In this document: piece by piece, positions 1 to 64,000 of the stretch
Layout of the letters: the number at the start of each line of letters is the position of its first letter
Position numbering within the stretch: the first letter of the stretch is position 1
From: Fimbriimonadia bacterium
GTDB lineage: Bacteria > Armatimonadota > Fimbriimonadia > Fimbriimonadales > JABRVX01
Assembly: GCA_041483895.1 (NCBI GenBank)
Contig: JBGPGO010000013.1
Span: 58,196-122,195 of the forward strand
Direction: 5' to 3'
DNA length: 64,000 nt
Translations under genes and position numbers: made by a program
Notes under the pieces: generated by a model
What the model was told of the DNA's origin: nothing
The model's input: only the letters and a program-made list of their open reading frames with translations
The model's database searches: none

Positions 1-140
1 ACCCCGCGGTCCGCCAGCAGCAGCCCGGCCAGCACAATGACCCCGGACGCGAACAAAACGATGGCCGCGCCGTCGTTGCGCTTTTGCTTGCGCTTGGCCG
101 CGTCCTTGCGTGCGGGCGCCGATCGGGTTCTTGTGCTCAC
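1..140 (-). CDS. N-terminal part of a membrane protein running off the window (possibly FtsK/SpoIIIE N-terminus)
   Basis: GTG at 140 reads MSTRTRSAPARKDAAKRKQKRNDGAAIVLFASGVIVLAGLLLADRG: basic N-terminus followed by a TM helix; identity cannot be proven from 46 aa. Confidence 0.45.
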   Translation of the reverse strand, partial: MSTRTRSAPARKDAAKRKQKRNDGAAIVLFASGVIVLAGLLLADRG

Positions 141-178
141 CGGCCCGGATTATAGCAGACGTATGTCACAATGAAGGC

Positions 179-412
179 ATGCCCAACGTCCGCATCTATG
201 TCCGTTTGAAGCCCGCCTTGCTCGATACGGAGGGGCGGGCGGTCGAATCGGCGTTGCATAAATTGGGGTGGCCTTCGGCGGCTCATGTGCGGATCGGGAA
301 GCTGATCGAGATGGAACTGCCGGGCGGGGACGAGGCTGTTGTTCGAGAAATGTGCGCGAAACTGCTGGCGAATCCGGTGATCGAGGAGTACACCATCGAG
401 GTGGGCGCGTGA
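179..412 (+). CDS. purS: Phosphoribosylformylglycinamidine synthase subunit PurS
   Basis: LKPALLDTEG...VRIGKLIE...MCAKLLANPVIEEY signature; GTGA overlap with purQ. Confidence 0.95.
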   Translation: MPNVRIYVRLKPALLDTEGRAVESALHKLGWPSAAHVRIGKLIEMELPGGDEAVVREMCAKLLANPVIEEYTIEVGA

Positions 413-1098
413 AAGTTGCTGTCGTGCAATTTCCAGGGTCCAACTGCGATCAGGACGCTCTGTTTGGTGTTCGTCTGCTGGGGCATCAGTCGGAATATGT
501 GTGGCACGCTTCCCGCATCCCGTCGGGATTCGACGCCGTCATCGTGCCGGGCGGGTTCACGTTTGGGGACTATCTGCGCTGCGGGGCGATTGCGCGGTTT
601 TCTCCGGCGATGGAGTCGGTGCGGGACATGGCGGCGGCCGGCGCGCCGGTGCTGGGGATCTGCAACGGGTTCCAGATTTTGTGCGAATCGGGCCTCCTTC
701 CCGGCGCCCTTGTCCGCAACGCCTGCGGGCGTTTCGTCTGCCGCGACATCTATCTGCGCGTCGATTCCACCGAATCCATTCTCACCTCCAATTGCCACCT
801 CGGCCAGGTTCTGCGCATGCCGGTGGCGCACGGCGAGGGCTGCTATGTCATCGATCCTGCCCATCCCCCGCGCGTGGTGCTGCGCTATTGCGATGCGTCA
901 GGCGACTGCACCTCCGACTCCAACCCCAACGGCTCCGAGGACCACATCGCGGGGGTAGCGAACGATCGCGGCAACGTCGTCGGCATGATGCCCCATCCGG
1001 AGAGGGCTGTATCGGAGATGCTGGGGTCGTCGGACGGGAGCGCATTATTGGATTGTCTCCTGCAAATGACCGCCTTCAAGGTCGCCATCACCCTGTAG
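409..1098 (+). CDS. purQ: Phosphoribosylformylglycinamidine synthase glutaminase subunit PurQ
   Basis: FPGSNCD, PGGFTFGDYLR, GICNGFQIL, MMPHPER motifs. Confidence 0.96.
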   Translation: MKVAVVQFPGSNCDQDALFGVRLLGHQSEYVWHASRIPSGFDAVIVPGGFTFGDYLRCGAIARFSPAMESVRDMAAAGAPVLGICNGFQILCESGLLPGALVRNACGRFVCRDIYLRVDSTESILTSNCHLGQVLRMPVAHGEGCYVIDPAHPPRVVLRYCDASGDCTSDSNPNGSEDHIAGVANDRGNVVGMMPHPERAVSEMLGSSDGSALLDCLLQMTAFKVAITL

Positions 1099-1239
1099 AC
1101 ACTGTTTTCCGTGTGAGCACTAGGCAGCTTGTCCACAATACTTTCCCATTCTAGGCTCTACGAAATCTTCGCCTTTGGACAGTTTAGACGCCGCACAATT
1201 CGCGTCGAACTATGATATCATAAGGTATCGTGGGTTGAT

Positions 1240-2991
1240 ATGGAGATTTCAAGAACGCGTACAGCATGGGCTATCTCAGCAATTGCCATGAGCTTCGTCG
1301 TAATGTCTTCAGGGGGCTTTGGACAAGACCTCCTTTGGACCGCTCAATTGGGCACGATCTCATTGGCTGGAGAAATCGGTTGCCAATCAGACCACGACGG
1401 AAACATTTACGTCGCTTGCGCAGCACCTTACTCGCCAGTTCTCACGAAGTATGACAAGAACGGCAATATGGTTTGGCAATACAAAGGGACCGGAGGCGGC
1501 ATAAATCATTCTCGCTTGGCAATCAGCAGCGACGGCAGCATCTTTCTTGTCTCCAATGACAGCGATAATGTCTTAACGTCTCGCTTTGACAGTTCCGGAA
1601 ATCTGATTTGGATGAAGACCTATGATTACGCAGGCTACGACGATTTAGCTGTTGCCGCGCAGACTGATAGCCTCGGCAACGTCTTTGTGGCGGGAGAAGG
1701 CTATACTTACGGCGGCTATCAATTGGACTCGTTTGTTCTCAAATATGATAAGAACGGCAAGCTCCTATGGTCTCGGGTGCGGGCAGCGCCTCAGAGTGAT
1801 ATAACGAGTGCGATCGCAGTCGATGACCAGAATAATCTCATCGTCATTGGATCGGTCGCCAATCCGATAACACCGCATAAGCTCGTACTCATCAAGTACG
1901 ACCCGAAAGGAAACGTACTTTGGGAACAGGAATACAGTCCGGAACCAGACTGCTTGAGCGCCGGTTATTGCCTCGCAATCGATCATAAAGGAGGAGTGGT
2001 TGTTGGCGGGACATATCGAAAGCCGGACCTCATCGGAAGTACGGATTACGGGCATCTGTTGATATCGAAGTACGATCTTGCGACCGGAAACCTCGAATGG
2101 GTCAACACTTCGCTGGCGACTCCCGATGGAGTTGATCTCTGCGTATCGGTAAAATTCGATCCCACAGGCACAATCCATGCCAGTGTTTTTTCTGGTCTTC
2201 GCCCTTATGAAACTCCAAGTTGGGTCACGATCATGCGCCTTGATGAACTTGGAAACGTGCTCAATCAGGTCGCTCAATCAGATTGCGAACGCCCAACGAT
2301 CGCCGCCGAAAATGATGGGTCAACGTGCGTCGCTGTACAATCTCGCCGGTACCCATCCGATCTGATCACCTTTAGAGTCTCTCCAATCGGAAATATCGTC
2401 TGGAGCAAAGCGTTTCGTGTTGGGGAAACTTATTCGCAAACACCGGTAAGTACTATCACTGATCCATCAGGTAATTGTTACGCAATATGCGGCAGTTATG
2501 ACTCGAATAACTTTTCGGACAAACGAGTTGCGTTGCTTGAGTATTCGAATCGCGAGGCCACCGGTTCTTTACTCGGATCCCTTGTGGCGAACGACCTCGC
2601 AGATACTACGGGTTTTGAGGCAGTGATTGAATTGCGAGAGCCAGGGAATCTATTACCATTTGCCAAGTATCCAGTTGTTCTTGGATCATCTGGCACTTTC
2701 GCGATCGATGAGGTTATTCCCGGAACCTATGACGCTTCCGTTAAGCCCTCCCACTGGCTTAGGCAGACGCTTCCCAATATCGATGTTGGACCAAGCGGCG
2801 CAAATGTCGCTTTCTCGCTGCGAAATGGAGACGCAACCCGAGATAATTTTGCGGACCTAAAGGACATCAGCAGAATCTTTCTCGATTGGGAAACCACGGA
2901 GCCGATGTCCGATCTGAACAGTGACGGAGTCGTAGATTTGCCTGACCTGAGCATCGCATTCCTGAACTTCGGCCAAAAAGGCGATCAATAG
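1240..2991 (+). CDS. Secreted beta-propeller (SBBP-like repeats) protein with C-terminal dockerin-like Ca-binding domain
   Basis: Signal peptide; repeated KYDKNG..W / D..GNIYVAG units; tail NGDATRDN...DLNSDGVVDLPDL. Confidence 0.7.
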   Translation: MEISRTRTAWAISAIAMSFVVMSSGGFGQDLLWTAQLGTISLAGEIGCQSDHDGNIYVACAAPYSPVLTKYDKNGNMVWQYKGTGGGINHSRLAISSDGSIFLVSNDSDNVLTSRFDSSGNLIWMKTYDYAGYDDLAVAAQTDSLGNVFVAGEGYTYGGYQLDSFVLKYDKNGKLLWSRVRAAPQSDITSAIAVDDQNNLIVIGSVANPITPHKLVLIKYDPKGNVLWEQEYSPEPDCLSAGYCLAIDHKGGVVVGGTYRKPDLIGSTDYGHLLISKYDLATGNLEWVNTSLATPDGVDLCVSVKFDPTGTIHASVFSGLRPYETPSWVTIMRLDELGNVLNQVAQSDCERPTIAAENDGSTCVAVQSRRYPSDLITFRVSPIGNIVWSKAFRVGETYSQTPVSTITDPSGNCYAICGSYDSNNFSDKRVALLEYSNREATGSLLGSLVANDLADTTGFEAVIELREPGNLLPFAKYPVVLGSSGTFAIDEVIPGTYDASVKPSHWLRQTLPNIDVGPSGANVAFSLRNGDATRDNFADLKDISRIFLDWETTEPMSDLNSDGVVDLPDLSIAFLNFGQKGDQ

Positions 2992-3062
2992 CGTCACTGG
3001 TTGACGGTCTCTGGAGGCAGCTAGGTGCTTCAGCAAACTACGGCGAAGGCTGTGGCCGGCGG

Positions 3063-4307
3063 CTATCTTGCCTGCACCACGTAACTCCGGCGGCCGGTGA
3101 GGGAGATGGATTGGACGCCGAAGAGGAAGTTGTCTTTTGATATCCCTTTCAGCGTGATTTCGTTGGCGGCGCCGGCGTCGCGGGAGAACTGCCACAGCGG
3201 GTTGGTGGTCTCCCGCCAGCGGACGATGTATTTTGTGGCGGGGTCGGCGTGCCAGGTGATGTGTGTGTCGTAGCCCTGCCGTGCATTTATGCGCACGCTG
3301 GTCGGCGGCAGCGGGGCGAGGGCCAATTCGCTGAGGACCGCGAGGTTGAGGCGAGTGACGTTGGAGAGGTAATCGAAATCCATCTTGTCTATCGTATCGC
3401 CAAATTTGCCGCGCACGTCCTGGTGCTGGGCGTCGAAGTTCTCATACACCTCGCAGAATCGTATGGCCGGATAGCCCGCACTATTAAACGAAGAATGATC
3501 CCCGCCTCGCCCATATCGATCCTTGCGATACACAAGCATCGGTTTGAATTTGAATCCATGATCCCCGGCGACCTCCGCCACAAATCGCGCGAGCTGGCGG
3601 CTGGGACTCTCCTCCGGATCGGATGCCGCCTCCGGCTTGCCATAGACCGAAACTCCTTCCGAAAAAACGCGCACCCGATCCCCGGCCTTCTGCCCATCCC
3701 CGCCGCGCGAATTGCCAACGATATCGTTGCTCAAAACGGCGATGATCTCCATCCCGTCTTTGCGCGCGGTGTCGGCAAAATATCGGCTGCCGAGTAGGCC
3801 CTGTTCCTCGCCCGTGACGGCCAGGAATTTCACTGTGTGATATGGCTTGAGTTTCGCCATCAGTCGCGCGCATTCCAGCACCAAAGCAATCCCCGACCCA
3901 TCATCGTTCGCGCCCGGCTCGTCGCTCGTGGAATCCATGCCGTTGGATGCGCGAGAATCGTAGTGGGCGCAGACAAGGACGACGCTCTTCGTGACGCCCT
4001 TCAGCGTCACCACGATGTTGCTGACCTCTTTCGGTTCCGGAACGCGGGCGCTTTTCGGCAGCATGAATCGCTGCTCCTCGACCTGCAGGCCGGGGATGGT
4101 TTCAAACTCGCTCTTGATCCATTTCGCCGCCGCACCAACGCCGCGTTTCGGGTCGGCCTGATCGCTCAGCGTATGGCGGGTCCCGAAGGAGACCAGCTTC
4201 TCGACCGTGGCGCGCAGACGAATTTTGGAGACCTGCCCGAGCATGCTTGGGATCGGATCGTCGGCGCGGGCGCAGGACAGTGCGAATAGGACGATCAGGG
4301 CTCTCAT
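3063..4307 (-). CDS. M28-family metallopeptidase, exported
   Basis: AHYDSR, PGANDDGSG, GEEQGLLGS, GGDH motifs. Confidence 0.88.
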   Translation of the reverse strand: MRALIVLFALSCARADDPIPSMLGQVSKIRLRATVEKLVSFGTRHTLSDQADPKRGVGAAAKWIKSEFETIPGLQVEEQRFMLPKSARVPEPKEVSNIVVTLKGVTKSVVLVCAHYDSRASNGMDSTSDEPGANDDGSGIALVLECARLMAKLKPYHTVKFLAVTGEEQGLLGSRYFADTARKDGMEIIAVLSNDIVGNSRGGDGQKAGDRVRVFSEGVSVYGKPEAASDPEESPSRQLARFVAEVAGDHGFKFKPMLVYRKDRYGRGGDHSSFNSAGYPAIRFCEVYENFDAQHQDVRGKFGDTIDKMDFDYLSNVTRLNLAVLSELALAPLPPTSVRINARQGYDTHITWHADPATKYIVRWRETTNPLWQFSRDAGAANEITLKGISKDNFLFGVQSISLTGRRSYVVQAR

Positions 4308-4390
4308 GCCGTACGGATTCGACCCCCACCGTAACCCTCCCCCTTTTTCCAGGCTTACGCCTTAAAAATGGGTAGGTAATCTCGGAACCA

Positions 4391-4522
4391 AGATGCGACC
4401 GGTCTCCTGACCGAGTCGCAACTCCAGATGCGTCCAGATGCGGCCGGTCTCCTGACCGAGCCGCAAGTCCCGATGAGGCCGGTTAGTCAGATGCGACTCG
4501 GTCAGGAGACCGGTCGCATCTG
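4391..4522. repeat. Cluster of three REP-like imperfect palindromes (two direct, one inverted)
   Basis: AGATGCGACCGGTCTCCTGACCGAGTCGCA at 4391-4420, variant at 4436-4465, reverse complement at 4488-4522. Confidence 0.85.
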
Positions 4523-4549
4523 AGGGGGGCCTGGAGGGATCGGAACAAT

Positions 4550-4590
4550 GAAAACTCCCCCGTCCAGAGGGCTTGGACGAGGGAGTTTTC
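4550..4590 (-). terminator. Intrinsic terminator downstream of the PEP-CTERM gene (possibly bidirectional)
   Basis: GAAAACTCCC..CGTCCA / TGGACG..GGGAGTTTTC stem with A/T tracts on both sides. Confidence 0.7.
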
Positions 4591-4664
4591 TAGTTACCCA
4601 GCTTCAGAAAACTAGGCGCTGCGGTTGTCCGAGCGCAAGCTAAAGCTTGCGGCTACCGGTGTTC

Positions 4665-5327
4665 TTAGCTGCGGCGTCGATTGCGGAAGCCGATGAGCGA
4701 GACCAGACCGGTGGCGATGGCGGCAATGCTGCCCGGCTCTGGGACGGCGCGGGTCAGATTGAACTTGGAAGAAGCGGCGATGGTACCGTCCTCCATGTCC
4801 GACCCCGGCTTGGCATACACATTACCCTCAAGCCAGAAACCCTTGCCGTCGCGAAGGTCATAGACCCTGGCGCCGTTCTTTAGGTTGATTGTAGCGCTGA
4901 TCTGCATCAGCGAGATTTCAATCATGTAGTTGGAAAGGATTGGGTTCATCCAAGCCATAGTGGCCCCGTCGATAACCAACGCCGTCTCGCCGAGATCGTC
5001 GCCGTAGACGCGCTTCAAGCGGTCGCCGACGTCACCAAGAACGGCGTTGCCGTTGTAATCGATCTCATAGAGATCCATCGCGCCAACATCCGGCAAGATC
5101 GGCAAGAAGTTCGCGCCGGGATCCGGTCCGAACAGGTCCGTGGCGGAAACGCCAAGAACGGTATGATTGCCAGTGCTGAAGCTGATGAACGAGCCAGAAT
5201 CGAGCTCAATCTGGCCGTTCAGGTTGTAGTTGAGGGTCCAGTCGGAACCTGCATACGTGTTTGCGTTCGCAACGCCGCAGATGGCAGCTGCTGCCGAGAC
5301 CGCGACGATCCAATTCAGTCGGTTCAT
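4665..5327 (-). CDS. PEP-CTERM sorting-domain surface protein
   Basis: Signal peptide; C-terminal VPEP + TM helix + RNRRRS. Confidence 0.9.
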   Translation of the reverse strand: MNRLNWIVAVSAAAAICGVANANTYAGSDWTLNYNLNGQIELDSGSFISFSTGNHTVLGVSATDLFGPDPGANFLPILPDVGAMDLYEIDYNGNAVLGDVGDRLKRVYGDDLGETALVIDGATMAWMNPILSNYMIEISLMQISATINLKNGARVYDLRDGKGFWLEGNVYAKPGSDMEDGTIAASSKFNLTRAVPEPGSIAAIATGLVSLIGFRNRRRS

Positions 5328-5373
5328 GTGTTTGCACTCCTATACGGCAAAGGCTACGTGTTGTTAGGAATGC

Positions 5374-5390
5374 TGCGATTGGCGTGCCAA
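5374..5390 (-). promoter_or_regulatory. Sigma-54 (-24/-12) promoter
   Basis: Minus strand TTGGCACGCCAATCGCA (GG-N10-GC) about 47 nt upstream of the ATG; conserved in the paralogous copy at 42385. Confidence 0.75.
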
Positions 5391-5540
5391 ATTGGCATGG
5401 TTGCGGGCCAAACAGGCAATGTGGCGGGGCTTAATCGAAACGGCCCCGCATCGCTGCGAAGCCGTCTCGGGTGTAGGCAGGCACTTTTGGTAGTGTCACA
5501 GTTCAATACCCATCTGAGCGTGATTCGGTTCCCGGAAAAA

Positions 5541-6950
5541 TCATTTTTTCTGCCGACTCGACGCATTAGCCGGTGTTTCCTTTGGTTCGATTAGGACTAT
5601 AGACCTGATTGTGTTGCCGCGGCAGAATGCGGACACCACCGCGAGCCCCTGTTTGACGGCTGTGAAGCCGCCAAATTGGTCCATTCTGCCCGGCCCCGGC
5701 GTCGTCCCCCACAGGATCTGCTCATTCGGCACCGGCTTGCCCGACTTCGGATCGACGAGGGACCAGGCGATCGTATCACCGGTCTTCACTTTGGTCACTT
5801 TCGGCTCCAAGCGCAGATTTTCAAGAACCGGAACTTCGCCGGCGGAAATAACCAGCACGGCATTCGCAACAGGCCGGACCGCGCCGTCGGAGGGATTTGT
5901 AACCTGTATCCCTCTCACAACCATATCGGTCGATCCGCCGCCATCGAGGTTGATCGCGTTGACGGCGCCAAGGTTGATGAGAATGTCCGCCAATTCATCC
6001 AGGGTGACGCCGGAGCTGGATTCGCTCCGACCCTCCACGGCGACCATCAAAAGAGTGCCGTCCGCTGTGTGCCCAATCGCCGATCGCGGATGCTTGACGG
6101 TCGAAAAGTTCGACGGAAATCCCTCCTCTTTGGCGTCGATGAACTTCGCCTTGTTCTTGACCAGCCACGGTCCGCCGCCGATCGCGCTCACAACCTGATC
6201 CCACGATTGGCTGTCCGTTACACCGATCAGCAGCTTCCAAACCCCGCCGGAAGCGACCTGTTCGATCAGCGGGCCGCCGCGGGAATCTCGGATGAAAAGG
6301 ACCGCGCCATCCGCGGGAATCGAGACGGTTGAAACGTCCTTGCGGACCTCCGCCACCATAACGTCCAGCGCCCATCCGAATCGGACTGGCCGATTGAGCC
6401 CTCGAAATATCGCGGCCGTTCCCTTTTTCGAGCAGACGGCCCGGCTTCCGGCATTGGGCAGCCAAAGCACATTCTCGCCCGCGCCGCATTCGCGATTGAT
6501 GCCTTGAATCTTCAGCTCCAAATTCGCGGGGCCATAGGCTGAGGCAGAAAAAGTCGGGTTGCCGACCACGTACGATCCATCCGTCTTCCAGCCGAACGCC
6601 ACGCGGTTCCGGGCCGGCTCGCTCGCCAACTCCCCATCGATGATGCACATGCCCAGCGGATCGCCGGTCCAAGGGAAAAAATCGCCATTCAAGGCGGCAA
6701 CAGCGTTGTAGCGGCTGGCGATCCTATTGACGCTCTCCCGTCCCTTTAGGCCGTCCGGCGCAAGAAGTCCATCGCCGCCAAGCCCCACCTTGATGGAAAA
6801 GGCCCCCATCTTCGGGTTTATCTGCAAAATGTGGATGACCATTGGGGGCTCGGAGCGGGAATCCTGAATATAGGTCATCCCCGGACCGATCTCTTTCTGG
6901 ACCGTCCGCGCGGGCATCAGAATGGCGGCAAGCAGCAGTTGTAAGAGCAT
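5541..6950 (-). CDS. Phosphodiester glycosidase (NAGPA-like) family exported protein
   Basis: ALNGDFF, GGGPWLV, HPRSAIG, AINLDGGGST motifs. Confidence 0.88.
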   Translation of the reverse strand: MLLQLLLAAILMPARTVQKEIGPGMTYIQDSRSEPPMVIHILQINPKMGAFSIKVGLGGDGLLAPDGLKGRESVNRIASRYNAVAALNGDFFPWTGDPLGMCIIDGELASEPARNRVAFGWKTDGSYVVGNPTFSASAYGPANLELKIQGINRECGAGENVLWLPNAGSRAVCSKKGTAAIFRGLNRPVRFGWALDVMVAEVRKDVSTVSIPADGAVLFIRDSRGGPLIEQVASGGVWKLLIGVTDSQSWDQVVSAIGGGPWLVKNKAKFIDAKEEGFPSNFSTVKHPRSAIGHTADGTLLMVAVEGRSESSSGVTLDELADILINLGAVNAINLDGGGSTDMVVRGIQVTNPSDGAVRPVANAVLVISAGEVPVLENLRLEPKVTKVKTGDTIAWSLVDPKSGKPVPNEQILWGTTPGPGRMDQFGGFTAVKQGLAVVSAFCRGNTIRSIVLIEPKETPANASSRQKK

Positions 6951-6985
6951 ATTGCGAACGACCCCCGGGATTTTGAGCGACCAGA

Positions 6986-7912
6986 CTATATTGTGGCTGA
7001 TTCGAGATAGGTAAGCGTACCGTTCTCCGCATCAAGCTCCGCACTGATCCCCAGCGGCAGCGTTAAAGGCGCCGGCACGTGGCCAAACGGGAACTTCATG
7101 ATCGCAGGCACGGCGCGATCGCCGAGATGATCTTTAAGGATGGCCTGAGCCGGCTTCGACCCGATGCTAGAATCACCATGCTCGTCCGTTCGTGTCATCT
7201 CGCCCACGACGAATCCCTCGACCCCCGATAGCAGTCCTGCCTGCTTTAGCTGCTGCAGCATCCCATCCACCCGATGCGGCGGTTCATCCACATCTTCCAA
7301 CAGTAGGAGCGTCTCGTCGAAGTCCGGCTCGTATGGCGTGCCTACTGCGGCGGCGAGAAGGCACAGGCACCCGCCGGCCACCCTTCCCCGCGCCGTACCG
7401 CCGACCAGCGTATCCGCAGTCCCTTCAATGGGAAGCGCCGGCAGAGGTTCCGGAATCTCCATGGCCCGGAACCACAGCTCAGACACCCAGTCCGGTCGAG
7501 GCGCCGACCAGGTGATGAGCATGGGGCCATAAAAGGTAACTAGGTCGGCCTCCATCTCCGCCGCCAAGTGGAGAAAGGTCACGTCGGAGAAACCCATCAG
7601 GATCTTCGGATTATCGGCGATGATGCCCATATCCAGGTGATCCATGGTTCGAGCCATCCCATAGCCACCCCGGGCAAAGATCACCTCTTTGATCGTTGGA
7701 TCGGCAAACATCCGCTCGATGTCCGCTGCTCGGTTCTCGTCCGGCCCGGCGAGGAAGCCGTCTCGCTCCCATAAGTGCTCGCCAAGGACGGGAACATAGC
7801 CTCGAGCCTCCAGAAGCAGCAGACCGCCTTCTATCTGCTCCTTATTAACAGGACTGGAGCCGGCAACGATGCCAACCCTATCCCCAGGCTGGATGTGCTT
7901 CGGCTTATTCAT
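6986..7912 (-). CDS. LD-carboxypeptidase (peptidase S66)
   Basis: ARGGYG, GFSDVT, LLEDVDE, PFGH catalytic motifs. Confidence 0.9.
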   Translation of the reverse strand: MNKPKHIQPGDRVGIVAGSSPVNKEQIEGGLLLLEARGYVPVLGEHLWERDGFLAGPDENRAADIERMFADPTIKEVIFARGGYGMARTMDHLDMGIIADNPKILMGFSDVTFLHLAAEMEADLVTFYGPMLITWSAPRPDWVSELWFRAMEIPEPLPALPIEGTADTLVGGTARGRVAGGCLCLLAAAVGTPYEPDFDETLLLLEDVDEPPHRVDGMLQQLKQAGLLSGVEGFVVGEMTRTDEHGDSSIGSKPAQAILKDHLGDRAVPAIMKFPFGHVPAPLTLPLGISAELDAENGTLTYLESATI

Positions 7913-8795
7913 ACGCGGCGGTCACCTCCGGGTTTTTGGCGATCAGCGCAATCACATCGGCGAGCGAAGGGATTCCCGATGTGGCGCCAAGCGATCCGAC
8001 CTTGAGGGCTGCCGCCGCGGCGCCGTATCGCGCCGCTTGCCGGACACCGAGTCCCTCCTGCAGGCCGTAAAGCAGCCCCGCGCGGAAGCAGTCGCCGGCG
8101 CCCGTCGTGTCCACAACCTCTCCCGCGGGATACGGCGGAAGGCGGACAGGGGCGCTGCCCGGTTGACAGAGCGTCGCACCGGTAGCCCCACTCGTCAAGA
8201 GCAGCGATTGGCCGGTTTTCGCCGTCCAATCATTGGGAGGCTCCTTCAGCCAATCCGTGGACGTGAGGTGGAGGTCTGCATGCGGAATCGGATCGGGCCG
8301 ATGAGCAAAATCCATGGCGACCGTGAATAGGCCGCCTGCATGGGCGAACTCAAGACCGGCAATCGCCGCCCGGCCCAGATTGGAATCCGTCGTGAACCAG
8401 CCCGTGTCCGCGCAATCAAACGGCTGGAACGGATGCTGTTCCAGGTCGGAAAACCCTAGGCCGTACATCGTTCGTTCCCCATCAGGGGTAACGTAGATCT
8501 CGCAGATTGGGGTGCGGGCGCCCTCGACCTGGGGCACATCGAATTCCGCCTCTTTGATGAGGGATATCAATCGCTTTCCATCCGCATCCATCCCGACCGG
8601 GTTTGCAAGGAGCCGAAAGGGCGCATTCCAACGCTTGAGGCTCATCGCGGTGTTGGCCGCCTCCCCTCCCAAAACCCAGATTTCTCGAAGCACTTCGACG
8701 TACCCGCCCGGCAAAGGGAGGCGTGGGACCTGGAGGACACGGTCCAAGCAGACGGTGCCGTGGACTATGATCACTCTTCGGTCGGGGTGTGCCAC
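7905..8795 (-). CDS. PfkB-family carbohydrate kinase
   Basis: GGEAANTA and DTTGAGDCF signatures. Confidence 0.88.
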   Translation of the reverse strand: MAHPDRRVIIVHGTVCLDRVLQVPRLPLPGGYVEVLREIWVLGGEAANTAMSLKRWNAPFRLLANPVGMDADGKRLISLIKEAEFDVPQVEGARTPICEIYVTPDGERTMYGLGFSDLEQHPFQPFDCADTGWFTTDSNLGRAAIAGLEFAHAGGLFTVAMDFAHRPDPIPHADLHLTSTDWLKEPPNDWTAKTGQSLLLTSGATGATLCQPGSAPVRLPPYPAGEVVDTTGAGDCFRAGLLYGLQEGLGVRQAARYGAAAAALKVGSLGATSGIPSLADVIALIAKNPEVTAAYE

Positions 8796-8885
8796 GCCGT
8801 TGCTGTTCGCCGTTTCGCGGTATTATTCCTGTTGGCAGCCGAACTTATGAACCCAACCAGCGCCTCAATCCGTCTCCACAAGAGT

Positions 8886-9575
8886 ATGAACTTGCTTCGT
8901 CTGTTTCTTTTCGCCCCGCTGCTGATCGGTACGGCCGAAGGCCAAATACCCGACGACTACAAGCCGAACTGCTACATCACGATTGTGGCGCAACCGTACG
9001 GCCAAAGCGTGGATGTGGCGTTTTTACCGGAGGACTATTCACGGGAGAAAATCCAGCGGCACCTCACCGCGCTGCAGCGAGAAACCGGCATCGCGCCGCG
9101 AACGCCAAACGTCCATATCAACGAAATCTCGCTCGGGGACAAGTCGAAATCGAGAATCGTTCATTTGACCTTTTTCGATACGAAGCTAGTGGACGCAAAG
9201 CAAGGGACGATCGATACCCAATCGCTGGCCAGGGCCTTCGCGCCACTTGGGGACATCGACATCTGGCTGCGGATGAACGACTTCACGTATCGGGGCTTCG
9301 GCACCTACTCCTATCCTGCCAAGAACCCGACCGTGGTCATGAATGCGAAAGTCGAGGTTGACGGGGTCTATCTGCAGGTGCATTTGAACACAACGGATCC
9401 AGCGCGGATCGTGATCCCGGCGGTTTATGCCGAGCCGCCAAAGCCGCAGCCGCCGCCCGCGCCGAAGGGACCTTCTCTCGGCCTGATGGTCGGCGTCGCC
9501 TTGATTCTCTCCGGTGTTGCGGGAACCTTGGTATACTATCTGCTGCGGCTCAGCGTGGCACGCGAAGCTCGCTAG
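8886..9575 (+). CDS. Hypothetical exported protein with Pro-rich linker and C-terminal TM anchor
   Basis: Signal-like start MNLLRLFLFAP; PPKPQPPPAP; terminal hydrophobic helix; directly upstream of pilT. Confidence 0.65.
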   Translation: MNLLRLFLFAPLLIGTAEGQIPDDYKPNCYITIVAQPYGQSVDVAFLPEDYSREKIQRHLTALQRETGIAPRTPNVHINEISLGDKSKSRIVHLTFFDTKLVDAKQGTIDTQSLARAFAPLGDIDIWLRMNDFTYRGFGTYSYPAKNPTVVMNAKVEVDGVYLQVHLNTTDPARIVIPAVYAEPPKPQPPPAPKGPSLGLMVGVALILSGVAGTLVYYLLRLSVAREAR

Positions 9576-9604
9576 AGAATTCCCCCGGAGGTTGAGTAGA
9601 CGGT

Positions 9605-10687
9605 ATGCCAGCAGATATCAATTCGATGGAGATTTCCGACTTTATCCGGCTCGGATTCGATCAGCGCGCTTCCGACATTTTCATCAAGCCAGGATCGCCG
9701 CCCTCTATGCGCGTCGCGGGCCGAATTCGCAAGATGGACGAGTATCCTTCCTTGACAGAAGCGGATTCTCGCCGGCTTTGCTACAACATCCTCAGCCACG
9801 AACAGATCAGCCGATTTGAACACCACCCTGAGCTCGATGTCGCGTTCACAGTGGAGCCGATTGCCCGCGTGCGATCCAACATCTATTTGGAGCGGCAGCA
9901 GGTTGCCGGCGTATTCCGAATTATCCCCATTGAAAAGCTCAGTCTCGAGGAATTGGGCATGCCTCCGGTATTGGCAGAGTTGTGCAAGACGAGGCAGGGC
10001 ATGATCCTGGTCACGGGTCCAACCGGCTGTGGCAAATCCACCACGCTGGCCGCCATGGTTGACGTGATCAACAAGAGTCGCCAGTGTCACATCGTCACGA
10101 TCGAGGACCCGATAGAGTTTGTCCACCAAGACTATGATTCGATCGTCAGCCAACGAGAGGTCGGGATCGATACCGAGTCGTTCCAGGTTGCCTTGCGGGC
10201 CGTGGTTCGCGAAAGCCCGGACGTGATCCTGATCGGTGAAATGCGCGACCCGGAAACCATGGTTGTCGCTTTGCAAGCCGGTGAAACGGGCCACCTCGTC
10301 TTCTCGACCGTCCACACTCCAAGCGCCGGCGAGACTCTCGACCGAATTATCAACATGTTCCCGCCGCACGAAAAAGACTTCCTTGCTATGCGGCTTGCTA
10401 CCTCGCTTCGAGCAATCATCGCCCAGAAACTGGTTCCGACCGTTGATGGGAATAGCCGGGTCGCCGCGGTCGAAATCATGATTTGTACGCCAACGATATC
10501 CAAATTGATCGAAGATACGCATTTCGGGGAAATCTATCACGCCATTTCAGAGGGCAACTTCTGGGGAATGCAGACGATGAACCAATGCCTCGTCAAGTAT
10601 GTTCAGGAGGGTGTCGTCACCGAAGAGATGGCCCTGAACTACGCCGGCATCCTCACCGAGCTGCGGCAGATGCTCCGCCGGGCGTAG
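9605..10687 (+). CDS. pilT: Type IV pilus retraction ATPase, PilT/PilU family
   Basis: GPTGCGKSTT Walker A, TIEDPIE, PDVILIGEMRD, TGHLVFSTVH, GMQTMNQ. Confidence 0.92.
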   Translation: MPADINSMEISDFIRLGFDQRASDIFIKPGSPPSMRVAGRIRKMDEYPSLTEADSRRLCYNILSHEQISRFEHHPELDVAFTVEPIARVRSNIYLERQQVAGVFRIIPIEKLSLEELGMPPVLAELCKTRQGMILVTGPTGCGKSTTLAAMVDVINKSRQCHIVTIEDPIEFVHQDYDSIVSQREVGIDTESFQVALRAVVRESPDVILIGEMRDPETMVVALQAGETGHLVFSTVHTPSAGETLDRIINMFPPHEKDFLAMRLATSLRAIIAQKLVPTVDGNSRVAAVEIMICTPTISKLIEDTHFGEIYHAISEGNFWGMQTMNQCLVKYVQEGVVTEEMALNYAGILTELRQMLRRA

Positions 10688-10701
10688 AGATCACTGCAGC
10701 T

Positions 10702-11106
10702 TCACGATCTTGGCCTGCACGCAGGGGACGCCGGCGTTGTCGACAATCCAGATTCGTCAGGATCAAAAATGTCGCCGAAAGGCGTGCCAACCTCCGTAAA
10801 ATCCTGCCCCCCGGCAACAAGGACTCTGCCGTCGGGCAGCGCGCAATGCCCCGCACAGAGCATGATGTTGTGATCATTTGGTTTATGGTCATCCGTCAGT
10901 TCTTCGGGAAAATCCTCAGTCGCCGAGTCCCACAGCCAACAGTCAGGGGTCGTGTAGTGCACAACGTTATCCACGACATACCTCTTACCGTATCCCCAAA
11001 TCAGCACCTTGCCCGTTCTGAGCAAAACCATATGTACGGCCGTTAGAATGTCGTCCTCCGAATCTCCTCTCGCCCATTGAACCGCTACCCCCCAAGAACC
11101 AGCCAT
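10702..11106 (-). pseudogene. Truncated galactose-oxidase/kelch-like gene (N-terminal part only)
   Basis: AVHMVLLRTGKVLIWG and LCAGHCALPDGRVLVAGG, but ends after 134 aa next to the pilT 3' end. Confidence 0.6.
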
Positions 11107-11109
11107 TTT

Positions 11110-11793
11110 CTACCTCCTATTCCGCCTTCGCAACATAGCCGCACCGACACCGGTGATCGCAGTGATTAGGCTCGCCGGTTCCGCCACTACCTCAATCGAG
11201 TCGACATATAGTGGCGCAAACCCCACCCCGTCATTTGGTCCGGCAAAGTACATCCCGGCTGCTCCTACGTCGTATAATCTCGTCATGGGACCATGCGCCA
11301 CAAGGCTGCCGTCGAAATATGCCCAAATGGTTCCTGCGACGCGCACGAACCTGAATTCATGCATTCCGCCGGGGGGCAATGGGATAGGGAAAGAACCCAT
11401 TCCATCCGCATAAGCCTTCAAGGTCGCCCCCGTCGGAGTCTGGGCGAATGAAATCCCCGCAAGCATCGTTGCGCCGAAGTCATCGTTAAGGTCGCCAACA
11501 CCGATGGTCATTCTCTGTTCAGTGCCTGGATCCCAACCAAACACGGTGGTAAATTGGAAGTCGTAATGGCTGTCTACAGCCGTTCTCACTTCAACGGCGC
11601 TGAAACCTGTGGGGTCGCCGTCGAGCCCGTTCACTTTGAGCAGGCTGTTGGCCACGACATAGTGCAACTGACCCTGATGCCCAAAGTTGGAGATTTTCCA
11701 GTTGGACCCGAGCTTATTCCCGTCGAAGCCGTCGAAGAATGCTTGCGACATCAACGGAACGACCACGATTGATAGAGCGACTAACCTTCTCAT
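11110..11793 (-). CDS. PEP-CTERM-like surface protein (VAEP variant)
   Basis: Signal peptide; C-terminal VVAEPASL + TM + RRRNRR. Confidence 0.8.
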   Translation of the reverse strand: MRRLVALSIVVVPLMSQAFFDGFDGNKLGSNWKISNFGHQGQLHYVVANSLLKVNGLDGDPTGFSAVEVRTAVDSHYDFQFTTVFGWDPGTEQRMTIGVGDLNDDFGATMLAGISFAQTPTGATLKAYADGMGSFPIPLPPGGMHEFRFVRVAGTIWAYFDGSLVAHGPMTRLYDVGAAGMYFAGPNDGVGFAPLYVDSIEVVAEPASLITAITGVGAAMLRRRNRR

Positions 11794-11865
11794 TTTCTTC
11801 CCCCCGGTTCCAATTCATCCGCTTCGCGCAACGCCACCATCAAAAGACCAATCCGCTACGAATAC

Positions 11866-11894
11866 ATAGTAAACGATCCGCCCCGATTTGACAA
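11866..11894 (-). promoter_or_regulatory. Sigma-70-type promoter
   Basis: Minus strand TTGTCA-N17-TACTAT upstream of the gene starting at 11793. Confidence 0.55.
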
Positions 11895-11949
11895 GGGGTT
11901 ACGGAAAAATCAATAATCCGCGGACACAATCTGCTTGACGTAAGGCCGG

Positions 11950-12055
11950 AACGGTATGCCCAGACAAGGACCTTGCCGGTGAGCACATGGACCATGTGTG
12001 CAGCGACCAGTGGGGTTAGTGCTCCGTCTTGCCCAACGGCCGCCGGATGCATCAT
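11950..12055 (-). pseudogene. Second short galactose-oxidase-like remnant
   Basis: AAHMVHVLTGKVLVWAY resembles AVHMVLLRTGKVLIWGY of 10702-11106. Confidence 0.4.
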
Positions 12056-12792
12056 CGAGATCGGATTCGCTCCCACACATCTCCAAGAGTCGGCTGCCGA
12101 ATCACTACTGCCTCGACATTGCCATAGCCGTCCCGTAACAGCTGCGCAGATCGATCCAGGCCATGATCCGTGACAAGACGCAGCGTCCCGCCTTCCGGGC
12201 TGGCCGTCACCCGCATCGGCGCGACCAGCGAACGCAATCCGGAGGGGTCCGCCGTCTCGATCACGATCTCTTCCCTGCCCTCGCCCGCAACCAGGTCGGA
12301 AGGCGAGCCGTCCGCGGCGACCCGGCCCCGGTGAAGCATGACAACGCGCGGAAACAGCTCCGCAATCTCGGTCCGCCGCGTCGCGACCACAACACACGAT
12401 CCCTGTCGGGATAACCGGAGCAGCTCGGCAATCGCGCGCTTCGTCAAGTGGTTCGGCAGCAGGTCGAGGGCGCAGTCGATGAGCAGCAAGTCCGCCGTGG
12501 CTGCAATCCCCGCGGCAACCGCCAACGCATAGTTTTGCGACTGCGAAAGCGTCCTGCCGTCATTCGACCGGATGTCCCACAGATCAAACACCGCAAGCAG
12601 GTGGCCGTCCTTAAGTCGCGTGGCCGGCGTTGCAGCGCGGGCCTCCACGATTTCCGGTACGAGATGCCGCGACTTTGGGGCCTCGCCTGCCCGGATGGAG
12701 CGAAACAGCTCCGACTTTCCCGCACCAAGAATCGCGGCGACGTCGGATCCCAACTGAAGCTGCATGGATTTCAACCGGAGGAAGCCTCGCAT
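12052..12792 (-). CDS. Degenerate ABC-type ATP-binding-like protein
   Basis: Shortened Walker A (GAGKS), DLLLID Walker B-like, LHRGRVAADGSP; no LSGGQ. Confidence 0.6.
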   Translation of the reverse strand: MRGFLRLKSMQLQLGSDVAAILGAGKSELFRSIRAGEAPKSRHLVPEIVEARAATPATRLKDGHLLAVFDLWDIRSNDGRTLSQSQNYALAVAAGIAATADLLLIDCALDLLPNHLTKRAIAELLRLSRQGSCVVVATRRTEIAELFPRVVMLHRGRVAADGSPSDLVAGEGREEIVIETADPSGLRSLVAPMRVTASPEGGTLRLVTDHGLDRSAQLLRDGYGNVEAVVIRQPTLGDVWERIRSR

Positions 12793-12867
12793 AATTCCAA
12801 GATTCGACCGCCCGGTTCCAGTTCCTTGGCAAGGACAACCTCGACAGGAGGCGAATAGAAAATCGTC

Positions 12868-13596
12868 TTGGAACGCCGGAAGCCCTCTATCAACGAACCC
12901 GTCACGCTGCTTCGCCGTGTCCCCATTCAGGAATGCGGCGATCCGCTTGCTGATTTCACGAAGGTCTGCCCGCAACTGCTTATTGATCCTCCTCGCTTTC
13001 GGTACCGCCGAGAGACGCTGATCCGGGCGCCGGTTGCCGAGATGCTGTGCAAGGCGGCAAACTCTCTGCCCGAGGGCTACCGTCTCGCCATCGTCGAGGG
13101 ATGGCGGCCGCCCCATATCCAAAGGCGCATGTACCAGTGGAGCTGGAACCGCTTCGCCGAACGGCATCCGGAATGGTCGGAGGCGCAGCTGAAGCGGGTC
13201 GTCAATCGGTTCACCGCTCCGCTCAACGACCGGGTCCCTCCACCCCATTCAACCGGGGGGGCGGTTGACCTGACGCTCTATGGCGCGGACGGCAAGCCGG
13301 CTGAATTTCGCAAACCCTACCCGTGGATGGACACCCGCGCCTACCCGTTCGACGCCCCCGGACTGGGCGAGGAAGCGCGGCGAAATCGCCAGATCCTCGC
13401 CGAGGCGCTGTTGCGGACCGGCCTCACGAACTATCCCAGCGAGTATTGGCATTGGAGCTATGGCGACCAGGGCTGGGCCTATCGCGGCCACCATCCGCAC
13501 GCCCTGTTCGGACCCATCGTGCCGCCGGACTATGAACCCGCCCCGGAGGACCTTGCCGAGGGACCGCTGGAGTGGATCTACCCGCCGGAAGAGTAA
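12868..13596 (+). CDS. D-alanyl-D-alanine dipeptidase (VanX/M15 family)
   Basis: EGWRP, PPHSTGGAVDLTL, EYWHWSYGD. Confidence 0.9.
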   Translation: MERRKPSINEPVTLLRRVPIQECGDPLADFTKVCPQLLIDPPRFRYRRETLIRAPVAEMLCKAANSLPEGYRLAIVEGWRPPHIQRRMYQWSWNRFAERHPEWSEAQLKRVVNRFTAPLNDRVPPPHSTGGAVDLTLYGADGKPAEFRKPYPWMDTRAYPFDAPGLGEEARRNRQILAEALLRTGLTNYPSEYWHWSYGDQGWAYRGHHPHALFGPIVPPDYEPAPEDLAEGPLEWIYPPEE

Positions 13597-13653
13597 ATGC
13601 CATTCAGTTGCGCCGTTTGTGGTAATGTTGCTTCCGGTAGGAGGTTCTTCTAG

Positions 13654-14763
13654 ATGAGCATTTCGGTTGCCTACTTGCTGGCGGGTATGTTTGGGCTGGC
13701 GGCCCACTCCGGTTCCGCTGTCAATCCGAAGTCCATTGTCGTCTCCGTATCGCCTTCAGGGCAAATGAACAACGCGTGGTGCGATAGCCCAAGCATCAGT
13801 TGGACGGGGAGGTTCATTGCCTTCTCCAGCAGGGCGTCGAACCTAGTCCCCGGCGACAAACCGGATACAAGCGACGTCTTTGTTCGGGACCGCGATCCAG
13901 ATGGAAATGGCATCTTCGAACCGCAGAATTCAAGGACAATATTGATAAGCAGAACGACCAACGGTGGACCAGCAGGTTCGTCGTACAAGCCCGCAATCAG
14001 CCCCGATGGCCGGTTTGTTACGTTTCTTTCTTCGTCTAAGAGTTTGTTGGCGGACTCAACAGACGCCGATCAGGATGAGCTCATAGCCGATCTTGATGCC
14101 GACGGCAATGGAATCTTTCGTGGCAGCCCAAAGATTGAACGGCACTCGGAGAAAATGGCGGCGGGCAAGAGACCCCCGAGTTCACTCCACTTTACGGCTG
14201 GCGACGTTGTTGCCTCCTTAGTTTATGAGAAGGAAGCGAAGTTCCTGGCCGGGATCGATTCATTTAGCTCATCAGGAAGATTCATCGCCTTTGCTTCGCA
14301 GATAAGGATGACGAAAGATGCTCAGAATCCAACAGACATCTATCTATTCGACTGCCGCACAAACGCCGTAACGCTCGTATCAGACTTCAACGGCGCCGGA
14401 TTGCAGAATCCGTTTGTCAACAGCTCCGGAGATCGAATTATTTTTGACACGGCGAACAATATCGCTCTGGCAACCCTCAGGCCCACAGGCAAGTTCAAGG
14501 TTGAACTTATCAATGGCAGCCACCCTTCAATGAGCGATGACGGAAAGTTCGTCGCCTTTATCGGCCGGGAAAGACAGAACGGGAAAGAGCAATTTGTCTA
14601 CCGCCTCCTGAATCGTAAGACAGGGAATATTCGCGACTTTGATGAGGCGCCTGGCGACAACGAGCTTTTCCGTCCGAGCCTGAGCGGGGATGGAAGGAAT
14701 ATCGCTTACGTCGATTCCAAGAGCGGCGCGATACGTATTGTTCGCACCATGGATGTTTTGTAG
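13654..14763 (+). CDS. TolB-like (PD40) beta-propeller secreted protein
   Basis: Repeated PSIS.DGRFVAF units, ASNLVPGD, DVFVRD. Confidence 0.8.
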   Translation: MSISVAYLLAGMFGLAAHSGSAVNPKSIVVSVSPSGQMNNAWCDSPSISWTGRFIAFSSRASNLVPGDKPDTSDVFVRDRDPDGNGIFEPQNSRTILISRTTNGGPAGSSYKPAISPDGRFVTFLSSSKSLLADSTDADQDELIADLDADGNGIFRGSPKIERHSEKMAAGKRPPSSLHFTAGDVVASLVYEKEAKFLAGIDSFSSSGRFIAFASQIRMTKDAQNPTDIYLFDCRTNAVTLVSDFNGAGLQNPFVNSSGDRIIFDTANNIALATLRPTGKFKVELINGSHPSMSDDGKFVAFIGRERQNGKEQFVYRLLNRKTGNIRDFDEAPGDNELFRPSLSGDGRNIAYVDSKSGAIRIVRTMDVL

Positions 14764-14826
14764 CGCCTCCCGCTGCGGTACAGTCCCCTAACTTTGGTAC
14801 CGAAAATCCCCTTTGAGGTAGCACGC

Positions 14827-15468
14827 ATGACCCGAATTGAAGAGTCGCTGCGACAGACCTGTGTAATCCCTGTTGCAGTCATAGACGACGCCGAAGATGC
14901 CCTGCCGCTGGTAGACGCCCTCATCGCCGGCGGAATCAACGCGCTGGAACTGGCCCTGCGAACGGACGCCGCGCCGGAGGCGATCGCGACGATTGCCAAG
15001 GAGCGGCCCGGCTTCATCCTGGGCGCCGGGACGGTCCTCACACCGGACCAGATGCGAAAGTGCCTCCACTCCGGCGTCAAATTCGCGGTCTCTCCAGGAC
15101 TTTCTACGGAACTGGTGCGGAAAGCCGCCGAGCTGCGGCTGCCCTACTTCCCCGGCGTCGCCACCCCGACGGAGGTCCAGGCCGCCGTCGCGCTGGGCTG
15201 CCGCGTGATGAAGCTGTTTCCGGCAGAGGTCAGCGGCGGCGTCCAACTCGTACGGGCGCTGCATTCCGTTTTCGGCCACCTGGGCGTCTCGTACATCCCG
15301 CTCGGTGGGCTGGGGCTGACCGAGGCGGCGGCGTACCTGGAGGAGCCCGGAATTCTTGCGGTCGGCGGGTCGTGGATCGCTCCCCGAAGGGCGATTGCGA
15401 ACAAGGACTGGACCTCCATCGAGCAGCACGCGCGGGAGGCTGCCGCGCTACAATTGGCGCATGTCTAA
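14827..15468 (+). CDS. eda: KDPG/KHG aldolase
   Basis: LELALRT, GAGTVL, VSPG, PGVATPTE, KLFPAE, VGGSW. Confidence 0.93.
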   Translation: MTRIEESLRQTCVIPVAVIDDAEDALPLVDALIAGGINALELALRTDAAPEAIATIAKERPGFILGAGTVLTPDQMRKCLHSGVKFAVSPGLSTELVRKAAELRLPYFPGVATPTEVQAAVALGCRVMKLFPAEVSGGVQLVRALHSVFGHLGVSYIPLGGLGLTEAAAYLEEPGILAVGGSWIAPRRAIANKDWTSIEQHAREAAALQLAHV

Positions 15469-16543
15469 CCGGGTCGTCACGTTTGGCGAAGTGATGCTTC
15501 GAGTTATCCCGCCGGACCTCCAAACATTCCGGCAATCTCTTCCTGGTTCCGCCATGTTGCGATTTGGCGGCGCGGAGGCCAATGTTGCTGCTTCCGTTGC
15601 CGTTTTGGGGGGCTCATCAGTTTTTGTTTCCGCACTCCCACGGCATTCGATTGCCGACGCTTGTCTGGCGCAATTGCGAGGTCTTGGTGTGGATGTCGGG
15701 CATGTATCGCGCACAGATTTTGGCCGGATGGGAATCTATTTTGTGGAGACGGGGGCGAACCAGCGGCCCTCCACCGTGGTGTACGATCGCGACGGCTCAT
15801 CCTTATCGCTCGCGCCGCCCGACCACTTTCCCTGGCGGGAGATCCTGCGGCCGGGCGATTGGCTGCATGTTTCCGGCATCACTCCGGCCCTTAGCGAGAA
15901 CGCAGCTTTCGCGACGCGGCGGGCGGTGGAAACGGCGAAGTCTGTCGGGTGCTCGGTTTCATTGGATATGAATTTTCGCGCGAAGCTGTGGCGATGGAAG
16001 CCGGGGGTATCAGCAAAGGAATTGGCCCGCGATACGATATCGGGGCTGTTGCAGTCGGTCGATCTGCTGATTGGCAACGAAGAGGACGCCGAGTCGGTGG
16101 TCGGCATCCGCGCCGAGGAGACTGAAGTTGAGACCGGTCAAATTCATCACGAACGATACGCGTCCGTGGCGGCGGAGATCGTAAAGCGGCATCCGAATGT
16201 GCAGCAGGTGGCGTTCACGCTGCGCGGCAGCGTCTCGGCGTCGCACAACACGTGGTCGGGGATGCTGTTCCAGGACGGCGAGACATACTTTGCGCCGATG
16301 ATTGATGGGCAGTTGCGTCCGTACGAGATAACGCACATCGTCGATCGGGTCGGGGCGGGGGATAGTTTTGTGGCCGGCTTACTGTTTTCTCTGATGCAAG
16401 GCCGACACCCGCAAGATGCCATCGCGTTTGCCACAGCGGCTTCCTGCTTGAAGCATTCGATACCGGGGGATTACAACATGAGCTCCGTGGCGGATGTCGA
16501 AGCGCTTCTGTCCGGTTCCGGTTCCGGTCGCGTAATTCGATAA
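15461..16543 (+). CDS. kdgK: 2-keto-3-deoxygluconate kinase
   Basis: VTFGEVMLR, FGGAEANVA, SGITPAL, VDRVGAGDSF, LKHSIPGD; overlaps eda. Confidence 0.9.
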   Translation: MSNRVVTFGEVMLRVIPPDLQTFRQSLPGSAMLRFGGAEANVAASVAVLGGSSVFVSALPRHSIADACLAQLRGLGVDVGHVSRTDFGRMGIYFVETGANQRPSTVVYDRDGSSLSLAPPDHFPWREILRPGDWLHVSGITPALSENAAFATRRAVETAKSVGCSVSLDMNFRAKLWRWKPGVSAKELARDTISGLLQSVDLLIGNEEDAESVVGIRAEETEVETGQIHHERYASVAAEIVKRHPNVQQVAFTLRGSVSASHNTWSGMLFQDGETYFAPMIDGQLRPYEITHIVDRVGAGDSFVAGLLFSLMQGRHPQDAIAFATAASCLKHSIPGDYNMSSVADVEALLSGSGSGRVIR

Positions 16544-16549
16544 CTACGC

Positions 16550-16652
16550 TTGTCATTCCGAGCTTGCGAGGAATCTGGCGGTAGTTGAGTGCAGTGGTTG
16601 ACGAAAAGTGTATTCCGACGAGGGGAGATTCCTCGCAAGCTCGGAATGACAA
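16550..16652. repeat. TGTCATTCCG-type palindromic repeat (REP/MITE-like), copy 1
   Basis: TTGTCATTCCGAGCTTGCGAGGAATCT ... AGATTCCTCGCAAGCTCGGAATGACAA perfect 27-bp inverted arms. Confidence 0.9.
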
Positions 16653-16671
16653 CCTCCTATTAAATCGAGAG

Positions 16672-16696
16672 CTTTCATTGCCGATCGCATCGTCAA
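16672..16696. repeat. Short palindrome of the TTGACGATCGCATCGTCAA family
   Basis: CTTTCATTGCCGATCGCATCGTCAA, one mismatch to 40421-40445. Confidence 0.75.
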
Positions 16697-17673
16697 CGGG
16701 CGGAGATCAACTTCCCCTTGTCATCATATCGGTTGAAGTCGAACACATACACCCACCAATTGTTAAGCCGCCCATCGATGTTCCAACCCGGTCTATGCGG
16801 GAGGTGGGAAAACCACCAATTCATATAGTTTCGATGGTAGTCCGGCCCACCCCAGGTCTCGCAGCTGACAGCCTTTTTCGCGCCGGTCAGTTTCGGGTAA
16901 TTCAGCCAATCGTCGGCATCGCTCTGCACCAGCCGCTTGTTGCCGTAGTCATAATCGTGCTCGGCGTTCGGCGGCCAGTGACAGGTACCACATGACGCGG
17001 TCCCGGACTGCTTGTCGTTCGCGGCGTACTTCGCCCAATTCGATGTCAGTTCCTCCGCTTTCCAGCCGCCGGATACGCGCGCCATTGTGCTCTCGGTCCG
17101 ATGGCAGAGGTCATGGAGCATCTCCGCGACGCCGCGCTCATAGTTGAAGCCCATGATGGCGAACGCCCGCTTGCACGGCACCTTGTCGTACACCTCGCCG
17201 TTGATGTAGAACGCGCCCTTTCCCGCCATCGCCGATTCGTTATAGCCGAAATAGGGCGCGCCGAAAAACCAGACTTCATCGATCTCGCCCTTTTCGATGC
17301 GCGGGATGACGCCAAAATCTTGAAAGGTTTTCGGATAATCAGCGGTATCCGGTTGGTGCCACTTGTTCTCTTTGCGCGCCTGCATGTAGTTCTCGGCGGT
17401 GTATTTAAACCCATCTATTTTGATGTGAAAATCGTCCACATCTTTCCACTCGACGATCCGAAACTTGATGAATCCCCGGCTCGATTTTTCCAAATCGGAG
17501 ATATAGCCTTTGGCAAGATCGTGCGGGTCGGTCCAGCCGCAAACGGCGTGAAGAAGCTTGTTCCCTTCTTGCGGGATCTTGGGGTCGAAATCGAGGACCA
17601 GCACTTTGACTTCGATCGGTTTATGCGCCGATTGGCCGATTGCCAAAGCGGCGAGGGCAAGAATTAGATTCAT
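16693..17673 (-). CDS. Hypothetical secreted protein (possible metal-binding hydrolase)
   Basis: Signal peptide; EMLHDLCHRTE and CGTCH motifs; Trp-rich C-terminus. Confidence 0.7.
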   Translation of the reverse strand: MNLILALAALAIGQSAHKPIEVKVLVLDFDPKIPQEGNKLLHAVCGWTDPHDLAKGYISDLEKSSRGFIKFRIVEWKDVDDFHIKIDGFKYTAENYMQARKENKWHQPDTADYPKTFQDFGVIPRIEKGEIDEVWFFGAPYFGYNESAMAGKGAFYINGEVYDKVPCKRAFAIMGFNYERGVAEMLHDLCHRTESTMARVSGGWKAEELTSNWAKYAANDKQSGTASCGTCHWPPNAEHDYDYGNKRLVQSDADDWLNYPKLTGAKKAVSCETWGGPDYHRNYMNWWFSHLPHRPGWNIDGRLNNWWVYVFDFNRYDDKGKLISAR

Positions 17674-17804
17674 GCAGACATTATAGACTCGGAACGGCGG
17701 GGTCTAGGATATCGGCGTTCGGCTGCGGGCTTGGGGACTCCGCCAACTCCATCCGATTGGCAATTGGACCCGCAGCTACAGGGGGCTGGTCTTACGGGTT
17801 GATG

Positions 17805-18179
17805 CTAGTGACTTCCGCAGGAACCGCAGCCCCCGCCACCGCCACCCTCTTCCGTACTGAAGGAGCTGCCGCAACCACAGGAGCCTGTCGCAGTCGGATT
17901 GTCGATCTTGAATCCGCCGCCCAAAACGTCGTCCACGTAATCGACCGAGGCCCCGTCCATATAGCTCAGGCTCAGCGCGTCGATCATCACCTTCACGCCC
18001 TTCGCGTCGAAAATCTGATCGTTCTCTTCCGGCGCGGCATCGTCGATCGCCATTCCATATTGCAGGCCCGAGCAGCCTCCGCCGGCCACCCAAACTCGCA
18101 GCGCCGCCGCTCCTTTGTCCTGCTCGGTCATCAGGGTCTTTATCTCCTGCGCCGCTCGGTCTGTAAGCTCAATCGCCAT
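17805..18179 (-). CDS. A-type Fe-S cluster carrier (IscA/ErpA/HesB)
   Basis: GGGCSGLQY and NP...SCGCGSSF. Confidence 0.93.
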   Translation of the reverse strand: MAIELTDRAAQEIKTLMTEQDKGAAALRVWVAGGGCSGLQYGMAIDDAAPEENDQIFDAKGVKVMIDALSLSYMDGASVDYVDDVLGGGFKIDNPTATGSCGCGSSFSTEEGGGGGGCGSCGSH

Positions 18180-18262
18180 TGGTTTCCCCCGCTTTACTCA
18201 GTCTCACGAGCATTGTACCAAACTCTACCGATTCCAACGTTCCCCACAGGCGCGAAGTTGCA

Positions 18263-18976
18263 TTATCCTTTGTCGGTGATCGGTTTAACCCAGTATCCGC
18301 AATTCGGACAGTACTTCCAGCCCTTTTCGATGGATAGTTTGCAGTTGGGGCAGCTCATCCCGGATTTTACCGTCGTCCCCGCGCCATCCAGGGTCACTTC
18401 GTCCGAGGGGCGGATGATGCGGATCGAGCCGTCCTGGCGCTGCTCGTACGCCAATTGCGCCGCCTTGGTCACGTTGTCCAGGGCATACTTCAAAGAGACA
18501 TCGGTGAAGGAAAGGTTGATGAGATAGTCCGGCACTCCGGTCTCGACCTGAATCGGCACGCCGATTTTGCGGCCGATCTCGTTCATCGCCGTGCGCAAGG
18601 CAATCTTTTCCCGTTTCAGATTCACCTTGCGGGTCATTGTCGCCGTCCAATCATAGTGCGAGGTGGCGACGGCGGTTGGCTGAGGCGTGATGTATGTGAT
18701 GCCGTCACGCAACTCGACCTGCAGCTTGGCCTGCTCGACCAGCATGTTGAGGGCCGCGTCGAAATCCAGATCGTACACATTGATGTAGAGCTGCTTGCGG
18801 ATGGTCGGGTCCATGATGTAGCTCTTCTTTGCGTCCGCAAAGAGCTTATGGACGATGTCTCGCACGTCTTTGCCCGCCGATTCGATGTTGTATTTCTTCG
18901 GCGTCGTATCGGGCGGATTCTGCGCGACGGCGGCGAGGGTTAGAGTCAGGATGAGAATGGCGATTAGCTTTTTCAT
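18263..18976 (-). CDS. Exported protein with secretin/STN-like domains and C-terminal zinc ribbon
   Basis: Signal peptide; two 'LxxALxxL' STN-like repeats; CPNC-x10-CPNCG. Confidence 0.65.
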   Translation of the reverse strand: MKKLIAILILTLTLAAVAQNPPDTTPKKYNIESAGKDVRDIVHKLFADAKKSYIMDPTIRKQLYINVYDLDFDAALNMLVEQAKLQVELRDGITYITPQPTAVATSHYDWTATMTRKVNLKREKIALRTAMNEIGRKIGVPIQVETGVPDYLINLSFTDVSLKYALDNVTKAAQLAYEQRQDGSIRIIRPSDEVTLDGAGTTVKSGMSCPNCKLSIEKGWKYCPNCGYWVKPITDKG

Positions 18977-18988
18977 GGATGGCGCTCC

Positions 18989-19660
18989 TTATTTAGAAAA
19001 CTGATTCCCTGCTCGACCGATTACTTTGCCGTTTGAATCGAAAACTTCCACCGCGGCGGACGGCTTCTTGCGAATGGCCTTATGCGGTCGCGGCGATCGG
19101 TGGACGATCGTCTTTGTCACAGCGGGCCGCGGCTTCGGCTTGACCGCCACGATCGGCTGAGGTTTTGGTTCGGGTTTGGGTTCTGGCTTTGGCTCAGGTT
19201 TAGGAGCCGGCGGTGGTTTCTTCTGCTCCGTCGTGGCGGACCAATCGAACGAATCCCGCTTGGGCTCCGGCTCTTTCTTTTCTTCCGTTAGGGAAGGGAG
19301 ACTCGACGCGCGCGACCCAAGAAATCTGTCGAGCGGATGCGCTTCTCGGACCCAATATGCGGTTCCCAGGAGGGTTGCCGTAACGGCGACGGCAAGACCA
19401 ATGCCGACAAGCCTGTTTCCGGCGGGCGCCGCCCCGATCGACTCGAGCGCCGCGCGGATATCGTCAACCGGCTGCTCGGCTGAGAGAAGCTGCTGCAGTT
19501 TCTGGCGACGAGCGGCTATCTCCACCTGGCAGCGTTCGCACGACTTGACATGGCGTTCGAACTCCGCCCGTTTCGCTTCGGGTTCGAGATCACCGGTCAG
19601 GTAGCGGATCGACCAACTAAGATACTTGCGGCAGTGCAGCGCTCCGAACATAGGCCTCAC
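18989..19660 (-). CDS. zf-HC2 (anti-sigma-like) membrane protein
   Basis: HVKSCERC (HxxxCxxC), one TM, PKPE repeats; start may be 19651. Confidence 0.65.
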   Translation of the reverse strand: MRPMFGALHCRKYLSWSIRYLTGDLEPEAKRAEFERHVKSCERCQVEIAARRQKLQQLLSAEQPVDDIRAALESIGAAPAGNRLVGIGLAVAVTATLLGTAYWVREAHPLDRFLGSRASSLPSLTEEKKEPEPKRDSFDWSATTEQKKPPPAPKPEPKPEPKPEPKPQPIVAVKPKPRPAVTKTIVHRSPRPHKAIRKKPSAAVEVFDSNGKVIGRAGNQFSK

Positions 19661-19744
19661 AATTCACTTTAGGTTTCCGCGACGAAGCGCGGCGGCTGGG
19701 TTGCCCTAGTGAGATTATTGGGGAGGCCGAGGGAATTCTGCAGG

Positions 19745-20503
19745 CTAGCGGATATAGCTTGCGCCGTTGATATCGAGGGTGATGCCGGTGAGGTAGTCGG
19801 CATCCTGGGAGGCGAGAAAGGCGACGGCCGCGCCTATCTCGTCCGGCGTCGCCATGCGCCCGAACGGTATTTGGGCGCGCGCGGCTTCCAACACTTTTCC
19901 GTCGCGATCCTTTACCATTTCCGTTTCCGTCCAACCTGGCGCGATGGCGTAAACGTAGATGTTGTGCTGTAGGAGTTCAATAGCCAGTGATTTCGTTAAG
20001 TTGATTTGCGCGGCTTTGCTGGCGGCATAGGCTGCCGCTCCCGGCTCGCCACGAAATCCTGCGCGGCTCGCGATGTTGATGATCTTGCCGCCGCCACACG
20101 CGCGGAAGTGGTTGGCGAATCGGTGCGAAAGTACGACGGTGGTCATGAGGTTGACCGTCAACATCTTTTGCCAGTTCTCGATGGCGCCGGGTTCCAGGAA
20201 CGGGCAAGGCTCATACACCCCGGCATTATTGACAAGTAGATTGAAATCAGGCCACCGTTCAAAAATGTCCGGCATCGCGTCGGTTTCAGTCAGATCGGCT
20301 TGGATGACGCCGATGCAGTTTTCGCCAATCTCCGAACGCGCATGTTCGGCGAGGTCCTTGGATGTGTTGTAGTGAAGAACTACCTGCGCGCCGGACCCTG
20401 CCAATCGGATGGCACACGCCCTTCCAATTCCCCGCGCTGCGCCGGTGACGAGCGCAACGCTATCAGTGAGATCTACTGGGACCACCCGTGGAAATACATC
20501 CAT
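19745..20503 (-). CDS. Short-chain dehydrogenase/reductase
   Basis: TGAARGIG, NNAG, YAASK; true start probably a few codons downstream. Confidence 0.9.
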   Translation of the reverse strand: MDVFPRVVPVDLTDSVALVTGAARGIGRACAIRLAGSGAQVVLHYNTSKDLAEHARSEIGENCIGVIQADLTETDAMPDIFERWPDFNLLVNNAGVYEPCPFLEPGAIENWQKMLTVNLMTTVVLSHRFANHFRACGGGKIINIASRAGFRGEPGAAAYAASKAAQINLTKSLAIELLQHNIYVYAIAPGWTETEMVKDRDGKVLEAARAQIPFGRMATPDEIGAAVAFLASQDADYLTGITLDINGASYIR

Positions 20504-20805
20504 TCGCGACTGCTATAGTCGATGAGGGTACCGAACAGGATGAGCAAGAAGAAGAAACCCACAAACGCCCACAGCTTCATCAATTTCGAGCCGAAACGCA
20601 CACCCATGAATATCGCCATCACCAAACCCATCTTGATGACGGCGATCGCCATCGCGATCGGGTTGGCCAATCCGCCAAAGTTCTGATATTGAACCCAAAT
20701 CGTCGCCAATAGTAGCAGAAGCAACGCGATATACACCTTAAAAAAGGTGAACACCGAGGTTGCCGGATGCTCGTGCGTTGCGTGTGTGCCGTGTTCTTCA
20801 CTCAT
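20473..20805 (-). CDS. ctaF: Cytochrome c oxidase subunit IV
   Basis: Three TM helices, IAVIKMGLVMAIFMGV; last gene of the cox block. Confidence 0.85.
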   Translation of the reverse strand: MSEEHGTHATHEHPATSVFTFFKVYIALLLLLLATIWVQYQNFGGLANPIAMAIAVIKMGLVMAIFMGVRFGSKLMKLWAFVGFFFLLILFGTLIDYSSREWMYFHGWSQ

Positions 20806-20815
20806 ACCATGTTCC

Positions 20816-21553
20816 TTAGTGCGGGATCAAATAGAATAACGGATACAGGAATATCCAAACGATGTCCACAAAGTGCCAATACAGCCCTGTCATTTCGATT
20901 GGCATAAAGTACCGTGTCGCCGGATGGCCCTTATATACCATCCACCAAAGGATGCTGATCACGATGATGCCGATGATGACGTGGATGCCGTGCAGGCCCG
21001 TCATGCAGAAATAGAGCACGAAGAACATCTGTGCCCACTGCTGCAGCTGAGCGCCGGGGATCTGACTGACGATGCCATTGAAATGCGGGTTATTCACGAG
21101 GCTCGTTGTCGGTTCGTAATTGAAGTACGGACCCGGAACAAGATGGTGCTCAAATTTCGCGCTGTATTCGAAGTATTTCACCACCAAGAATCCGAACGCG
21201 AACAGCACCGTCACCGCCAGCCAAATCAGTTGCCCCTTCCGGCTCTTCAGTTGCGCCGCGCGGACCGCAAGCGCCATCGAGAAGCTGCTCGTCAGCAGGA
21301 TGAAAGTATTGAGGCCGCCCATCCGAATGCTCAGATGCTTGTGAGCATCGAAGAATATCGTCGGGTAGGAATATCGGTACACAAGATAGGCGCAGAACAG
21401 GCCGCCGAAGAACATGATTTCGGTGACCAGAAACGTCCACATGCCCGTCATGTAGGCGTCATTCTGCTGTTCCATCGTATCGAACTGGTGCATGAGATCG
21501 GGTTCATGCCCATGTCCGTGCGCGTGTTCTTGGACGGCGGCTTCGGCGCTCAT
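20816..21553 (-). CDS. ctaE: Cytochrome c oxidase subunit III
   Basis: [33 protein letters not shown]. Confidence 0.93.
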
Positions 21554-21555
21554 TC

Positions 21556-23271
21556 CTAGACTTCCCCTCCTACGGCGGCTTCCGGTTTGTCATGCGTGTG
21601 CGCATCTTCGTCTTCCGGCAGATACATCATTGACTCAGGCTCTTCCGGCAGATCGTCGATCTCCGAATAGTGATAATCATATGCCTCCCACGTCACCACC
21701 GGCTTGTGATCGAAATTCTCGGTCGGCGGTGGAGAGCTCGTCATCCATTCCAGTCCTACGGCCCGCCACGGATTGCTCGTGACGCGCCGGCCATATTTCA
21801 GCGACCATATCAAATAGAACAAGGGAATGATATACCCGACCGCAAGGACCGAGGCGCCGGCGGACGACAAGACGTTCAGCGGCAGGTACTGGGCGCTATA
21901 GTAGTGATAACGACGCGGCATTCCTTGGTAACCCAATATGAACTGAGGAAAGAAGGTCAGGTTGAATCCAAGGAAGACGAGAATGGCGGCGGTTTTTGCC
22001 CAGTTCTCCGGATACATTCTGCCAAAAATCTTTGGCCACCAAAAATGGATGCCCGCCAAGAATCCCATGATGGAGCCGCCGACCATGACGTAATGGAAAT
22101 GCGCGACGACGAAATAGGTGTCATGTAGATGCAGATCGGTGCCCATGGATGAGAGGAACAACCCCGTCAGCCCACCCACAACGAACAGGCCGATGAACCC
22201 CAAGGCAAATAGCATTGGTGCGGTAAACCAGATATGACCCTTATACATTGTCGCGGCCCAGTTGAACACTTTGACTGCGGAAGGGATTGCCACCATAAAG
22301 CTCAAAATCGAGAATATGTATCCGAGATATGCCGATTGCCCGGTCAGGAACATGTGATGGCCCCACACGACAAACCCAAACACCGCGATGGCCAAACTGG
22401 AAAATGCGATGAACGGATATCCAAATATCTTGCGCCGAGAGAAACAGCTGACAACCTCGCTGATAACACCCATGGACGGTACGATCATGATGTACACAGC
22501 CGGATGGGAATAGAACCAGAACATGTGCTGCATCAGCACCGGATCGCCGCCCTTTGTGGGGTCGAAAATGCCTAGTCCCAATGTGCGTTCAACCACGATA
22601 CACATCAGCGTGATAGCGATGACCGGCGTTGCCAAGACCATGATAATGCTTGTCGCATACTGGGCCCATATAAACAGCGGCAGGCGGAACCATGTGAGTC
22701 CCGGAGCGCGCATCTTGTGAATTGTTACAATAAAGTTGAGCCCGGTAAAAATCGAACTGAATCCGGCGAAGAATGCAGCGAACAGCGCAAGCGAGACGTT
22801 GGAGTTGCTGAATTGGCTGCTGTACGGAGTATAGAACGTCCAGCCCGTATCCACGCCGCCGGAGAAGATCGCGATGGCAGCCAGTATGCCGCCGGTAATA
22901 TACATATACCAACTCAGCAAGTTGAGCCTTGGAAAAGCCACATCCTTTGCGCCGATCATCAGCGGTATACAGAAATTGCCGAGAATGGCGGGAATCGACG
23001 GGATGATCACGAAGAACACCATCACAATCCCGTGCATCGAGAACATGCGATTGTACGTGTCGTGCTCGAGGATAAACCCATCGTTGCGAATTAGTTCGAG
23101 CCGGATCATCGTGGCGCCCAAAGCACCTATTGCGAAGAAGACCATGACCCCAACCATATACAAAATGGCTATCCGCTTGTGATCCAACGTCGTGAGCCAC
23201 GAACGGATGGATGTACCATTGTTGAGGTAGTTCTTTTTCCCCTCCTTCGCTGAGTAACCCGTAGCGCTCAC
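21556..23271 (-). CDS. ctaD: Cytochrome c oxidase subunit I (A2 type)
   Basis: [18 protein letters not shown] (YS motif), VWGHH, VVAHFHY. Confidence 0.96.
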
Positions 23272-24260
23272 TGCTGCTTTCCTTCCTGTCTGTTCCCTTC
23301 GGCTGGCGCAACAGCCTTGTTGCCCGACCGGAGCGATTTGATGAATGCCACCAACTGCAGTACCTGATCCTCACTCAAACTGTTCTGGTAAGAAGCCATG
23401 ACAGGCTGATAGCCTTCCACCACTTTCTTCGGTGGATCGATGATCGACTCGCGCAGGTAGTTGTCATCCGCCAAAACGGCTCTGCCATCTTCCAGCCGGA
23501 CCGGCGTATTATGAAGATCTACTAACGAAGGAGCGCGCGCGGGAGCAAAACCATGACATTGCACGCACTGGAATCGGTTGAATATCTCCTCTCCACTCTC
23601 CGCGATGGACTGCCGCTTTGTCACCTGCTTGTCACCGCCGCTCGCCAGCCAAGCCTGATAGGCGGCCGGTTCCATGACGTACACTTTCCCGATCATTTCC
23701 GAATGCTGAGTCCCACAATACTGGCCGCAAAACAGATCGTATACCCCCACCTTCGTGGCTTCGAACCAGGCATTCGTATAGTGCCCTGGAATTACGTCGG
23801 TATGAATACGAAATGCCGGCACAAAGAAATCGTGAATCACATCCTGTGAAATGAATGTTAAATTAACGGCTTTACCCACAGGTACATGGAGTTCGTCGTT
23901 TTCACGGATGCCATTGGCATGTTGAATGTGCCACATCCACTGCTTGCCGACAACATACACCTGTAGCGCATCCTTCGGCATTCTTCGAGAAAACGCATAC
24001 ACTTCAGAGGCCCAAACGAACACGACGAGCGACATCAGCAACGGAATCCCGGTCCACACGACCTCGACAAACAGATTGTGATGAACGGGATTCTTGCGGC
24101 TTGCCTTCGAGCCACGCCGATACCGGATTCCGAACGCGAATATCATAATTCCTACGATGACCGTAAAGAACACCGTCAAAGCGACGAGCACCCAGAACAG
24201 CGGATCCATCGCGTTGGCAAACGTCGAGGCCTGCTCCGGCATGGAAATTGGGCCAGGCAT
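23268..24260 (-). CDS. ctaC: Cytochrome c oxidase subunit II fused to cytochrome c (caa3 type)
   Basis: DVIH, CuA motif [13 protein letters not shown]-terminal CVQCH. Confidence 0.93.
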
Positions 24261-24263
24261 CGC

Positions 24264-25112
24264 TTAGTCCTTTTCTCCTTCTTCAAGTTCCTTGTTCAAG
24301 TCGTCGGGCGTAAGCGCCGTTCTCTTGAACTTTCGTGTCATCACAACGATGGAAAGCGCCATGCCGACGATCGTTAGGGCGGCCGCAATCTTCAGCAGCG
24401 TGTAAATTCGAAGCGTGTATTTCCCTGTGGCATGATCCCAGACATAGCAGCCAATCAGTAGGTTGTCCACTGCCGTTCCGATCTTATGGTCCGACGCCTC
24501 GATCAGTGCGAACTTCACGTCGCGGTTGTTGTATCCGATGCCAAAGAAGTACTTGGAGGTTTTTCCTTCCGGCGTCAGTATCACCATCCCCGCCGGATGC
24601 GCATACCGTTTTGCCGCGGCATCGTAGACGTATCGAAACCCAATCGAATCCGCCAGCCTCTGGATGGACTCGTAGTCACTCGTCAGCCAATGCCACCCTT
24701 TGGCCGCATCCGGTCTATCGTACAGCTGCATGTAGTTCTTCTTTTTCTCGGCTGCTAGTGCAGGCTTTTCCGTCGGATCGATGCTGACCGTCAAACAGAT
24801 GAAGTCCTTCCCGAGTGATAGCTGCTGGTGCTTGAAGGCGTCCATCACACCGTCCAAAATCGTGCTGCAAATTCCCGGGCAATTATATTGAATCAGCATA
24901 AGCGCAATCGGTTTATCGCCATAGTAGTCCTTGAGTTGAACCTGCTTTCCATCTTCATCGTTAAAATAAAGATATCCAGGAACCTGCTCATTCAGCTTCT
25001 GCTCAAAGGCAACCTCTCGTTTGGGCTCTTTGTTGCCATATTGGCCATGCGCCGCGACTGCGGCCAAACCAACGATCACCGCGAAAAGAGGGGTAAATCC
25101 TTTCATCATCAT
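24264..25112 (-). CDS. SCO family copper chaperone
   Basis: CPGIC (CxxxC) and distal His (YAHP). Confidence 0.9.
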   Translation of the reverse strand: MMMKGFTPLFAVIVGLAAVAAHGQYGNKEPKREVAFEQKLNEQVPGYLYFNDEDGKQVQLKDYYGDKPIALMLIQYNCPGICSTILDGVMDAFKHQQLSLGKDFICLTVSIDPTEKPALAAEKKKNYMQLYDRPDAAKGWHWLTSDYESIQRLADSIGFRYVYDAAAKRYAHPAGMVILTPEGKTSKYFFGIGYNNRDVKFALIEASDHKIGTAVDNLLIGCYVWDHATGKYTLRIYTLLKIAAALTIVGMALSIVVMTRKFKRTALTPDDLNKELEEGEKD

Positions 25113-25549
25113 CTCCCTGTCTTCTCCTCGGATGGAGTCTGTGTCCTCGCCGGCAGCCCCTTTTCCAACAGCTTGTCCATTGCTACGCTAACGGGAATTC
25201 GTACTTGGCCCTTTTCTTTATTCGCCCAACCATAGCCATCGATCTTCGCGGCTTCCGACGCGCGGAATTCCCGAATATCGCGATCGGGATTGGCCTGAAC
25301 CGTGTGCTCCGGCATGGCAGAGCTCGGCAAACCCATCGGCCGGATAGGCTCGTTCGTTTCAACGCTGGTCGGCATGATGACTCGATACAGAGCAAGCGAG
25401 ACCAGAGCGGAAAAGCCGAGAAAGACCCCAAGCCCAATGCCCCATCTCGCCAGCGCGGAAATATTGGCGTCCCGCGCCTCATAGCCCAGCTTCGCCAGCT
25501 GATCGATCTCTTCCGGGCTCAATGGCTTTTGTTCTTCATGCATGTTCAA
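25109..25549 (-). CDS. actG: ActG-like small membrane protein of alternative complex III
   Basis: GYEARD, one TM, YGW...VRIPVSVAM; lies after actF. Confidence 0.7.
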   Translation of the reverse strand: MNMHEEQKPLSPEEIDQLAKLGYEARDANISALARWGIGLGVFLGFSALVSLALYRVIMPTSVETNEPIRPMGLPSSAMPEHTVQANPDRDIREFRASEAAKIDGYGWANKEKGQVRIPVSVAMDKLLEKGLPARTQTPSEEKTGR

Positions 25550-26774
25550 GCGTCTCCTGGGGAGCGGCCGTGTAATGCTTGGCCATCAGCGGGTGCTTCT
25601 GGGCGCGCATTAGGAAGAAGAACATCCAGAGCCCGCCAATGCCGATGATCGCGCATGCGGACATCCAGATCAGATCGTTCGGCGTTTCGGAGACGTGCGT
25701 GTGGAAAAACGGAGTGACCGCGCCACCCTGAGCATTCGCCGCCGTAATCCCACCCCGCATATGGAAGAATGGGACCACGATCCAGAAAATGTCGATAATT
25801 CGCACGAAGAAGATCCACATGGCGACCGCCAGCAACGAAGCTCCGAACCGCTTAACTCGCGGCGCCAACAGAAGCAGGAACGGCAGGAAGAACTGACCGA
25901 ACACCACAAATGTCCCCACCGTGTGCCAGTTTCCCGTTAAACGATTGATGTAATAGGAGGTCTCTTCCGGGATATTTCCCGCATAAATAATTAGGAACTG
26001 CGATAGATTGATATATCCCCAGAACATCGTGAACGTAAAGAGCATGTTGCCCAAGTCTTTCGTGACCCGAGGCGTGATGACCTCGGAAAACGGCTTCTGG
26101 TTCCGAAGCAGCAAGAAGATGATGGTGCAAAGGCTCAGCGCGCCAAGACATGCGCCTACGGTGAACAGGAACCCCCAAATCGTCGAGTACCAATGCAGGT
26201 CGAGCGACATTACCAAATCCGTGGAGGCCAGCGTGAACGTGATCACGAAGAACAAGATGCCCGGCGAGCCGATGTTCGCGCGCATGTCCGCTTCCTTCGT
26301 GTTCCCCGTCTCGTCCTGTCTCAGCGAGGAGCCGATTAGCTTGAACGCCAAGAACAGCCAGATAAGGAAATAGACGGCCATTCGAATGAGAAAGAACGTT
26401 GGATTCAAAAAGTGCAGTTTTGCTTGCAGCGCCGGGTCGGCGGCGGCCTCCGGAGTCGTCCACGGATAGATATAATGCATGCCGACAATCGCCGGGATGA
26501 ACAGCAGGATCATCAGCCACAAATTGCTGGACCCCGCCTCCAAAAACCGGAGGATCGGCATTGTCCAACGCCCACGGATGGAGTTGTGGAGGCAGAGCAG
26601 CCCAAGGCAGCCCATGGTCACGCAGAACCAGAGGATAAAGCCGCAATAGTAGCTTTGGAAGAAATGCGAGGGACTGGCCCCATAGCCGATGGCGCAACCG
26701 ACGAAGGCGAGAATAGTGACGACGAGGGCCGCCATCTGCATCCGCTTCATCGCCGCAAGGATGCCGTCGTTCAC
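25536..26774 (-). CDS. actF: Alternative complex III subunit F
   Basis: Polytopic; D.VMSLD.HWYSTIWG, DLGNMLF, SQFLIIYAGNIPEE. Confidence 0.9.
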   Translation of the reverse strand: MNDGILAAMKRMQMAALVVTILAFVGCAIGYGASPSHFFQSYYCGFILWFCVTMGCLGLLCLHNSIRGRWTMPILRFLEAGSSNLWLMILLFIPAIVGMHYIYPWTTPEAAADPALQAKLHFLNPTFFLIRMAVYFLIWLFLAFKLIGSSLRQDETGNTKEADMRANIGSPGILFFVITFTLASTDLVMSLDLHWYSTIWGFLFTVGACLGALSLCTIIFLLLRNQKPFSEVITPRVTKDLGNMLFTFTMFWGYINLSQFLIIYAGNIPEETSYYINRLTGNWHTVGTFVVFGQFFLPFLLLLAPRVKRFGASLLAVAMWIFFVRIIDIFWIVVPFFHMRGGITAANAQGGAVTPFFHTHVSETPNDLIWMSACAIIGIGGLWMFFFLMRAQKHPLMAKHYTAAPQETLEHA

Positions 26775-27421
26775 ATTCCACCTGCCGTCAGCTTCTGTCG
26801 TTCGGATTCCGGCACGTCTTGGAGCGTTTGACTTTCACTGAGCTGCAGCGCCCGAATGTACGCCGCGATCCGCCATCTGTCCATCACATCGACTCTCTCC
26901 GCGTAGCTGTACATGATGCCATAACCGTTAGTCATGACATCGAAGAAGTGTCCGATCGCGATTTTGACCAACCGCTCATCATGGAAATTGGCCGGCTTTC
27001 GACGAAGGTTGAAACCTCGGCGGGCGATCATCCCATCGCCATTCCCCAGCACTCCGTGGCAGGGGGAACAGTAAACATTGAATCGCTGTTGGCCCCGCTC
27101 CAGATCGGCACGGGTGATCGGGAAGGGGAACGTGTCGTAATATTTGCCTCGGAAAATACCCGTCTCGACCGGGGAGCCGCCGGGAATCGACCAATTCACC
27201 TTTGTGCCGCCCTCGATGCCGGTGTACAGATGCTTGTCGAGCTTCGGGTTGCCGTGCTGGACGGTGTGCGCAATTCGCGGACGAGAACTGCTGCCGTCCG
27301 GGAAAAACGGCGTCTCCTGCAGCGGCTTGTGCACCTTCTTCTGCACCCACATATCGGGATGGCAGCCCGAAAGCTCCATGACGACGGCGCCAAGCAACGC
27401 GAGCGTGAGCGGGCGGTTCAG
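26771..27421 (-). CDS. actE: Alternative complex III monoheme cytochrome c lipoprotein (probable CTG start)
   Basis: Lipobox LSGC, DMWVQ, CSPCH, DRWRIAAYIRALQ; CTG at 27421 with GAGGAGG 7 nt upstream. Confidence 0.88.
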   Translation of the reverse strand: MNRPLTLALLGAVVMELSGCHPDMWVQKKVHKPLQETPFFPDGSSSRPRIAHTVQHGNPKLDKHLYTGIEGGTKVNWSIPGGSPVETGIFRGKYYDTFPFPITRADLERGQQRFNVYCSPCHGVLGNGDGMIARRGFNLRRKPANFHDERLVKIAIGHFFDVMTNGYGIMYSYAERVDVMDRWRIAAYIRALQLSESQTLQDVPESERQKLTAGGM

Positions 27422-27954
27422 TGGGGCACCTCCTCGACGGAAAGCGAGCCCAGACCTTCCAAGAATCGCGCGGTCTCGTCAATTTCAAACTTCGGATCTT
27501 TGGCCTCGATGCAGAGGAAGAACCGATCCTGGGTCGCAAGATCGAACCGCGGCGCATTGAATACCGGGTGATACGGCTTTGGCAGGCCGTTCAATCCCAG
27601 CATTCCCAAGACCCCCGCGAAAGAAGAGAGAAGGATTGTGGATTCAAACGTGACAGGGAAAAAGTAGGGCCAGGAGATGAAGGGCCGTCCACCCACATTG
27701 ATAGGATAGTCCATGCCGTTCGCATACGCTTGCAGCGCAAATCCTGCCGCCGCGCCAATGACGCCGCCCCAAAACATCATCCATTGGACTTTCGAATCCT
27801 TAAAACCGATCGCATCATCGAGCCCATGGATCGGGAACGGGCTGTAGGCATCCATTTCCCGATACCCCGCATCGTGAGCGCGCTGCGATGCCACGACCAG
27901 GTCTTCCGGATCGTCGAATTCCGCCATCAGGCCATAGACTCTGGTGTCACTCAT
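27418..27954 (-). CDS. actD: Alternative complex III subunit D (DUF3341)
   Basis: GLMAEF, DAYSPFPIHG, YPINVGGRP, PVTFE, DRFFL. Confidence 0.92.
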   Translation of the reverse strand: MSDTRVYGLMAEFDDPEDLVVASQRAHDAGYREMDAYSPFPIHGLDDAIGFKDSKVQWMMFWGGVIGAAAGFALQAYANGMDYPINVGGRPFISWPYFFPVTFESTILLSSFAGVLGMLGLNGLPKPYHPVFNAPRFDLATQDRFFLCIEAKDPKFEIDETARFLEGLGSLSVEEVPH

Positions 27955-29348
27955 CAGTGCCCCTCACCGGCGCTAATCGCGTCCGCCCGTTTTCTGGGAT
28001 TGCCTTGGAACTTGTACAGCAGGTCCTTCATTTCGAACGCGTTGATCATCGGAACGAACCGGACGAACAGGAACATCATAAAGGTGAAGAATCCGAGTGT
28101 GCCGGCAAAGGTCGCATAGTCCCAGAACGTCGGATAGTACATCCCCCACGACGAGGGCAGCGAGTCCCGAACAAGGCTCGTGACGACGATGATGAACCGC
28201 TCCAGCCACATTCCGATGCTGATGACAATGCAGATGCCAAAGACCATAGGAAGGTTGGCGCGCCACTTTGGAAACCATAGGAGCTGCGGCACAAGGCCGT
28301 TGCACAGAATGAGCGACCAGTAGAACGGCCAATAGGGGCCCATCATCCGGTTCTTCATCATGAACCACTCGTATGGATTGCCGCTGTACCAGGCATAAAA
28401 CGCTTCGGTCATGTAGCCATAGGAGACGATGAGCCCGGTCGCGAGCATGATCTTGCACATCCAGTCGATGTGCCGCATCGTGATCAGGTCCTTCAGGCCG
28501 TACCACGCCCGGATCGGAATGACGAGGAGAAGAACCATCGCGAACCCGGCGTACACGGCGCCCGCGACGAAATAGGGCGGGAACAGGGTCGTGTGCCAAC
28601 CTGGAAGCTGCGAGATGGCGAAGTCCAAGCTGACGATACTGTGGACGGAAAGGACCAGCGGCGTTGAAAGACCGGCGAGTATCAGATAGGCCGATTCATA
28701 GCGGACCCAGTGCTTTGCCGATCCGCGCCACCCCAACGAGAACACGCCGAATATCCTGGCAACGAGCAGACTCTTCGCCTTATCCCTCAGCGTCGCAAGG
28801 TCCGGAATGAGGCCCACATACCAGAAGATGACCGAGACCGTGAAATAGGTGGTGACCGCGAAAACGTCCCAAACCAACGGGCTCTTGAATTGCGGCCAAA
28901 GGGTCATCCAGTTGGGATACGGCAGCATCCAATAGGCTACCCAGGGCCGGCCCGTATGCAGCAGCGGGAACATTCCGGCGCACATGACCGCGAAAATGGT
29001 CATCGCCTCTGCAAATCGGTTGATGGAGTTGCGCCATCGTTGCCGCGTGAGCAGCAGAATCGCCGAAATCAGCGTCCCGGCGTGGCCAATTCCAATCCAC
29101 CAGACAAAGTTGATGATGGCAAAGCCCCAACCGACCGGGATATTGATTCCCCATATCCCCACGCCCATGAACAACAGCCAACAGACGGCAATCAGCAGAA
29201 TATTGACTCCCAAAAATCCGGCTGCGAATGCAAGCTGCCAGTTGAGTCCGTGCCGCTTTTGATCCAGGACGATATCGTCGATCTTGCCGCCGATGGAGGC
29301 AAAATCGTGTACGCCGGTGATCAGCTTTTCGCCGGAAGCTTCGCTCAA
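27954..29348 (-). CDS. actC: Alternative complex III quinol-binding subunit C (NrfD family)
   Basis: NFVWWIGIGHAGT, NRFAEAMT, SPLVWDVFAV, VLSVHSIVSLDFA. Confidence 0.95.
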   Translation of the reverse strand: MSEASGEKLITGVHDFASIGGKIDDIVLDQKRHGLNWQLAFAAGFLGVNILLIAVCWLLFMGVGIWGINIPVGWGFAIINFVWWIGIGHAGTLISAILLLTRQRWRNSINRFAEAMTIFAVMCAGMFPLLHTGRPWVAYWMLPYPNWMTLWPQFKSPLVWDVFAVTTYFTVSVIFWYVGLIPDLATLRDKAKSLLVARIFGVFSLGWRGSAKHWVRYESAYLILAGLSTPLVLSVHSIVSLDFAISQLPGWHTTLFPPYFVAGAVYAGFAMVLLLVIPIRAWYGLKDLITMRHIDWMCKIMLATGLIVSYGYMTEAFYAWYSGNPYEWFMMKNRMMGPYWPFYWSLILCNGLVPQLLWFPKWRANLPMVFGICIVISIGMWLERFIIVVTSLVRDSLPSSWGMYYPTFWDYATFAGTLGFFTFMMFLFVRFVPMINAFEMKDLLYKFQGNPRKRADAISAGEGH

Positions 29349-32332
29349 CTCTTAATCTCCGGGTTCGGATTGGTCAATTTGGCAAGGTAGGACGTTCTGG
29401 GAACTGTGAGCAGGTTGTCCAGCAGCGTGTAGTTGTGCGGCTGCCGCTTCTGCTTTGCCACCTCGCTCTTGGCGTCGGCGATGTTGCCGAAAGCGATGGC
29501 TTTCGCCGGGCAGGCCTGTTGGCAGGCGGTCACAATCTCTCCGTCCTTCACATCCCGCCCCGCCTTCTTCGCTTCGATTCGCGCGGCGCTGATCCGCTGA
29601 ACGCAGTAGGTGCATTTTTCCATTACGCCGCGGCCGCGGACGGTAACGTCGGGATTCGCCATGAGCTGCAAGCTCGGATAATCATAGTTGCCTGGGTCCA
29701 GATCGGGCTGCCCGGCGGAGAATTTGTAGAAATTGAACCGCCGCACTTTGTACGGGCAGTTGTTGGAGCAATACCGCGTCCCGATGCAGCGGTTGTACAC
29801 CATCTGGTTCAAACCCTCGTGGCTGTGCACGGTTGCGCCGACGGGGCACACCGGCTCGCACGGCGCGTTTTCGCACTGCATGCAGGTCATGGGCTGGAAC
29901 AGGGTGTCCGGCTGGTCCTCCCCACCGGCGAAGTAGCGGTCTATGCGTATCCAATGCATCTCGCGGCCATTCTGGACCTGGCTCTTGCCGACGATCGGGA
30001 TGTTGTTTTCGGACTGGCACGCCGTGACACAGGCCCCGCAGCCGATGCAGGCGCTGGTGTCGATCACCATGCCCCACTTATAGCCGTCGTATTCCTGATA
30101 GTCTTTTGGCTTCTCGAACAGAGCGTCGGGCTCTTCGTCCTTCGGCGGATTCAAGAACTTCGGGTTCTTCTTGTACTCGTCAATCAGACCAGACCGGACG
30201 ACATCGCGGCCATCCATCGTCTCGCTGCCCGACACGGCATGATGGTTTTGCGTCGCCACCAACTGATGAATGCCGCCCGCTTTCGCAATCGTCACGCCGG
30301 GGGAATACGACGGCGCTTGGCTGGTGCGGAGGGCGTAGGTATCGAACCCAACCTCGTTGCCAAGCGCGCCGGCAGCCGTGCGCCCAAACCCCAGGTGCAA
30401 GCAGACCGTGTCCGCCGGCATTCCGGGCTGGATCCAGATCGGCATCTTTATGGTCCGCCCCTGGAACGTGATGTTGACCAGATCATTTTGATCGAGCTTC
30501 AAGTCCTTCGCGGTCGCCGGCGCGATCATCGCTGCGTTGTCCCAGGTAAGCGTGGTCAGCGGCTTCGGAAGTTCCTGCAGCCAGGCGTTGTTGGAAAATC
30601 GGCCGTCCCAAATCGTCGCGTCGGGCAGGAATAGGATCTGCATCCCCTTGGCGCCGGACGCCTCTGGCTGGAGCCGCGGATTGGCGGTGACCTGCTTCGC
30701 GGGAGATGCGGTTCCGGCGACCAGTCCCTCATTGAGAGCAATCGTCCACTTTTCTTCGGAAGCGCCGATCTGCTCTTGGGACTGCCAATATCCGCGGATG
30801 ATGTCGTATCCAAGCTTCGGCTCACCCATCATCGCGGCGATGAATTCATGAACCGACTTTCCCGCGTAGAGCGGCTCGACCAGCGGCTGAACGATGGATA
30901 CGGTCCCGTCAAACGCCTTGGCGTCGCTCCAATTCTCCAGATAATGGGTTTCCGGAATGTGCCAAATGCATTCGCCGGCCGTTTCGTCCACATAGTTCCC
31001 GAGATGGACCTTGAACAGGACGTTGGACAGATACTCTTTGAAATTCAGGTCGGCCGGGGCGTTGTAGACCGGGTTGGCGCCGAGAATGAGGAGCATCTCC
31101 ACGCGCTTCCCTTTCATATCCTCGACAAGCCCCGCCAAGTCCTTCATCTGATCCGTCGGCGCCGCCTCAATCGGCTCGATGTATGTAACTGCCTGGCTGC
31201 CGAGCGCCTGGTTGATCGCGTGGGCCGCAGCATGGACAACAGGCGACTGATGCAGGCCGGGAACGACCAGGCTTCGCGATCCGTTTGCCTTGAGGTCCGC
31301 AACCATCGCATCGAACCACCCTCGAGGAACGCTTGCCGGCAGGCTGCCTTGAGCGGAAACGCCGACCGCCGAAGCCAACGCAAGAGCAAAGCCTTCGACA
31401 TCCGACGGCTTCACGGCGAGATGATGGTCCGCGTTCGCGCTGGTCACCGTCGGCCACGAGGCCACCGAATAAAGCCGGTTCATCTCGGTCATGTCCTCGC
31501 GAACCCGCCGCCGATCTGCAAAATCCTTGGCATAGCGAACACTGCCCGGCATCGACATCAGAAAATCTGAATCTAGGGAGACAATCCGGTCGGCCTTATC
31601 AAAATGGTAGACCGGCTGTACGTCCTGCCCGAACGCTATCACCGCCCCTTGCCGAGCCATGTCCCGCGTCACCGGCTCGTATTGAATCCACTTCGCCTGC
31701 GGGAGCATCTTGAGGAGGGCCTGCTTCTGCTGATGCAGTGTGGGGGAATAAATTGTCCCGCTCAAAATCCGAACGTTTGCCCCGCCGTTCTCCCGCTGCT
31801 TCAGGAGCATCTCGCGGATGGCGAAAATGCAGGAATCCCACGAGCTGATCTCGCCCAGGTTCCGTATGTACTGGGATCGGTCCGGATCGTATAAATCGTA
31901 CAGGCTGGCCTGGGTGATCGCGTCCGTGCCGCCAAGACTAGCCGGATGGCCCGGATTTCCCTCGATTTTGGTCGGCCGGTTCTCGTGGCTGGTTGCCAAT
32001 ATACCGATGGCAGGCCCCCGCGAAGTACAGGCCGTCGCAAACGAAACGGGAACTCCAAGCACCTCATCCTCTGGCTGCTTCACATACGGAACGATCTTTT
32101 CTTGGGGCCTCCACCGGCAGCCGCCCGCCAACCCCGCCAAAGCCAATGTGCCTGTCGCATATCGAATGAAACTTCGCCGGTCCATCTTCCCCAGCCAGGC
32201 CTTCGCCTGCAGCGGAAACTCGTCTTGCAGATACTGATGAAATTCCGGCTTGTCGGCCAGCTCGTCCAGGCTGCGCCAAAGCGGCTTGCCGTTCAGTTGC
32301 TCCTCGATCCGCTCCTTCGATTCCCGGTTCAT
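29345..32332 (-). CDS. actB: Alternative complex III subunit B (molybdopterin-oxidoreductase-like + Fe-S)
   Basis: WRSLDE, internal twin-Arg DRRSF, RPTKIEGNP, CIGCGAC, CMQCENAPC, CIGTRYC, EKCTYC. Confidence 0.95.
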   Translation of the reverse strand: MNRESKERIEEQLNGKPLWRSLDELADKPEFHQYLQDEFPLQAKAWLGKMDRRSFIRYATGTLALAGLAGGCRWRPQEKIVPYVKQPEDEVLGVPVSFATACTSRGPAIGILATSHENRPTKIEGNPGHPASLGGTDAITQASLYDLYDPDRSQYIRNLGEISSWDSCIFAIREMLLKQRENGGANVRILSGTIYSPTLHQQKQALLKMLPQAKWIQYEPVTRDMARQGAVIAFGQDVQPVYHFDKADRIVSLDSDFLMSMPGSVRYAKDFADRRRVREDMTEMNRLYSVASWPTVTSANADHHLAVKPSDVEGFALALASAVGVSAQGSLPASVPRGWFDAMVADLKANGSRSLVVPGLHQSPVVHAAAHAINQALGSQAVTYIEPIEAAPTDQMKDLAGLVEDMKGKRVEMLLILGANPVYNAPADLNFKEYLSNVLFKVHLGNYVDETAGECIWHIPETHYLENWSDAKAFDGTVSIVQPLVEPLYAGKSVHEFIAAMMGEPKLGYDIIRGYWQSQEQIGASEEKWTIALNEGLVAGTASPAKQVTANPRLQPEASGAKGMQILFLPDATIWDGRFSNNAWLQELPKPLTTLTWDNAAMIAPATAKDLKLDQNDLVNITFQGRTIKMPIWIQPGMPADTVCLHLGFGRTAAGALGNEVGFDTYALRTSQAPSYSPGVTIAKAGGIHQLVATQNHHAVSGSETMDGRDVVRSGLIDEYKKNPKFLNPPKDEEPDALFEKPKDYQEYDGYKWGMVIDTSACIGCGACVTACQSENNIPIVGKSQVQNGREMHWIRIDRYFAGGEDQPDTLFQPMTCMQCENAPCEPVCPVGATVHSHEGLNQMVYNRCIGTRYCSNNCPYKVRRFNFYKFSAGQPDLDPGNYDYPSLQLMANPDVTVRGRGVMEKCTYCVQRISAARIEAKKAGRDVKDGEIVTACQQACPAKAIAFGNIADAKSEVAKQKRQPHNYTLLDNLLTVPRTSYLAKLTNPNPEIKS

Positions 32333-33075
32333 CGATGGCACGTCCAGCAGTCGGCCAACTGCTCCTTCTTGACCTTGAGTTTCGCCACCAATTCCTTGCC
32401 CTTTTCGATCTCAGCGGCCGTCGCCTGGTACGGCAACCCCTCTTTTAATGCCTCTTCGCGGGGCGTCAACTCTACCCCGCTTTGGATCTTCTTATACAAA
32501 GAAAGCGCTTGGTCTTGGGGAGTCATATTCGGGTGGGCTTCGTCCGAATACAGATACTTTTCCGGTTCCCGATGGCAATCGAGACACCATTTCATCGAGA
32601 AGGCAAAGCCCTTGGAAGTCACCTGCATCTTCTGAATCGCGCCATGGCATTGGTTGCAGCTGATCCCGCGGGCGATATGGATGCTGTGATTAAAATACAC
32701 AAACTCAGGCAACTTGTTGACACGGTTCCAAATGAGCGGTTCGTTCGACCGCCAACTTTGCCGCAGCGGCTCCAGAATCGGACTGTTCGTCCAGATCTGG
32801 GAATGACATGACATGCACGTGTGAGTAGGCGGAACGCCGGCGAACGCGGTTTTTTCCACACTGGTGTGGCAATAGCGGCAATCGATGCCGAGCTCGTTCG
32901 CGTGGTGCTTATGGCTAAACGGTATCGGCTGATTGAGGGTGACCCCGACGTTCGTGTTGTAGGGGGAGCGGCTGATTGCCGAGCCACCGAAGAGTATTCC
33001 GAGTGGCACCACCACAGCTCCGTAGATGCTGAGCTTGGCTAATGTATTTGTCGTAGGCGAGAAAATCTGCCCCAT
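32329..33075 (-). CDS. actA: Alternative complex III pentaheme cytochrome subunit A
   Basis: QPIPFSHKHH; five CxxCH motifs (CRYCH, CMSCH, CNQCH, CLDCH, CWTCH). Confidence 0.93.
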   Translation of the reverse strand: MGQIFSPTTNTLAKLSIYGAVVVPLGILFGGSAISRSPYNTNVGVTLNQPIPFSHKHHANELGIDCRYCHTSVEKTAFAGVPPTHTCMSCHSQIWTNSPILEPLRQSWRSNEPLIWNRVNKLPEFVYFNHSIHIARGISCNQCHGAIQKMQVTSKGFAFSMKWCLDCHREPEKYLYSDEAHPNMTPQDQALSLYKKIQSGVELTPREEALKEGLPYQATAAEIEKGKELVAKLKVKKEQLADCWTCHR

Positions 33076-33251
33076 TTGCGCGCGCTACGTCCTCTTTCTC
33101 TATTCGTGAATCTTCCCAAAATATCCGGCTCGAACCGCCCCCGTCACCGAACGGACGAAATACTACCTAATATGCGCTTTTTTTCGCAAACACGCAAATC
33201 AACCGATCCGTTGCTTTCGTCAGGACTTCCGCAGGTGGCAGGAGAACTCCT

Positions 33252-34304
33252 TCAGATATCGATTTGGCTGCTGTCGCCAAGGACGAGGCGAGCATCGGTG
33301 GATTTGCCTCGGACGCACACACCGCTGCCGATCAGACTGTCCCGGATCGTAGGCAACGGTCCAAGCAGAGTTGAGTTCTTCATTAAGATGGAGTTGGCGA
33401 TTTCGCAATTCTCCAGGCTGCATCCGTCGCCGATGGCCGTGTTCGCTCCAATCGTAACATCGGTTAGTTTGCAGTCATCGCCGATGATAGCGGGGCCCGC
33501 AGCGATCACGTTTTTCAACGTGGATGACCCGACGGAGACCGTCGCGTCGATGCGGCAGCCGTCCAGAGTGGCGTTCGCAGACACGCTCGGAACCAGGTCG
33601 TGAAGAATCACCCTGTTCGCGTCCAGCACCGCTTCGACGGTACCGGTATCCTTCCACCAGCCGGACACTTTGTGCGAACGAACATCCATGCCGCGATCGA
33701 TCAGCCCTTGGATCGCGTCGGTGATCTCCAATTCCCCTCGGAAAGAGGGACGAAGGCCGGCAATCGCGTGGTGCACCGACAGGTCAAATAGGTACACGCC
33801 AACCAAGGCAAAGTTGGATTTCGGCTGTTTCGGCTTCTCTTCCAGGCGAAGAACGCGGTCGCCGTCCAGTTCCGCGACGCCGAATTCGCCCGGGTTGGGA
33901 ACCTGCGTCAGCAGGATGATTGCATTCGGACGCTCCCGCTTGAACTCTTCCACCAGGCCGCCGATGCCTGACCGGATAAGGTTGTCCCCAAGGTACATCA
34001 CAAACTCAGAATCGCCGAGGAATTCTCGCGACACCGCCACCGCATGCGCCAAACCCAGCGGTTGGTTCTGATGGATATAGGTGACCGTCAATCCCCAGCG
34101 CGACCCGTCCCCGACGGCGGCCTCAATCTCCTTAGCCGTGTCCCCCACGACGATGCCGACATCGGTCATGCCCGCATCCCGCATGGCCTCCAAGCCGTAG
34201 AAGAGCACGGGTTTATTGGCGACCGGGATCAACTGCTTGGCCGTGCTGAATGTGAGCGGCCGAAGCCGAGTCCCCTTCCCGCCGCTGAGTATGAGGCCTT
34301 TCAT
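33252..34304 (-). CDS. Glucose-1-phosphate thymidylyltransferase (long form)
   Basis: ILSGGKGTRLRPLT, KQLIPVANKP, GELEITDA, WWKDTG; hexapeptide tail. Confidence 0.93.
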   Translation of the reverse strand: MKGLILSGGKGTRLRPLTFSTAKQLIPVANKPVLFYGLEAMRDAGMTDVGIVVGDTAKEIEAAVGDGSRWGLTVTYIHQNQPLGLAHAVAVSREFLGDSEFVMYLGDNLIRSGIGGLVEEFKRERPNAIILLTQVPNPGEFGVAELDGDRVLRLEEKPKQPKSNFALVGVYLFDLSVHHAIAGLRPSFRGELEITDAIQGLIDRGMDVRSHKVSGWWKDTGTVEAVLDANRVILHDLVPSVSANATLDGCRIDATVSVGSSTLKNVIAAGPAIIGDDCKLTDVTIGANTAIGDGCSLENCEIANSILMKNSTLLGPLPTIRDSLIGSGVCVRGKSTDARLVLGDSSQIDI

Positions 34305-34323
34305 CGGTTCCTATTGTATCTGT

Positions 34324-35598
34324 CTAACTTGCGACGGTGACAATGTTGGCGTGCTCGCGCAGCAGATCGCCGACCTTCTTGAACAGCGCCCGGAAGCGAA
34401 CCTCGTCCATCCCGCCCTGCTTGACCAGTTCTCTCGAAGCGACCTCAAAGGAAACCTCCGCCCGATCCGCGAGACGCTGGATCTGATCCCGGATCTCCTC
34501 CTCGGATAGCTTCAGGTCCTCCGCCTCCGCGATGTCGCGAATTGACAATGCCCGCTTGACCTGCATCTGGGCGTCTTCCCGAATATGCTCGCGGAGCTGC
34601 TCCACTGTCACTCCCTGATTCGCCGCCAGGGCCTCTATCGTGCTCTTGTTCTTGGCCTGCTCCGCCTCGATCTCCTTCATCCGCTCTTCAGCCACCGCCT
34701 CCCACATGGTGTCAGGGATTTCGATAGTTGATCGGTTCAAAAGCTCTTTGAATAGCTGCTCCGTTACGGTATCTTCCGCGTAGGCCGACTTCACGGCTTC
34801 GATGTGGGTAGAAATCCTCTGGCGAAGGTCCTCGGCACTCTCCGCGCCAACCTTTTTTGCCAGCTCGTCGTCCAATTCCGGAACCTCGACGGTTGCAAGG
34901 GACACCAGCTTGATCTCGCAGGTCATCGGCTTCCCGGCCCATTCCGCCTCCTCAAACCCTTCCGGAAAGGTGATGGTTTCCGATTTTGATTGGTCGGGGG
35001 TCATGCCGAGAATGGTCTGGTCCAACTGGGGAAAAGTCTGTCCGACGATGACCATGAACCGTTTTCCGGCCTCTTCGGAATCCGGCTGAATATTGAGCAC
35101 GGCCAGGTCGCCGTCTTGAGCCGGCCGATCGACCTGTGTCTGCCTCGCGTTCCTTCGGCGGATTTCGCCCAATTCCTGTTCGAGCTCGTCCTCCTTCGGG
35201 GTGGGATCCGGACGCTGCGCCGACAGACCCTTGAAGTCGCCCAGTTCCACCAAGGGCTGCAGGGGGACTTTTGCGGTGAAGATGCAAGGGTTCTCTTCGT
35301 CCAGCTGCGTCAACTCCACGGCGGGAGCGGCAAACGGCTCGAGGGCCAGTTCGGCAAGCGCCTCGCGGTAGGCCCGTGGGATCAGGTATTCGGCGGTCTG
35401 CTGAAGCAATACGTCTTTCTGGACGAACTGTTCGACGAGCGCCACTGGGGCTTTGCCCGGACGAAAGCCGGGGACCCGCATCTGACGCGCCAACCGTCGC
35501 TTCACGGCCTCGATGGCCTCTTGCACCTGTGCGGGCTCAACCTCTATCGTGAGCTTGATCGTGCAGGGATTCAGTCTTTCTCGCTCAATTACCTTCAT
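34324..35598 (-). CDS. tig: Trigger factor
   Basis: VPGFRPGKAP ribosome-binding signature; FKBP-like middle domain. Confidence 0.93.
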   Translation of the reverse strand: MKVIERERLNPCTIKLTIEVEPAQVQEAIEAVKRRLARQMRVPGFRPGKAPVALVEQFVQKDVLLQQTAEYLIPRAYREALAELALEPFAAPAVELTQLDEENPCIFTAKVPLQPLVELGDFKGLSAQRPDPTPKEDELEQELGEIRRRNARQTQVDRPAQDGDLAVLNIQPDSEEAGKRFMVIVGQTFPQLDQTILGMTPDQSKSETITFPEGFEEAEWAGKPMTCEIKLVSLATVEVPELDDELAKKVGAESAEDLRQRISTHIEAVKSAYAEDTVTEQLFKELLNRSTIEIPDTMWEAVAEERMKEIEAEQAKNKSTIEALAANQGVTVEQLREHIREDAQMQVKRALSIRDIAEAEDLKLSEEEIRDQIQRLADRAEVSFEVASRELVKQGGMDEVRFRALFKKVGDLLREHANIVTVAS

Positions 35599-35664
35599 CA
35601 GACCACCTGAGGCGCAACGGCGCGCGGACTTGGTTTGCTACGGGAGCCTGGGAATCTACCCGAT

Positions 35665-36429
35665 TCACTCGTCCTTTCGGTAGGGGTCGTACCGGTAATA
35701 GAGCGCGCCGCCGTTGCTGCTCAACACAGCCCGACTGTAGCGCTTCGTGTGCCCGTCGGCATGAAGCATGTTTGAACCCTCCGAATGCTGCTCGCCAAAC
35801 GAATCGAAGGTGGTGGGGACGAAGTAGGCGTCGTTCAGCGTCATGCCCCATTCGTCATAAATCAGATAGGTCGTGGCCGGGAAATGCACTGCGGAGCGGC
35901 GGATGCCGGGAGTGTTCGTGCCCGGGTTGTCAAAGTAAGCGTTCATGCTGTAGGTGCACAGCGCGTTCCCGCCGGCCCAGTCGATCGTTGAGCCGGACGT
36001 GTTCGGCCATCCTGGACAGTTGTTGAAGCCGCAATTGGGTTGGTTTTTGGCATTCGATGGACAGATGAAGATTCGGGCATCTTTGCAGTACCTGTAAATA
36101 CTGCCGGTCTTTGGATCGGCCACGTCCAAGCAATATCCGTTCTTCTTAAGGTTGCTGGGGCATCGTGGACCGTCTCCGGCCGTCACCCAGTTCGCCGTGT
36201 ACGGCCGGCCTGCGGTTCGCCAGCCTTCCCCGGCCTTCGGGTAATGGTCAGAGTTGTCATCGACATAGATGGTAATGGCGACACCAATCTGGCGCAGGTT
36301 GCTGAGGCAGGCCGTACCCTTTGCGCTCTCTCGGGCTCGGGCAAATACAGGGAACAGAATCGCCGCGAGGATGGCGATAATCGCGATGACTACAAGAAGT
36401 TCTATCAGGGTAAACCCTATTTTTTTCAT
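35665..36429 (-). CDS. Prepilin-type N-terminal cleavage/methylation protein with H-X9-DG C-terminal motif
   Basis: [47 protein letters not shown]. Confidence 0.9.
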
Positions 36430-36666
36430 GGCTGCCCTCATGTTGGTTGATTGCATTATAGCAAGATCACGGAATCTGTGGCATACTGGCCGAATAATCT
36501 ACAGGGACGGTAGCCAACTCGCTACCGTACAGGTCCCTGTTTTATCAACGGCAACGTCGTCCCGGCGAGTTTATTAGGGGCAGACCGGGAGGGCAGTGGA
36601 ATTAATTGGCCGTTGCTTTTTGTTTGTCTGAACTGTTGGTTGTCGTCTGTCGGAAGGTGAATGTAG

Positions 36667-38268
36667 ATGAAAGCGTCTCATGCTCTTGGGGCCATCTGCC
36701 TCGCGGCATTTTGTATGCCATGCGCTGCGGATATGGCTCCGGCGGACTATTTGGTTACAACATTTGCGAGCGTCACATACCAGGATCAGGTTGGCGCCAG
36801 CTATTATAAGGATTCTAACCAGGCGAGCTGCAGGGTCAAACAGGTATTCGGCCTGTCCGCAACCGTCGATACGAACTGGCTGTCCCAGCAGGACGGCGTG
36901 GCGGTCGATATTCCCTGTTCGCTGACGAATACCGGCAACGGGCTCGACACGTTCACCGTCAACTTGCAAGCGCCACCAAAGTGGTGGAATGGGTATGTTA
37001 TTCTCGACGCTAACGGCGACGGAATCCGTCAATCCACCGAGTGGACTCCATTCGATGATTCAGGACTGATGGATTATGGGCAGTCGCAGCGCTTCTTCGT
37101 GCGTCTGGAAACGCCCTATTCCAACCGCACAACCGACGGCGTCATGTCCCAACTGACGATCGCCTCGACGAAGGGGGGAGGAGATGTCGGCAGCATGTCT
37201 AGTGCCGTATTCAACCAGCTCATCGTCGTCGGTCGCCATGCTTCCACATGGGATTCTTGGAACTATCCGACGGATAGCCCGCTCGCGTACAACGCGGCAG
37301 GCGATCCGCAGCGGGTTTGGTATACCGGCACAGACGGCAAGATCTACATGGCGAAGCTGAATCCATGGCAGGGGAGTTACGACAAGATCGTAACCCCGAA
37401 TGACTACTTGGGACTTCCCGCCATAACGATCGACCGCCTCATGTGGGTCACATCGATGGGATACTGCGTCACGATCGATCCGTCGAGCAAGAGCATCATC
37501 AAAACGGTCAGCGCCCCGAACGGCGCTCGGTTCCTTGCGAGCCCCGCTCCGTACACCAACAAGGCGTTCGTCGTTTCGACCGGAGGAAGAATTCATATCA
37601 TCAGCCGTGAAGGGCTTGTGACTCAGTCTTCGGTTCCTATCAATCGGGAGATCACGACCTCGCCTGTCGTCGTCGGCACGAATGTGATCGTCGGCACAAC
37701 GAAGGGCGAGCTGTACGCATTTGATATCAGCAGCCTCAACGTTTCCTGGATCGCCGCGGTGGACCTGTCGACATCGCTGATCGGAATTCCCGCGCTCGGT
37801 ACCGACGGCAAGAGCCTGGTTTTGGCAAGCGCAAACAATCGCGTGTATTCTTTCAGCATTTCGTCCCGCTCTCTTCGTTGGATGAATCAGCTCGACAGCG
37901 CTATCGTCGGCCAAGCCACAGCAGGCCGATCCGGAGCGTTTTTCCTGACTTCCGGCCGGAAACTGTACGGATTGGACATTTACACCGGGACAGACGTGCC
38001 GGGCTATCCCTTCATCGTTCCCGGCAGCCAGCCGTTGTCAGGCGGCATGGTGGTGGCGACCAGAAGCGAATCCGGCGCCCAGCCGTATCTCTGGTTCGGG
38101 ACGCCCGAAGGCAAGGTCTATGCGGTTTGCGCATGGCTGGGACTAACGTATTGGACGGCGGACCTTTCCGTTGAACAGGCGTACTTTTACGGCGCGCCGG
38201 CATTGGCGGGAGGCAAAATCACTTTCTCAGCCACGAAAGGCTGGGGCTACGGCTTCGACCCCGAGTAG
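36667..38268 (+). CDS. Secreted protein with N-terminal Ig-like region and PQQ-like beta-propeller
   Basis: Signal peptide; TNTGNGLDTF, DANGDG; SPVV...GELYAFD-type repeats. Confidence 0.75.
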   Translation: MKASHALGAICLAAFCMPCAADMAPADYLVTTFASVTYQDQVGASYYKDSNQASCRVKQVFGLSATVDTNWLSQQDGVAVDIPCSLTNTGNGLDTFTVNLQAPPKWWNGYVILDANGDGIRQSTEWTPFDDSGLMDYGQSQRFFVRLETPYSNRTTDGVMSQLTIASTKGGGDVGSMSSAVFNQLIVVGRHASTWDSWNYPTDSPLAYNAAGDPQRVWYTGTDGKIYMAKLNPWQGSYDKIVTPNDYLGLPAITIDRLMWVTSMGYCVTIDPSSKSIIKTVSAPNGARFLASPAPYTNKAFVVSTGGRIHIISREGLVTQSSVPINREITTSPVVVGTNVIVGTTKGELYAFDISSLNVSWIAAVDLSTSLIGIPALGTDGKSLVLASANNRVYSFSISSRSLRWMNQLDSAIVGQATAGRSGAFFLTSGRKLYGLDIYTGTDVPGYPFIVPGSQPLSGGMVVATRSESGAQPYLWFGTPEGKVYAVCAWLGLTYWTADLSVEQAYFYGAPALAGGKITFSATKGWGYGFDPE

Positions 38269-38285
38269 ACGCCCTGCACAGCTTG

Positions 38286-38318
38286 CGGCCGTCCCGCCGA
38301 TTGGCGGGGCGGCCGTTT
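38286..38318 (+). terminator. Intrinsic terminator
   Basis: CGGCCGTCCCGCC-GATT-GGCGGGGCGGCCG followed by TTT. Confidence 0.65.
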
Positions 38319-38473
38319 GCTATTTGGGAACCTGGATATCGCTCGAACGGTCCCAAAAGATAGTTCGTCGAAGCCATTGCACATTTTGGGTGCAAACAGA
38401 CAGGCTTTTGGGTCAGAATGTATGGATGCTGGCGTTCGAACGCTTACTCTAAAGAATTAGGTGGGAGATAAGG

Positions 38474-40315
38474 ATGAACCGACTCACGATTCTGTTTTTA
38501 TTGGCCGTGTCGTTGCTGGTCGCCGGATGCGGAGGCGGCGGGGGCGGCGGCAATCCCCAAATAACCGCGCTTTTCGTAGATCCGGGGCCACAGGGAAATG
38601 ACGGCACTGGAGACGGATCGATTGGAAAGCCGTACAAGTCCATAAAGCGGACCCTCCAGGACAGCAGCCTTTCCACTGTTCTCAAAATCAGCCTGAAAGC
38701 CGGTACCTACAACGCGGCGAGTGGCGAAGTCTTCCCGCTGGTGATTCCAGCGAACGTGCAGGTTGAAGGCTCCGGTCCAACCTCAGCCAGTTCGGTGGTC
38801 GCCGGTGGTGCGGGCGACGTGACCGTCATGCAGTTGGGCAGCGGCGCGAAACTCACCAACTGCACTGTCCAGAGCGGCTCGATCGCCGTTTCACGGGCCG
38901 TATACATTGGGGGCGGATCGCATGGATCCGAGACCACCGTGACCAATTGCGTGGTTTCCGGCAGTGGAATCGTAGGCAGCAACGGCATTGAGGTCACCGC
39001 AGGGTCTCCTCGCGAATTTATCGTCAAGGATTCGACCATAAATGCCGCGAACGCGAGCGGAATCAGCATCGGCAATGCGAAGGCCATTGCGGCGATTACC
39101 CACAACACGTTCACCAACTGCGCGACCGGCGTCGAATTGACGGCGGGCGCGACGAGCGGCGCGGACAAGGCGCTCGCCACGCTTCGCAGCAACACGTTTA
39201 CCAATACGACGGGCGCGGCGGTCAGCGTGCTGGGCGGCATCGTCGACGCCGGAACGATCACCGACGCCGGGAACAACACCTTTAACAATGTCAACGCATC
39301 TCCCGTCCATTTGAGCGATGCGCGGGGGACGGGCGCATTGCTGAGCGCCCGGGGCAACACATTTACTCCTGCCGCCGATTGCGGAACGACCGTCATGGCG
39401 ACGGCGGGGTCCGGTGGCTGGGATATCGGAACAGCGACCTGCGAATCCGGCATCTTCGTTGATGACGATGCGACATCGCCATTCGATGGAACCTCGGCGC
39501 ACCCGTACAAAACTATCACGGCGGCGCTGGCCGACGCCAACGCCGGCAATTTGCCGATTGTCGTCCGTGCCGGCAGCTACAGCACAGCCCTCGGGGAAAC
39601 GTTCCCGATCACCGTCCCGGCGGGCGTGACGATACAAGGGGATCCGACGGCAGCGGTCAGCTCGGTTATTGTTACCGGCGGCTCTTCCAGTAACGAGGTC
39701 TTTGAGACGGCCGGCGCGGGCGTGACCCTGAAGCACATGAGGATTGTCACCACCTATAACGCCGGAGGTGCCGCCCACGCCATTTTCATTCACCACAACA
39801 CAACGCTGGATGATTTGGTTGTGGCGAGCACGGGCGGCGGCGCGTCTCCGCCGGATGGCATCGAGGTGGACCAGGCGTCCGTTGCCTTGAGCGTCACGAA
39901 CTGCACGATCAGCGCCCCGACAGCGAATGGACTGTTGACGATTGCTGAGACTACAATCCTTGTGAGCGGCTGTACGTTCACGAGCTGCGCGGGGGCCATT
40001 GTTCAGGCCGGTCCCGGCGGGATCAATCCGACGATGACCATCCGCAACACGAAGTTCAACAGCCCGATTGGGACTGGCGTGCAGGTTTCGCAAGGAGTTG
40101 TCGATCTGGGTACGACCTCGGACCCGGGCAACAACACCTTCACCGCCTGCTCCGTCGATCTGTTGGATCTACGGACGGCGGGGGCGGTGTTGCAGGCCAT
40201 CGACAACAGCTTCTCCGCCAATCCGCCGACCTGCACCGACAACATCAAGACGATCGGGGCGGCTCCCGGCTGGCACTGGCGTGTCACGGGCGGCACGGAA
40301 GGTACCTGTCCGTAG
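38474..40315 (+). CDS. Lipoprotein with two tandem DUF1565/beta-helix modules
   Basis: Lipobox VAGC + Gly run; twice FVD...G...PYK.I...GTY...GE.FP...P.GV...G. Confidence 0.8.
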   Translation: MNRLTILFLLAVSLLVAGCGGGGGGGNPQITALFVDPGPQGNDGTGDGSIGKPYKSIKRTLQDSSLSTVLKISLKAGTYNAASGEVFPLVIPANVQVEGSGPTSASSVVAGGAGDVTVMQLGSGAKLTNCTVQSGSIAVSRAVYIGGGSHGSETTVTNCVVSGSGIVGSNGIEVTAGSPREFIVKDSTINAANASGISIGNAKAIAAITHNTFTNCATGVELTAGATSGADKALATLRSNTFTNTTGAAVSVLGGIVDAGTITDAGNNTFNNVNASPVHLSDARGTGALLSARGNTFTPAADCGTTVMATAGSGGWDIGTATCESGIFVDDDATSPFDGTSAHPYKTITAALADANAGNLPIVVRAGSYSTALGETFPITVPAGVTIQGDPTAAVSSVIVTGGSSSNEVFETAGAGVTLKHMRIVTTYNAGGAAHAIFIHHNTTLDDLVVASTGGGASPPDGIEVDQASVALSVTNCTISAPTANGLLTIAETTILVSGCTFTSCAGAIVQAGPGGINPTMTIRNTKFNSPIGTGVQVSQGVVDLGTTSDPGNNTFTACSVDLLDLRTAGAVLQAIDNSFSANPPTCTDNIKTIGAAPGWHWRVTGGTEGTCP

Positions 40316-40330
40316 ATTATTGATTGACTC

Positions 40331-40358
40331 GAAAGGGCGCCTCCGGGCGCCCTTTCTC
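40331..40358 (+). terminator. Intrinsic terminator
   Basis: GAAAGGGCGCC-TCCG-GGCGCCCTTTCT. Confidence 0.75.
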
Positions 40359-40418
40359 ATCCCTTCATCGTCACACTATTAGGGGTTGATTCTTTCTCAT
40401 TTTCCTCTCCCTTTGTTT

Positions 40419-40575
40419 CTCTTTCATTGACGATCGCATCGTCAAGCCTCCGGCGTTTTGTACCACTGGGTTGACGATGCGATCGTCAACGAAAGAGTCA
40501 ACATCGCAGATTATCCCTTCACAGTCGCACTGTGAAGTCGTTAACCTTATCCCTTCACAGTCGCACAGTGAAGGG
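40419..40575. repeat. Four nested short palindromes (one inverted pair + one tandem pair)
   Basis: TTGACGATCGCATCGTCAA (40427) and its inverse (40471); TTATCCCTTCACAGTCGCAC(T/A)GTGAAG at 40511 and 40547. Confidence 0.85.
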
Positions 40576-40717
40576 CTCGTGCCGATTGCCTGGTTCTATC
40601 TACAACCGCGAGCCGATAGCGGCAAAGTGCTGTATGATGTGAACCTGATGCGTTTCCAGGACCACCTGGACGCCACACTGTTTTGCGCCCCTCCCACACA
40701 TCAAAGGGAGACAAGAA

Positions 40718-41278
40718 ATGCTATTGAAGACCATCTTTGCCTGCGCGGTGGCCGCAACGTGCGCCCCTGGCAATGCCACCCCCACGTTCGATCCAGCGAA
40801 CGGCCATTACTACGACCTCATCCCCGGTGCCTACACGTGGACGAACGCGCGCGCCGCGGCCCAGGCGCAGACATATCTCGGCCTGCAGGGTCACCTCGCA
40901 ACCATTACGTCGTCTGTGGAGAATGCATTTGTGAATGGTCTTGGCGACGTGCAGGCGCTGTGGCTCGGCGGGTACCAGCTCCCTGGATCGCAGGAACCGG
41001 CCGGTGGCTGGGTCTGGATTACAGGAGAGGCGTGGTCGTACACGAATTGGGAGCCGGGCGAGCCGAACAACGTGAACGGCATCGAAGACAAGCTCCAGTA
41101 CCATGTTTACGGCGGGCCGGGGAATAGGCATTGGAACGACAATGATGACTCGGGCGGCAGCATTGGCCCTCCTGGGTATGTCGTCGAGTTTGAGGCCGTG
41201 CCAGAACCGAGCGTCGTGATCGGCCTTGCCTTCGCCGCAGTCGTAGTAGGAACCCGGCGGCGGAAATGTGAAGCGTAA
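40718..41278 (+). CDS. C-type-lectin-like PEP-CTERM protein
   Basis: NGHYY, TWTNARAAA, GHLATITS..EN, WLGG, YTNWEPGEPNN, WND; VPEP-TM-RRRK. Confidence 0.88.
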   Translation: MLLKTIFACAVAATCAPGNATPTFDPANGHYYDLIPGAYTWTNARAAAQAQTYLGLQGHLATITSSVENAFVNGLGDVQALWLGGYQLPGSQEPAGGWVWITGEAWSYTNWEPGEPNNVNGIEDKLQYHVYGGPGNRHWNDNDDSGGSIGPPGYVVEFEAVPEPSVVIGLAFAAVVVGTRRRKCEA

Positions 41279-41381
41279 GGCGGGCATTTGCAACTCTAAA
41301 CAACTGGACCGGTTTGGGGGATAAAAACAAGAGGAGAACCGAGGCGGGAAGAGAGCCGCCCCGGTTCTGCTCCAAAGCGAC

Positions 41382-42137
41382 CTATTTGCGTCGTCGCGCG
41401 CCAAGGGCCGCAAGCCCAGCGCCAAACATGAGGATCGACGTTGGCTCAGGCACCGCGCCGCACGTCGATACTTTATTCGTATCCATCGTTACCTCGGCAT
41501 TTCGCGCCAGCGCGCTGCCGCGGAGGATGGTGGCCCGCGTGTTCAGGGTGATTTTTGTCAAAGCGAGGATGTGCCCCGCAAACGCCGTATCGGTATCCAG
41601 GGTCGCCGAACTTCCCACCTGCCAATACACATTGCAGCCGCTACCGCCGTTGATCACTTTGACGGTAGTGTTAGTCCCAGTGATGAGGGTGCTTCCAATC
41701 TGGAAGTCAAAGCGTGCGTTTGGATTCCCTTGCGCGTCGAGGGTCAGTGTTCCGGCGTTGAGGAAAGCCGAGGAGGAAAATTTATAGACACCTGCAAACA
41801 GCGTCATCCCCCCCAAATCTTGGCCGGATAAGTCCAAGTTGAACGCCTCGCCTTGCAAAATGTTATAGGCGGTCGTAACGTCCTCTTGGGCTTTCTTCGC
41901 GACCGCGTCATTCGCGTGGATGGATCCGTTTGTCACGATGCCAGGCGGAAAGCCCGTGATCGCGCTCCCCGGCCAGACCCCTAGGTTTCCAGAGAGCAGG
42001 GTCGGACCAGTGTTCGTGACGGTGGTTCCAGCCAAGACTGCGAAGGTGTCGGCGGTGCCGAGAAACTGAGCCCTGGCTTGCATGTGCAACCCAAGGAAGG
42101 TCAAAGCGGCCATTCCGGCCACTACCCTACGTATCAT
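41382..42137 (-). CDS. DUF3494 ice-binding-family protein with PEP-CTERM anchor
   Basis: FAVLAGTTVTNTGPT, GSAITGFPPG, QDLGGMTL, LTLDAQG, FQIGSTL, VYWQVGSSATL; VPEP-TM-RRRK. Confidence 0.9.
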   Translation of the reverse strand: MIRRVVAGMAALTFLGLHMQARAQFLGTADTFAVLAGTTVTNTGPTLLSGNLGVWPGSAITGFPPGIVTNGSIHANDAVAKKAQEDVTTAYNILQGEAFNLDLSGQDLGGMTLFAGVYKFSSSAFLNAGTLTLDAQGNPNARFDFQIGSTLITGTNTTVKVINGGSGCNVYWQVGSSATLDTDTAFAGHILALTKITLNTRATILRGSALARNAEVTMDTNKVSTCGAVPEPTSILMFGAGLAALGARRRK

Positions 42138-42337
42138 GATGAGTCTCCTTTCGAGCGATCCCGTAAAGCAAAGTTCCCCTCATTCCCTCGTTGGCTTTGA
42201 CCTTGGCGGTGGAACTCAAACTGCCCGCTAAGATTGTAATTGAGGGTCCAGTAGGAACCAGCAAATGTATTCGCGTTCGCGACCGCACAGACCGGTGCGG
42301 CTACAGAAACTGCGGCGATCCAATTGAATCGGTTCAT
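42134..42337 (-). pseudogene. 5' fragment of a paralog of PEP-CTERM gene 4665-5327 (67-aa ORF coupled to the DUF3494 gene)
   Basis: First ~41 aa align with 4665-5327 (MNR.NWI.AVS.AA..C.VANANT.AGS.WTLNYNL.GQ.E); TGA overlaps the next ATG. Confidence 0.8.
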
Positions 42338-42384
42338 GTGTTTTGCACTCCTATGCTGCCGAGGCTAGGAGTTCCTTTTTCACC

Positions 42385-42401
42385 TGCGATAGGCGTGCCA
42401 A
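42385..42401 (-). promoter_or_regulatory. Sigma-54 (-24/-12) promoter
   Basis: Minus strand TTGGCACGCCTATCGCA, 16/17 identical to 5374-5390 at nearly the same spacing. Confidence 0.75.
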
Positions 42402-42946
42402 ACGCGTATCGGAAGGCAGCAAACCGGCACTTCGACGAGGCATTCCCAAAGAACAGCAACGCGGTATACGCTCCAAAACTGCCGGTTGAGAGCGCAGGCG
42501 CGAGGCCGAAAACAAAAGCATTCCAAATCTTCATCCCGGAATCTCCCTTAACCATCAAATTAGTCCCACAACTGAGGCTACGACAATGGACAACTCTGGA
42601 TGAAGAATCGCAGAAGACGTACCTGTACCCATCCAGCAAATAATACAAATGTCCCGCATTTGGAGCGGAATCTAAGCCGAACTTGATCCACCGCCAACTC
42701 TAGTATATTATCAGCAAATCGGTAATTTGTCAAGGGGAAAATTTCATCGCTCATCAAATTCGGAATTGTGTCGGTGTACGCCTACACGTTCAATCTTCCC
42801 AGCCTGCCTTGTCATTGCGTTCTGTGACGACCTGAGAAAGGCCTTCCGCGTCGACCGGATCGACGTGTTCCCCTACAGGAGTCGCTCGCGCTACTTCCAG
42901 CTCATCGACGAGGTTTTATCCCTTGTATGACCTCTTGCCGCTTCGC

Positions 42947-44611
42947 CTATTTCGCCCGCCAACTCAGGCGCCGGACAGAATGCACGGTTGGCCCCCCCGG
43001 CATTCCCGGCGGCAGATTCGACGACAATTTAGGCACTTGATATATGCTAGGAACATTCTTGCCCATGTCGAAGAAACTTGAAACAAATGTGCCCCCAATC
43101 TGGTTCTGCTTTGCGGAAATAATCTTGTTTTGCGCGTAGAATGCGCCGCACATCGTGAGCTGTGCGTCGCCGCCGCCGGTTGCCAATTCTATATTTTTGA
43201 GGGCTACGAGACCGAGCACGGCGCCGGTCGGGAATATGACCCCCGACTTCGGACGCAAGTCGCTATGACAGTAGACGGAGCCTTCGGAAAACAGGGTGCC
43301 GCGCCCATCATAGTTAATTGTTTCTTTGCTGGCTCCGATAGTTAGATCGCCGTTGATCCTCACAATGCCCACGATCGAGATCTTGGCAGGAATTCCCCCT
43401 GCCTTCGGAGTAAACGAGAAGGAATTGCCATGGGAATCGGGTCCATAAGAAAACGCCGCCGTCGAGCCCTTGATCAGCGAAACAGGAACCGTGAGCGAGT
43501 TCAACCGAAGATAATCGGCATAGGTATCATACGTGACGCCAGAACTGGAATCAGTGTATGCTTGTGCGGCAGGTCCGCTGATATACGGAAATTCCACTAG
43601 ATCGCCTAAATCATATTGATGTGTCGAACCGTTATCAGAGTACACATGGCCTGCGCCCTGATTTCCGCCAAAACCATCATTTACGTATGAGCCATCGATG
43701 TGCCCTTTTCCTGTCGCCGTATCGCTTGAATCACCGGCAGAAGCACTCCCACTCAAGCCCACCTTGCCATGCTTGACGCGCAGCTCTGCAAGAAGTGTCT
43801 CCAGATCTTTTCCGCCGACGTTAGTTTTCCCGAGGGCCGGAAGCTGTGCTAAGAGGCTGGCGGGGATGCCGCTATAGTTGTTGCCCATATGGGCGCTTCC
43901 TGAGAAGTCCGAGCTGAGATCGGCGGCGGTAAATGGAGCATCGTAAATGCCATTGCTGTTGACGTCCTTATAAGGCTCGGCTGGATTCCAAGCTCCGTCG
44001 CTGTTTTGGTCCGTAAACGGTTCTCCGGCGTCCCAAACGCCATTACCATTCAAATCCGTAAATGGTTCCGCGCCGTCCCACTGTCCATTGCTGTTCAGGT
44101 CCGTATAATCTTCGCCGTCGCCGAGGATGTGTACCGATCCGCGGATATCGACGTTACCATTGATTGCCTCGCCGGAGGCTCCCATGCCCGCGAAAATTGC
44201 ATTGTTCCAAACGCTGACGTCCTTTGTGCTGACGTATACGCGAACGGAGCTGGGGACACCGCGAACGGTCGCTGTGGAAGTAATCCAGGCGTATCTGGGA
44301 TCGGAGACCTTCGGCGTGATTGCCACCGAACCCGTTGCGCCGCCGATCATCGAGTCGTACACATCTGAGTAGTCCCAGACGACCGATTTGAATTCTCCGT
44401 CTGCGCCCACTGCGGCCATGAGGTCATCTACGGCCAAATCGATGCCGGCTTCGGCAAGGTGGAGCGCCTGGGATCGCACACGCTCGTTGGCTGCCCGCAG
44501 AATGCCGCTTGACGAGTAGAGATAAAGCGCGCCACCCATTAGGATCATGGGCAATGCCAGGAACAATAGCATCATTGTCACGCTCCCTCGGTCGCTGCTC
44601 CTTCTAAGCAA
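42947..44611 (-). CDS. PilX-like minor pilin/adhesin with four Ca-binding repeats
   Basis: RGSVTMMLL prepilin-like start, QALHLAEAGID; four 15-aa E.(F/Y).D.N..G.(W/Y) repeats. Confidence 0.75.
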   Translation of the reverse strand: MLRRSSDRGSVTMMLLFLALPMILMGGALYLYSSSGILRAANERVRSQALHLAEAGIDLAVDDLMAAVGADGEFKSVVWDYSDVYDSMIGGATGSVAITPKVSDPRYAWITSTATVRGVPSSVRVYVSTKDVSVWNNAIFAGMGASGEAINGNVDIRGSVHILGDGEDYTDLNSNGQWDGAEPFTDLNGNGVWDAGEPFTDQNSDGAWNPAEPYKDVNSNGIYDAPFTAADLSSDFSGSAHMGNNYSGIPASLLAQLPALGKTNVGGKDLETLLAELRVKHGKVGLSGSASAGDSSDTATGKGHIDGSYVNDGFGGNQGAGHVYSDNGSTHQYDLGDLVEFPYISGPAAQAYTDSSSGVTYDTYADYLRLNSLTVPVSLIKGSTAAFSYGPDSHGNSFSFTPKAGGIPAKISIVGIVRINGDLTIGASKETINYDGRGTLFSEGSVYCHSDLRPKSGVIFPTGAVLGLVALKNIELATGGGDAQLTMCGAFYAQNKIISAKQNQIGGTFVSSFFDMGKNVPSIYQVPKLSSNLPPGMPGGPTVHSVRRLSWRAK

Positions 44612-44622
44612 ATCTACACCTC

Positions 44623-45201
44623 CTATTCGAAATTGCCGAGGACGACAGTGCCTCGGATGCGCGTATACCGGTATCCCTCGGGACCCTTCTTACGCAAGAT
44701 TAACGTGATCGTGACGGCTCTTCTGGACCCTATCGACGATGTCGCGAACACGGCGTAATTCTTCCCATACTCCGAGGATTTCGGATCGGGATCGATCGAC
44801 GACAGATTTTCGATGACGGACGTGGCCGCACCAGAACCGTCCCGCATGTACATCGTGCCAATCGACACATACAGAGTGTGCGCGATTCCATCGGATTGAA
44901 GCGGTACGACGAATTCGCGCTCTCCCGTCGTCGAATCTGGGGCGTCGGTCAATGCCGGCAATGTATACTGGATGGTCGCACCGTCATTGGTTATGACTGC
45001 GTCTCGCGCATTGCGGAGCAACTTCGAGACCTTGCGCAAACTCGTCGCGGAAGCGGTCGAGATATCAATTTGGGCCATATTACGATTGAACGTTCGGGCC
45101 GCCGATACTTCCATCAACAGTACGCCTGTCAAGATCGCTGACAACAGGCTCAGACCGACCATCAGCTCGAGCAGTGTGAAACCACGCATGCTTCTCGTCA
45201 T
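44623..45201 (-). CDS. PilW-like prepilin
   Basis: RGFTLLELMVGL; TGATG overlap with the upstream gene. Confidence 0.8.
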   Translation of the reverse strand: MTRSMRGFTLLELMVGLSLLSAILTGVLLMEVSAARTFNRNMAQIDISTASATSLRKVSKLLRNARDAVITNDGATIQYTLPALTDAPDSTTGEREFVVPLQSDGIAHTLYVSIGTMYMRDGSGAATSVIENLSSIDPDPKSSEYGKNYAVFATSSIGSRRAVTITLILRKKGPEGYRYTRIRGTVVLGNFE

Positions 45202-45659
45202 CAGTACTTGCCCACGGCCGACGAAAGAACAATTGATCGGCCATTTCCCTCTTTTGTTTTCCATGAGACGATGATCCGGACACCGCGCACACGATTTGAA
45301 ACATCCCAAATCTGACAGGTTCCGTCGCCCTTGTTGAGCGCCGTCGCCGCGCTAAAACGCGTCCCATCGTCCAGGACGACATTCTTGAAGCTATACGGAG
45401 ATTCTGTGGGTTCTGGGTCGATCAATCCCAGATCCAGCAAATGTCCGTCCGACAGATTGTCGTACCCTACCAGTCGAAGGTTCTCCAGTTCTCGCTGCGC
45501 GATAGCGATGGCACGTGAGTAGTCTTCGCCGGTCTTGCCCGATCGGATAGAAGCTGTGTGAAGCGCAACAAAGGCACCTACCAAGATCACCAGTAGGAAG
45601 GTACCGGCCAATATATCCAATAGCAAGAATCCACGGGATCGGCGGAACATGCGTAACAT
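45201..45659 (-). CDS. PilV-like prepilin
   Basis: RGFLLLDILAG, AIAIAQRELENLR...YDNL, IIVSW; GGAGG RBS. Confidence 0.75.
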   Translation of the reverse strand: MLRMFRRSRGFLLLDILAGTFLLVILVGAFVALHTASIRSGKTGEDYSRAIAIAQRELENLRLVGYDNLSDGHLLDLGLIDPEPTESPYSFKNVVLDDGTRFSAATALNKGDGTCQIWDVSNRVRGVRIIVSWKTKEGNGRSIVLSSAVGKY

Positions 45660-45967
45660 GGTCAAGTCCTCCCAACGGCAATCGATACGACAGGGTGATT
45701 TCATTCCTCACATACATCGACCGATCCCCATATGTTCTTCCAGCTTTAGCTCTCTGCTGATCACCAACGAAATGTACAGCGACAGGACGTCCCTGACACT
45801 TCTGACAGGACCTGGGTTACCCTTTTCGATCTTCCGGGTTGGCGATTGAACATGGTATTGGTCCACCGGCTGAAATGCGAGCGGGAATTCCTCTATCCGA
45901 CCATCGGCCCAGCGAACCTTGGGGCCGGAAGGGCCGTAGGTATAATTGGAAGCTGAGGTGAGTTGAA

Positions 45968-46870
45968 ATGTCAGGGACCGAACAAGATATCCAGAAGTCC
46001 ACCTGGCGCACCAAGGTGGGGCTGGCGGAGATGCTCAAGGGCGGCGTCATTATGGACGTCACCAACGTTGAGCAGGCCCGAATTGCCGAAGACGCGGGGG
46101 CTGTGGCGGTCATGGCCCTGGAGCGCGTCCCCGCCGACATCCGGGCGCAAGGCGGAGTGGCCCGCATGTCCGACCCCGCCATGATCCGCGCCATCAAGGC
46201 CGCTGTCTCCATCCCTGTCATGGCCAAGTGCCGCATCGGCCATTTCGTGGAGGCCGAAATTCTGCAGGCCCTCGACATCGACTTCATCGACGAGAGCGAA
46301 GTGCTGACCCCCGCCGACGAAGAGCATCACGTGGACAAGCACCCGTTCCGAATCCCGTTCGTCTGCGGCGCGCGCAACCTCGGGGAGTTCCTGCGGCGCG
46401 TGGCCGAGGGGGCGGCGCTTGTGCGGACCAAGGGCGAGGCCGGAACCGGCGATGTGGTCGAGGCCGTCCGGCACATGAACGCGATCATGAACGATTTCCG
46501 GCGAATCCTGAACGCCCCGGAACGGGAGCTGAGCGCGATCGCCAAAGAGCTGCAGGCGCCGTACGAGCAGGTGGCCGACGTGAAAAAAGAGGGCAAGCTG
46601 CCTGTGCCCAACTTCTCGGCGGGCGGCATCGCGACCCCCGCGGACGCGGCGCTCCTGATGAAGCTCGGCGCGGAATCCGTGTTCGTCGGCAGCGGGATAT
46701 TCAAATCCGAAGACCCGGCGCGGCGGGCCAAGGCAATCGTCCTGGCCGCCACCTATCACGACGATCCGCACAAGCTGGCGGAGATATCGACCGGTTTGGG
46801 CACCCCGATGACGGGAGTTGCCGCAGCCTCGCTGGAAGAGCGGGAGCTTTTGGCCGTCCGTGGGTGGTAA
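45968..46870 (+). CDS. pdxS: Pyridoxal 5'-phosphate synthase lyase subunit
   Basis: [36 protein letters not shown]. Confidence 0.97.
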
Positions 46871-47429
46871 TCCGCCGGTCGGCGTCTTGGCCTTGCAGGG
46901 CGATTTCGACGCGCACATCCAGGCGTTGCAGCGCTTTGGTTTTGGGGCTGTGCCGGTCCGCCGAAAGTCAGAGCTGGATCGGGTGGACCGGCTGATCATC
47001 CCCGGCGGCGAGAGCACGACTGTCTCCAAGCTGCTTGCCTTCGAGGGGCTGGACAAGGCGATTCGGGACAGGGCGGCGGCGGGGATGCCGATTTGGGGCA
47101 CCTGCATGGGCCTTATCGTTATCGCGAAAAACGTCACGAACCGGCTGGTCCCCACGCTCGATTTGTTGGATGCCACTGTGGACCGGAACGCATACGGGTC
47201 GCAGCTGGACAGCTTTGAGGCCGAACTCAACTTTTTGCCCTCTGCCAGTAAGATTCATGGGATCTTTATCCGCGCGCCGAAAATACTAGCAATGGGCGCG
47301 GATGTCGAGGTGGTGGTGACGCACGGAAAGTCGCCGGTTGGAGTGCGCCAAGGATCTTTCCTCGGCACCACATTCCATCCGGAGCTGACGGACGACCCGA
47401 CGGTCCATTCGTACTTTGTCAGTCTTTAA
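46860..47429 (+). CDS. pdxT: Pyridoxal 5'-phosphate synthase glutaminase subunit
   Basis: GVLALQG, PGGEST, GTCMG, FIRAP, FHPEL. Confidence 0.95.
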
Positions 47430-47476
47430 TCGGGAACGGATAGGTCGGGTTTTGGGGTTAAGAATAGACGAGAGGA

Positions 47477-47566
47477 TTTGTCATTCCGAAGCGAAGCGAG
47501 GAATCTGGTTCCGTCGAAGATCTGGCTGTGGGAAAGGGATTCCTCGCTTCGCTTCGGAATGACAAA
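47477..47566. repeat. TGTCATTCCG-type palindromic repeat, copy 2
   Basis: TTTGTCATTCCGAAGCGAAGCGAGGAATC ... GATTCCTCGCTTCGCTTCGGAATGACAAA. Confidence 0.9.
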
Positions 47567-47605
47567 CTTGGGATTCACTAAGACAGCGCTCGGAGAGGTG
47601 ACGAG

Positions 47606-48856
47606 ATGAGATTGATGCTACGAAGGTTCTTGGCGCCGTGCCTGGCCGCATTGGCGCTCGTTGCGGTTTCCCATGCCGAAGGATTGAGCGTCGAGGCGCG
47701 GGCGAAGGTTTTCGACAAGATCGTTTCGATCCTGAAGACCACCGCCTATCTGCCGGAAGTGACGAACGAGCAGTTGGACAAGGCGGTTGCGGACAATCGG
47801 GACAAGATCATCAACGAGGAGACCGACGCGCGTTTTGGCGCCTCGATTGACCGGTTCCTGGACCAGTGGCATTTTTCTCATATCAATCTGCTGACCCCGA
47901 CGGAGGCGAAGCGCCGCTCGACCCAGAAAATGGTTGGGCTCGGGGTGGAGATGAATACTTCCGGCGGCTCGGTCGAGGTGGTTTACGTCTACCCTGGTTC
48001 CGGCGCCGATGATATCGGTTTGCGGCCCGGCGACAGAATTCTGGAGATCGATGGCGAGCCGTATAGCCGGCTGAAGGGGGCATCCGGGGAGCCGGGAGCG
48101 ACCTTCAGCCTGACATATGCAACCCCCGACGGCGCGAAGCACACACGTCGCGTCGTCCGCAAGAACTTCAATTTGCAGAAGACCGTTGTTGCCAAGATGC
48201 TGGATAACTCGACCGGCTACATCCGCCTCTGGTCCTTTACTCCGTATAGCTACAAAGAGGTGCGCGAGGCGTTTGAAAAGTTGGGGAACGCGCCCAATTT
48301 GGTGGTTGACCTTCGCCTAAACAGCGGCGGTTCCGTGATGAACATGATCGATTTCCTCAGCTATTTCCTTCCGGCCAAAACGCGGATCGGAGCGTTCTAC
48401 AGCAAGCGGGAGGACGGCACCGTTTCCGAGCAGCCGTCGGTGATCGGGACGGCGCGGAAGATGAAGTATCGCGGGCATGTGGCGCTTTTGATCGACGAGG
48501 GATCGGCCAGCGCCAGCGAGATCACCGCCGCGGCTCTGCAAGAAAGCCATCGTGCGGTTGTGGTTGGCCACCGGTCCGCGCGGGCAGTGCTCTCTTCCAC
48601 CTTCGTTTCGATTGGAGAGGGCTACCAGCTGCAGATTCCCATCGCGGACTATAAGACTGTCGCCGGTGTGCGGTTGGAAGGCAATGGCGTGACGCCGGAC
48701 CTGGTCATGGAGCGGATGCCGAGGGTGCTGCCGAACGAGCCGGACGAGGTAGTCGACACCGCGCGCCGCGTCCTGCTGGGCGAAGTGAAGGTGCCGCCGA
48801 AGTCGGACGCCCAGACGCTGCACACGCAAAGGGTCAGCCGCCCGCGCAGAGGCTGA
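47606..48856 (+). CDS. S41 family C-terminal processing peptidase with PDZ domain
   Basis: GLGVE, GLRPGDRILEIDG, DLRLNSGG, SASASE, LEGNGVTPD. Confidence 0.88.
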   Translation: MRLMLRRFLAPCLAALALVAVSHAEGLSVEARAKVFDKIVSILKTTAYLPEVTNEQLDKAVADNRDKIINEETDARFGASIDRFLDQWHFSHINLLTPTEAKRRSTQKMVGLGVEMNTSGGSVEVVYVYPGSGADDIGLRPGDRILEIDGEPYSRLKGASGEPGATFSLTYATPDGAKHTRRVVRKNFNLQKTVVAKMLDNSTGYIRLWSFTPYSYKEVREAFEKLGNAPNLVVDLRLNSGGSVMNMIDFLSYFLPAKTRIGAFYSKREDGTVSEQPSVIGTARKMKYRGHVALLIDEGSASASEITAAALQESHRAVVVGHRSARAVLSSTFVSIGEGYQLQIPIADYKTVAGVRLEGNGVTPDLVMERMPRVLPNEPDEVVDTARRVLLGEVKVPPKSDAQTLHTQRVSRPRRG

Positions 48857-48926
48857 TGTCGTTGTAAATAAGGGCATGAATGGGGCGGAGGACTGTGCCA
48901 CACTATAACTTTGGGGAGGTGGCGAT

Positions 48927-50048
48927 ATGGTCACGAAGGCCCAGTTTGAAGAACTGTTGGAAAGCCGCGAGGGCCGGCATCTGTCTCTCTACATGCCCAT
49001 CCATCGCAGCAGCGCGGAGGGCGAACAGGACCGGACGTTGCTCAAGAATCTGCTGCAACAAGCCGCGCGTTCTTTGACGGGCGAGGACCTCATCGGCAAT
49101 GATGCGTCCCGAATCCTTGCGCCGGCCATTAAACTGCTTGACGTGCCTATCTTGTGGCATGCGAACGGAGATGGCTTCGGTCTGTTCCTGGCCCCTGGTT
49201 TCTTCCGTACGATACAGCTATCCGGGTCATGCTCGGAGAAGGTGGTTGTCGGCCGGCGGTTCCATGTGCTTCCGCTCCTGCCGGAGATATCGGACGGCGG
49301 CCAGTTCTTTGTGCTCGCTTTGGATGAAAATCACGTTCGGTCGTTCCGAGGCGATCGTTATCGGCTGGTAGAGTTCGAGCCGCCGGGGCTGGCGGAAAGC
49401 TTGGCCGAGGTGATGAAGCTGGACGATCCGCAGAAGGAGCTTCAGTACCATGCGACCGCGAAGGGCGGGTGGCCGATGTTTCACGGGAATGCTGGCGGGT
49501 CGGATGATATGGAGCGGCAAGTGCAACGGTTTTGCGAGGTAGTGGACCAGGGGTTGCATCCGCTCTTGCGCGAGACGACCGCGCCTTTGGTCCTGGCCGC
49601 GACGGTGGATTTGGCGGCGGAGTATCGGAAGGTCACGCATTACGGGCACGTTTGGCCGCACGTGATCGAGGGCAGTCCGAAGATGCTGACCACGGAGACG
49701 CTGTATGGGAAGGCGACCGAGCTTTTGGGCGCGTATTTCTTCTCTGGATTTGGGAACGCGTTGGACAGATACCATGAGTTGGCGGGTACCGGCCAGACGT
49801 CTTTGGATGCGGCGGAAATCTGCGCGGCGGCGTGGCAGGGCCGGGTGGCTGACCTGATTGTGGAGCCATCCGCGTGCGTGATGGGGATGATGGACGACGC
49901 GACCGGTTCCGCGCGGCTTTCAGACGAAGGGGAAAATTTGGTCAACGTTGCGGCGATCTACGCGTTTAAGAACCGCGCTGGCGTCTTTTCCGCGCCCCCC
50001 TCCGGTCTGCCGGACCTCGGCCCCCTCGCGGCGACATTTCGGTACTAG
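48927..50048 (+). CDS. Bacterial aeRF1-like (baeRF3/7-type) protein
   Basis: LSLYMPIH, LKNLL, RFHVLPLLP, FFVLALD, PLVLAA, AAWQGRVADL pattern; no GGQ. Confidence 0.75.
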   Translation: MVTKAQFEELLESREGRHLSLYMPIHRSSAEGEQDRTLLKNLLQQAARSLTGEDLIGNDASRILAPAIKLLDVPILWHANGDGFGLFLAPGFFRTIQLSGSCSEKVVVGRRFHVLPLLPEISDGGQFFVLALDENHVRSFRGDRYRLVEFEPPGLAESLAEVMKLDDPQKELQYHATAKGGWPMFHGNAGGSDDMERQVQRFCEVVDQGLHPLLRETTAPLVLAATVDLAAEYRKVTHYGHVWPHVIEGSPKMLTTETLYGKATELLGAYFFSGFGNALDRYHELAGTGQTSLDAAEICAAAWQGRVADLIVEPSACVMGMMDDATGSARLSDEGENLVNVAAIYAFKNRAGVFSAPPSGLPDLGPLAATFRY

Positions 50049-50068
50049 GCGCCGGGAGGGGAACGACT

Positions 50069-50097
50069 TTATCCCGTGACGATTGCATCGCCACGGG
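50069..50097. repeat. Short palindrome variant
   Basis: TTATCCCGTGACGATTGCATCGCCACGGG. Confidence 0.65.
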
Positions 50098-50100
50098 TAG

Positions 50101-50260
50101 TTGTCATTCCGAGCATTTCGGGGATTCCCTTTTGGGCCGCCAGGCTCTGTCATTCCGAAGCGGAGCGAGGAATCCCTTTCAGAACCCATCTGCCGGCAAC
50201 CCCAAATCGTAGTAGCTGGGAGGCCCAGAAAGGGATTCCTCGCTTCGCGTCGGAATGACA
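50101..50260. repeat. TGTCATTCCG-type palindromic repeat, copy 3 (plus a half copy at 50101)
   Basis: TGTCATTCCGAAGCGGAGCGAGGAATCCCTTTC (50148) ... GAAAGGGATTCCTCGCTTCGCGTCGGAATGACA (50260). Confidence 0.9.
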
Positions 50261-50273
50261 AACCTCCATATAC

Positions 50274-50307
50274 ATCTCCCTTCACAATCCCAATTGTGAA
50301 GGGAGAT
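50274..50307. repeat. Perfect 15-bp hairpin related to the 40511/40547 palindromes
   Basis: ATCTCCCTTCACAAT-CCCA-ATTGTGAAGGGAGAT. Confidence 0.8.
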
Positions 50308-50478
50308 CCAGTTGCCGGGATCGCCGGGCTGAGGTGATGTGTTGGGGTTCACGTCCGCCGAATCGTTGTCACTGCCGACCACCAAAGACCCCAACACATC
50401 GGGTACACCGATATCCCCTGACAGCCGCACAGTCCGGGGCGATTCGGAACGATAGATTTCTAATGCGGAAGAATCCTC

Positions 50479-50564
50479 CGGCTCCGCTCAGGACAGGCTT
50501 GGCTTTTTCTGCAATTCCGTTCGGCAGGCCTTCGGCTCCGCTCAGGCCATGGCTCAGGACAGGC
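50479..50564. repeat. Degenerate GCTCAGGACAGGC REP-like units
   Basis: CGGCTCCGCTCAGGACAGGC (50479), CTTCGGCTCCGCTCAGG (50530), GCTCAGGACAGGC (50552). Confidence 0.65.
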
Positions 50565-50634
50565 CTGTGGCCACAGTTGGGGGATATTGTACCAGGAGAT
50601 ATAGACGGTTGTCTACTCTTTGGGACTTTCGGAC

Positions 50635-50826
50635 CGGTGGCGGGCCGGCCCCGCCGAGGAGATTCGGCCCGGCGACGTGGTGTGGTTCCCGCCCGGAGAG
50701 AAGCATTGGCACGGCGCTGCGGCGACGACGGCCCTCACCCACATCGCCATTCAGGAACAGCAGGGCGGTAAGATGGTGGACAGGATGGAACAGGTCACCG
50801 ACGACCAGTACCAGGCGTCGCCATAA
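50635..50826 (+). pseudogene. 3' remnant of a cupin-domain gene
   Basis: [32 protein letters not shown] (cupin motif 2) with no N-terminal half. Confidence 0.75.
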
Positions 50827-50940
50827 CGTCCGGGCCGGCAGGGCCAGGTGCGGCAGGCCGGAGTTGCACGGTCAGGAGACCGGAAAAAAAACCGGCGCAT
50901 GGGTGGAACACCCATGCGCGTCGGGGCGAAGGAGGAGACA

Positions 50941-51543
50941 ATGGCCGATAAGCCAGATGACCTTGAGGCAGTGCGCAATCTCGTGGAGATTCTTGGCCCA
51001 TTCGATTCTGTAGAAAGGGAACGGATACTCAGGTGGTCCCGCGAAAAGCTTGGCCTCCCTGCGGAGACCGCAGTTGCACCCAGCGGAACAAGTGGAATTC
51101 CTGCACCGGCAACTATCACCGCCGAGGGGGCCAAAGACATCAAGAGTTTCGTGGCCGAGAAGCAACCAAAGAGCGACAATCAATTCGCAGCGACAGTGGC
51201 GCATTACTACCGGTTTGTAGCTCCGGAGGCGAACAGAAAGGAGTCGATTACGGGTGATGACCTACAGGAAGCGTGTCGCCTTGCTGGAAGGAATCGGCTG
51301 CCGAAGCCAGGGCAAACCTTGATAAACGCGCATGCGGCTGGCCTCCTTGACAAAGCCGACCGTGGATCTTACGCCATTAGCACAGTCGGGGAAAACTTGG
51401 TCGCGGTTACGCTTCCATCGGGTGCTGCCCCATCCGGCCCCCGCTCCGTTGCGCGGCGCAAGCCGGCGAAGACGAACGCAAGGAAACCGGCGAAACCGCC
51501 AACGAAGAATGTGCCGAAAGCCAAGGGCAGGAAAAAGACCTAG
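50941..51543 (+). CDS. Hypothetical protein, predicted winged-helix with Lys-rich tail
   Basis: AGGAG RBS; NAHAAGLLDKADRGSYAISTVGENLV wing-like motif; KPAK-rich C-terminus. Confidence 0.7.
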   Translation: MADKPDDLEAVRNLVEILGPFDSVERERILRWSREKLGLPAETAVAPSGTSGIPAPATITAEGAKDIKSFVAEKQPKSDNQFAATVAHYYRFVAPEANRKESITGDDLQEACRLAGRNRLPKPGQTLINAHAAGLLDKADRGSYAISTVGENLVAVTLPSGAAPSGPRSVARRKPAKTNARKPAKPPTKNVPKAKGRKKT

Positions 51544-51549
51544 ACGCCA

Positions 51550-52356
51550 ATGCCTGACTCTCACACTGCGCTCGAAGCTGCGATGAGTGATGCGGAAGGG
51601 TTACGGAGCTACCTAAAGAAAAACAAGACTCCGCAGGTACGGTCAGTCGAAGAGAGGGAGCTGATTAAGGCTAATTGCCTCGCCTGGTTTAGGAATCACA
51701 GGGCAATCATTCGGTCGTCGGTGGCAGACGACCTTCTCGAAGAAACAGATGGGGCCTACAATGCCATACTCGCGGCCGCCGATCGGGCGACCTCTCGTCC
51801 GCGATATGACGTACTATTAAAGGGGCTTCGGAAGCTCCTGTCGGATTTGCGCTCCTATGTCTTGGCACCAACCGCTGTTGCAGTCCCAACATCCGACAAA
51901 CCTCCTGCATTCGACGCCCTCGTGTCAGATCCAAAAATGCGCGAGGTGCTGAAGCGTCGCTGGATGGAATGCACGAAGTGCGTGGCAGCTGGCGCGCCGC
52001 TTGCCGCGACGGTCATGATGGGCGGTTTGCTCGAATCGCTCCTGCTGGCCCGAGTGAACCGCGAGGTGGACAAGACGCAAATATTCGGTGCCGCGACCGC
52101 TCCGAAAGATCGTCAAAGCGGCAAAGCAATTCCATTGCAGGAATGGACGTTGCGCCATTACATCGACGTTGCTCATGAATTGGGATGGATATCCCCTTCG
52201 GCAAAAGACGTTGGTGAGGTCATCCGAGATTATCGTAACTACGTGCATCCGCACAAGGAACTCTTGCACTCTGTTGCCCTTGGGGATAACGATGCGCATC
52301 TGTTTTGGGAGATCTCCAAGAGCATCTCCAAGCAAGTTCTCGCCTCGGCTGTTTAA
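51550..52356 (+). CDS. HEPN/DUF4145-like helical protein
   Basis: LAATVMMGGLLESLL, WTLRHYIDVAHELGWI, IRDYRNYVHP. Confidence 0.7.
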   Translation: MPDSHTALEAAMSDAEGLRSYLKKNKTPQVRSVEERELIKANCLAWFRNHRAIIRSSVADDLLEETDGAYNAILAAADRATSRPRYDVLLKGLRKLLSDLRSYVLAPTAVAVPTSDKPPAFDALVSDPKMREVLKRRWMECTKCVAAGAPLAATVMMGGLLESLLLARVNREVDKTQIFGAATAPKDRQSGKAIPLQEWTLRHYIDVAHELGWISPSAKDVGEVIRDYRNYVHPHKELLHSVALGDNDAHLFWEISKSISKQVLASAV

Positions 52357-52389
52357 TCCCCTCAACCTGCCGCCACGCAGGGCGGATTC

Positions 52390-53376
52390 TCATTTCTCGC
52401 TGCGAATCAAATCTGCCAAGAGCTGGAACTGATGGTTGTCGTTGACGCCCCTAAATGCCGCGCACAGCGCATCATACGCCTCCTGCTTTATGAGGACTTC
52501 GACAGGCTTCTCGTCGGGCATCACAATGTCTGCAACGAGCTCCGGTGCCTTCTTGACTGCTTCGATAACTGCCGCGCTTATTGCATCGATGTCATCGAGA
52601 GATCCAATCAGCTCCCTCAAAGCCGATGCGGTATTCTCGGACAACCAGACCCTGACGACGCCGGCGCGAACGACTTCACCAATTACCGTCCATACGAAGA
52701 GATTAGGATCGCCGAGTGGAGGAACGTCGAAGTAAGGCTGAATTTTTGCTCCCGCCTCGGATGTGACCGAGTACCTTTTCGCCCCTGTTGCTTTCTCGTA
52801 AATCCAAAGATTTGTGCTCGATTTGCGGCCACCCTGACTTGTCCTCCCCTTTACCCATTCAGCGCGATAGTCGCTTGGATCGGGTTTGAGCATTTCCTCT
52901 TCAAAATAGAGAAACTGGCGCAAACTCGTTTGCCACAACAACCAACCAGTACGCATGTCCGGATTGCCCTTGAGTGCTCCTGCCTGAATCACCTTCTGAC
53001 GCCTTTCTTCCACTAAGTCTCCGTATTGGGTCAGGATACGTGCCATGGCATCATTTGGATCGGTTGACGCTGGTGGAACGCGGATCGATCGGGTGAGTGA
53101 TGGATGCATGGGCGATGTTCCGCAAGTTTCGCGGATGTCTTTGTCCGACCTCCGACACAGCATCTTGTGCTCAACGCCGAGAGGCCCATGCATAACATCA
53201 ATATTCAGGTTCGACCATCCAGTTACGGGTATCTGCTTCGCCTTGCAGTATATGTCGCGCCAGTCGCCTTCCTCCATCTTGCGACCCATCATTTTGAGGA
53301 CCGCCAGAGCTAGTAATTCTTGTACTGCGTCGGCCTCGTCTTTTGTGAATGCCACGAGAACCTTGGGCCTAGCCAT
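52390..53376 (-). CDS. Putative restriction endonuclease (PD-(D/E)xK-like)
   Basis: IDVMHGPLGVEHK candidate catalytic motif; overlaps the methyltransferase stop. Confidence 0.55.
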   Translation of the reverse strand: MARPKVLVAFTKDEADAVQELLALAVLKMMGRKMEEGDWRDIYCKAKQIPVTGWSNLNIDVMHGPLGVEHKMLCRRSDKDIRETCGTSPMHPSLTRSIRVPPASTDPNDAMARILTQYGDLVEERRQKVIQAGALKGNPDMRTGWLLWQTSLRQFLYFEEEMLKPDPSDYRAEWVKGRTSQGGRKSSTNLWIYEKATGAKRYSVTSEAGAKIQPYFDVPPLGDPNLFVWTVIGEVVRAGVVRVWLSENTASALRELIGSLDDIDAISAAVIEAVKKAPELVADIVMPDEKPVEVLIKQEAYDALCAAFRGVNDNHQFQLLADLIRSEK

Positions 53377-55216
53377 CGACCACTTCTTGCCTCACTTCAT
53401 CTACGAGCAAACGGAACGAATCAAAGTCAAACTGGACGAGCTGGTGAGGTACCGCATATGCAAGCCAATCCGCATAAAGCCGGCGATAGTCGAACTCATT
53501 TGCGCGGTTGACGTGCAAATACCGTACGGTGAGGGCGTCGCCCGACCGGATTCGCTTCGTGATGAAGTCAAGTACATTCTCCTTTGCATACTTGTTCCTA
53601 ATGAGATGAGTTGGCGGCGCGTCACACTTCCGGCAGTGCAGGACAAGGTCATACCCAACTGCATTGTCTGATACGAACATCTTGAATGTTCCGTGCTCCT
53701 TGTCGAATGTTTGGGTGCCCGAAATGACAAAGCCAGCATCGATAATGGCGTGCTGTATTGCGGCCCATGCCTTCGCAGAGGAGTTGTGGAACACGACGGT
53801 AAGCCAGGCATCGGCCTTCAGCACGCGCCGAATCTCTTCAAAAGCCTTCCTGAGAAGCGCTTGATAATCACCGTAACTCTTACATTGCACCGCGTTAACG
53901 ATTGCTTCGTCCGTGTTATCCGTGAAGTGTTGAAGCCAGCTCTCCCATAGAAAATTCATTTCGGAATAGTTGATGTTGCTTCCGAACGGCACATCGGTGA
54001 AGACGTAGTCGATGGAATTTGCTGATAGTTGATGTAGCTTGGTTGCGGACTGGGTGCTCACCTGCAAACGCCGGTCTATTGCGGCAGCCGATTTGAAGTA
54101 CCAGCTGATCGTGTGCGCCTTACGCAGGAACGTCCTAAACACATTCTGCTCATTAATGATTGCTGGCACGTTATAGTTGGCAGTGTTGCCACTGCCCCCC
54201 CAAAAACGAAATTCGCTGAAGAGTGTCACACGCTGGTAGAGGGACGTGAGGGTGAAAAGAAGTTTCTCGCGGACGTCCGCCTCAGGCCACTCAGAACATA
54301 ACGCCCACAGATGAGCCATTGCGTGGAGTGCCCTAGTTGTGTAGCATTTGTCGACGCTGGTTATCCCTGCTGCGATGGGTTGCTTCGTGTTGACGCCGAC
54401 CGGGAAGGGGTCAGTCGGGTACCAGAGATCGGCGGGGATCCCGCGACCTTCGATGCATTCGAGTCGCCTGAGGTCCCCGGCATCTAGTTCGACCGCCTGC
54501 TCCTTATTGCTCCGCTCGCAGCACTTGTAGCCGATCTGAACGGGATACCTGCGAGTTCGGCGGAGACCACGCTTCTTGATTTGCTGATGGCAGTGTGGGC
54601 AAGAGAACTCAGCAAGAATCTTGCTCTCTCGAACAGATTCTCGCTCGTCACGGGCCACATCCCACAAAAGGAACTCTGATCGGCAGAGATTGCAGATTAG
54701 TCCGTAGCTCCACACCGTGTAGATCATCGGCGTTTTTGTTCCGCAGATCCGGCATTCAGTGGCGTAGAGGGCATCTTCGAGTGCCATTGACCTGCGCATC
54801 ACTTCGTTAACCGCATTCAAGTAGCGAACGGAATCGATGGGAGTGTTCAGATTGTAGGCGATGAAGACCGCAGCCGGAGACAAGTCCGAAAGCAATGCGG
54901 TGCGGCCCAGCTCAGTTGCAGCGATCCCCGTCATTCCAGAACCGCAGAACGGATCAAGTACAACGTCCCCATGATTAGTGAAGTGTTGGATAAGTAGCTT
55001 TATGCCTTCAGGAGGCACCTTCGTATGATAGGTATGCGCGTCGTAAGCGTAGCTGTTCTTGCCAGCGGAAATATTGAGGGCGTACGGGCGTTCCACATCT
55101 CTCACGGGCTGATCCGGCGCAGCCACCGAACCGAAATCTGGATTCGCACGTAAGCAGAGCCTCGCCTCATGACGAGGAGAGTAAAGAGTAAATGCTAGTT
55201 GCTCTCGGATGATCAT
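53369..55216 (-). CDS. Amino (m6A/m4C) DNA methyltransferase with Cys-rich insert
   Basis: HTYHTKVP, motif I VLDPFCGSG, motif IV variant DYVFTDVPF, CxxC clusters. Confidence 0.88.
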   Translation of the reverse strand: MIIREQLAFTLYSPRHEARLCLRANPDFGSVAAPDQPVRDVERPYALNISAGKNSYAYDAHTYHTKVPPEGIKLLIQHFTNHGDVVLDPFCGSGMTGIAATELGRTALLSDLSPAAVFIAYNLNTPIDSVRYLNAVNEVMRRSMALEDALYATECRICGTKTPMIYTVWSYGLICNLCRSEFLLWDVARDERESVRESKILAEFSCPHCHQQIKKRGLRRTRRYPVQIGYKCCERSNKEQAVELDAGDLRRLECIEGRGIPADLWYPTDPFPVGVNTKQPIAAGITSVDKCYTTRALHAMAHLWALCSEWPEADVREKLLFTLTSLYQRVTLFSEFRFWGGSGNTANYNVPAIINEQNVFRTFLRKAHTISWYFKSAAAIDRRLQVSTQSATKLHQLSANSIDYVFTDVPFGSNINYSEMNFLWESWLQHFTDNTDEAIVNAVQCKSYGDYQALLRKAFEEIRRVLKADAWLTVVFHNSSAKAWAAIQHAIIDAGFVISGTQTFDKEHGTFKMFVSDNAVGYDLVLHCRKCDAPPTHLIRNKYAKENVLDFITKRIRSGDALTVRYLHVNRANEFDYRRLYADWLAYAVPHQLVQFDFDSFRLLVDEVRQEVVDG

Positions 55217-55480
55217 TTTATTGGCTCAGAATGTAACAAGGATTCCAGCGATTCGTCTCCACGCCGCAGTTACCCGGCTTGAGCTGCTGTAACTTCTCCA
55301 GTTTCGGCGTTGCCACACCTCGACAAGGCTGGTGAAGGGCAGCAATTTGGCCTTATCTCACCCGGATTCCGTCTCGGATTCTGTTCTCCTGCCGCATAGA
55401 CTCTGCGATACGCGACTTTTGTGACAAACATAACCTTAAGGAGCAAAACTCCTACCCACGCGGTATTTCGGAGATATCCC

Positions 55481-57425
<1,945 letters not shown>

Positions 57426-57531
57426 AATCATCGCGAATTTGGTTTCTTCTGTGGGTGATCGGATTGGGGGCCGTCGTCGTTCTGGTCCATGCTATCCTTC
57501 ATCCAACGGCTCATATTCCATGAGGTTCATA

Positions 57532-58122
57532 ATGCGATTTCGATGCTTGGCCGTTAACTTTCTAATCGTTGGCTTGCTATTGCCGGCCATTGCGCAAGAT
57601 GTCCAGCCGAATACCCATGCCGGTGTGTGGCGGTGGGCGGTGAAGACCGGGCAGGATGCGCAGGCGGCGGATGTGGATTTTAGCCGGGCGCGCAAGTACA
57701 AGATCAGCACATTGTCGAATCTGTCCGCGCCCGGACATTTAGGGACGAATGTTGCGCGCGGTGTGACAAATGTCGAACTGAGATACTATGAGGTGTTGGC
57801 GACGGTTGTCAAGTGCAAGCTGGAGGCCGATGGCGATTATCACGTCATCGTCCAAGACTCCGGGGGCCGACAGTTGGGATGCGAGATCGTTCAGCCGGCG
57901 TTTAGCGAAAACAGCGCGTGGCACGATCAGATTCTACAGGTGCGGCAGGACTTTGAGGCGCAGTTCGGGGCTTCGACCGGGATTAATTCATCCTATCGGA
58001 ATTTGACACCCACCGTGGTCAAAATTCGCGGCGTCGGGTTTTGGGACGCAACTCATGGACAGAAGGGGCTGCCCAACGGTTTCGAGCTGCATCCCGTCTT
58101 GCAGATAACGTTTGTCAACTAG
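57532..58122 (+). CDS. Secreted protein, possible OB-fold
   Basis: Signal peptide; RWAVKTG, EADGDYH, GVGFWD, ELHPV; alternative start at 57520. Confidence 0.65.
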   Translation: MRFRCLAVNFLIVGLLLPAIAQDVQPNTHAGVWRWAVKTGQDAQAADVDFSRARKYKISTLSNLSAPGHLGTNVARGVTNVELRYYEVLATVVKCKLEADGDYHVIVQDSGGRQLGCEIVQPAFSENSAWHDQILQVRQDFEAQFGASTGINSSYRNLTPTVVKIRGVGFWDATHGQKGLPNGFELHPVLQITFVN

Positions 58123-58199
58123 AGCGACTGTGCTTTTTGGATGTCGCCTTCCAATAGCAATTTGACCGTGACCACAAGTGCCGGCGGGGACGAATCCGA

Positions 58200-59156
58200 T
58201 TATGCCCTGGGATGGGCTTTTTTGTACACTTCGCGCAGGCGCTCGTCGGAGACCTGGGTGTAGATTTGCGTGGTGGAAATGTCCGCGTGGCCGAGAAGCT
58301 CCTGAACGACGCGCAGGTCCGCACCGCCGGCCAATAGGTGGACCGCGAAGGAATGGCGGAGCGTGTGCGGGCTCAGTTTCTTCGTGATTCCGGCCATCTC
58401 AGCGTACTGGCTCAGCCGTTGCCAGAGGCCGACGCGGGAGAGGGGTCGACCGTGGACGTTGAGGAAAAGTTTTGTTGATTGCGCCCCGATCCGCTTCGCA
58501 ACGATGACAGCTTTCTCTTCCCCTCCTGGCGATGATTTGGGCGCCTTAAGAAGCACTGGGCGCGATTCCTCCACATAGCGCTGGAGCCACGTCTCTGCCG
58601 CTTTGCCGTAGGGAACCAACCGCTCCTTTCCCCGCTTGCCGATGACGCGGAGCAGGCAGTCGGCGCCGCGCAGATCGTCTATGTCTATGTCCAACAGTTC
58701 CGACACGCGCAACCCGGACGCATACAGCAGCTCCAACATGCACCGATCGCGAATTCCTAACGGCGTGGTTGTGTCCGGCTGCATCAAGAGCCGCTTAACT
58801 TCCGTCGTCGAAAGATGGTTCGGCAACCGCCTGTGAATTCGCGAAGATTGCGCCTCCCGGATGGGCGGTTCCGACAACGCGCCTCTGCGATACAAGAACT
58901 TTAGAAACGCCCGAACCGCGCACAGTTTCCTTGCGATCGACACATCGGCTAGGTTGGCGCGGCGCAGTGAGTGAGAGAATCGTTCCAGCGTGTCAGCCTC
59001 AAATAGCACCGACTGATCGATCTTCGCGGACACTATAAATTTCAAGAATACGTCGGTGTCGCGCGCATACGCCGACACGGTATGTTCGCTGGCCCGGCGC
59101 TCGCGCGCAAGGTGTGACAAGAACTGCTCTCGCAGCAAGTCTATTTGCGTTTCCAT
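58200..59156 (-). CDS. xerD: Tyrosine recombinase XerD/XerC family
   Basis: LELLYASGLRVSEL, GKRGKERLVP, SPHTLRHSFAVHLL, QELLGHADISTTQIYT. Confidence 0.88.
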   Translation of the reverse strand: METQIDLLREQFLSHLARERRASEHTVSAYARDTDVFLKFIVSAKIDQSVLFEADTLERFSHSLRRANLADVSIARKLCAVRAFLKFLYRRGALSEPPIREAQSSRIHRRLPNHLSTTEVKRLLMQPDTTTPLGIRDRCMLELLYASGLRVSELLDIDIDDLRGADCLLRVIGKRGKERLVPYGKAAETWLQRYVEESRPVLLKAPKSSPGGEEKAVIVAKRIGAQSTKLFLNVHGRPLSRVGLWQRLSQYAEMAGITKKLSPHTLRHSFAVHLLAGGADLRVVQELLGHADISTTQIYTQVSDERLREVYKKAHPRA

Positions 59157-60808
59157 ACACGTATCCCAGGCGCGATATACATCATATCATGTGACATGCG
59201 ATGCTGATACTCGCCGTTCGAATCTATTAAGTATGCATATCCGAACTGTGCCACTAACACATACTGCTCATCCAGCATGTGTTTTGTTGACACATAGCCG
59301 GGAAGCCGCACCCGATCCGCGTCCACGTCCTCGTAAGAGGAGTACACGACATAGTCGGGTCGAAGCTCAGAGATCAGTTTTGGGTCCCAATCACTTACCC
59401 GAGCTTGCACCGTCGAATAATAGAGCAATCGAAAGTCAGCAATTTGACTCATTTCCTTCAGCCGTTCGATGGCGCCAAGGACTCCAAACCCAGCGCCGGT
59501 ATCTTGAAAGAGTGGGGGTGTATAGAACCATGGGACTGTCGTGAATCCAATGCTATGCCCATTCGCGTTCTGCGAAAGCCATAGCGCCGCTCGGTCGCGC
59601 GGGTCTTCCTTGGACATCAATTCCGTGACGACGGAAAAGTTGATGCCGCCGATGACGGAAAAGACGAGGATCGCTCCCGCAGCAACGGCCGCACGGCTTT
59701 CGACCAGCGTCTCTCGAAGTCCGAGCGAAAGCATATACCCGGCGTATGCGCATGCTATCGGCGTAAGAGGCAAAATGTAGCGAAGGAACTTGACATTGAC
59801 TTCGTAGATTCCTGGGATTCCGCAGATCATGATGGTGTATGGGACGGCAAATGCGAGCAGCAACAGCGCGGTTTTTTCCTTGCGCTGGATCGCATAAAAC
59901 AGGCCGACGATGGCGACCAACGGCACACCCAAGCCCACCGCCTCGATCAGATTCCCGAATTGGAACGGCCAAGCGTTCGGCGTCTGCGCGAACACCAGCC
60001 CGTGTCCTTCCCGAACATGCTGCGCCTCGAATGATAGGTCCTGCATGAATTTTCCATTGTCTAGCAGCGCACCCGGCGTGGTGACGAAGAACGCGGCGGC
60101 CAGGCAGACGATGCCAAGAAGTCCCACCGGCCAGTTCCATTTCCGCATCATCAGCGCAATGATCAACGGCAGCTCGACAAGGATCATATTGTATTTCGTC
60201 GCCGCTGCCAGCCCCGCAAGCGCCGAGCCCCACAAAAACAGACTGCGCGCGCTCCGATCGCTCTTGGCTTCGTAGGTCTTCAGGGCCAGCAACAGGGCGG
60301 CGGTCACGAAAAAGGTGGCAGGCACATCCACCGTATGGAATCGGGAATGGACCAGATGGCCCGGCGAAATCAGCAACGCGATCCCGGCGGTCAGACCTCC
60401 GGCGAGGCCCCCGATCCGACGACCGATGAAATAGGTCAGCCCAACGGTGAGCGAGCCGAGCAACGCGGATACCACCCTGCACGCGAGATGCGCCCCCGCC
60501 ATCGACGCCGGCGACACCAATCCCCAACCGGTCGCCACCTTGATCGCCAGGCTCATTATGTATAACCATAGGGACCCATAGTTATAAAAATGTGGGTTCC
60601 AGATACCGTGGCCCAGGTCGAGCTGCGACACGTAGCTCATCAAGAGATACTCGTCCGGGTGGTAGGTCTGGTTGTGCAGCGCGTTCGGCAAACCCCATGT
60701 TATCCCGATGAGGCGAAGCAGGAACGCGAGGACGATTAAGGCGGTTGGCCAAACCCAAACCGGCACGGGCCGGCGAGGCTTAGGCGGTGCCTGTTCTGAT
60801 TCCGACAT
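59141..60808 (-). CDS. GT-C polytopic glycosyltransferase (family 39/ArnT-like)
   Basis: HPDE motif after the first TM, GLAAATKY, RYILP; many TM helices. Confidence 0.85.
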   Translation of the reverse strand: MSESEQAPPKPRRPVPVWVWPTALIVLAFLLRLIGITWGLPNALHNQTYHPDEYLLMSYVSQLDLGHGIWNPHFYNYGSLWLYIMSLAIKVATGWGLVSPASMAGAHLACRVVSALLGSLTVGLTYFIGRRIGGLAGGLTAGIALLISPGHLVHSRFHTVDVPATFFVTAALLLALKTYEAKSDRSARSLFLWGSALAGLAAATKYNMILVELPLIIALMMRKWNWPVGLLGIVCLAAAFFVTTPGALLDNGKFMQDLSFEAQHVREGHGLVFAQTPNAWPFQFGNLIEAVGLGVPLVAIVGLFYAIQRKEKTALLLLAFAVPYTIMICGIPGIYEVNVKFLRYILPLTPIACAYAGYMLSLGLRETLVESRAAVAAGAILVFSVIGGINFSVVTELMSKEDPRDRAALWLSQNANGHSIGFTTVPWFYTPPLFQDTGAGFGVLGAIERLKEMSQIADFRLLYYSTVQARVSDWDPKLISELRPDYVVYSSYEDVDADRVRLPGYVSTKHMLDEQYVLVAQFGYAYLIDSNGEYQHRMSHDMMYIAPGIRVWKRK

Positions 60809-61457
60809 TCGCTGCGGGCCTTGTATTTGTCCAAACTGTATCCAGGAAGCAGTCAACGATTGCGGGATCGAATCGTGTTCCGCGACCGGATTCCAGCAAA
60901 TCCACGCCGTCCATACGGTTCGCGCTGGCCCCGCTGTAGGCGGATGCGACCGCAAGCACGCGCGCCTCAATCGGAATCTCGAAACCCGCCGGCAGATACG
61001 GCGTTCGCGTCCCATCCCACCATGCCAGCACGTTCTGTACGACCGGAGCGAGAGAGCGCAGCGACGGGATAAGCTCCAACATGGATGCCCCGACCTCGGG
61101 GTGTCTCGCGAATGTCGCCTGTTCTGGTTCCGTCCTCTCGGCGACCGATTTGTTTAAGATTTGATAGGGAATCGCGGTCATTCCTATGTTGCAAAGATAC
61201 GAAGCCAATTCCAATCTCCCCAGCACGCGCTTGGACAGACCCAGAGCTGACCCGATCTTTAGCGCCAATTCACACACCTGATCGGAACGGCCATACCGAT
61301 CGTGGCAGCGGCAGTCCACGGCATGCGCAAACGCCCGAACGCTTCCTCGCAAGCGTTCGCGGGAATCGCGGGGCAGCCGCCAGCCGGCGTGATAGACCAG
61401 GATGGCGGTGAGGCCGGTGGACAGCAGGATAAGCAGAAACAGCAGCGGTCCGGTCAT
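60780..61457 (-). CDS. Degenerate HD-GYP domain protein with N-terminal TM
   Basis: HD-GYP scaffold (HPEVGA, EIPIEARVLAVA, GTRFDP) but LCNIG in place of LHDIG and no HHE/GYP. Confidence 0.8.
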   Translation of the reverse strand: MTGPLLFLLILLSTGLTAILVYHAGWRLPRDSRERLRGSVRAFAHAVDCRCHDRYGRSDQVCELALKIGSALGLSKRVLGRLELASYLCNIGMTAIPYQILNKSVAERTEPEQATFARHPEVGASMLELIPSLRSLAPVVQNVLAWWDGTRTPYLPAGFEIPIEARVLAVASAYSGASANRMDGVDLLESGRGTRFDPAIVDCFLDTVWTNTRPAANVGIRTGTA

Positions 61458-62782
61458 GCGGCCCCCTGCTCTCGCACGATCTGCGTAAACGCCATCACAA
61501 CCCGCTCATCGAACTGCTTGCCCGCGCAATCGTGCAGCTCCCGCATGGCCTGCTCCACTCCCATCGACACCCGGTACGGACGCTGCTCGCCCGGCCGGTC
61601 CCCGCCTACCATGGCATCGAAGGCGTCGGCGACCGCGATGATCTTGGCCTGAATCGGAATCTCCGTATCGGAAAGCGCTTTTGGATACCCATTCCCATCC
61701 GGCCGCTCATGGTGGGCATAGATCCAGGGCACCACCGGCTCCATCATTCCGACCCGGCTCAAAATCTCCGCACCAATCACCGGATGCATCCGCACCAGCG
61801 CCCATTCCTGCTCATCCAACCGTCCCGGCTTGTTCAAAATCTGCTCGTCGATGGCGATCTTGCCCAGATCATGGAGGAGCGCGGCATCGAACATCAGGTC
61901 CACGTCCTGGCTGGATAGCCCCAATCGCTCCGCTGTGAGCGCGGCGAAGCGGGCGACTCGGTCCAGGTGCCCACCGGTATAGGGATGGGCATGCTGCATC
62001 ATGAGGCCCAAAGCGCGGATCGTCTCGCGATAGTCCCGATCGTGCCGTGCCCGCAGAAGGAAGCATCGGCGCGCGGCGGCCATTGGAAGAAAGAAGAACG
62101 CACAGGCCCAGTATTGGCCGAAGTATGCCAACAGGCCGATCCAGGTGGCCAGCAGCGCATAGACCCCGTAGTGGAACCCGACGAGCCGCCGCTTCTCCTG
62201 CAGGCGCGCCAGGAACCGGCCGCCGTAAACCACCGACTCGGCAATCGCAACGATCACGGAGTTGACAATTAGATAGACCGGCGTTGCGACAAGTGTGGCG
62301 AGGGCAATGCCGGACGCGCCGCCCATCGAGTGGGTAATTGGGAGAACCGCCATGCCTGCCACGGACGCGCTCATGGCCGACTGGGCCGCGTTGAAAAGAG
62401 GCCACTGCCAGCGGGTTCGAAACTTGGATCGGACCGCCAAGATGCCCGCCACGAGGGTCGCGCCGCCATCGATGATGGCCGCATCCGCGGGCCCGAAAAC
62501 CGCCGCGACCGCCACGACAATCGGCAATGACACGCTGATTTGCACTCCATGCTCACCAACAGGGACCGGGACCCACTCGGCGGCAAGCACCAATCCAAAA
62601 AACAGCGCGAGCGGGAGTAAGAGAGACGAAACGGGTGGCATGAGGAACCAGCTCAGCCCAAATGCGGCAAAGCCGAGGATGATGACGGCCCATATTGCCT
62701 GATTTTGCGGCCGGATGCCGGTCGGATTAGGCAATCGCTTTCCCCCAGGGTGCGAGAATTTGCCTTCGCGGGGCGGGCGCAC
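61454..62782 (-). CDS. Membrane-integral HD-GYP phosphodiesterase
   Basis: About 6-7 TM helices, then YTGGH, LHDLGK, HHERPDGNGYP, VADAFDAM, RPYR; start uncertain. Confidence 0.9.
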   Translation of the reverse strand: MRPPREGKFSHPGGKRLPNPTGIRPQNQAIWAVIILGFAAFGLSWFLMPPVSSLLLPLALFFGLVLAAEWVPVPVGEHGVQISVSLPIVVAVAAVFGPADAAIIDGGATLVAGILAVRSKFRTRWQWPLFNAAQSAMSASVAGMAVLPITHSMGGASGIALATLVATPVYLIVNSVIVAIAESVVYGGRFLARLQEKRRLVGFHYGVYALLATWIGLLAYFGQYWACAFFFLPMAAARRCFLLRARHDRDYRETIRALGLMMQHAHPYTGGHLDRVARFAALTAERLGLSSQDVDLMFDAALLHDLGKIAIDEQILNKPGRLDEQEWALVRMHPVIGAEILSRVGMMEPVVPWIYAHHERPDGNGYPKALSDTEIPIQAKIIAVADAFDAMVGGDRPGEQRPYRVSMGVEQAMRELHDCAGKQFDERVVMAFTQIVREQGAA

Positions 62783-62796
62783 TTCGTCAAGTGGTC

Positions 62797-62922
62797 CTAT
62801 CGGCTCGATGAGCCGATGGACGGGTTGGAGGAATTTGCCTCCGGTGGATAGATGGTGAACTTGGCTCCGAAAAGAGCGCCAAGCGCCATCAGGAACGCGA
62901 TGATGTTTGCCCAGCGTATCAT
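62797..62922 (-). CDS. Small 41-aa hydrophobic peptide (not in the ORF track)
   Basis: MIRWANIIAFLMALGALFGAKFTIYPPEANSSNPSIGSSSR; AGGGGGT RBS-like sequence upstream; co-oriented between flanking genes. Confidence 0.65.
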   Translation of the reverse strand: MIRWANIIAFLMALGALFGAKFTIYPPEANSSNPSIGSSSR

Positions 62923-63024
62923 GGCAACACCCCCTGTGTTGGATTGGGATCCCCTCAAGGGTATGCCTCCGCTTGGGTTCCGCTTCGCTTCGCGCCCGGT
63001 CCCCGCGAATTCTATATTAAATTG

Positions 63025-63702
63025 TCAGGATTCTGTTTGCGGTTCGACCGGCAGCCACATCAGCCGCCGGTTCAATGCGTCGAGCGTGGCATGCGCCACA
63101 GCCCGCGACGTGTCGCTCTGTTGTACCACAGCCGAGCCGGCGAGCAGTTGATCGGAAGCGTCGCCCACTAGGCTCACCAGAACGACCACAACTTTCATGC
63201 CGCCCAGCATTTCGCACAGGGTCAAATCTTGTAGGGCAAAGCGATCCACTTGGCCCAGCGCCTCCTCAACAGCGTTCACGGTCGCCTGTGCCACGAGCCG
63301 GAGAGTGTTGAAACTGGATCGCTGACCGTCGGCGCTACCGGTGAACACTCTTCCATTCTTGGCCAGCGTGACGGCGGCTTTCGCTTTGCGGCCTTCTTGG
63401 GACATCGCCACGTCGAGCCAGCGCAGGCGGTCGATGGCGGTCACGGTGGGGTCAATCTGGGCGATGCTGATCGCCTTATGATCGATGGAGATGCCGTGAC
63501 GGGCCAGCAGCGTGGATTCGATGTCTCGAACCACCTGCTTCGGATTGCGCTCCCCGTTCATCAAAGCATGAATCTCTTTGATCGAGTTCGGGGCATCCAT
63601 CACGACTTTTGCGTTGGCCACGCTCCGAAGTTGGCCGAGTGACGACTCCAACTCCGAGGCGGTCCAAGTCTCCTGCTTCATTTCCCCTGCTCCCATCGAC
63701 AA
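63025..63702 (-). CDS. Hypothetical cytoplasmic protein upstream of the HD-GYP pair
   Basis: IKEIHAL...RNPKQVVRDIES..., ISIAQI, ATLDALNRR; start may be 63696 or 63681. Confidence 0.75.
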   Translation of the reverse strand: MSMGAGEMKQETWTASELESSLGQLRSVANAKVVMDAPNSIKEIHALMNGERNPKQVVRDIESTLLARHGISIDHKAISIAQIDPTVTAIDRLRWLDVAMSQEGRKAKAAVTLAKNGRVFTGSADGQRSSFNTLRLVAQATVNAVEEALGQVDRFALQDLTLCEMLGGMKVVVVLVSLVGDASDQLLAGSAVVQQSDTSRAVAHATLDALNRRLMWLPVEPQTES

Positions 63703-63781
63703 TCGAGCAAGGATATCATATCACAATTGGCCGGTTGTTTGTACAGATCGCGCGAGAAAAGTTATGCAAAACCGACCACAG

Positions 63782-63871
63782 TGTCATTCCGAAGGAGCTT
63801 GCGACTGAGGAATCCCTTTCTGAAGTCCTTGTTGTCAACAAACGTTGCAGGATGTCGAGAGGTTCTGAAAG
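63782..63871. repeat. TGTCATTCCG-type repeat, copy 4, right arm interrupted by an IS
   Basis: Left arm TGTCATTCCGAAGGAGCTTGCGACTGAGGAATCCCTTTC; right arm stops after GAAAG at 63871. Confidence 0.8.
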
Positions 63872-64000
63872 ATGCTGTCTTGTCAAGTGGCGAGTGGATC
63901 GTAGAACGGCTTGCGGTTTTTGAGCACGCTGTAGAGGATCAGCAGCAGCTTGCGCATCGCCGCGATCAGGGCTTGTTTCTTCGGCATGCCGCGTTCGACC
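63870..64000 (-). mobile_element. IS110-family element, right end and recombinase C-terminus (CDS 63883-64000, partial)
   Basis: VERGMPKKQALIAAMRKLLLILYSVLKNRKPFYDPLAT*; followed by TTGACAAGACAGCATCT end with no terminal inverted repeat. Confidence 0.85.

Follow-up and report, generated by a model that had tools for sequence, protein, structure and literature searches.

The question at this locus is what interrupts a palindromic repeat at the edge of the analysed DNA, and how the interrupting element came to choose that site. The window, a 64,000-nucleotide stretch of contig C13 (C13:58196-122195), ends inside the element: its last 129 nt (63872-64000) form the right end of an element of the IS110 family, named IS-A here. 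The analysis shows the junctions and how the copies are arranged, the guide matches, the fold, and the family of the protein together with its catalytic residues. It is very probable that window positions 63872-64000 are the right end of a ~1.2-kb IS621-like bridge-recombinase element of the IS110 group, one that is RNA-guided via its left end.

The right end of IS-A in an interrupted host repeat

A minus-strand open frame of 38 codons (63886-63999; stop 63883-63885) runs off the end of the window and reads VERGMPKKQALIAAMRKLLLILYSVLKNRKPFYDPLAT. Pfam gives no match for this 38-aa tail alone, which lies C-terminal to PF02371; the tail is 100% identical to the end of a public protein, P0001, that carries both PF01548 and PF02371. 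Read on the minus strand, the stop is followed by 11 nt and then by CT-TTCAGAACC, and the hexamer TTGACA occupies 63886-63881. The first-pass annotation had reported an IS110-type C-terminus, a short right end before CT-TTCAGAACC and a TTGACA within it, and all three are present. On the plus strand, the right junction reads ...GGTTCTGAAAG/ATGCTGTC...., where the slash marks the boundary of IS-A.

The interrupted sequence is a palindromic repeat, the layout of which is known from intact copies (Table 1). Its left arm reads GTCATTCCGAAG...GAGGAATCCCTTTC. Its right arm is expected to start GGTTCTGAAAGGGATTCCTC and ends after GAAAG, GGTTCTGAAAG (63861-63871), exactly at IS-A. The intact repeat at 50149-50259, folded as single-stranded DNA, forms one long hairpin (-40.2 kcal/mol, z -9.2, 0/200 shuffles as good). 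A single arm folded as a hairpin is unstable (-3.4 kcal/mol, z 0.3), and only the whole palindrome folds. Within the intact repeat, GAGGAATCC-CT-TTCAGAACC occupies 50167-50186, and the 11-mer CTTTCAGAACC seen at the junction recurs identically at 50176-50186. Both this identity and the break of the right arm precisely at the junction, after GGTTCTGAAAG, had been claimed from the window, and both are confirmed. Across the 3.95-Mb genome there are 17 occurrences of this 11-mer, within the repeat family; since it belongs to this genome-wide family, its match at 50176-50186 is not due to chance. Genome-wide, the family comprises 87 GAGGAATCC arms: 46 of these carry GGAATCCCTTTC, and 21 carry the full GGAATCCCTTTCA[AG]. 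An arm of ~30 nt is also found in 9/60 related genomes that are without IS-A, which identifies it as a host repeat and not as part of the element.

Table 1. Coordinates of the features of IS-A and its host repeat (window positions, unless locus L028 is given)
Feature	Sequence	Position	Strand	Basis or remark
Remnant of interrupted palindromic repeat: whole left arm (63783-63820), spacer, first 11 nt of right arm		63783..63871	+	Layout as in intact copies at contig ends C16_L and C28_L
Intact ~110-nt palindromic host repeat		50149..50259	+	DNA fold
Empty 14-nt target	GGAATCC-CT-TTCAG	50169..50182	+	One of 21 empty GGAATCCCTTTCA[AG] sites in the genome
Further repeat copy; minus-strand arm with 12-nt partial target	GGAATCC-CT-TTC	47480..47563	+	Sequence
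Right target half, inner part of interrupted repeat arm	TTCAGAACC... (63869-63861 = TTCAGAACC)	63857..63869	-	TTCAG pairs with left-end guide UUGAAAG
Core dinucleotide, right junction	CT	63870..63871	-	CT at 3/3 right and 5/5 left junctions
Non-coding right end, 11 nt = left donor half-site	CAAGACAGCAT	63872..63882	-	Same at 3 contig ends; GACAGCAT matches 8-nt left donor guide
Putative -35 box, overlapping stop codon	TTGACA	63881..63886	-	Sequence reading
3' end of IS-A recombinase gene: last 38 codons and stop, cut by contig end		63883..64000	-	100% identity to P0001 residues 291-328
Putative left target guide	AGGAATCCCT	L028 (C15 locus) 543-552		Same sense as GAGGAATCC-CT, 10 nt
Putative right target guide	TTGAAAG	L028 569-575		Reverse complement of CTTTCAA; pairs with CTTTCAG, 7 nt, one G-U
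Putative left donor guide	GACAGCAT	L028 609-616		Same sense as right end GACAGCAT, 8 nt; next U could wobble with core
Putative right donor guide	ACACAAG	L028 653-659		Reverse complement of CT-TGTGT, the start of the left end, 7 nt

A whole-genome search places the 129-nt tail, 100% identical, at three contig ends (both ends of C13 and the end of C4) and nowhere else in the assembly. Many ends in the 43-contig assembly have terminal overlaps of ~141 bases in common, and shared terminal overlaps at contig ends are the usual sign of multi-copy elements. C13 (122,195 bases) ends at window position 64000 because the element is multi-copy and the assembly is broken there, and the adjacent window that the first-pass annotation had suggested retrieving does not exist. 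That notion apart, what it had observed is correct to the base.

The other contig ends supply the left junctions. At C3_L, C7_L and C34_L, unique DNA is followed by GTCATTCCGA..GCGAGGAATCC-CT-TGTGTGTTATTCTTATCCCGAAATC..., that is, by the outer repeat arm missing from the window. The left end is read here as ...GAGGAATCC-CT-TGTGTG..., and its 127-nt sequence common to the three contig ends is identical in all of them. Genome-wide, GAGGAATCC-CT-TGTGTGTTA stands at 5/5 left junctions (C3_L, C7_L, C34_L, a copy in C15 and a scar in C16), and GAGGAATCC followed by CTTGTGTGTTA is found at five places. The right junctions read GACAGCAT-CT-TTCAGAA at 3/3 contig ends, continuing CT-TTCAGAA(C/G)C. Left and right flanks together rebuild one repeat arm, GGAATCC-CT-TTCAG, with a single CT; flanks that rebuild the target with one core dinucleotide are the pattern described for IS110 recombination (PMC11208160). 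The ends of IS-A, TGTGTGTT... and ...GACAGCAT, show no inverted-repeat relationship, and there is no target duplication beyond the CT. These junctions bear out the proposed insertion at a CT core (3/3 right and 5/5 left junctions), the expectation that the other flank would be the missing repeat arm (5/5 left junctions), and the expectation that other copies would occupy the same site (CT-TTCAGAA at 3/3 right contig ends and in the scar).

The right end is found in 1/61 genomes searched, the window's own; the full left end likewise occurs only in the window's own genome, with 60 others searched; and the region of the donor loop described below is not found in related genome G003. In metagenome contigs, a 21-mer of the right end gives 0 matches and P0001 gives 285 pattern matches with no relative among them, in a scan that may omit records near this genome. 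Four sediment-metagenome runs were also compared with window positions 44001-64000, using only short Logan contigs of DNA runs at 3-6x. The joints in these runs are repeat-to-repeat bridges, and none of the loose ends listed lies at the insertion site or at the empty target, with 150 more outside those listed. Two high-depth bins in the same comparison correspond to the conserved housekeeping genes PdxS and AdoHcyase. A related element is present in a MAG titled Armatimonadetes. A complete relative with a 340-aa IS110 gene (L034) was dropped for the definition of ends, as a single copy leaves them undefinable.

The recombinase and the assembled C15 copy

Profile searches of the whole assembly with PF02371 and PF01548 each find one place, in both cases C15; the body of IS-A is unassembled. 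No single contig in the assembly carries a full IS-A left end together with a full right end, so the pairing of the ends rests on P0001, on the C16 scar and on the logic of the guides.

P0001 was found by searching the 38-aa tail against 1.84 billion representative proteins, which returned 14 matches at E<=0.001. The best of these, P0001 (328 aa), is 100% identical to the tail over residues 291-328 (E 6.5e-15). It originates from public metagenome records, linked to the present genome by sequence identity only. Its 90%-identity cluster has six members, 99-100% identical and with intact frames, which come from JGI/IMG and Logan public metagenome records on contigs of 1254-3643 nt. Counted from an internal Met used by two of the cluster members, the protein has 320 aa.

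The domains and catalytic residues were read in P0001, the public protein matching the 38 aa of the window, and not in the window or the assembly. PF01548 covers residues 13-155 (E 7.7e-26) and PF02371 covers residues 202-287 (E 1.1e-21). Residues 12-322 align with the recombinases of ISCro4 (9t56, E 4.7e-46; its residues 10-319) and IS621 (8wt6, E 3.6e-44). In these alignments the P0001 motifs GID (D16), MEATG (E64), KTDALDA (D106, D109) and TSG (S247, G248) fall on IS621 D11, E60, D102, D105, S241 and G242, residues whose roles are described in PMC11208158. The DEDD RuvC-like N-terminus that had been anticipated for the unseen part of the element is thus seen in P0001.

The only assembled copy of the IS-A left end, which is also the only assembled IS110 gene in the genome, lies in C15 (locus L028) and is a hybrid: the IS-A left end and the first 26 codons precede sequence of a different IS110 lineage. 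Compared with the left ends at the contig ends, that of C15 has 4/127 nt changed, and the open frame that follows it matches 24/26 of the first residues of P0001. Past residue 26, identity to P0001 falls to 28% with a 29-residue gap, and the C15 C-terminus is 33% identical to the window tail (10/30). The right end of the hybrid, ...CCATAGAAA-CT-CGGAATGACA, is different from that of IS-A. The C15 recombinase is without part of the RuvC domain: its Pfam match begins at profile position 42 and its IS621 alignment at residue 56. P0001, by comparison, is one chain with the N-terminus belonging to the IS-A left end and the C-terminus of the window.

The left end as a predicted bridge RNA

In the C15 copy, the left end comprises 220 nt of non-coding sequence, the first 127 nt of which are confirmed in the three contig-end copies. 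A long left end had been predicted from the very short right end, and the measured lengths, 220 nt and 11 nt, agree with that prediction. Together with a gene of 963 nt and the core, these ends would give an element of ~1.2 kb, an estimate that fits public contigs of 1254-1368 nt containing an intact 320/328-aa gene.

In IS621, the left guides pair with the bottom strand and the right guides with the top strand, with the core included in each (PMC11208160 section 7). The left end of IS-A contains putative guides in the IS621 order and strand sense: AGGAAUCCCU; UUGAAAG+AU; GACAGCAU; and ACACAAG. These match both target and donor, and the natural target of about GGAATCC-CT-TTCAG that had been proposed from the window is exactly what they specify. 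The significance of the matches was evaluated with 2000 dinucleotide shuffles of the left end. The 10-nt match of the left target guide was equalled in 3/2000 shuffles, the 8-nt match of the left donor guide in 2/2000 and the 7-nt match of the right donor guide in 13/2000; all four guides together were found in 0/2000. The right target guide alone is not significant, its best 6-mer being equalled in 649/2000 shuffles and the best 6-mer lying elsewhere in the left end. At occupied sites, TTCAG is present at all three right junctions and in the scar, whereas TTCA[AG] is present in only 21/46 empty 12-nt sites. This preference fits a 7-nt right guide, with too few events for proof.

A further feature of the IS621 RNA is the handshake guide, two bases after the right target guide that pair with donor positions 6-7 after strand exchange (PMC11208158). 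Here, the right target guide is followed by AU, which could pair with A and T at positions 6-7 of donor GACAGCAT. The right donor guide is followed by G and U; the G can pair with target C7, and the U cannot pair with C6.

The predicted structure places these guides in internal loops. Folded alone, the target module of the contig-end copies has a stem GCUCGA/UUGAGC and an 8x8 internal loop, AGGAAUCC / UUGAAAGA, with an inner stem-loop CUGGGA-GUCAGU-UCCCGG and an outer stem GGCCUCG/CGAGGCC; its fold strength, for the 97-nt contig-end piece, is z -0.67. In the C15 copy, two pairs of the inner stem of the target loop are broken. The donor module, folded alone, has an outer stem, a large internal loop that holds both donor guides, and an inner hairpin (z -2.1); its loop is readable only in the degenerate C15 copy. 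A small 5' hairpin, CUAG-UCA-CUAG, precedes both modules. An unconstrained fold of the whole C15 left end (z -3.0) gives no two-module shape, and the modules appear when folded singly. A scan of six loci with Rfam 15 returned one unrelated sub-threshold match, and Rfam may hold no bridge-RNA family; the copies are nearly identical and yield no covariation. The anticipated left-end fold, with loops complementary to target and donor, is found in the singly folded pieces as stem/internal loop/stem-loop modules with the guides in IS621 order.

The left end also carries TATTCT at nt 8-13. Counted from the sequence across the prospective RE-LE junction, the spacer from there to TTGACA is 18 nt (17 nt to TTATTC). 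A promoter rebuilt across the circle junction, with its -35 box from the right end, is reported for IS621 (PMC11208160).

In the mechanism that these features suggest, three near-identical copies of IS-A are present in the genome, their bodies lost from the assembly and each left only as contig ends. Each copy interrupts GGAATCC-CT-TTCAG at its CT, within one arm of the ~110-nt palindromic host repeat. The element encodes a 320-aa DEDD/Ser recombinase, and the 220-nt left end would yield a bridge RNA of ~175 nt. In the target loop, UUGAAAG would pair with the top strand CTTTCAG; in the donor loop, GACAGCAU(U) and ACACAAG would pair with the element's own RE-LE junction (GACAGCAT-CT-TGTGT). In the excised circle, TTGACA from the right end and TATTCT from the left end may form the promoter for the bridge RNA. 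Transcription, circle formation and a site choice guided by RNA, not set by protein, are what we infer.

Alternative readings and known systems

Two further observations in the genome bear on this reading. One is the scar at C16:14674-14730, which lies in an otherwise whole repeat and reads GAGGAATCC-CT-TGTGTGTTATTCTTATCCCGAAAT-CT-TTCAGAAC. It consists of 26 bp, namely a 24-nt piece of the left end and a second CT, and it unites left junction and right flank in a single molecule. The other is a second IS110 element, IS-B, at other contig ends, the left end of which contains CCGCGGCU and CUGUAG+AU. These guides match IS-B's own flanks, ..CCGCGG-CT and CT-ACAG, and its right-end flanks read CT-AC[AC]G. 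The left donor half GACAGCAT is common to IS-A and IS-B, and the target loops differ, for two different host repeat families. The IS-B left end folds with z ~0, in a piece that stops within the target module, where the contig ends. Counting IS-A, IS-B and the 3' portion of the C15 hybrid, at least three IS110 lineages occur in this genome.

The tail and the left ends at C3, C7 and C34 could in principle be parts of two different IS110 elements that use the same repeat. No contig joins the tail to these left ends, and the genome has its three or more IS110 lineages; in the C15 copy, an IS-A left end precedes a recombinase and a right end that are not those of IS-A. P0001, however, unites the N-terminus found behind the left end (24/26) with the C-terminus of the window (38/38). 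The left donor guide alone does not discriminate, as GACAGCAT is common to IS-A and IS-B, whereas the right target guide does: it reads CTTTCAG, the flank of the IS-A right ends, and not the CT-AC[AC]G of IS-B. Three left ends are balanced by three right ends, the left ends of IS-B come with matching guides of their own, and the C16 scar shows an IS-A left end inserted at CT-TTCAGAAC. A two-element origin is thereby rendered highly improbable. That the left ends at C3, C7 and C34 and the window tail would form one element is supported, because P0001 joins both termini, the counts of 3 and 3 ends agree, the right target guide reads these right-end flanks, and IS-B has its own matching ends.

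Two other readings accept IS-A as one element and question its mode of action or its integrity. If the recombinase belongs to IS110 and its site is chosen by the protein, or through the repeat's hairpin shape, the left-end matches would be captured leftovers of the target. The target does lie in the stem of a very stable palindrome, no Rfam model matches, the copies yield no covariation, and a target stem-loop is reported in a preprint to add specificity for ISPpu10. Captured leftovers fit poorly with four guides in IS621 order and sense, placed on opposite strands of two internal loops and accompanied by a handshake AU, and with IS-B guides that differ and match IS-B's different target. P0001 can also be aligned from end to end with two recombinases whose structures were solved in complex with bridge RNA. 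A structural role of the palindrome could go together with RNA guidance without taking its place, leaving site choice by protein or hairpin shape very unlikely. Much the same weight falls to the proposal that the copy in the window, far from being a full, active element, is a solo right end, dead and truncated. No more than 129 nt can be seen, and decayed copies do exist in the genome, as the C15 hybrid and the 26-bp scar; three right ends that are 100% identical over 129 nt and three left ends identical over 127 nt argue against decay. In addition, contigs break exactly at both types of end, as expected for a repeat of at least three copies too long for the assembler, and the public contigs of 1254-1368 nt with an intact gene fit a collapsed 1.2-kb element.

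The scar, the hybrid and the shared donor half raise a more speculative point, namely that the genome may record natural off-pathway bridge recombination and retargeting; this is doubtful, if conceivable. The C16 scar would then have arisen when the right junction recombined with an AT-CT pseudo-core inside the left end. A guided origin of the scar finds no support: the internal left-end site, scored by eye against the donor and target halves, reaches 3/7, 1/7, 2/5 and 0/5. Plain ATCT microhomology would explain the scar equally well. Should scar and hybrid be products of the recombinase itself rather than of slippage or homologous recombination, they would provide in vivo examples of the IS621 'half-match' events, which a preprint describes from cell-free work.

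The preferred reading, an RNA-guided IS-A, can be placed among known elements. Insertion of IS110 elements into REP-type repeats has reportedly long been known, from work by Tobes and Pareja in 2006 and by Choi et al. in 2003, both cited in PMC11208160. A literature search for both 'Armatimonad*' and 'IS110' found no entry. IS-A shows PF01548 with DEDD and PF02371 with Ser-Gly (both read in P0001), a CT core without terminal inverted repeats, a long left and a short right end, and a two-loop left-end RNA with matching guides, the last as sequence and fold only. On these features it is classed in the IS110 group of the IS110 family, as IS621-like.

As IS621 of Escherichia coli (PDB 8wt6) is portrayed in PMC11208160 and PMC11208158, it has in common with IS-A a RuvC DEDD domain and a Tnp domain with a Ser-Gly loop, a CT core at both junctions without inverted terminal repeats, a long left end, and a very short right end containing a -35 box, putative in IS-A. 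The IS621 RNA has a 5' stem-loop, a target-binding loop and a donor-binding loop, and the same layout is predicted for the IS-A left end. In both, the left guides have top-strand sense and the right guides are reverse complements, the right target guide is followed by a 2-nt handshake guide, putative in IS-A, and the insertion lies in a repeated palindromic host element. There are also differences. The protein homology is only distant (E 3.6e-44 over residues 12-322), the host is a member of the Armatimonadota and not Escherichia coli, and the 14-nt target is different. The right target guide has up to 7 nt (one G-U) in IS-A and 4 nt as given for IS621, and the host repeat is a ~110-nt palindrome in place of the short REP described for IS621.

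Other relatives are compared more narrowly. The ISCro4 recombinase (PDB 9t56) is the best solved-structure match of P0001, with aligned catalytic motifs, in a comparison by protein alone. ISPpu9 and ISPpu10 of Pseudomonas putida, from their descriptions, resemble IS-A as multi-copy IS110 elements that occupy a single position within a palindromic or stem-loop sequence repeated in the host. For ISPpu10, a GC-rich stem-loop 5' of the target is described as an extra gate of specificity, whereas the IS-A target lies inside the long stem itself. The IS1111 group, in the account of PMC11208160, uses the same recombinase family and RNA-guided principle, and differs in a long right end that holds the bridge RNA and in subterminal inverted repeats of 7-17 bp. 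In that account, a long left end with a short right end separates the IS110 group from IS1111; the 11-nt right end of IS-A and its guides in the left end rule out membership in the IS1111 group.

IS-A is thus a clear if ordinary new example of a known system, and it does not change the understanding of how such elements work. It also explains the assembly breaks at its insertion places. What it offers is a natural bridge-recombinase element from a little-studied phylum, in which the 14-nt target, the donor, the four guides and the handshake bases are readable from the junctions. IS-B, differently targeted within the same genome, serves as an internal control, and the two elements together lend themselves readily to tests of orthogonality between natural bridge systems.

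IS-B and other multi-copy elements at contig ends

Judged from its sequence, IS-B is a second IS621-like element in the genome to which the window belongs (G000). At the contig ends, its left junctions read ..(C/T)GCGG-CT-TGTATCTTATGGGG and its right junctions ..TTGACAAATCAAGACAGCAT-CT-AC(A/C)(G/C). The left end contains CCGCGGCU and CUGUAG followed by AU, which match the element's own flanks. The 78-aa IS-B tail shares 37% identity (E 1e-12) with P0001, the public protein taken as the recombinase of IS-A, the IS110 element at the end of the window. Several IS-B flanks carry a hairpin repeat of another kind (CGCAAGCTAAAGCGTGCG-like).

The contig ends in two further sets of six begin TGTT(C/T)AGAC(T/C)GG..; the two sets appear to be the inverted termini of one more insertion sequence present in several copies. 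Because most of these ends adjoin the motif CCCTCCCCCGC(A/T)(A/T)G, this element also seems to favour a host repeat. One of the further multi-copy elements starts TGGAGTGCCCCCGGAAATTTGAACC..., and its opening frame, ..KQSRFTEEQIVRILSEGERG.., presumably resembles an IS3-type first ORF.

Locations of the elements, element remnants and neighbouring genes (C, contig of G000; _L and _R, left and right contig ends; L, sequence locus)
Feature	Location	Remark
IS-B left ends	C12_L, C14_L, C15_L, C25_R	contig ends, G000
IS-B right ends	C14_R, C21_L, C33_L, C31_L, C4_L; C22:1-260	contig ends and C22, G000
IS-B	L055, L056	
Further candidate IS, end set 1	C1_L, C9_R, C8_R, C26_L, C32_R, C18_L	contig ends, G000
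Further candidate IS, end set 2	C1_R, C28_R, C24_L, C27_L, C5_R, C2_R	contig ends, G000
Further multi-copy elements	C5_L, C7_R, C9_L, C19_R; C10_L, C23_R	contig ends, G000
Degenerate hybrid IS110 copy	G000:C15:85940-87119	= L028 441-1620
26-bp IS-A footprint	G000:C16:14674-14730	minus strand
225-aa ORF	window 63025-63702	minus strand; adjoins IS-A insertion
HD_5/HD protein with MASE9-like membrane part	window 61454-62782	next gene beyond 225-aa ORF
IS110 right end	L049 3001-3134; L050 3001-3133	contig ends, uncultured Armatimonadetes bacterium MAG

Rearranged and residual copies of IS-A

In the hybrid copy on C15, another IS110 lineage is fused behind the IS-A left end and first 26 codons. This left end differs from that of IS-A at 4 of 127 nt, and the RuvC domain lacks about 29 residues. 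The right end, ..TATTGACATCCGACCATAGAAA-CT-CGGAATGACA, adjoins the opposite arm of the repeat at that arm's outer tip, and the repeat's spacer and inner arm parts are absent.

The footprint on C16 consists of 24 nt from the left end of IS-A and a second CT, within a repeat that is otherwise intact. Both break points share ATCT. The footprint could have arisen either through the recombinase acting at a pseudo-core or through a plain microhomology deletion.

Surroundings of the insertion in the window

The 225-aa ORF, which no Pfam family matched, has IS-A on its upstream side, oriented towards it. Elsewhere in the window, two stretches (46002-46668 and 55340-56006) reach a word depth of 90-230, versus 3-6 outside them, in four sediment metagenomes. 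They fall within the PdxS (SOR/SNZ) and S-adenosylhomocysteine hydrolase genes, and the excess is conserved sequence of other organisms, not a feature of G000.

A right end shared with a different IS110 gene

In the Armatimonadetes MAG, a 21-nt right end (..CCACTTGACAAGACAGCAT-CT) identical to that of IS-A closes a different IS110 gene, the tail of which is 63% identical (20/32) to the IS-A tail. The left end of this element was not found. It is inserted beside another kind of repeat, with the flank CT-GCCACCC; the repeat unit is 44 nt long and is arranged in tandem in L050. With the same right end set beside a different repeat and flank, this element thus shares its donor half with IS-A but has a different target.
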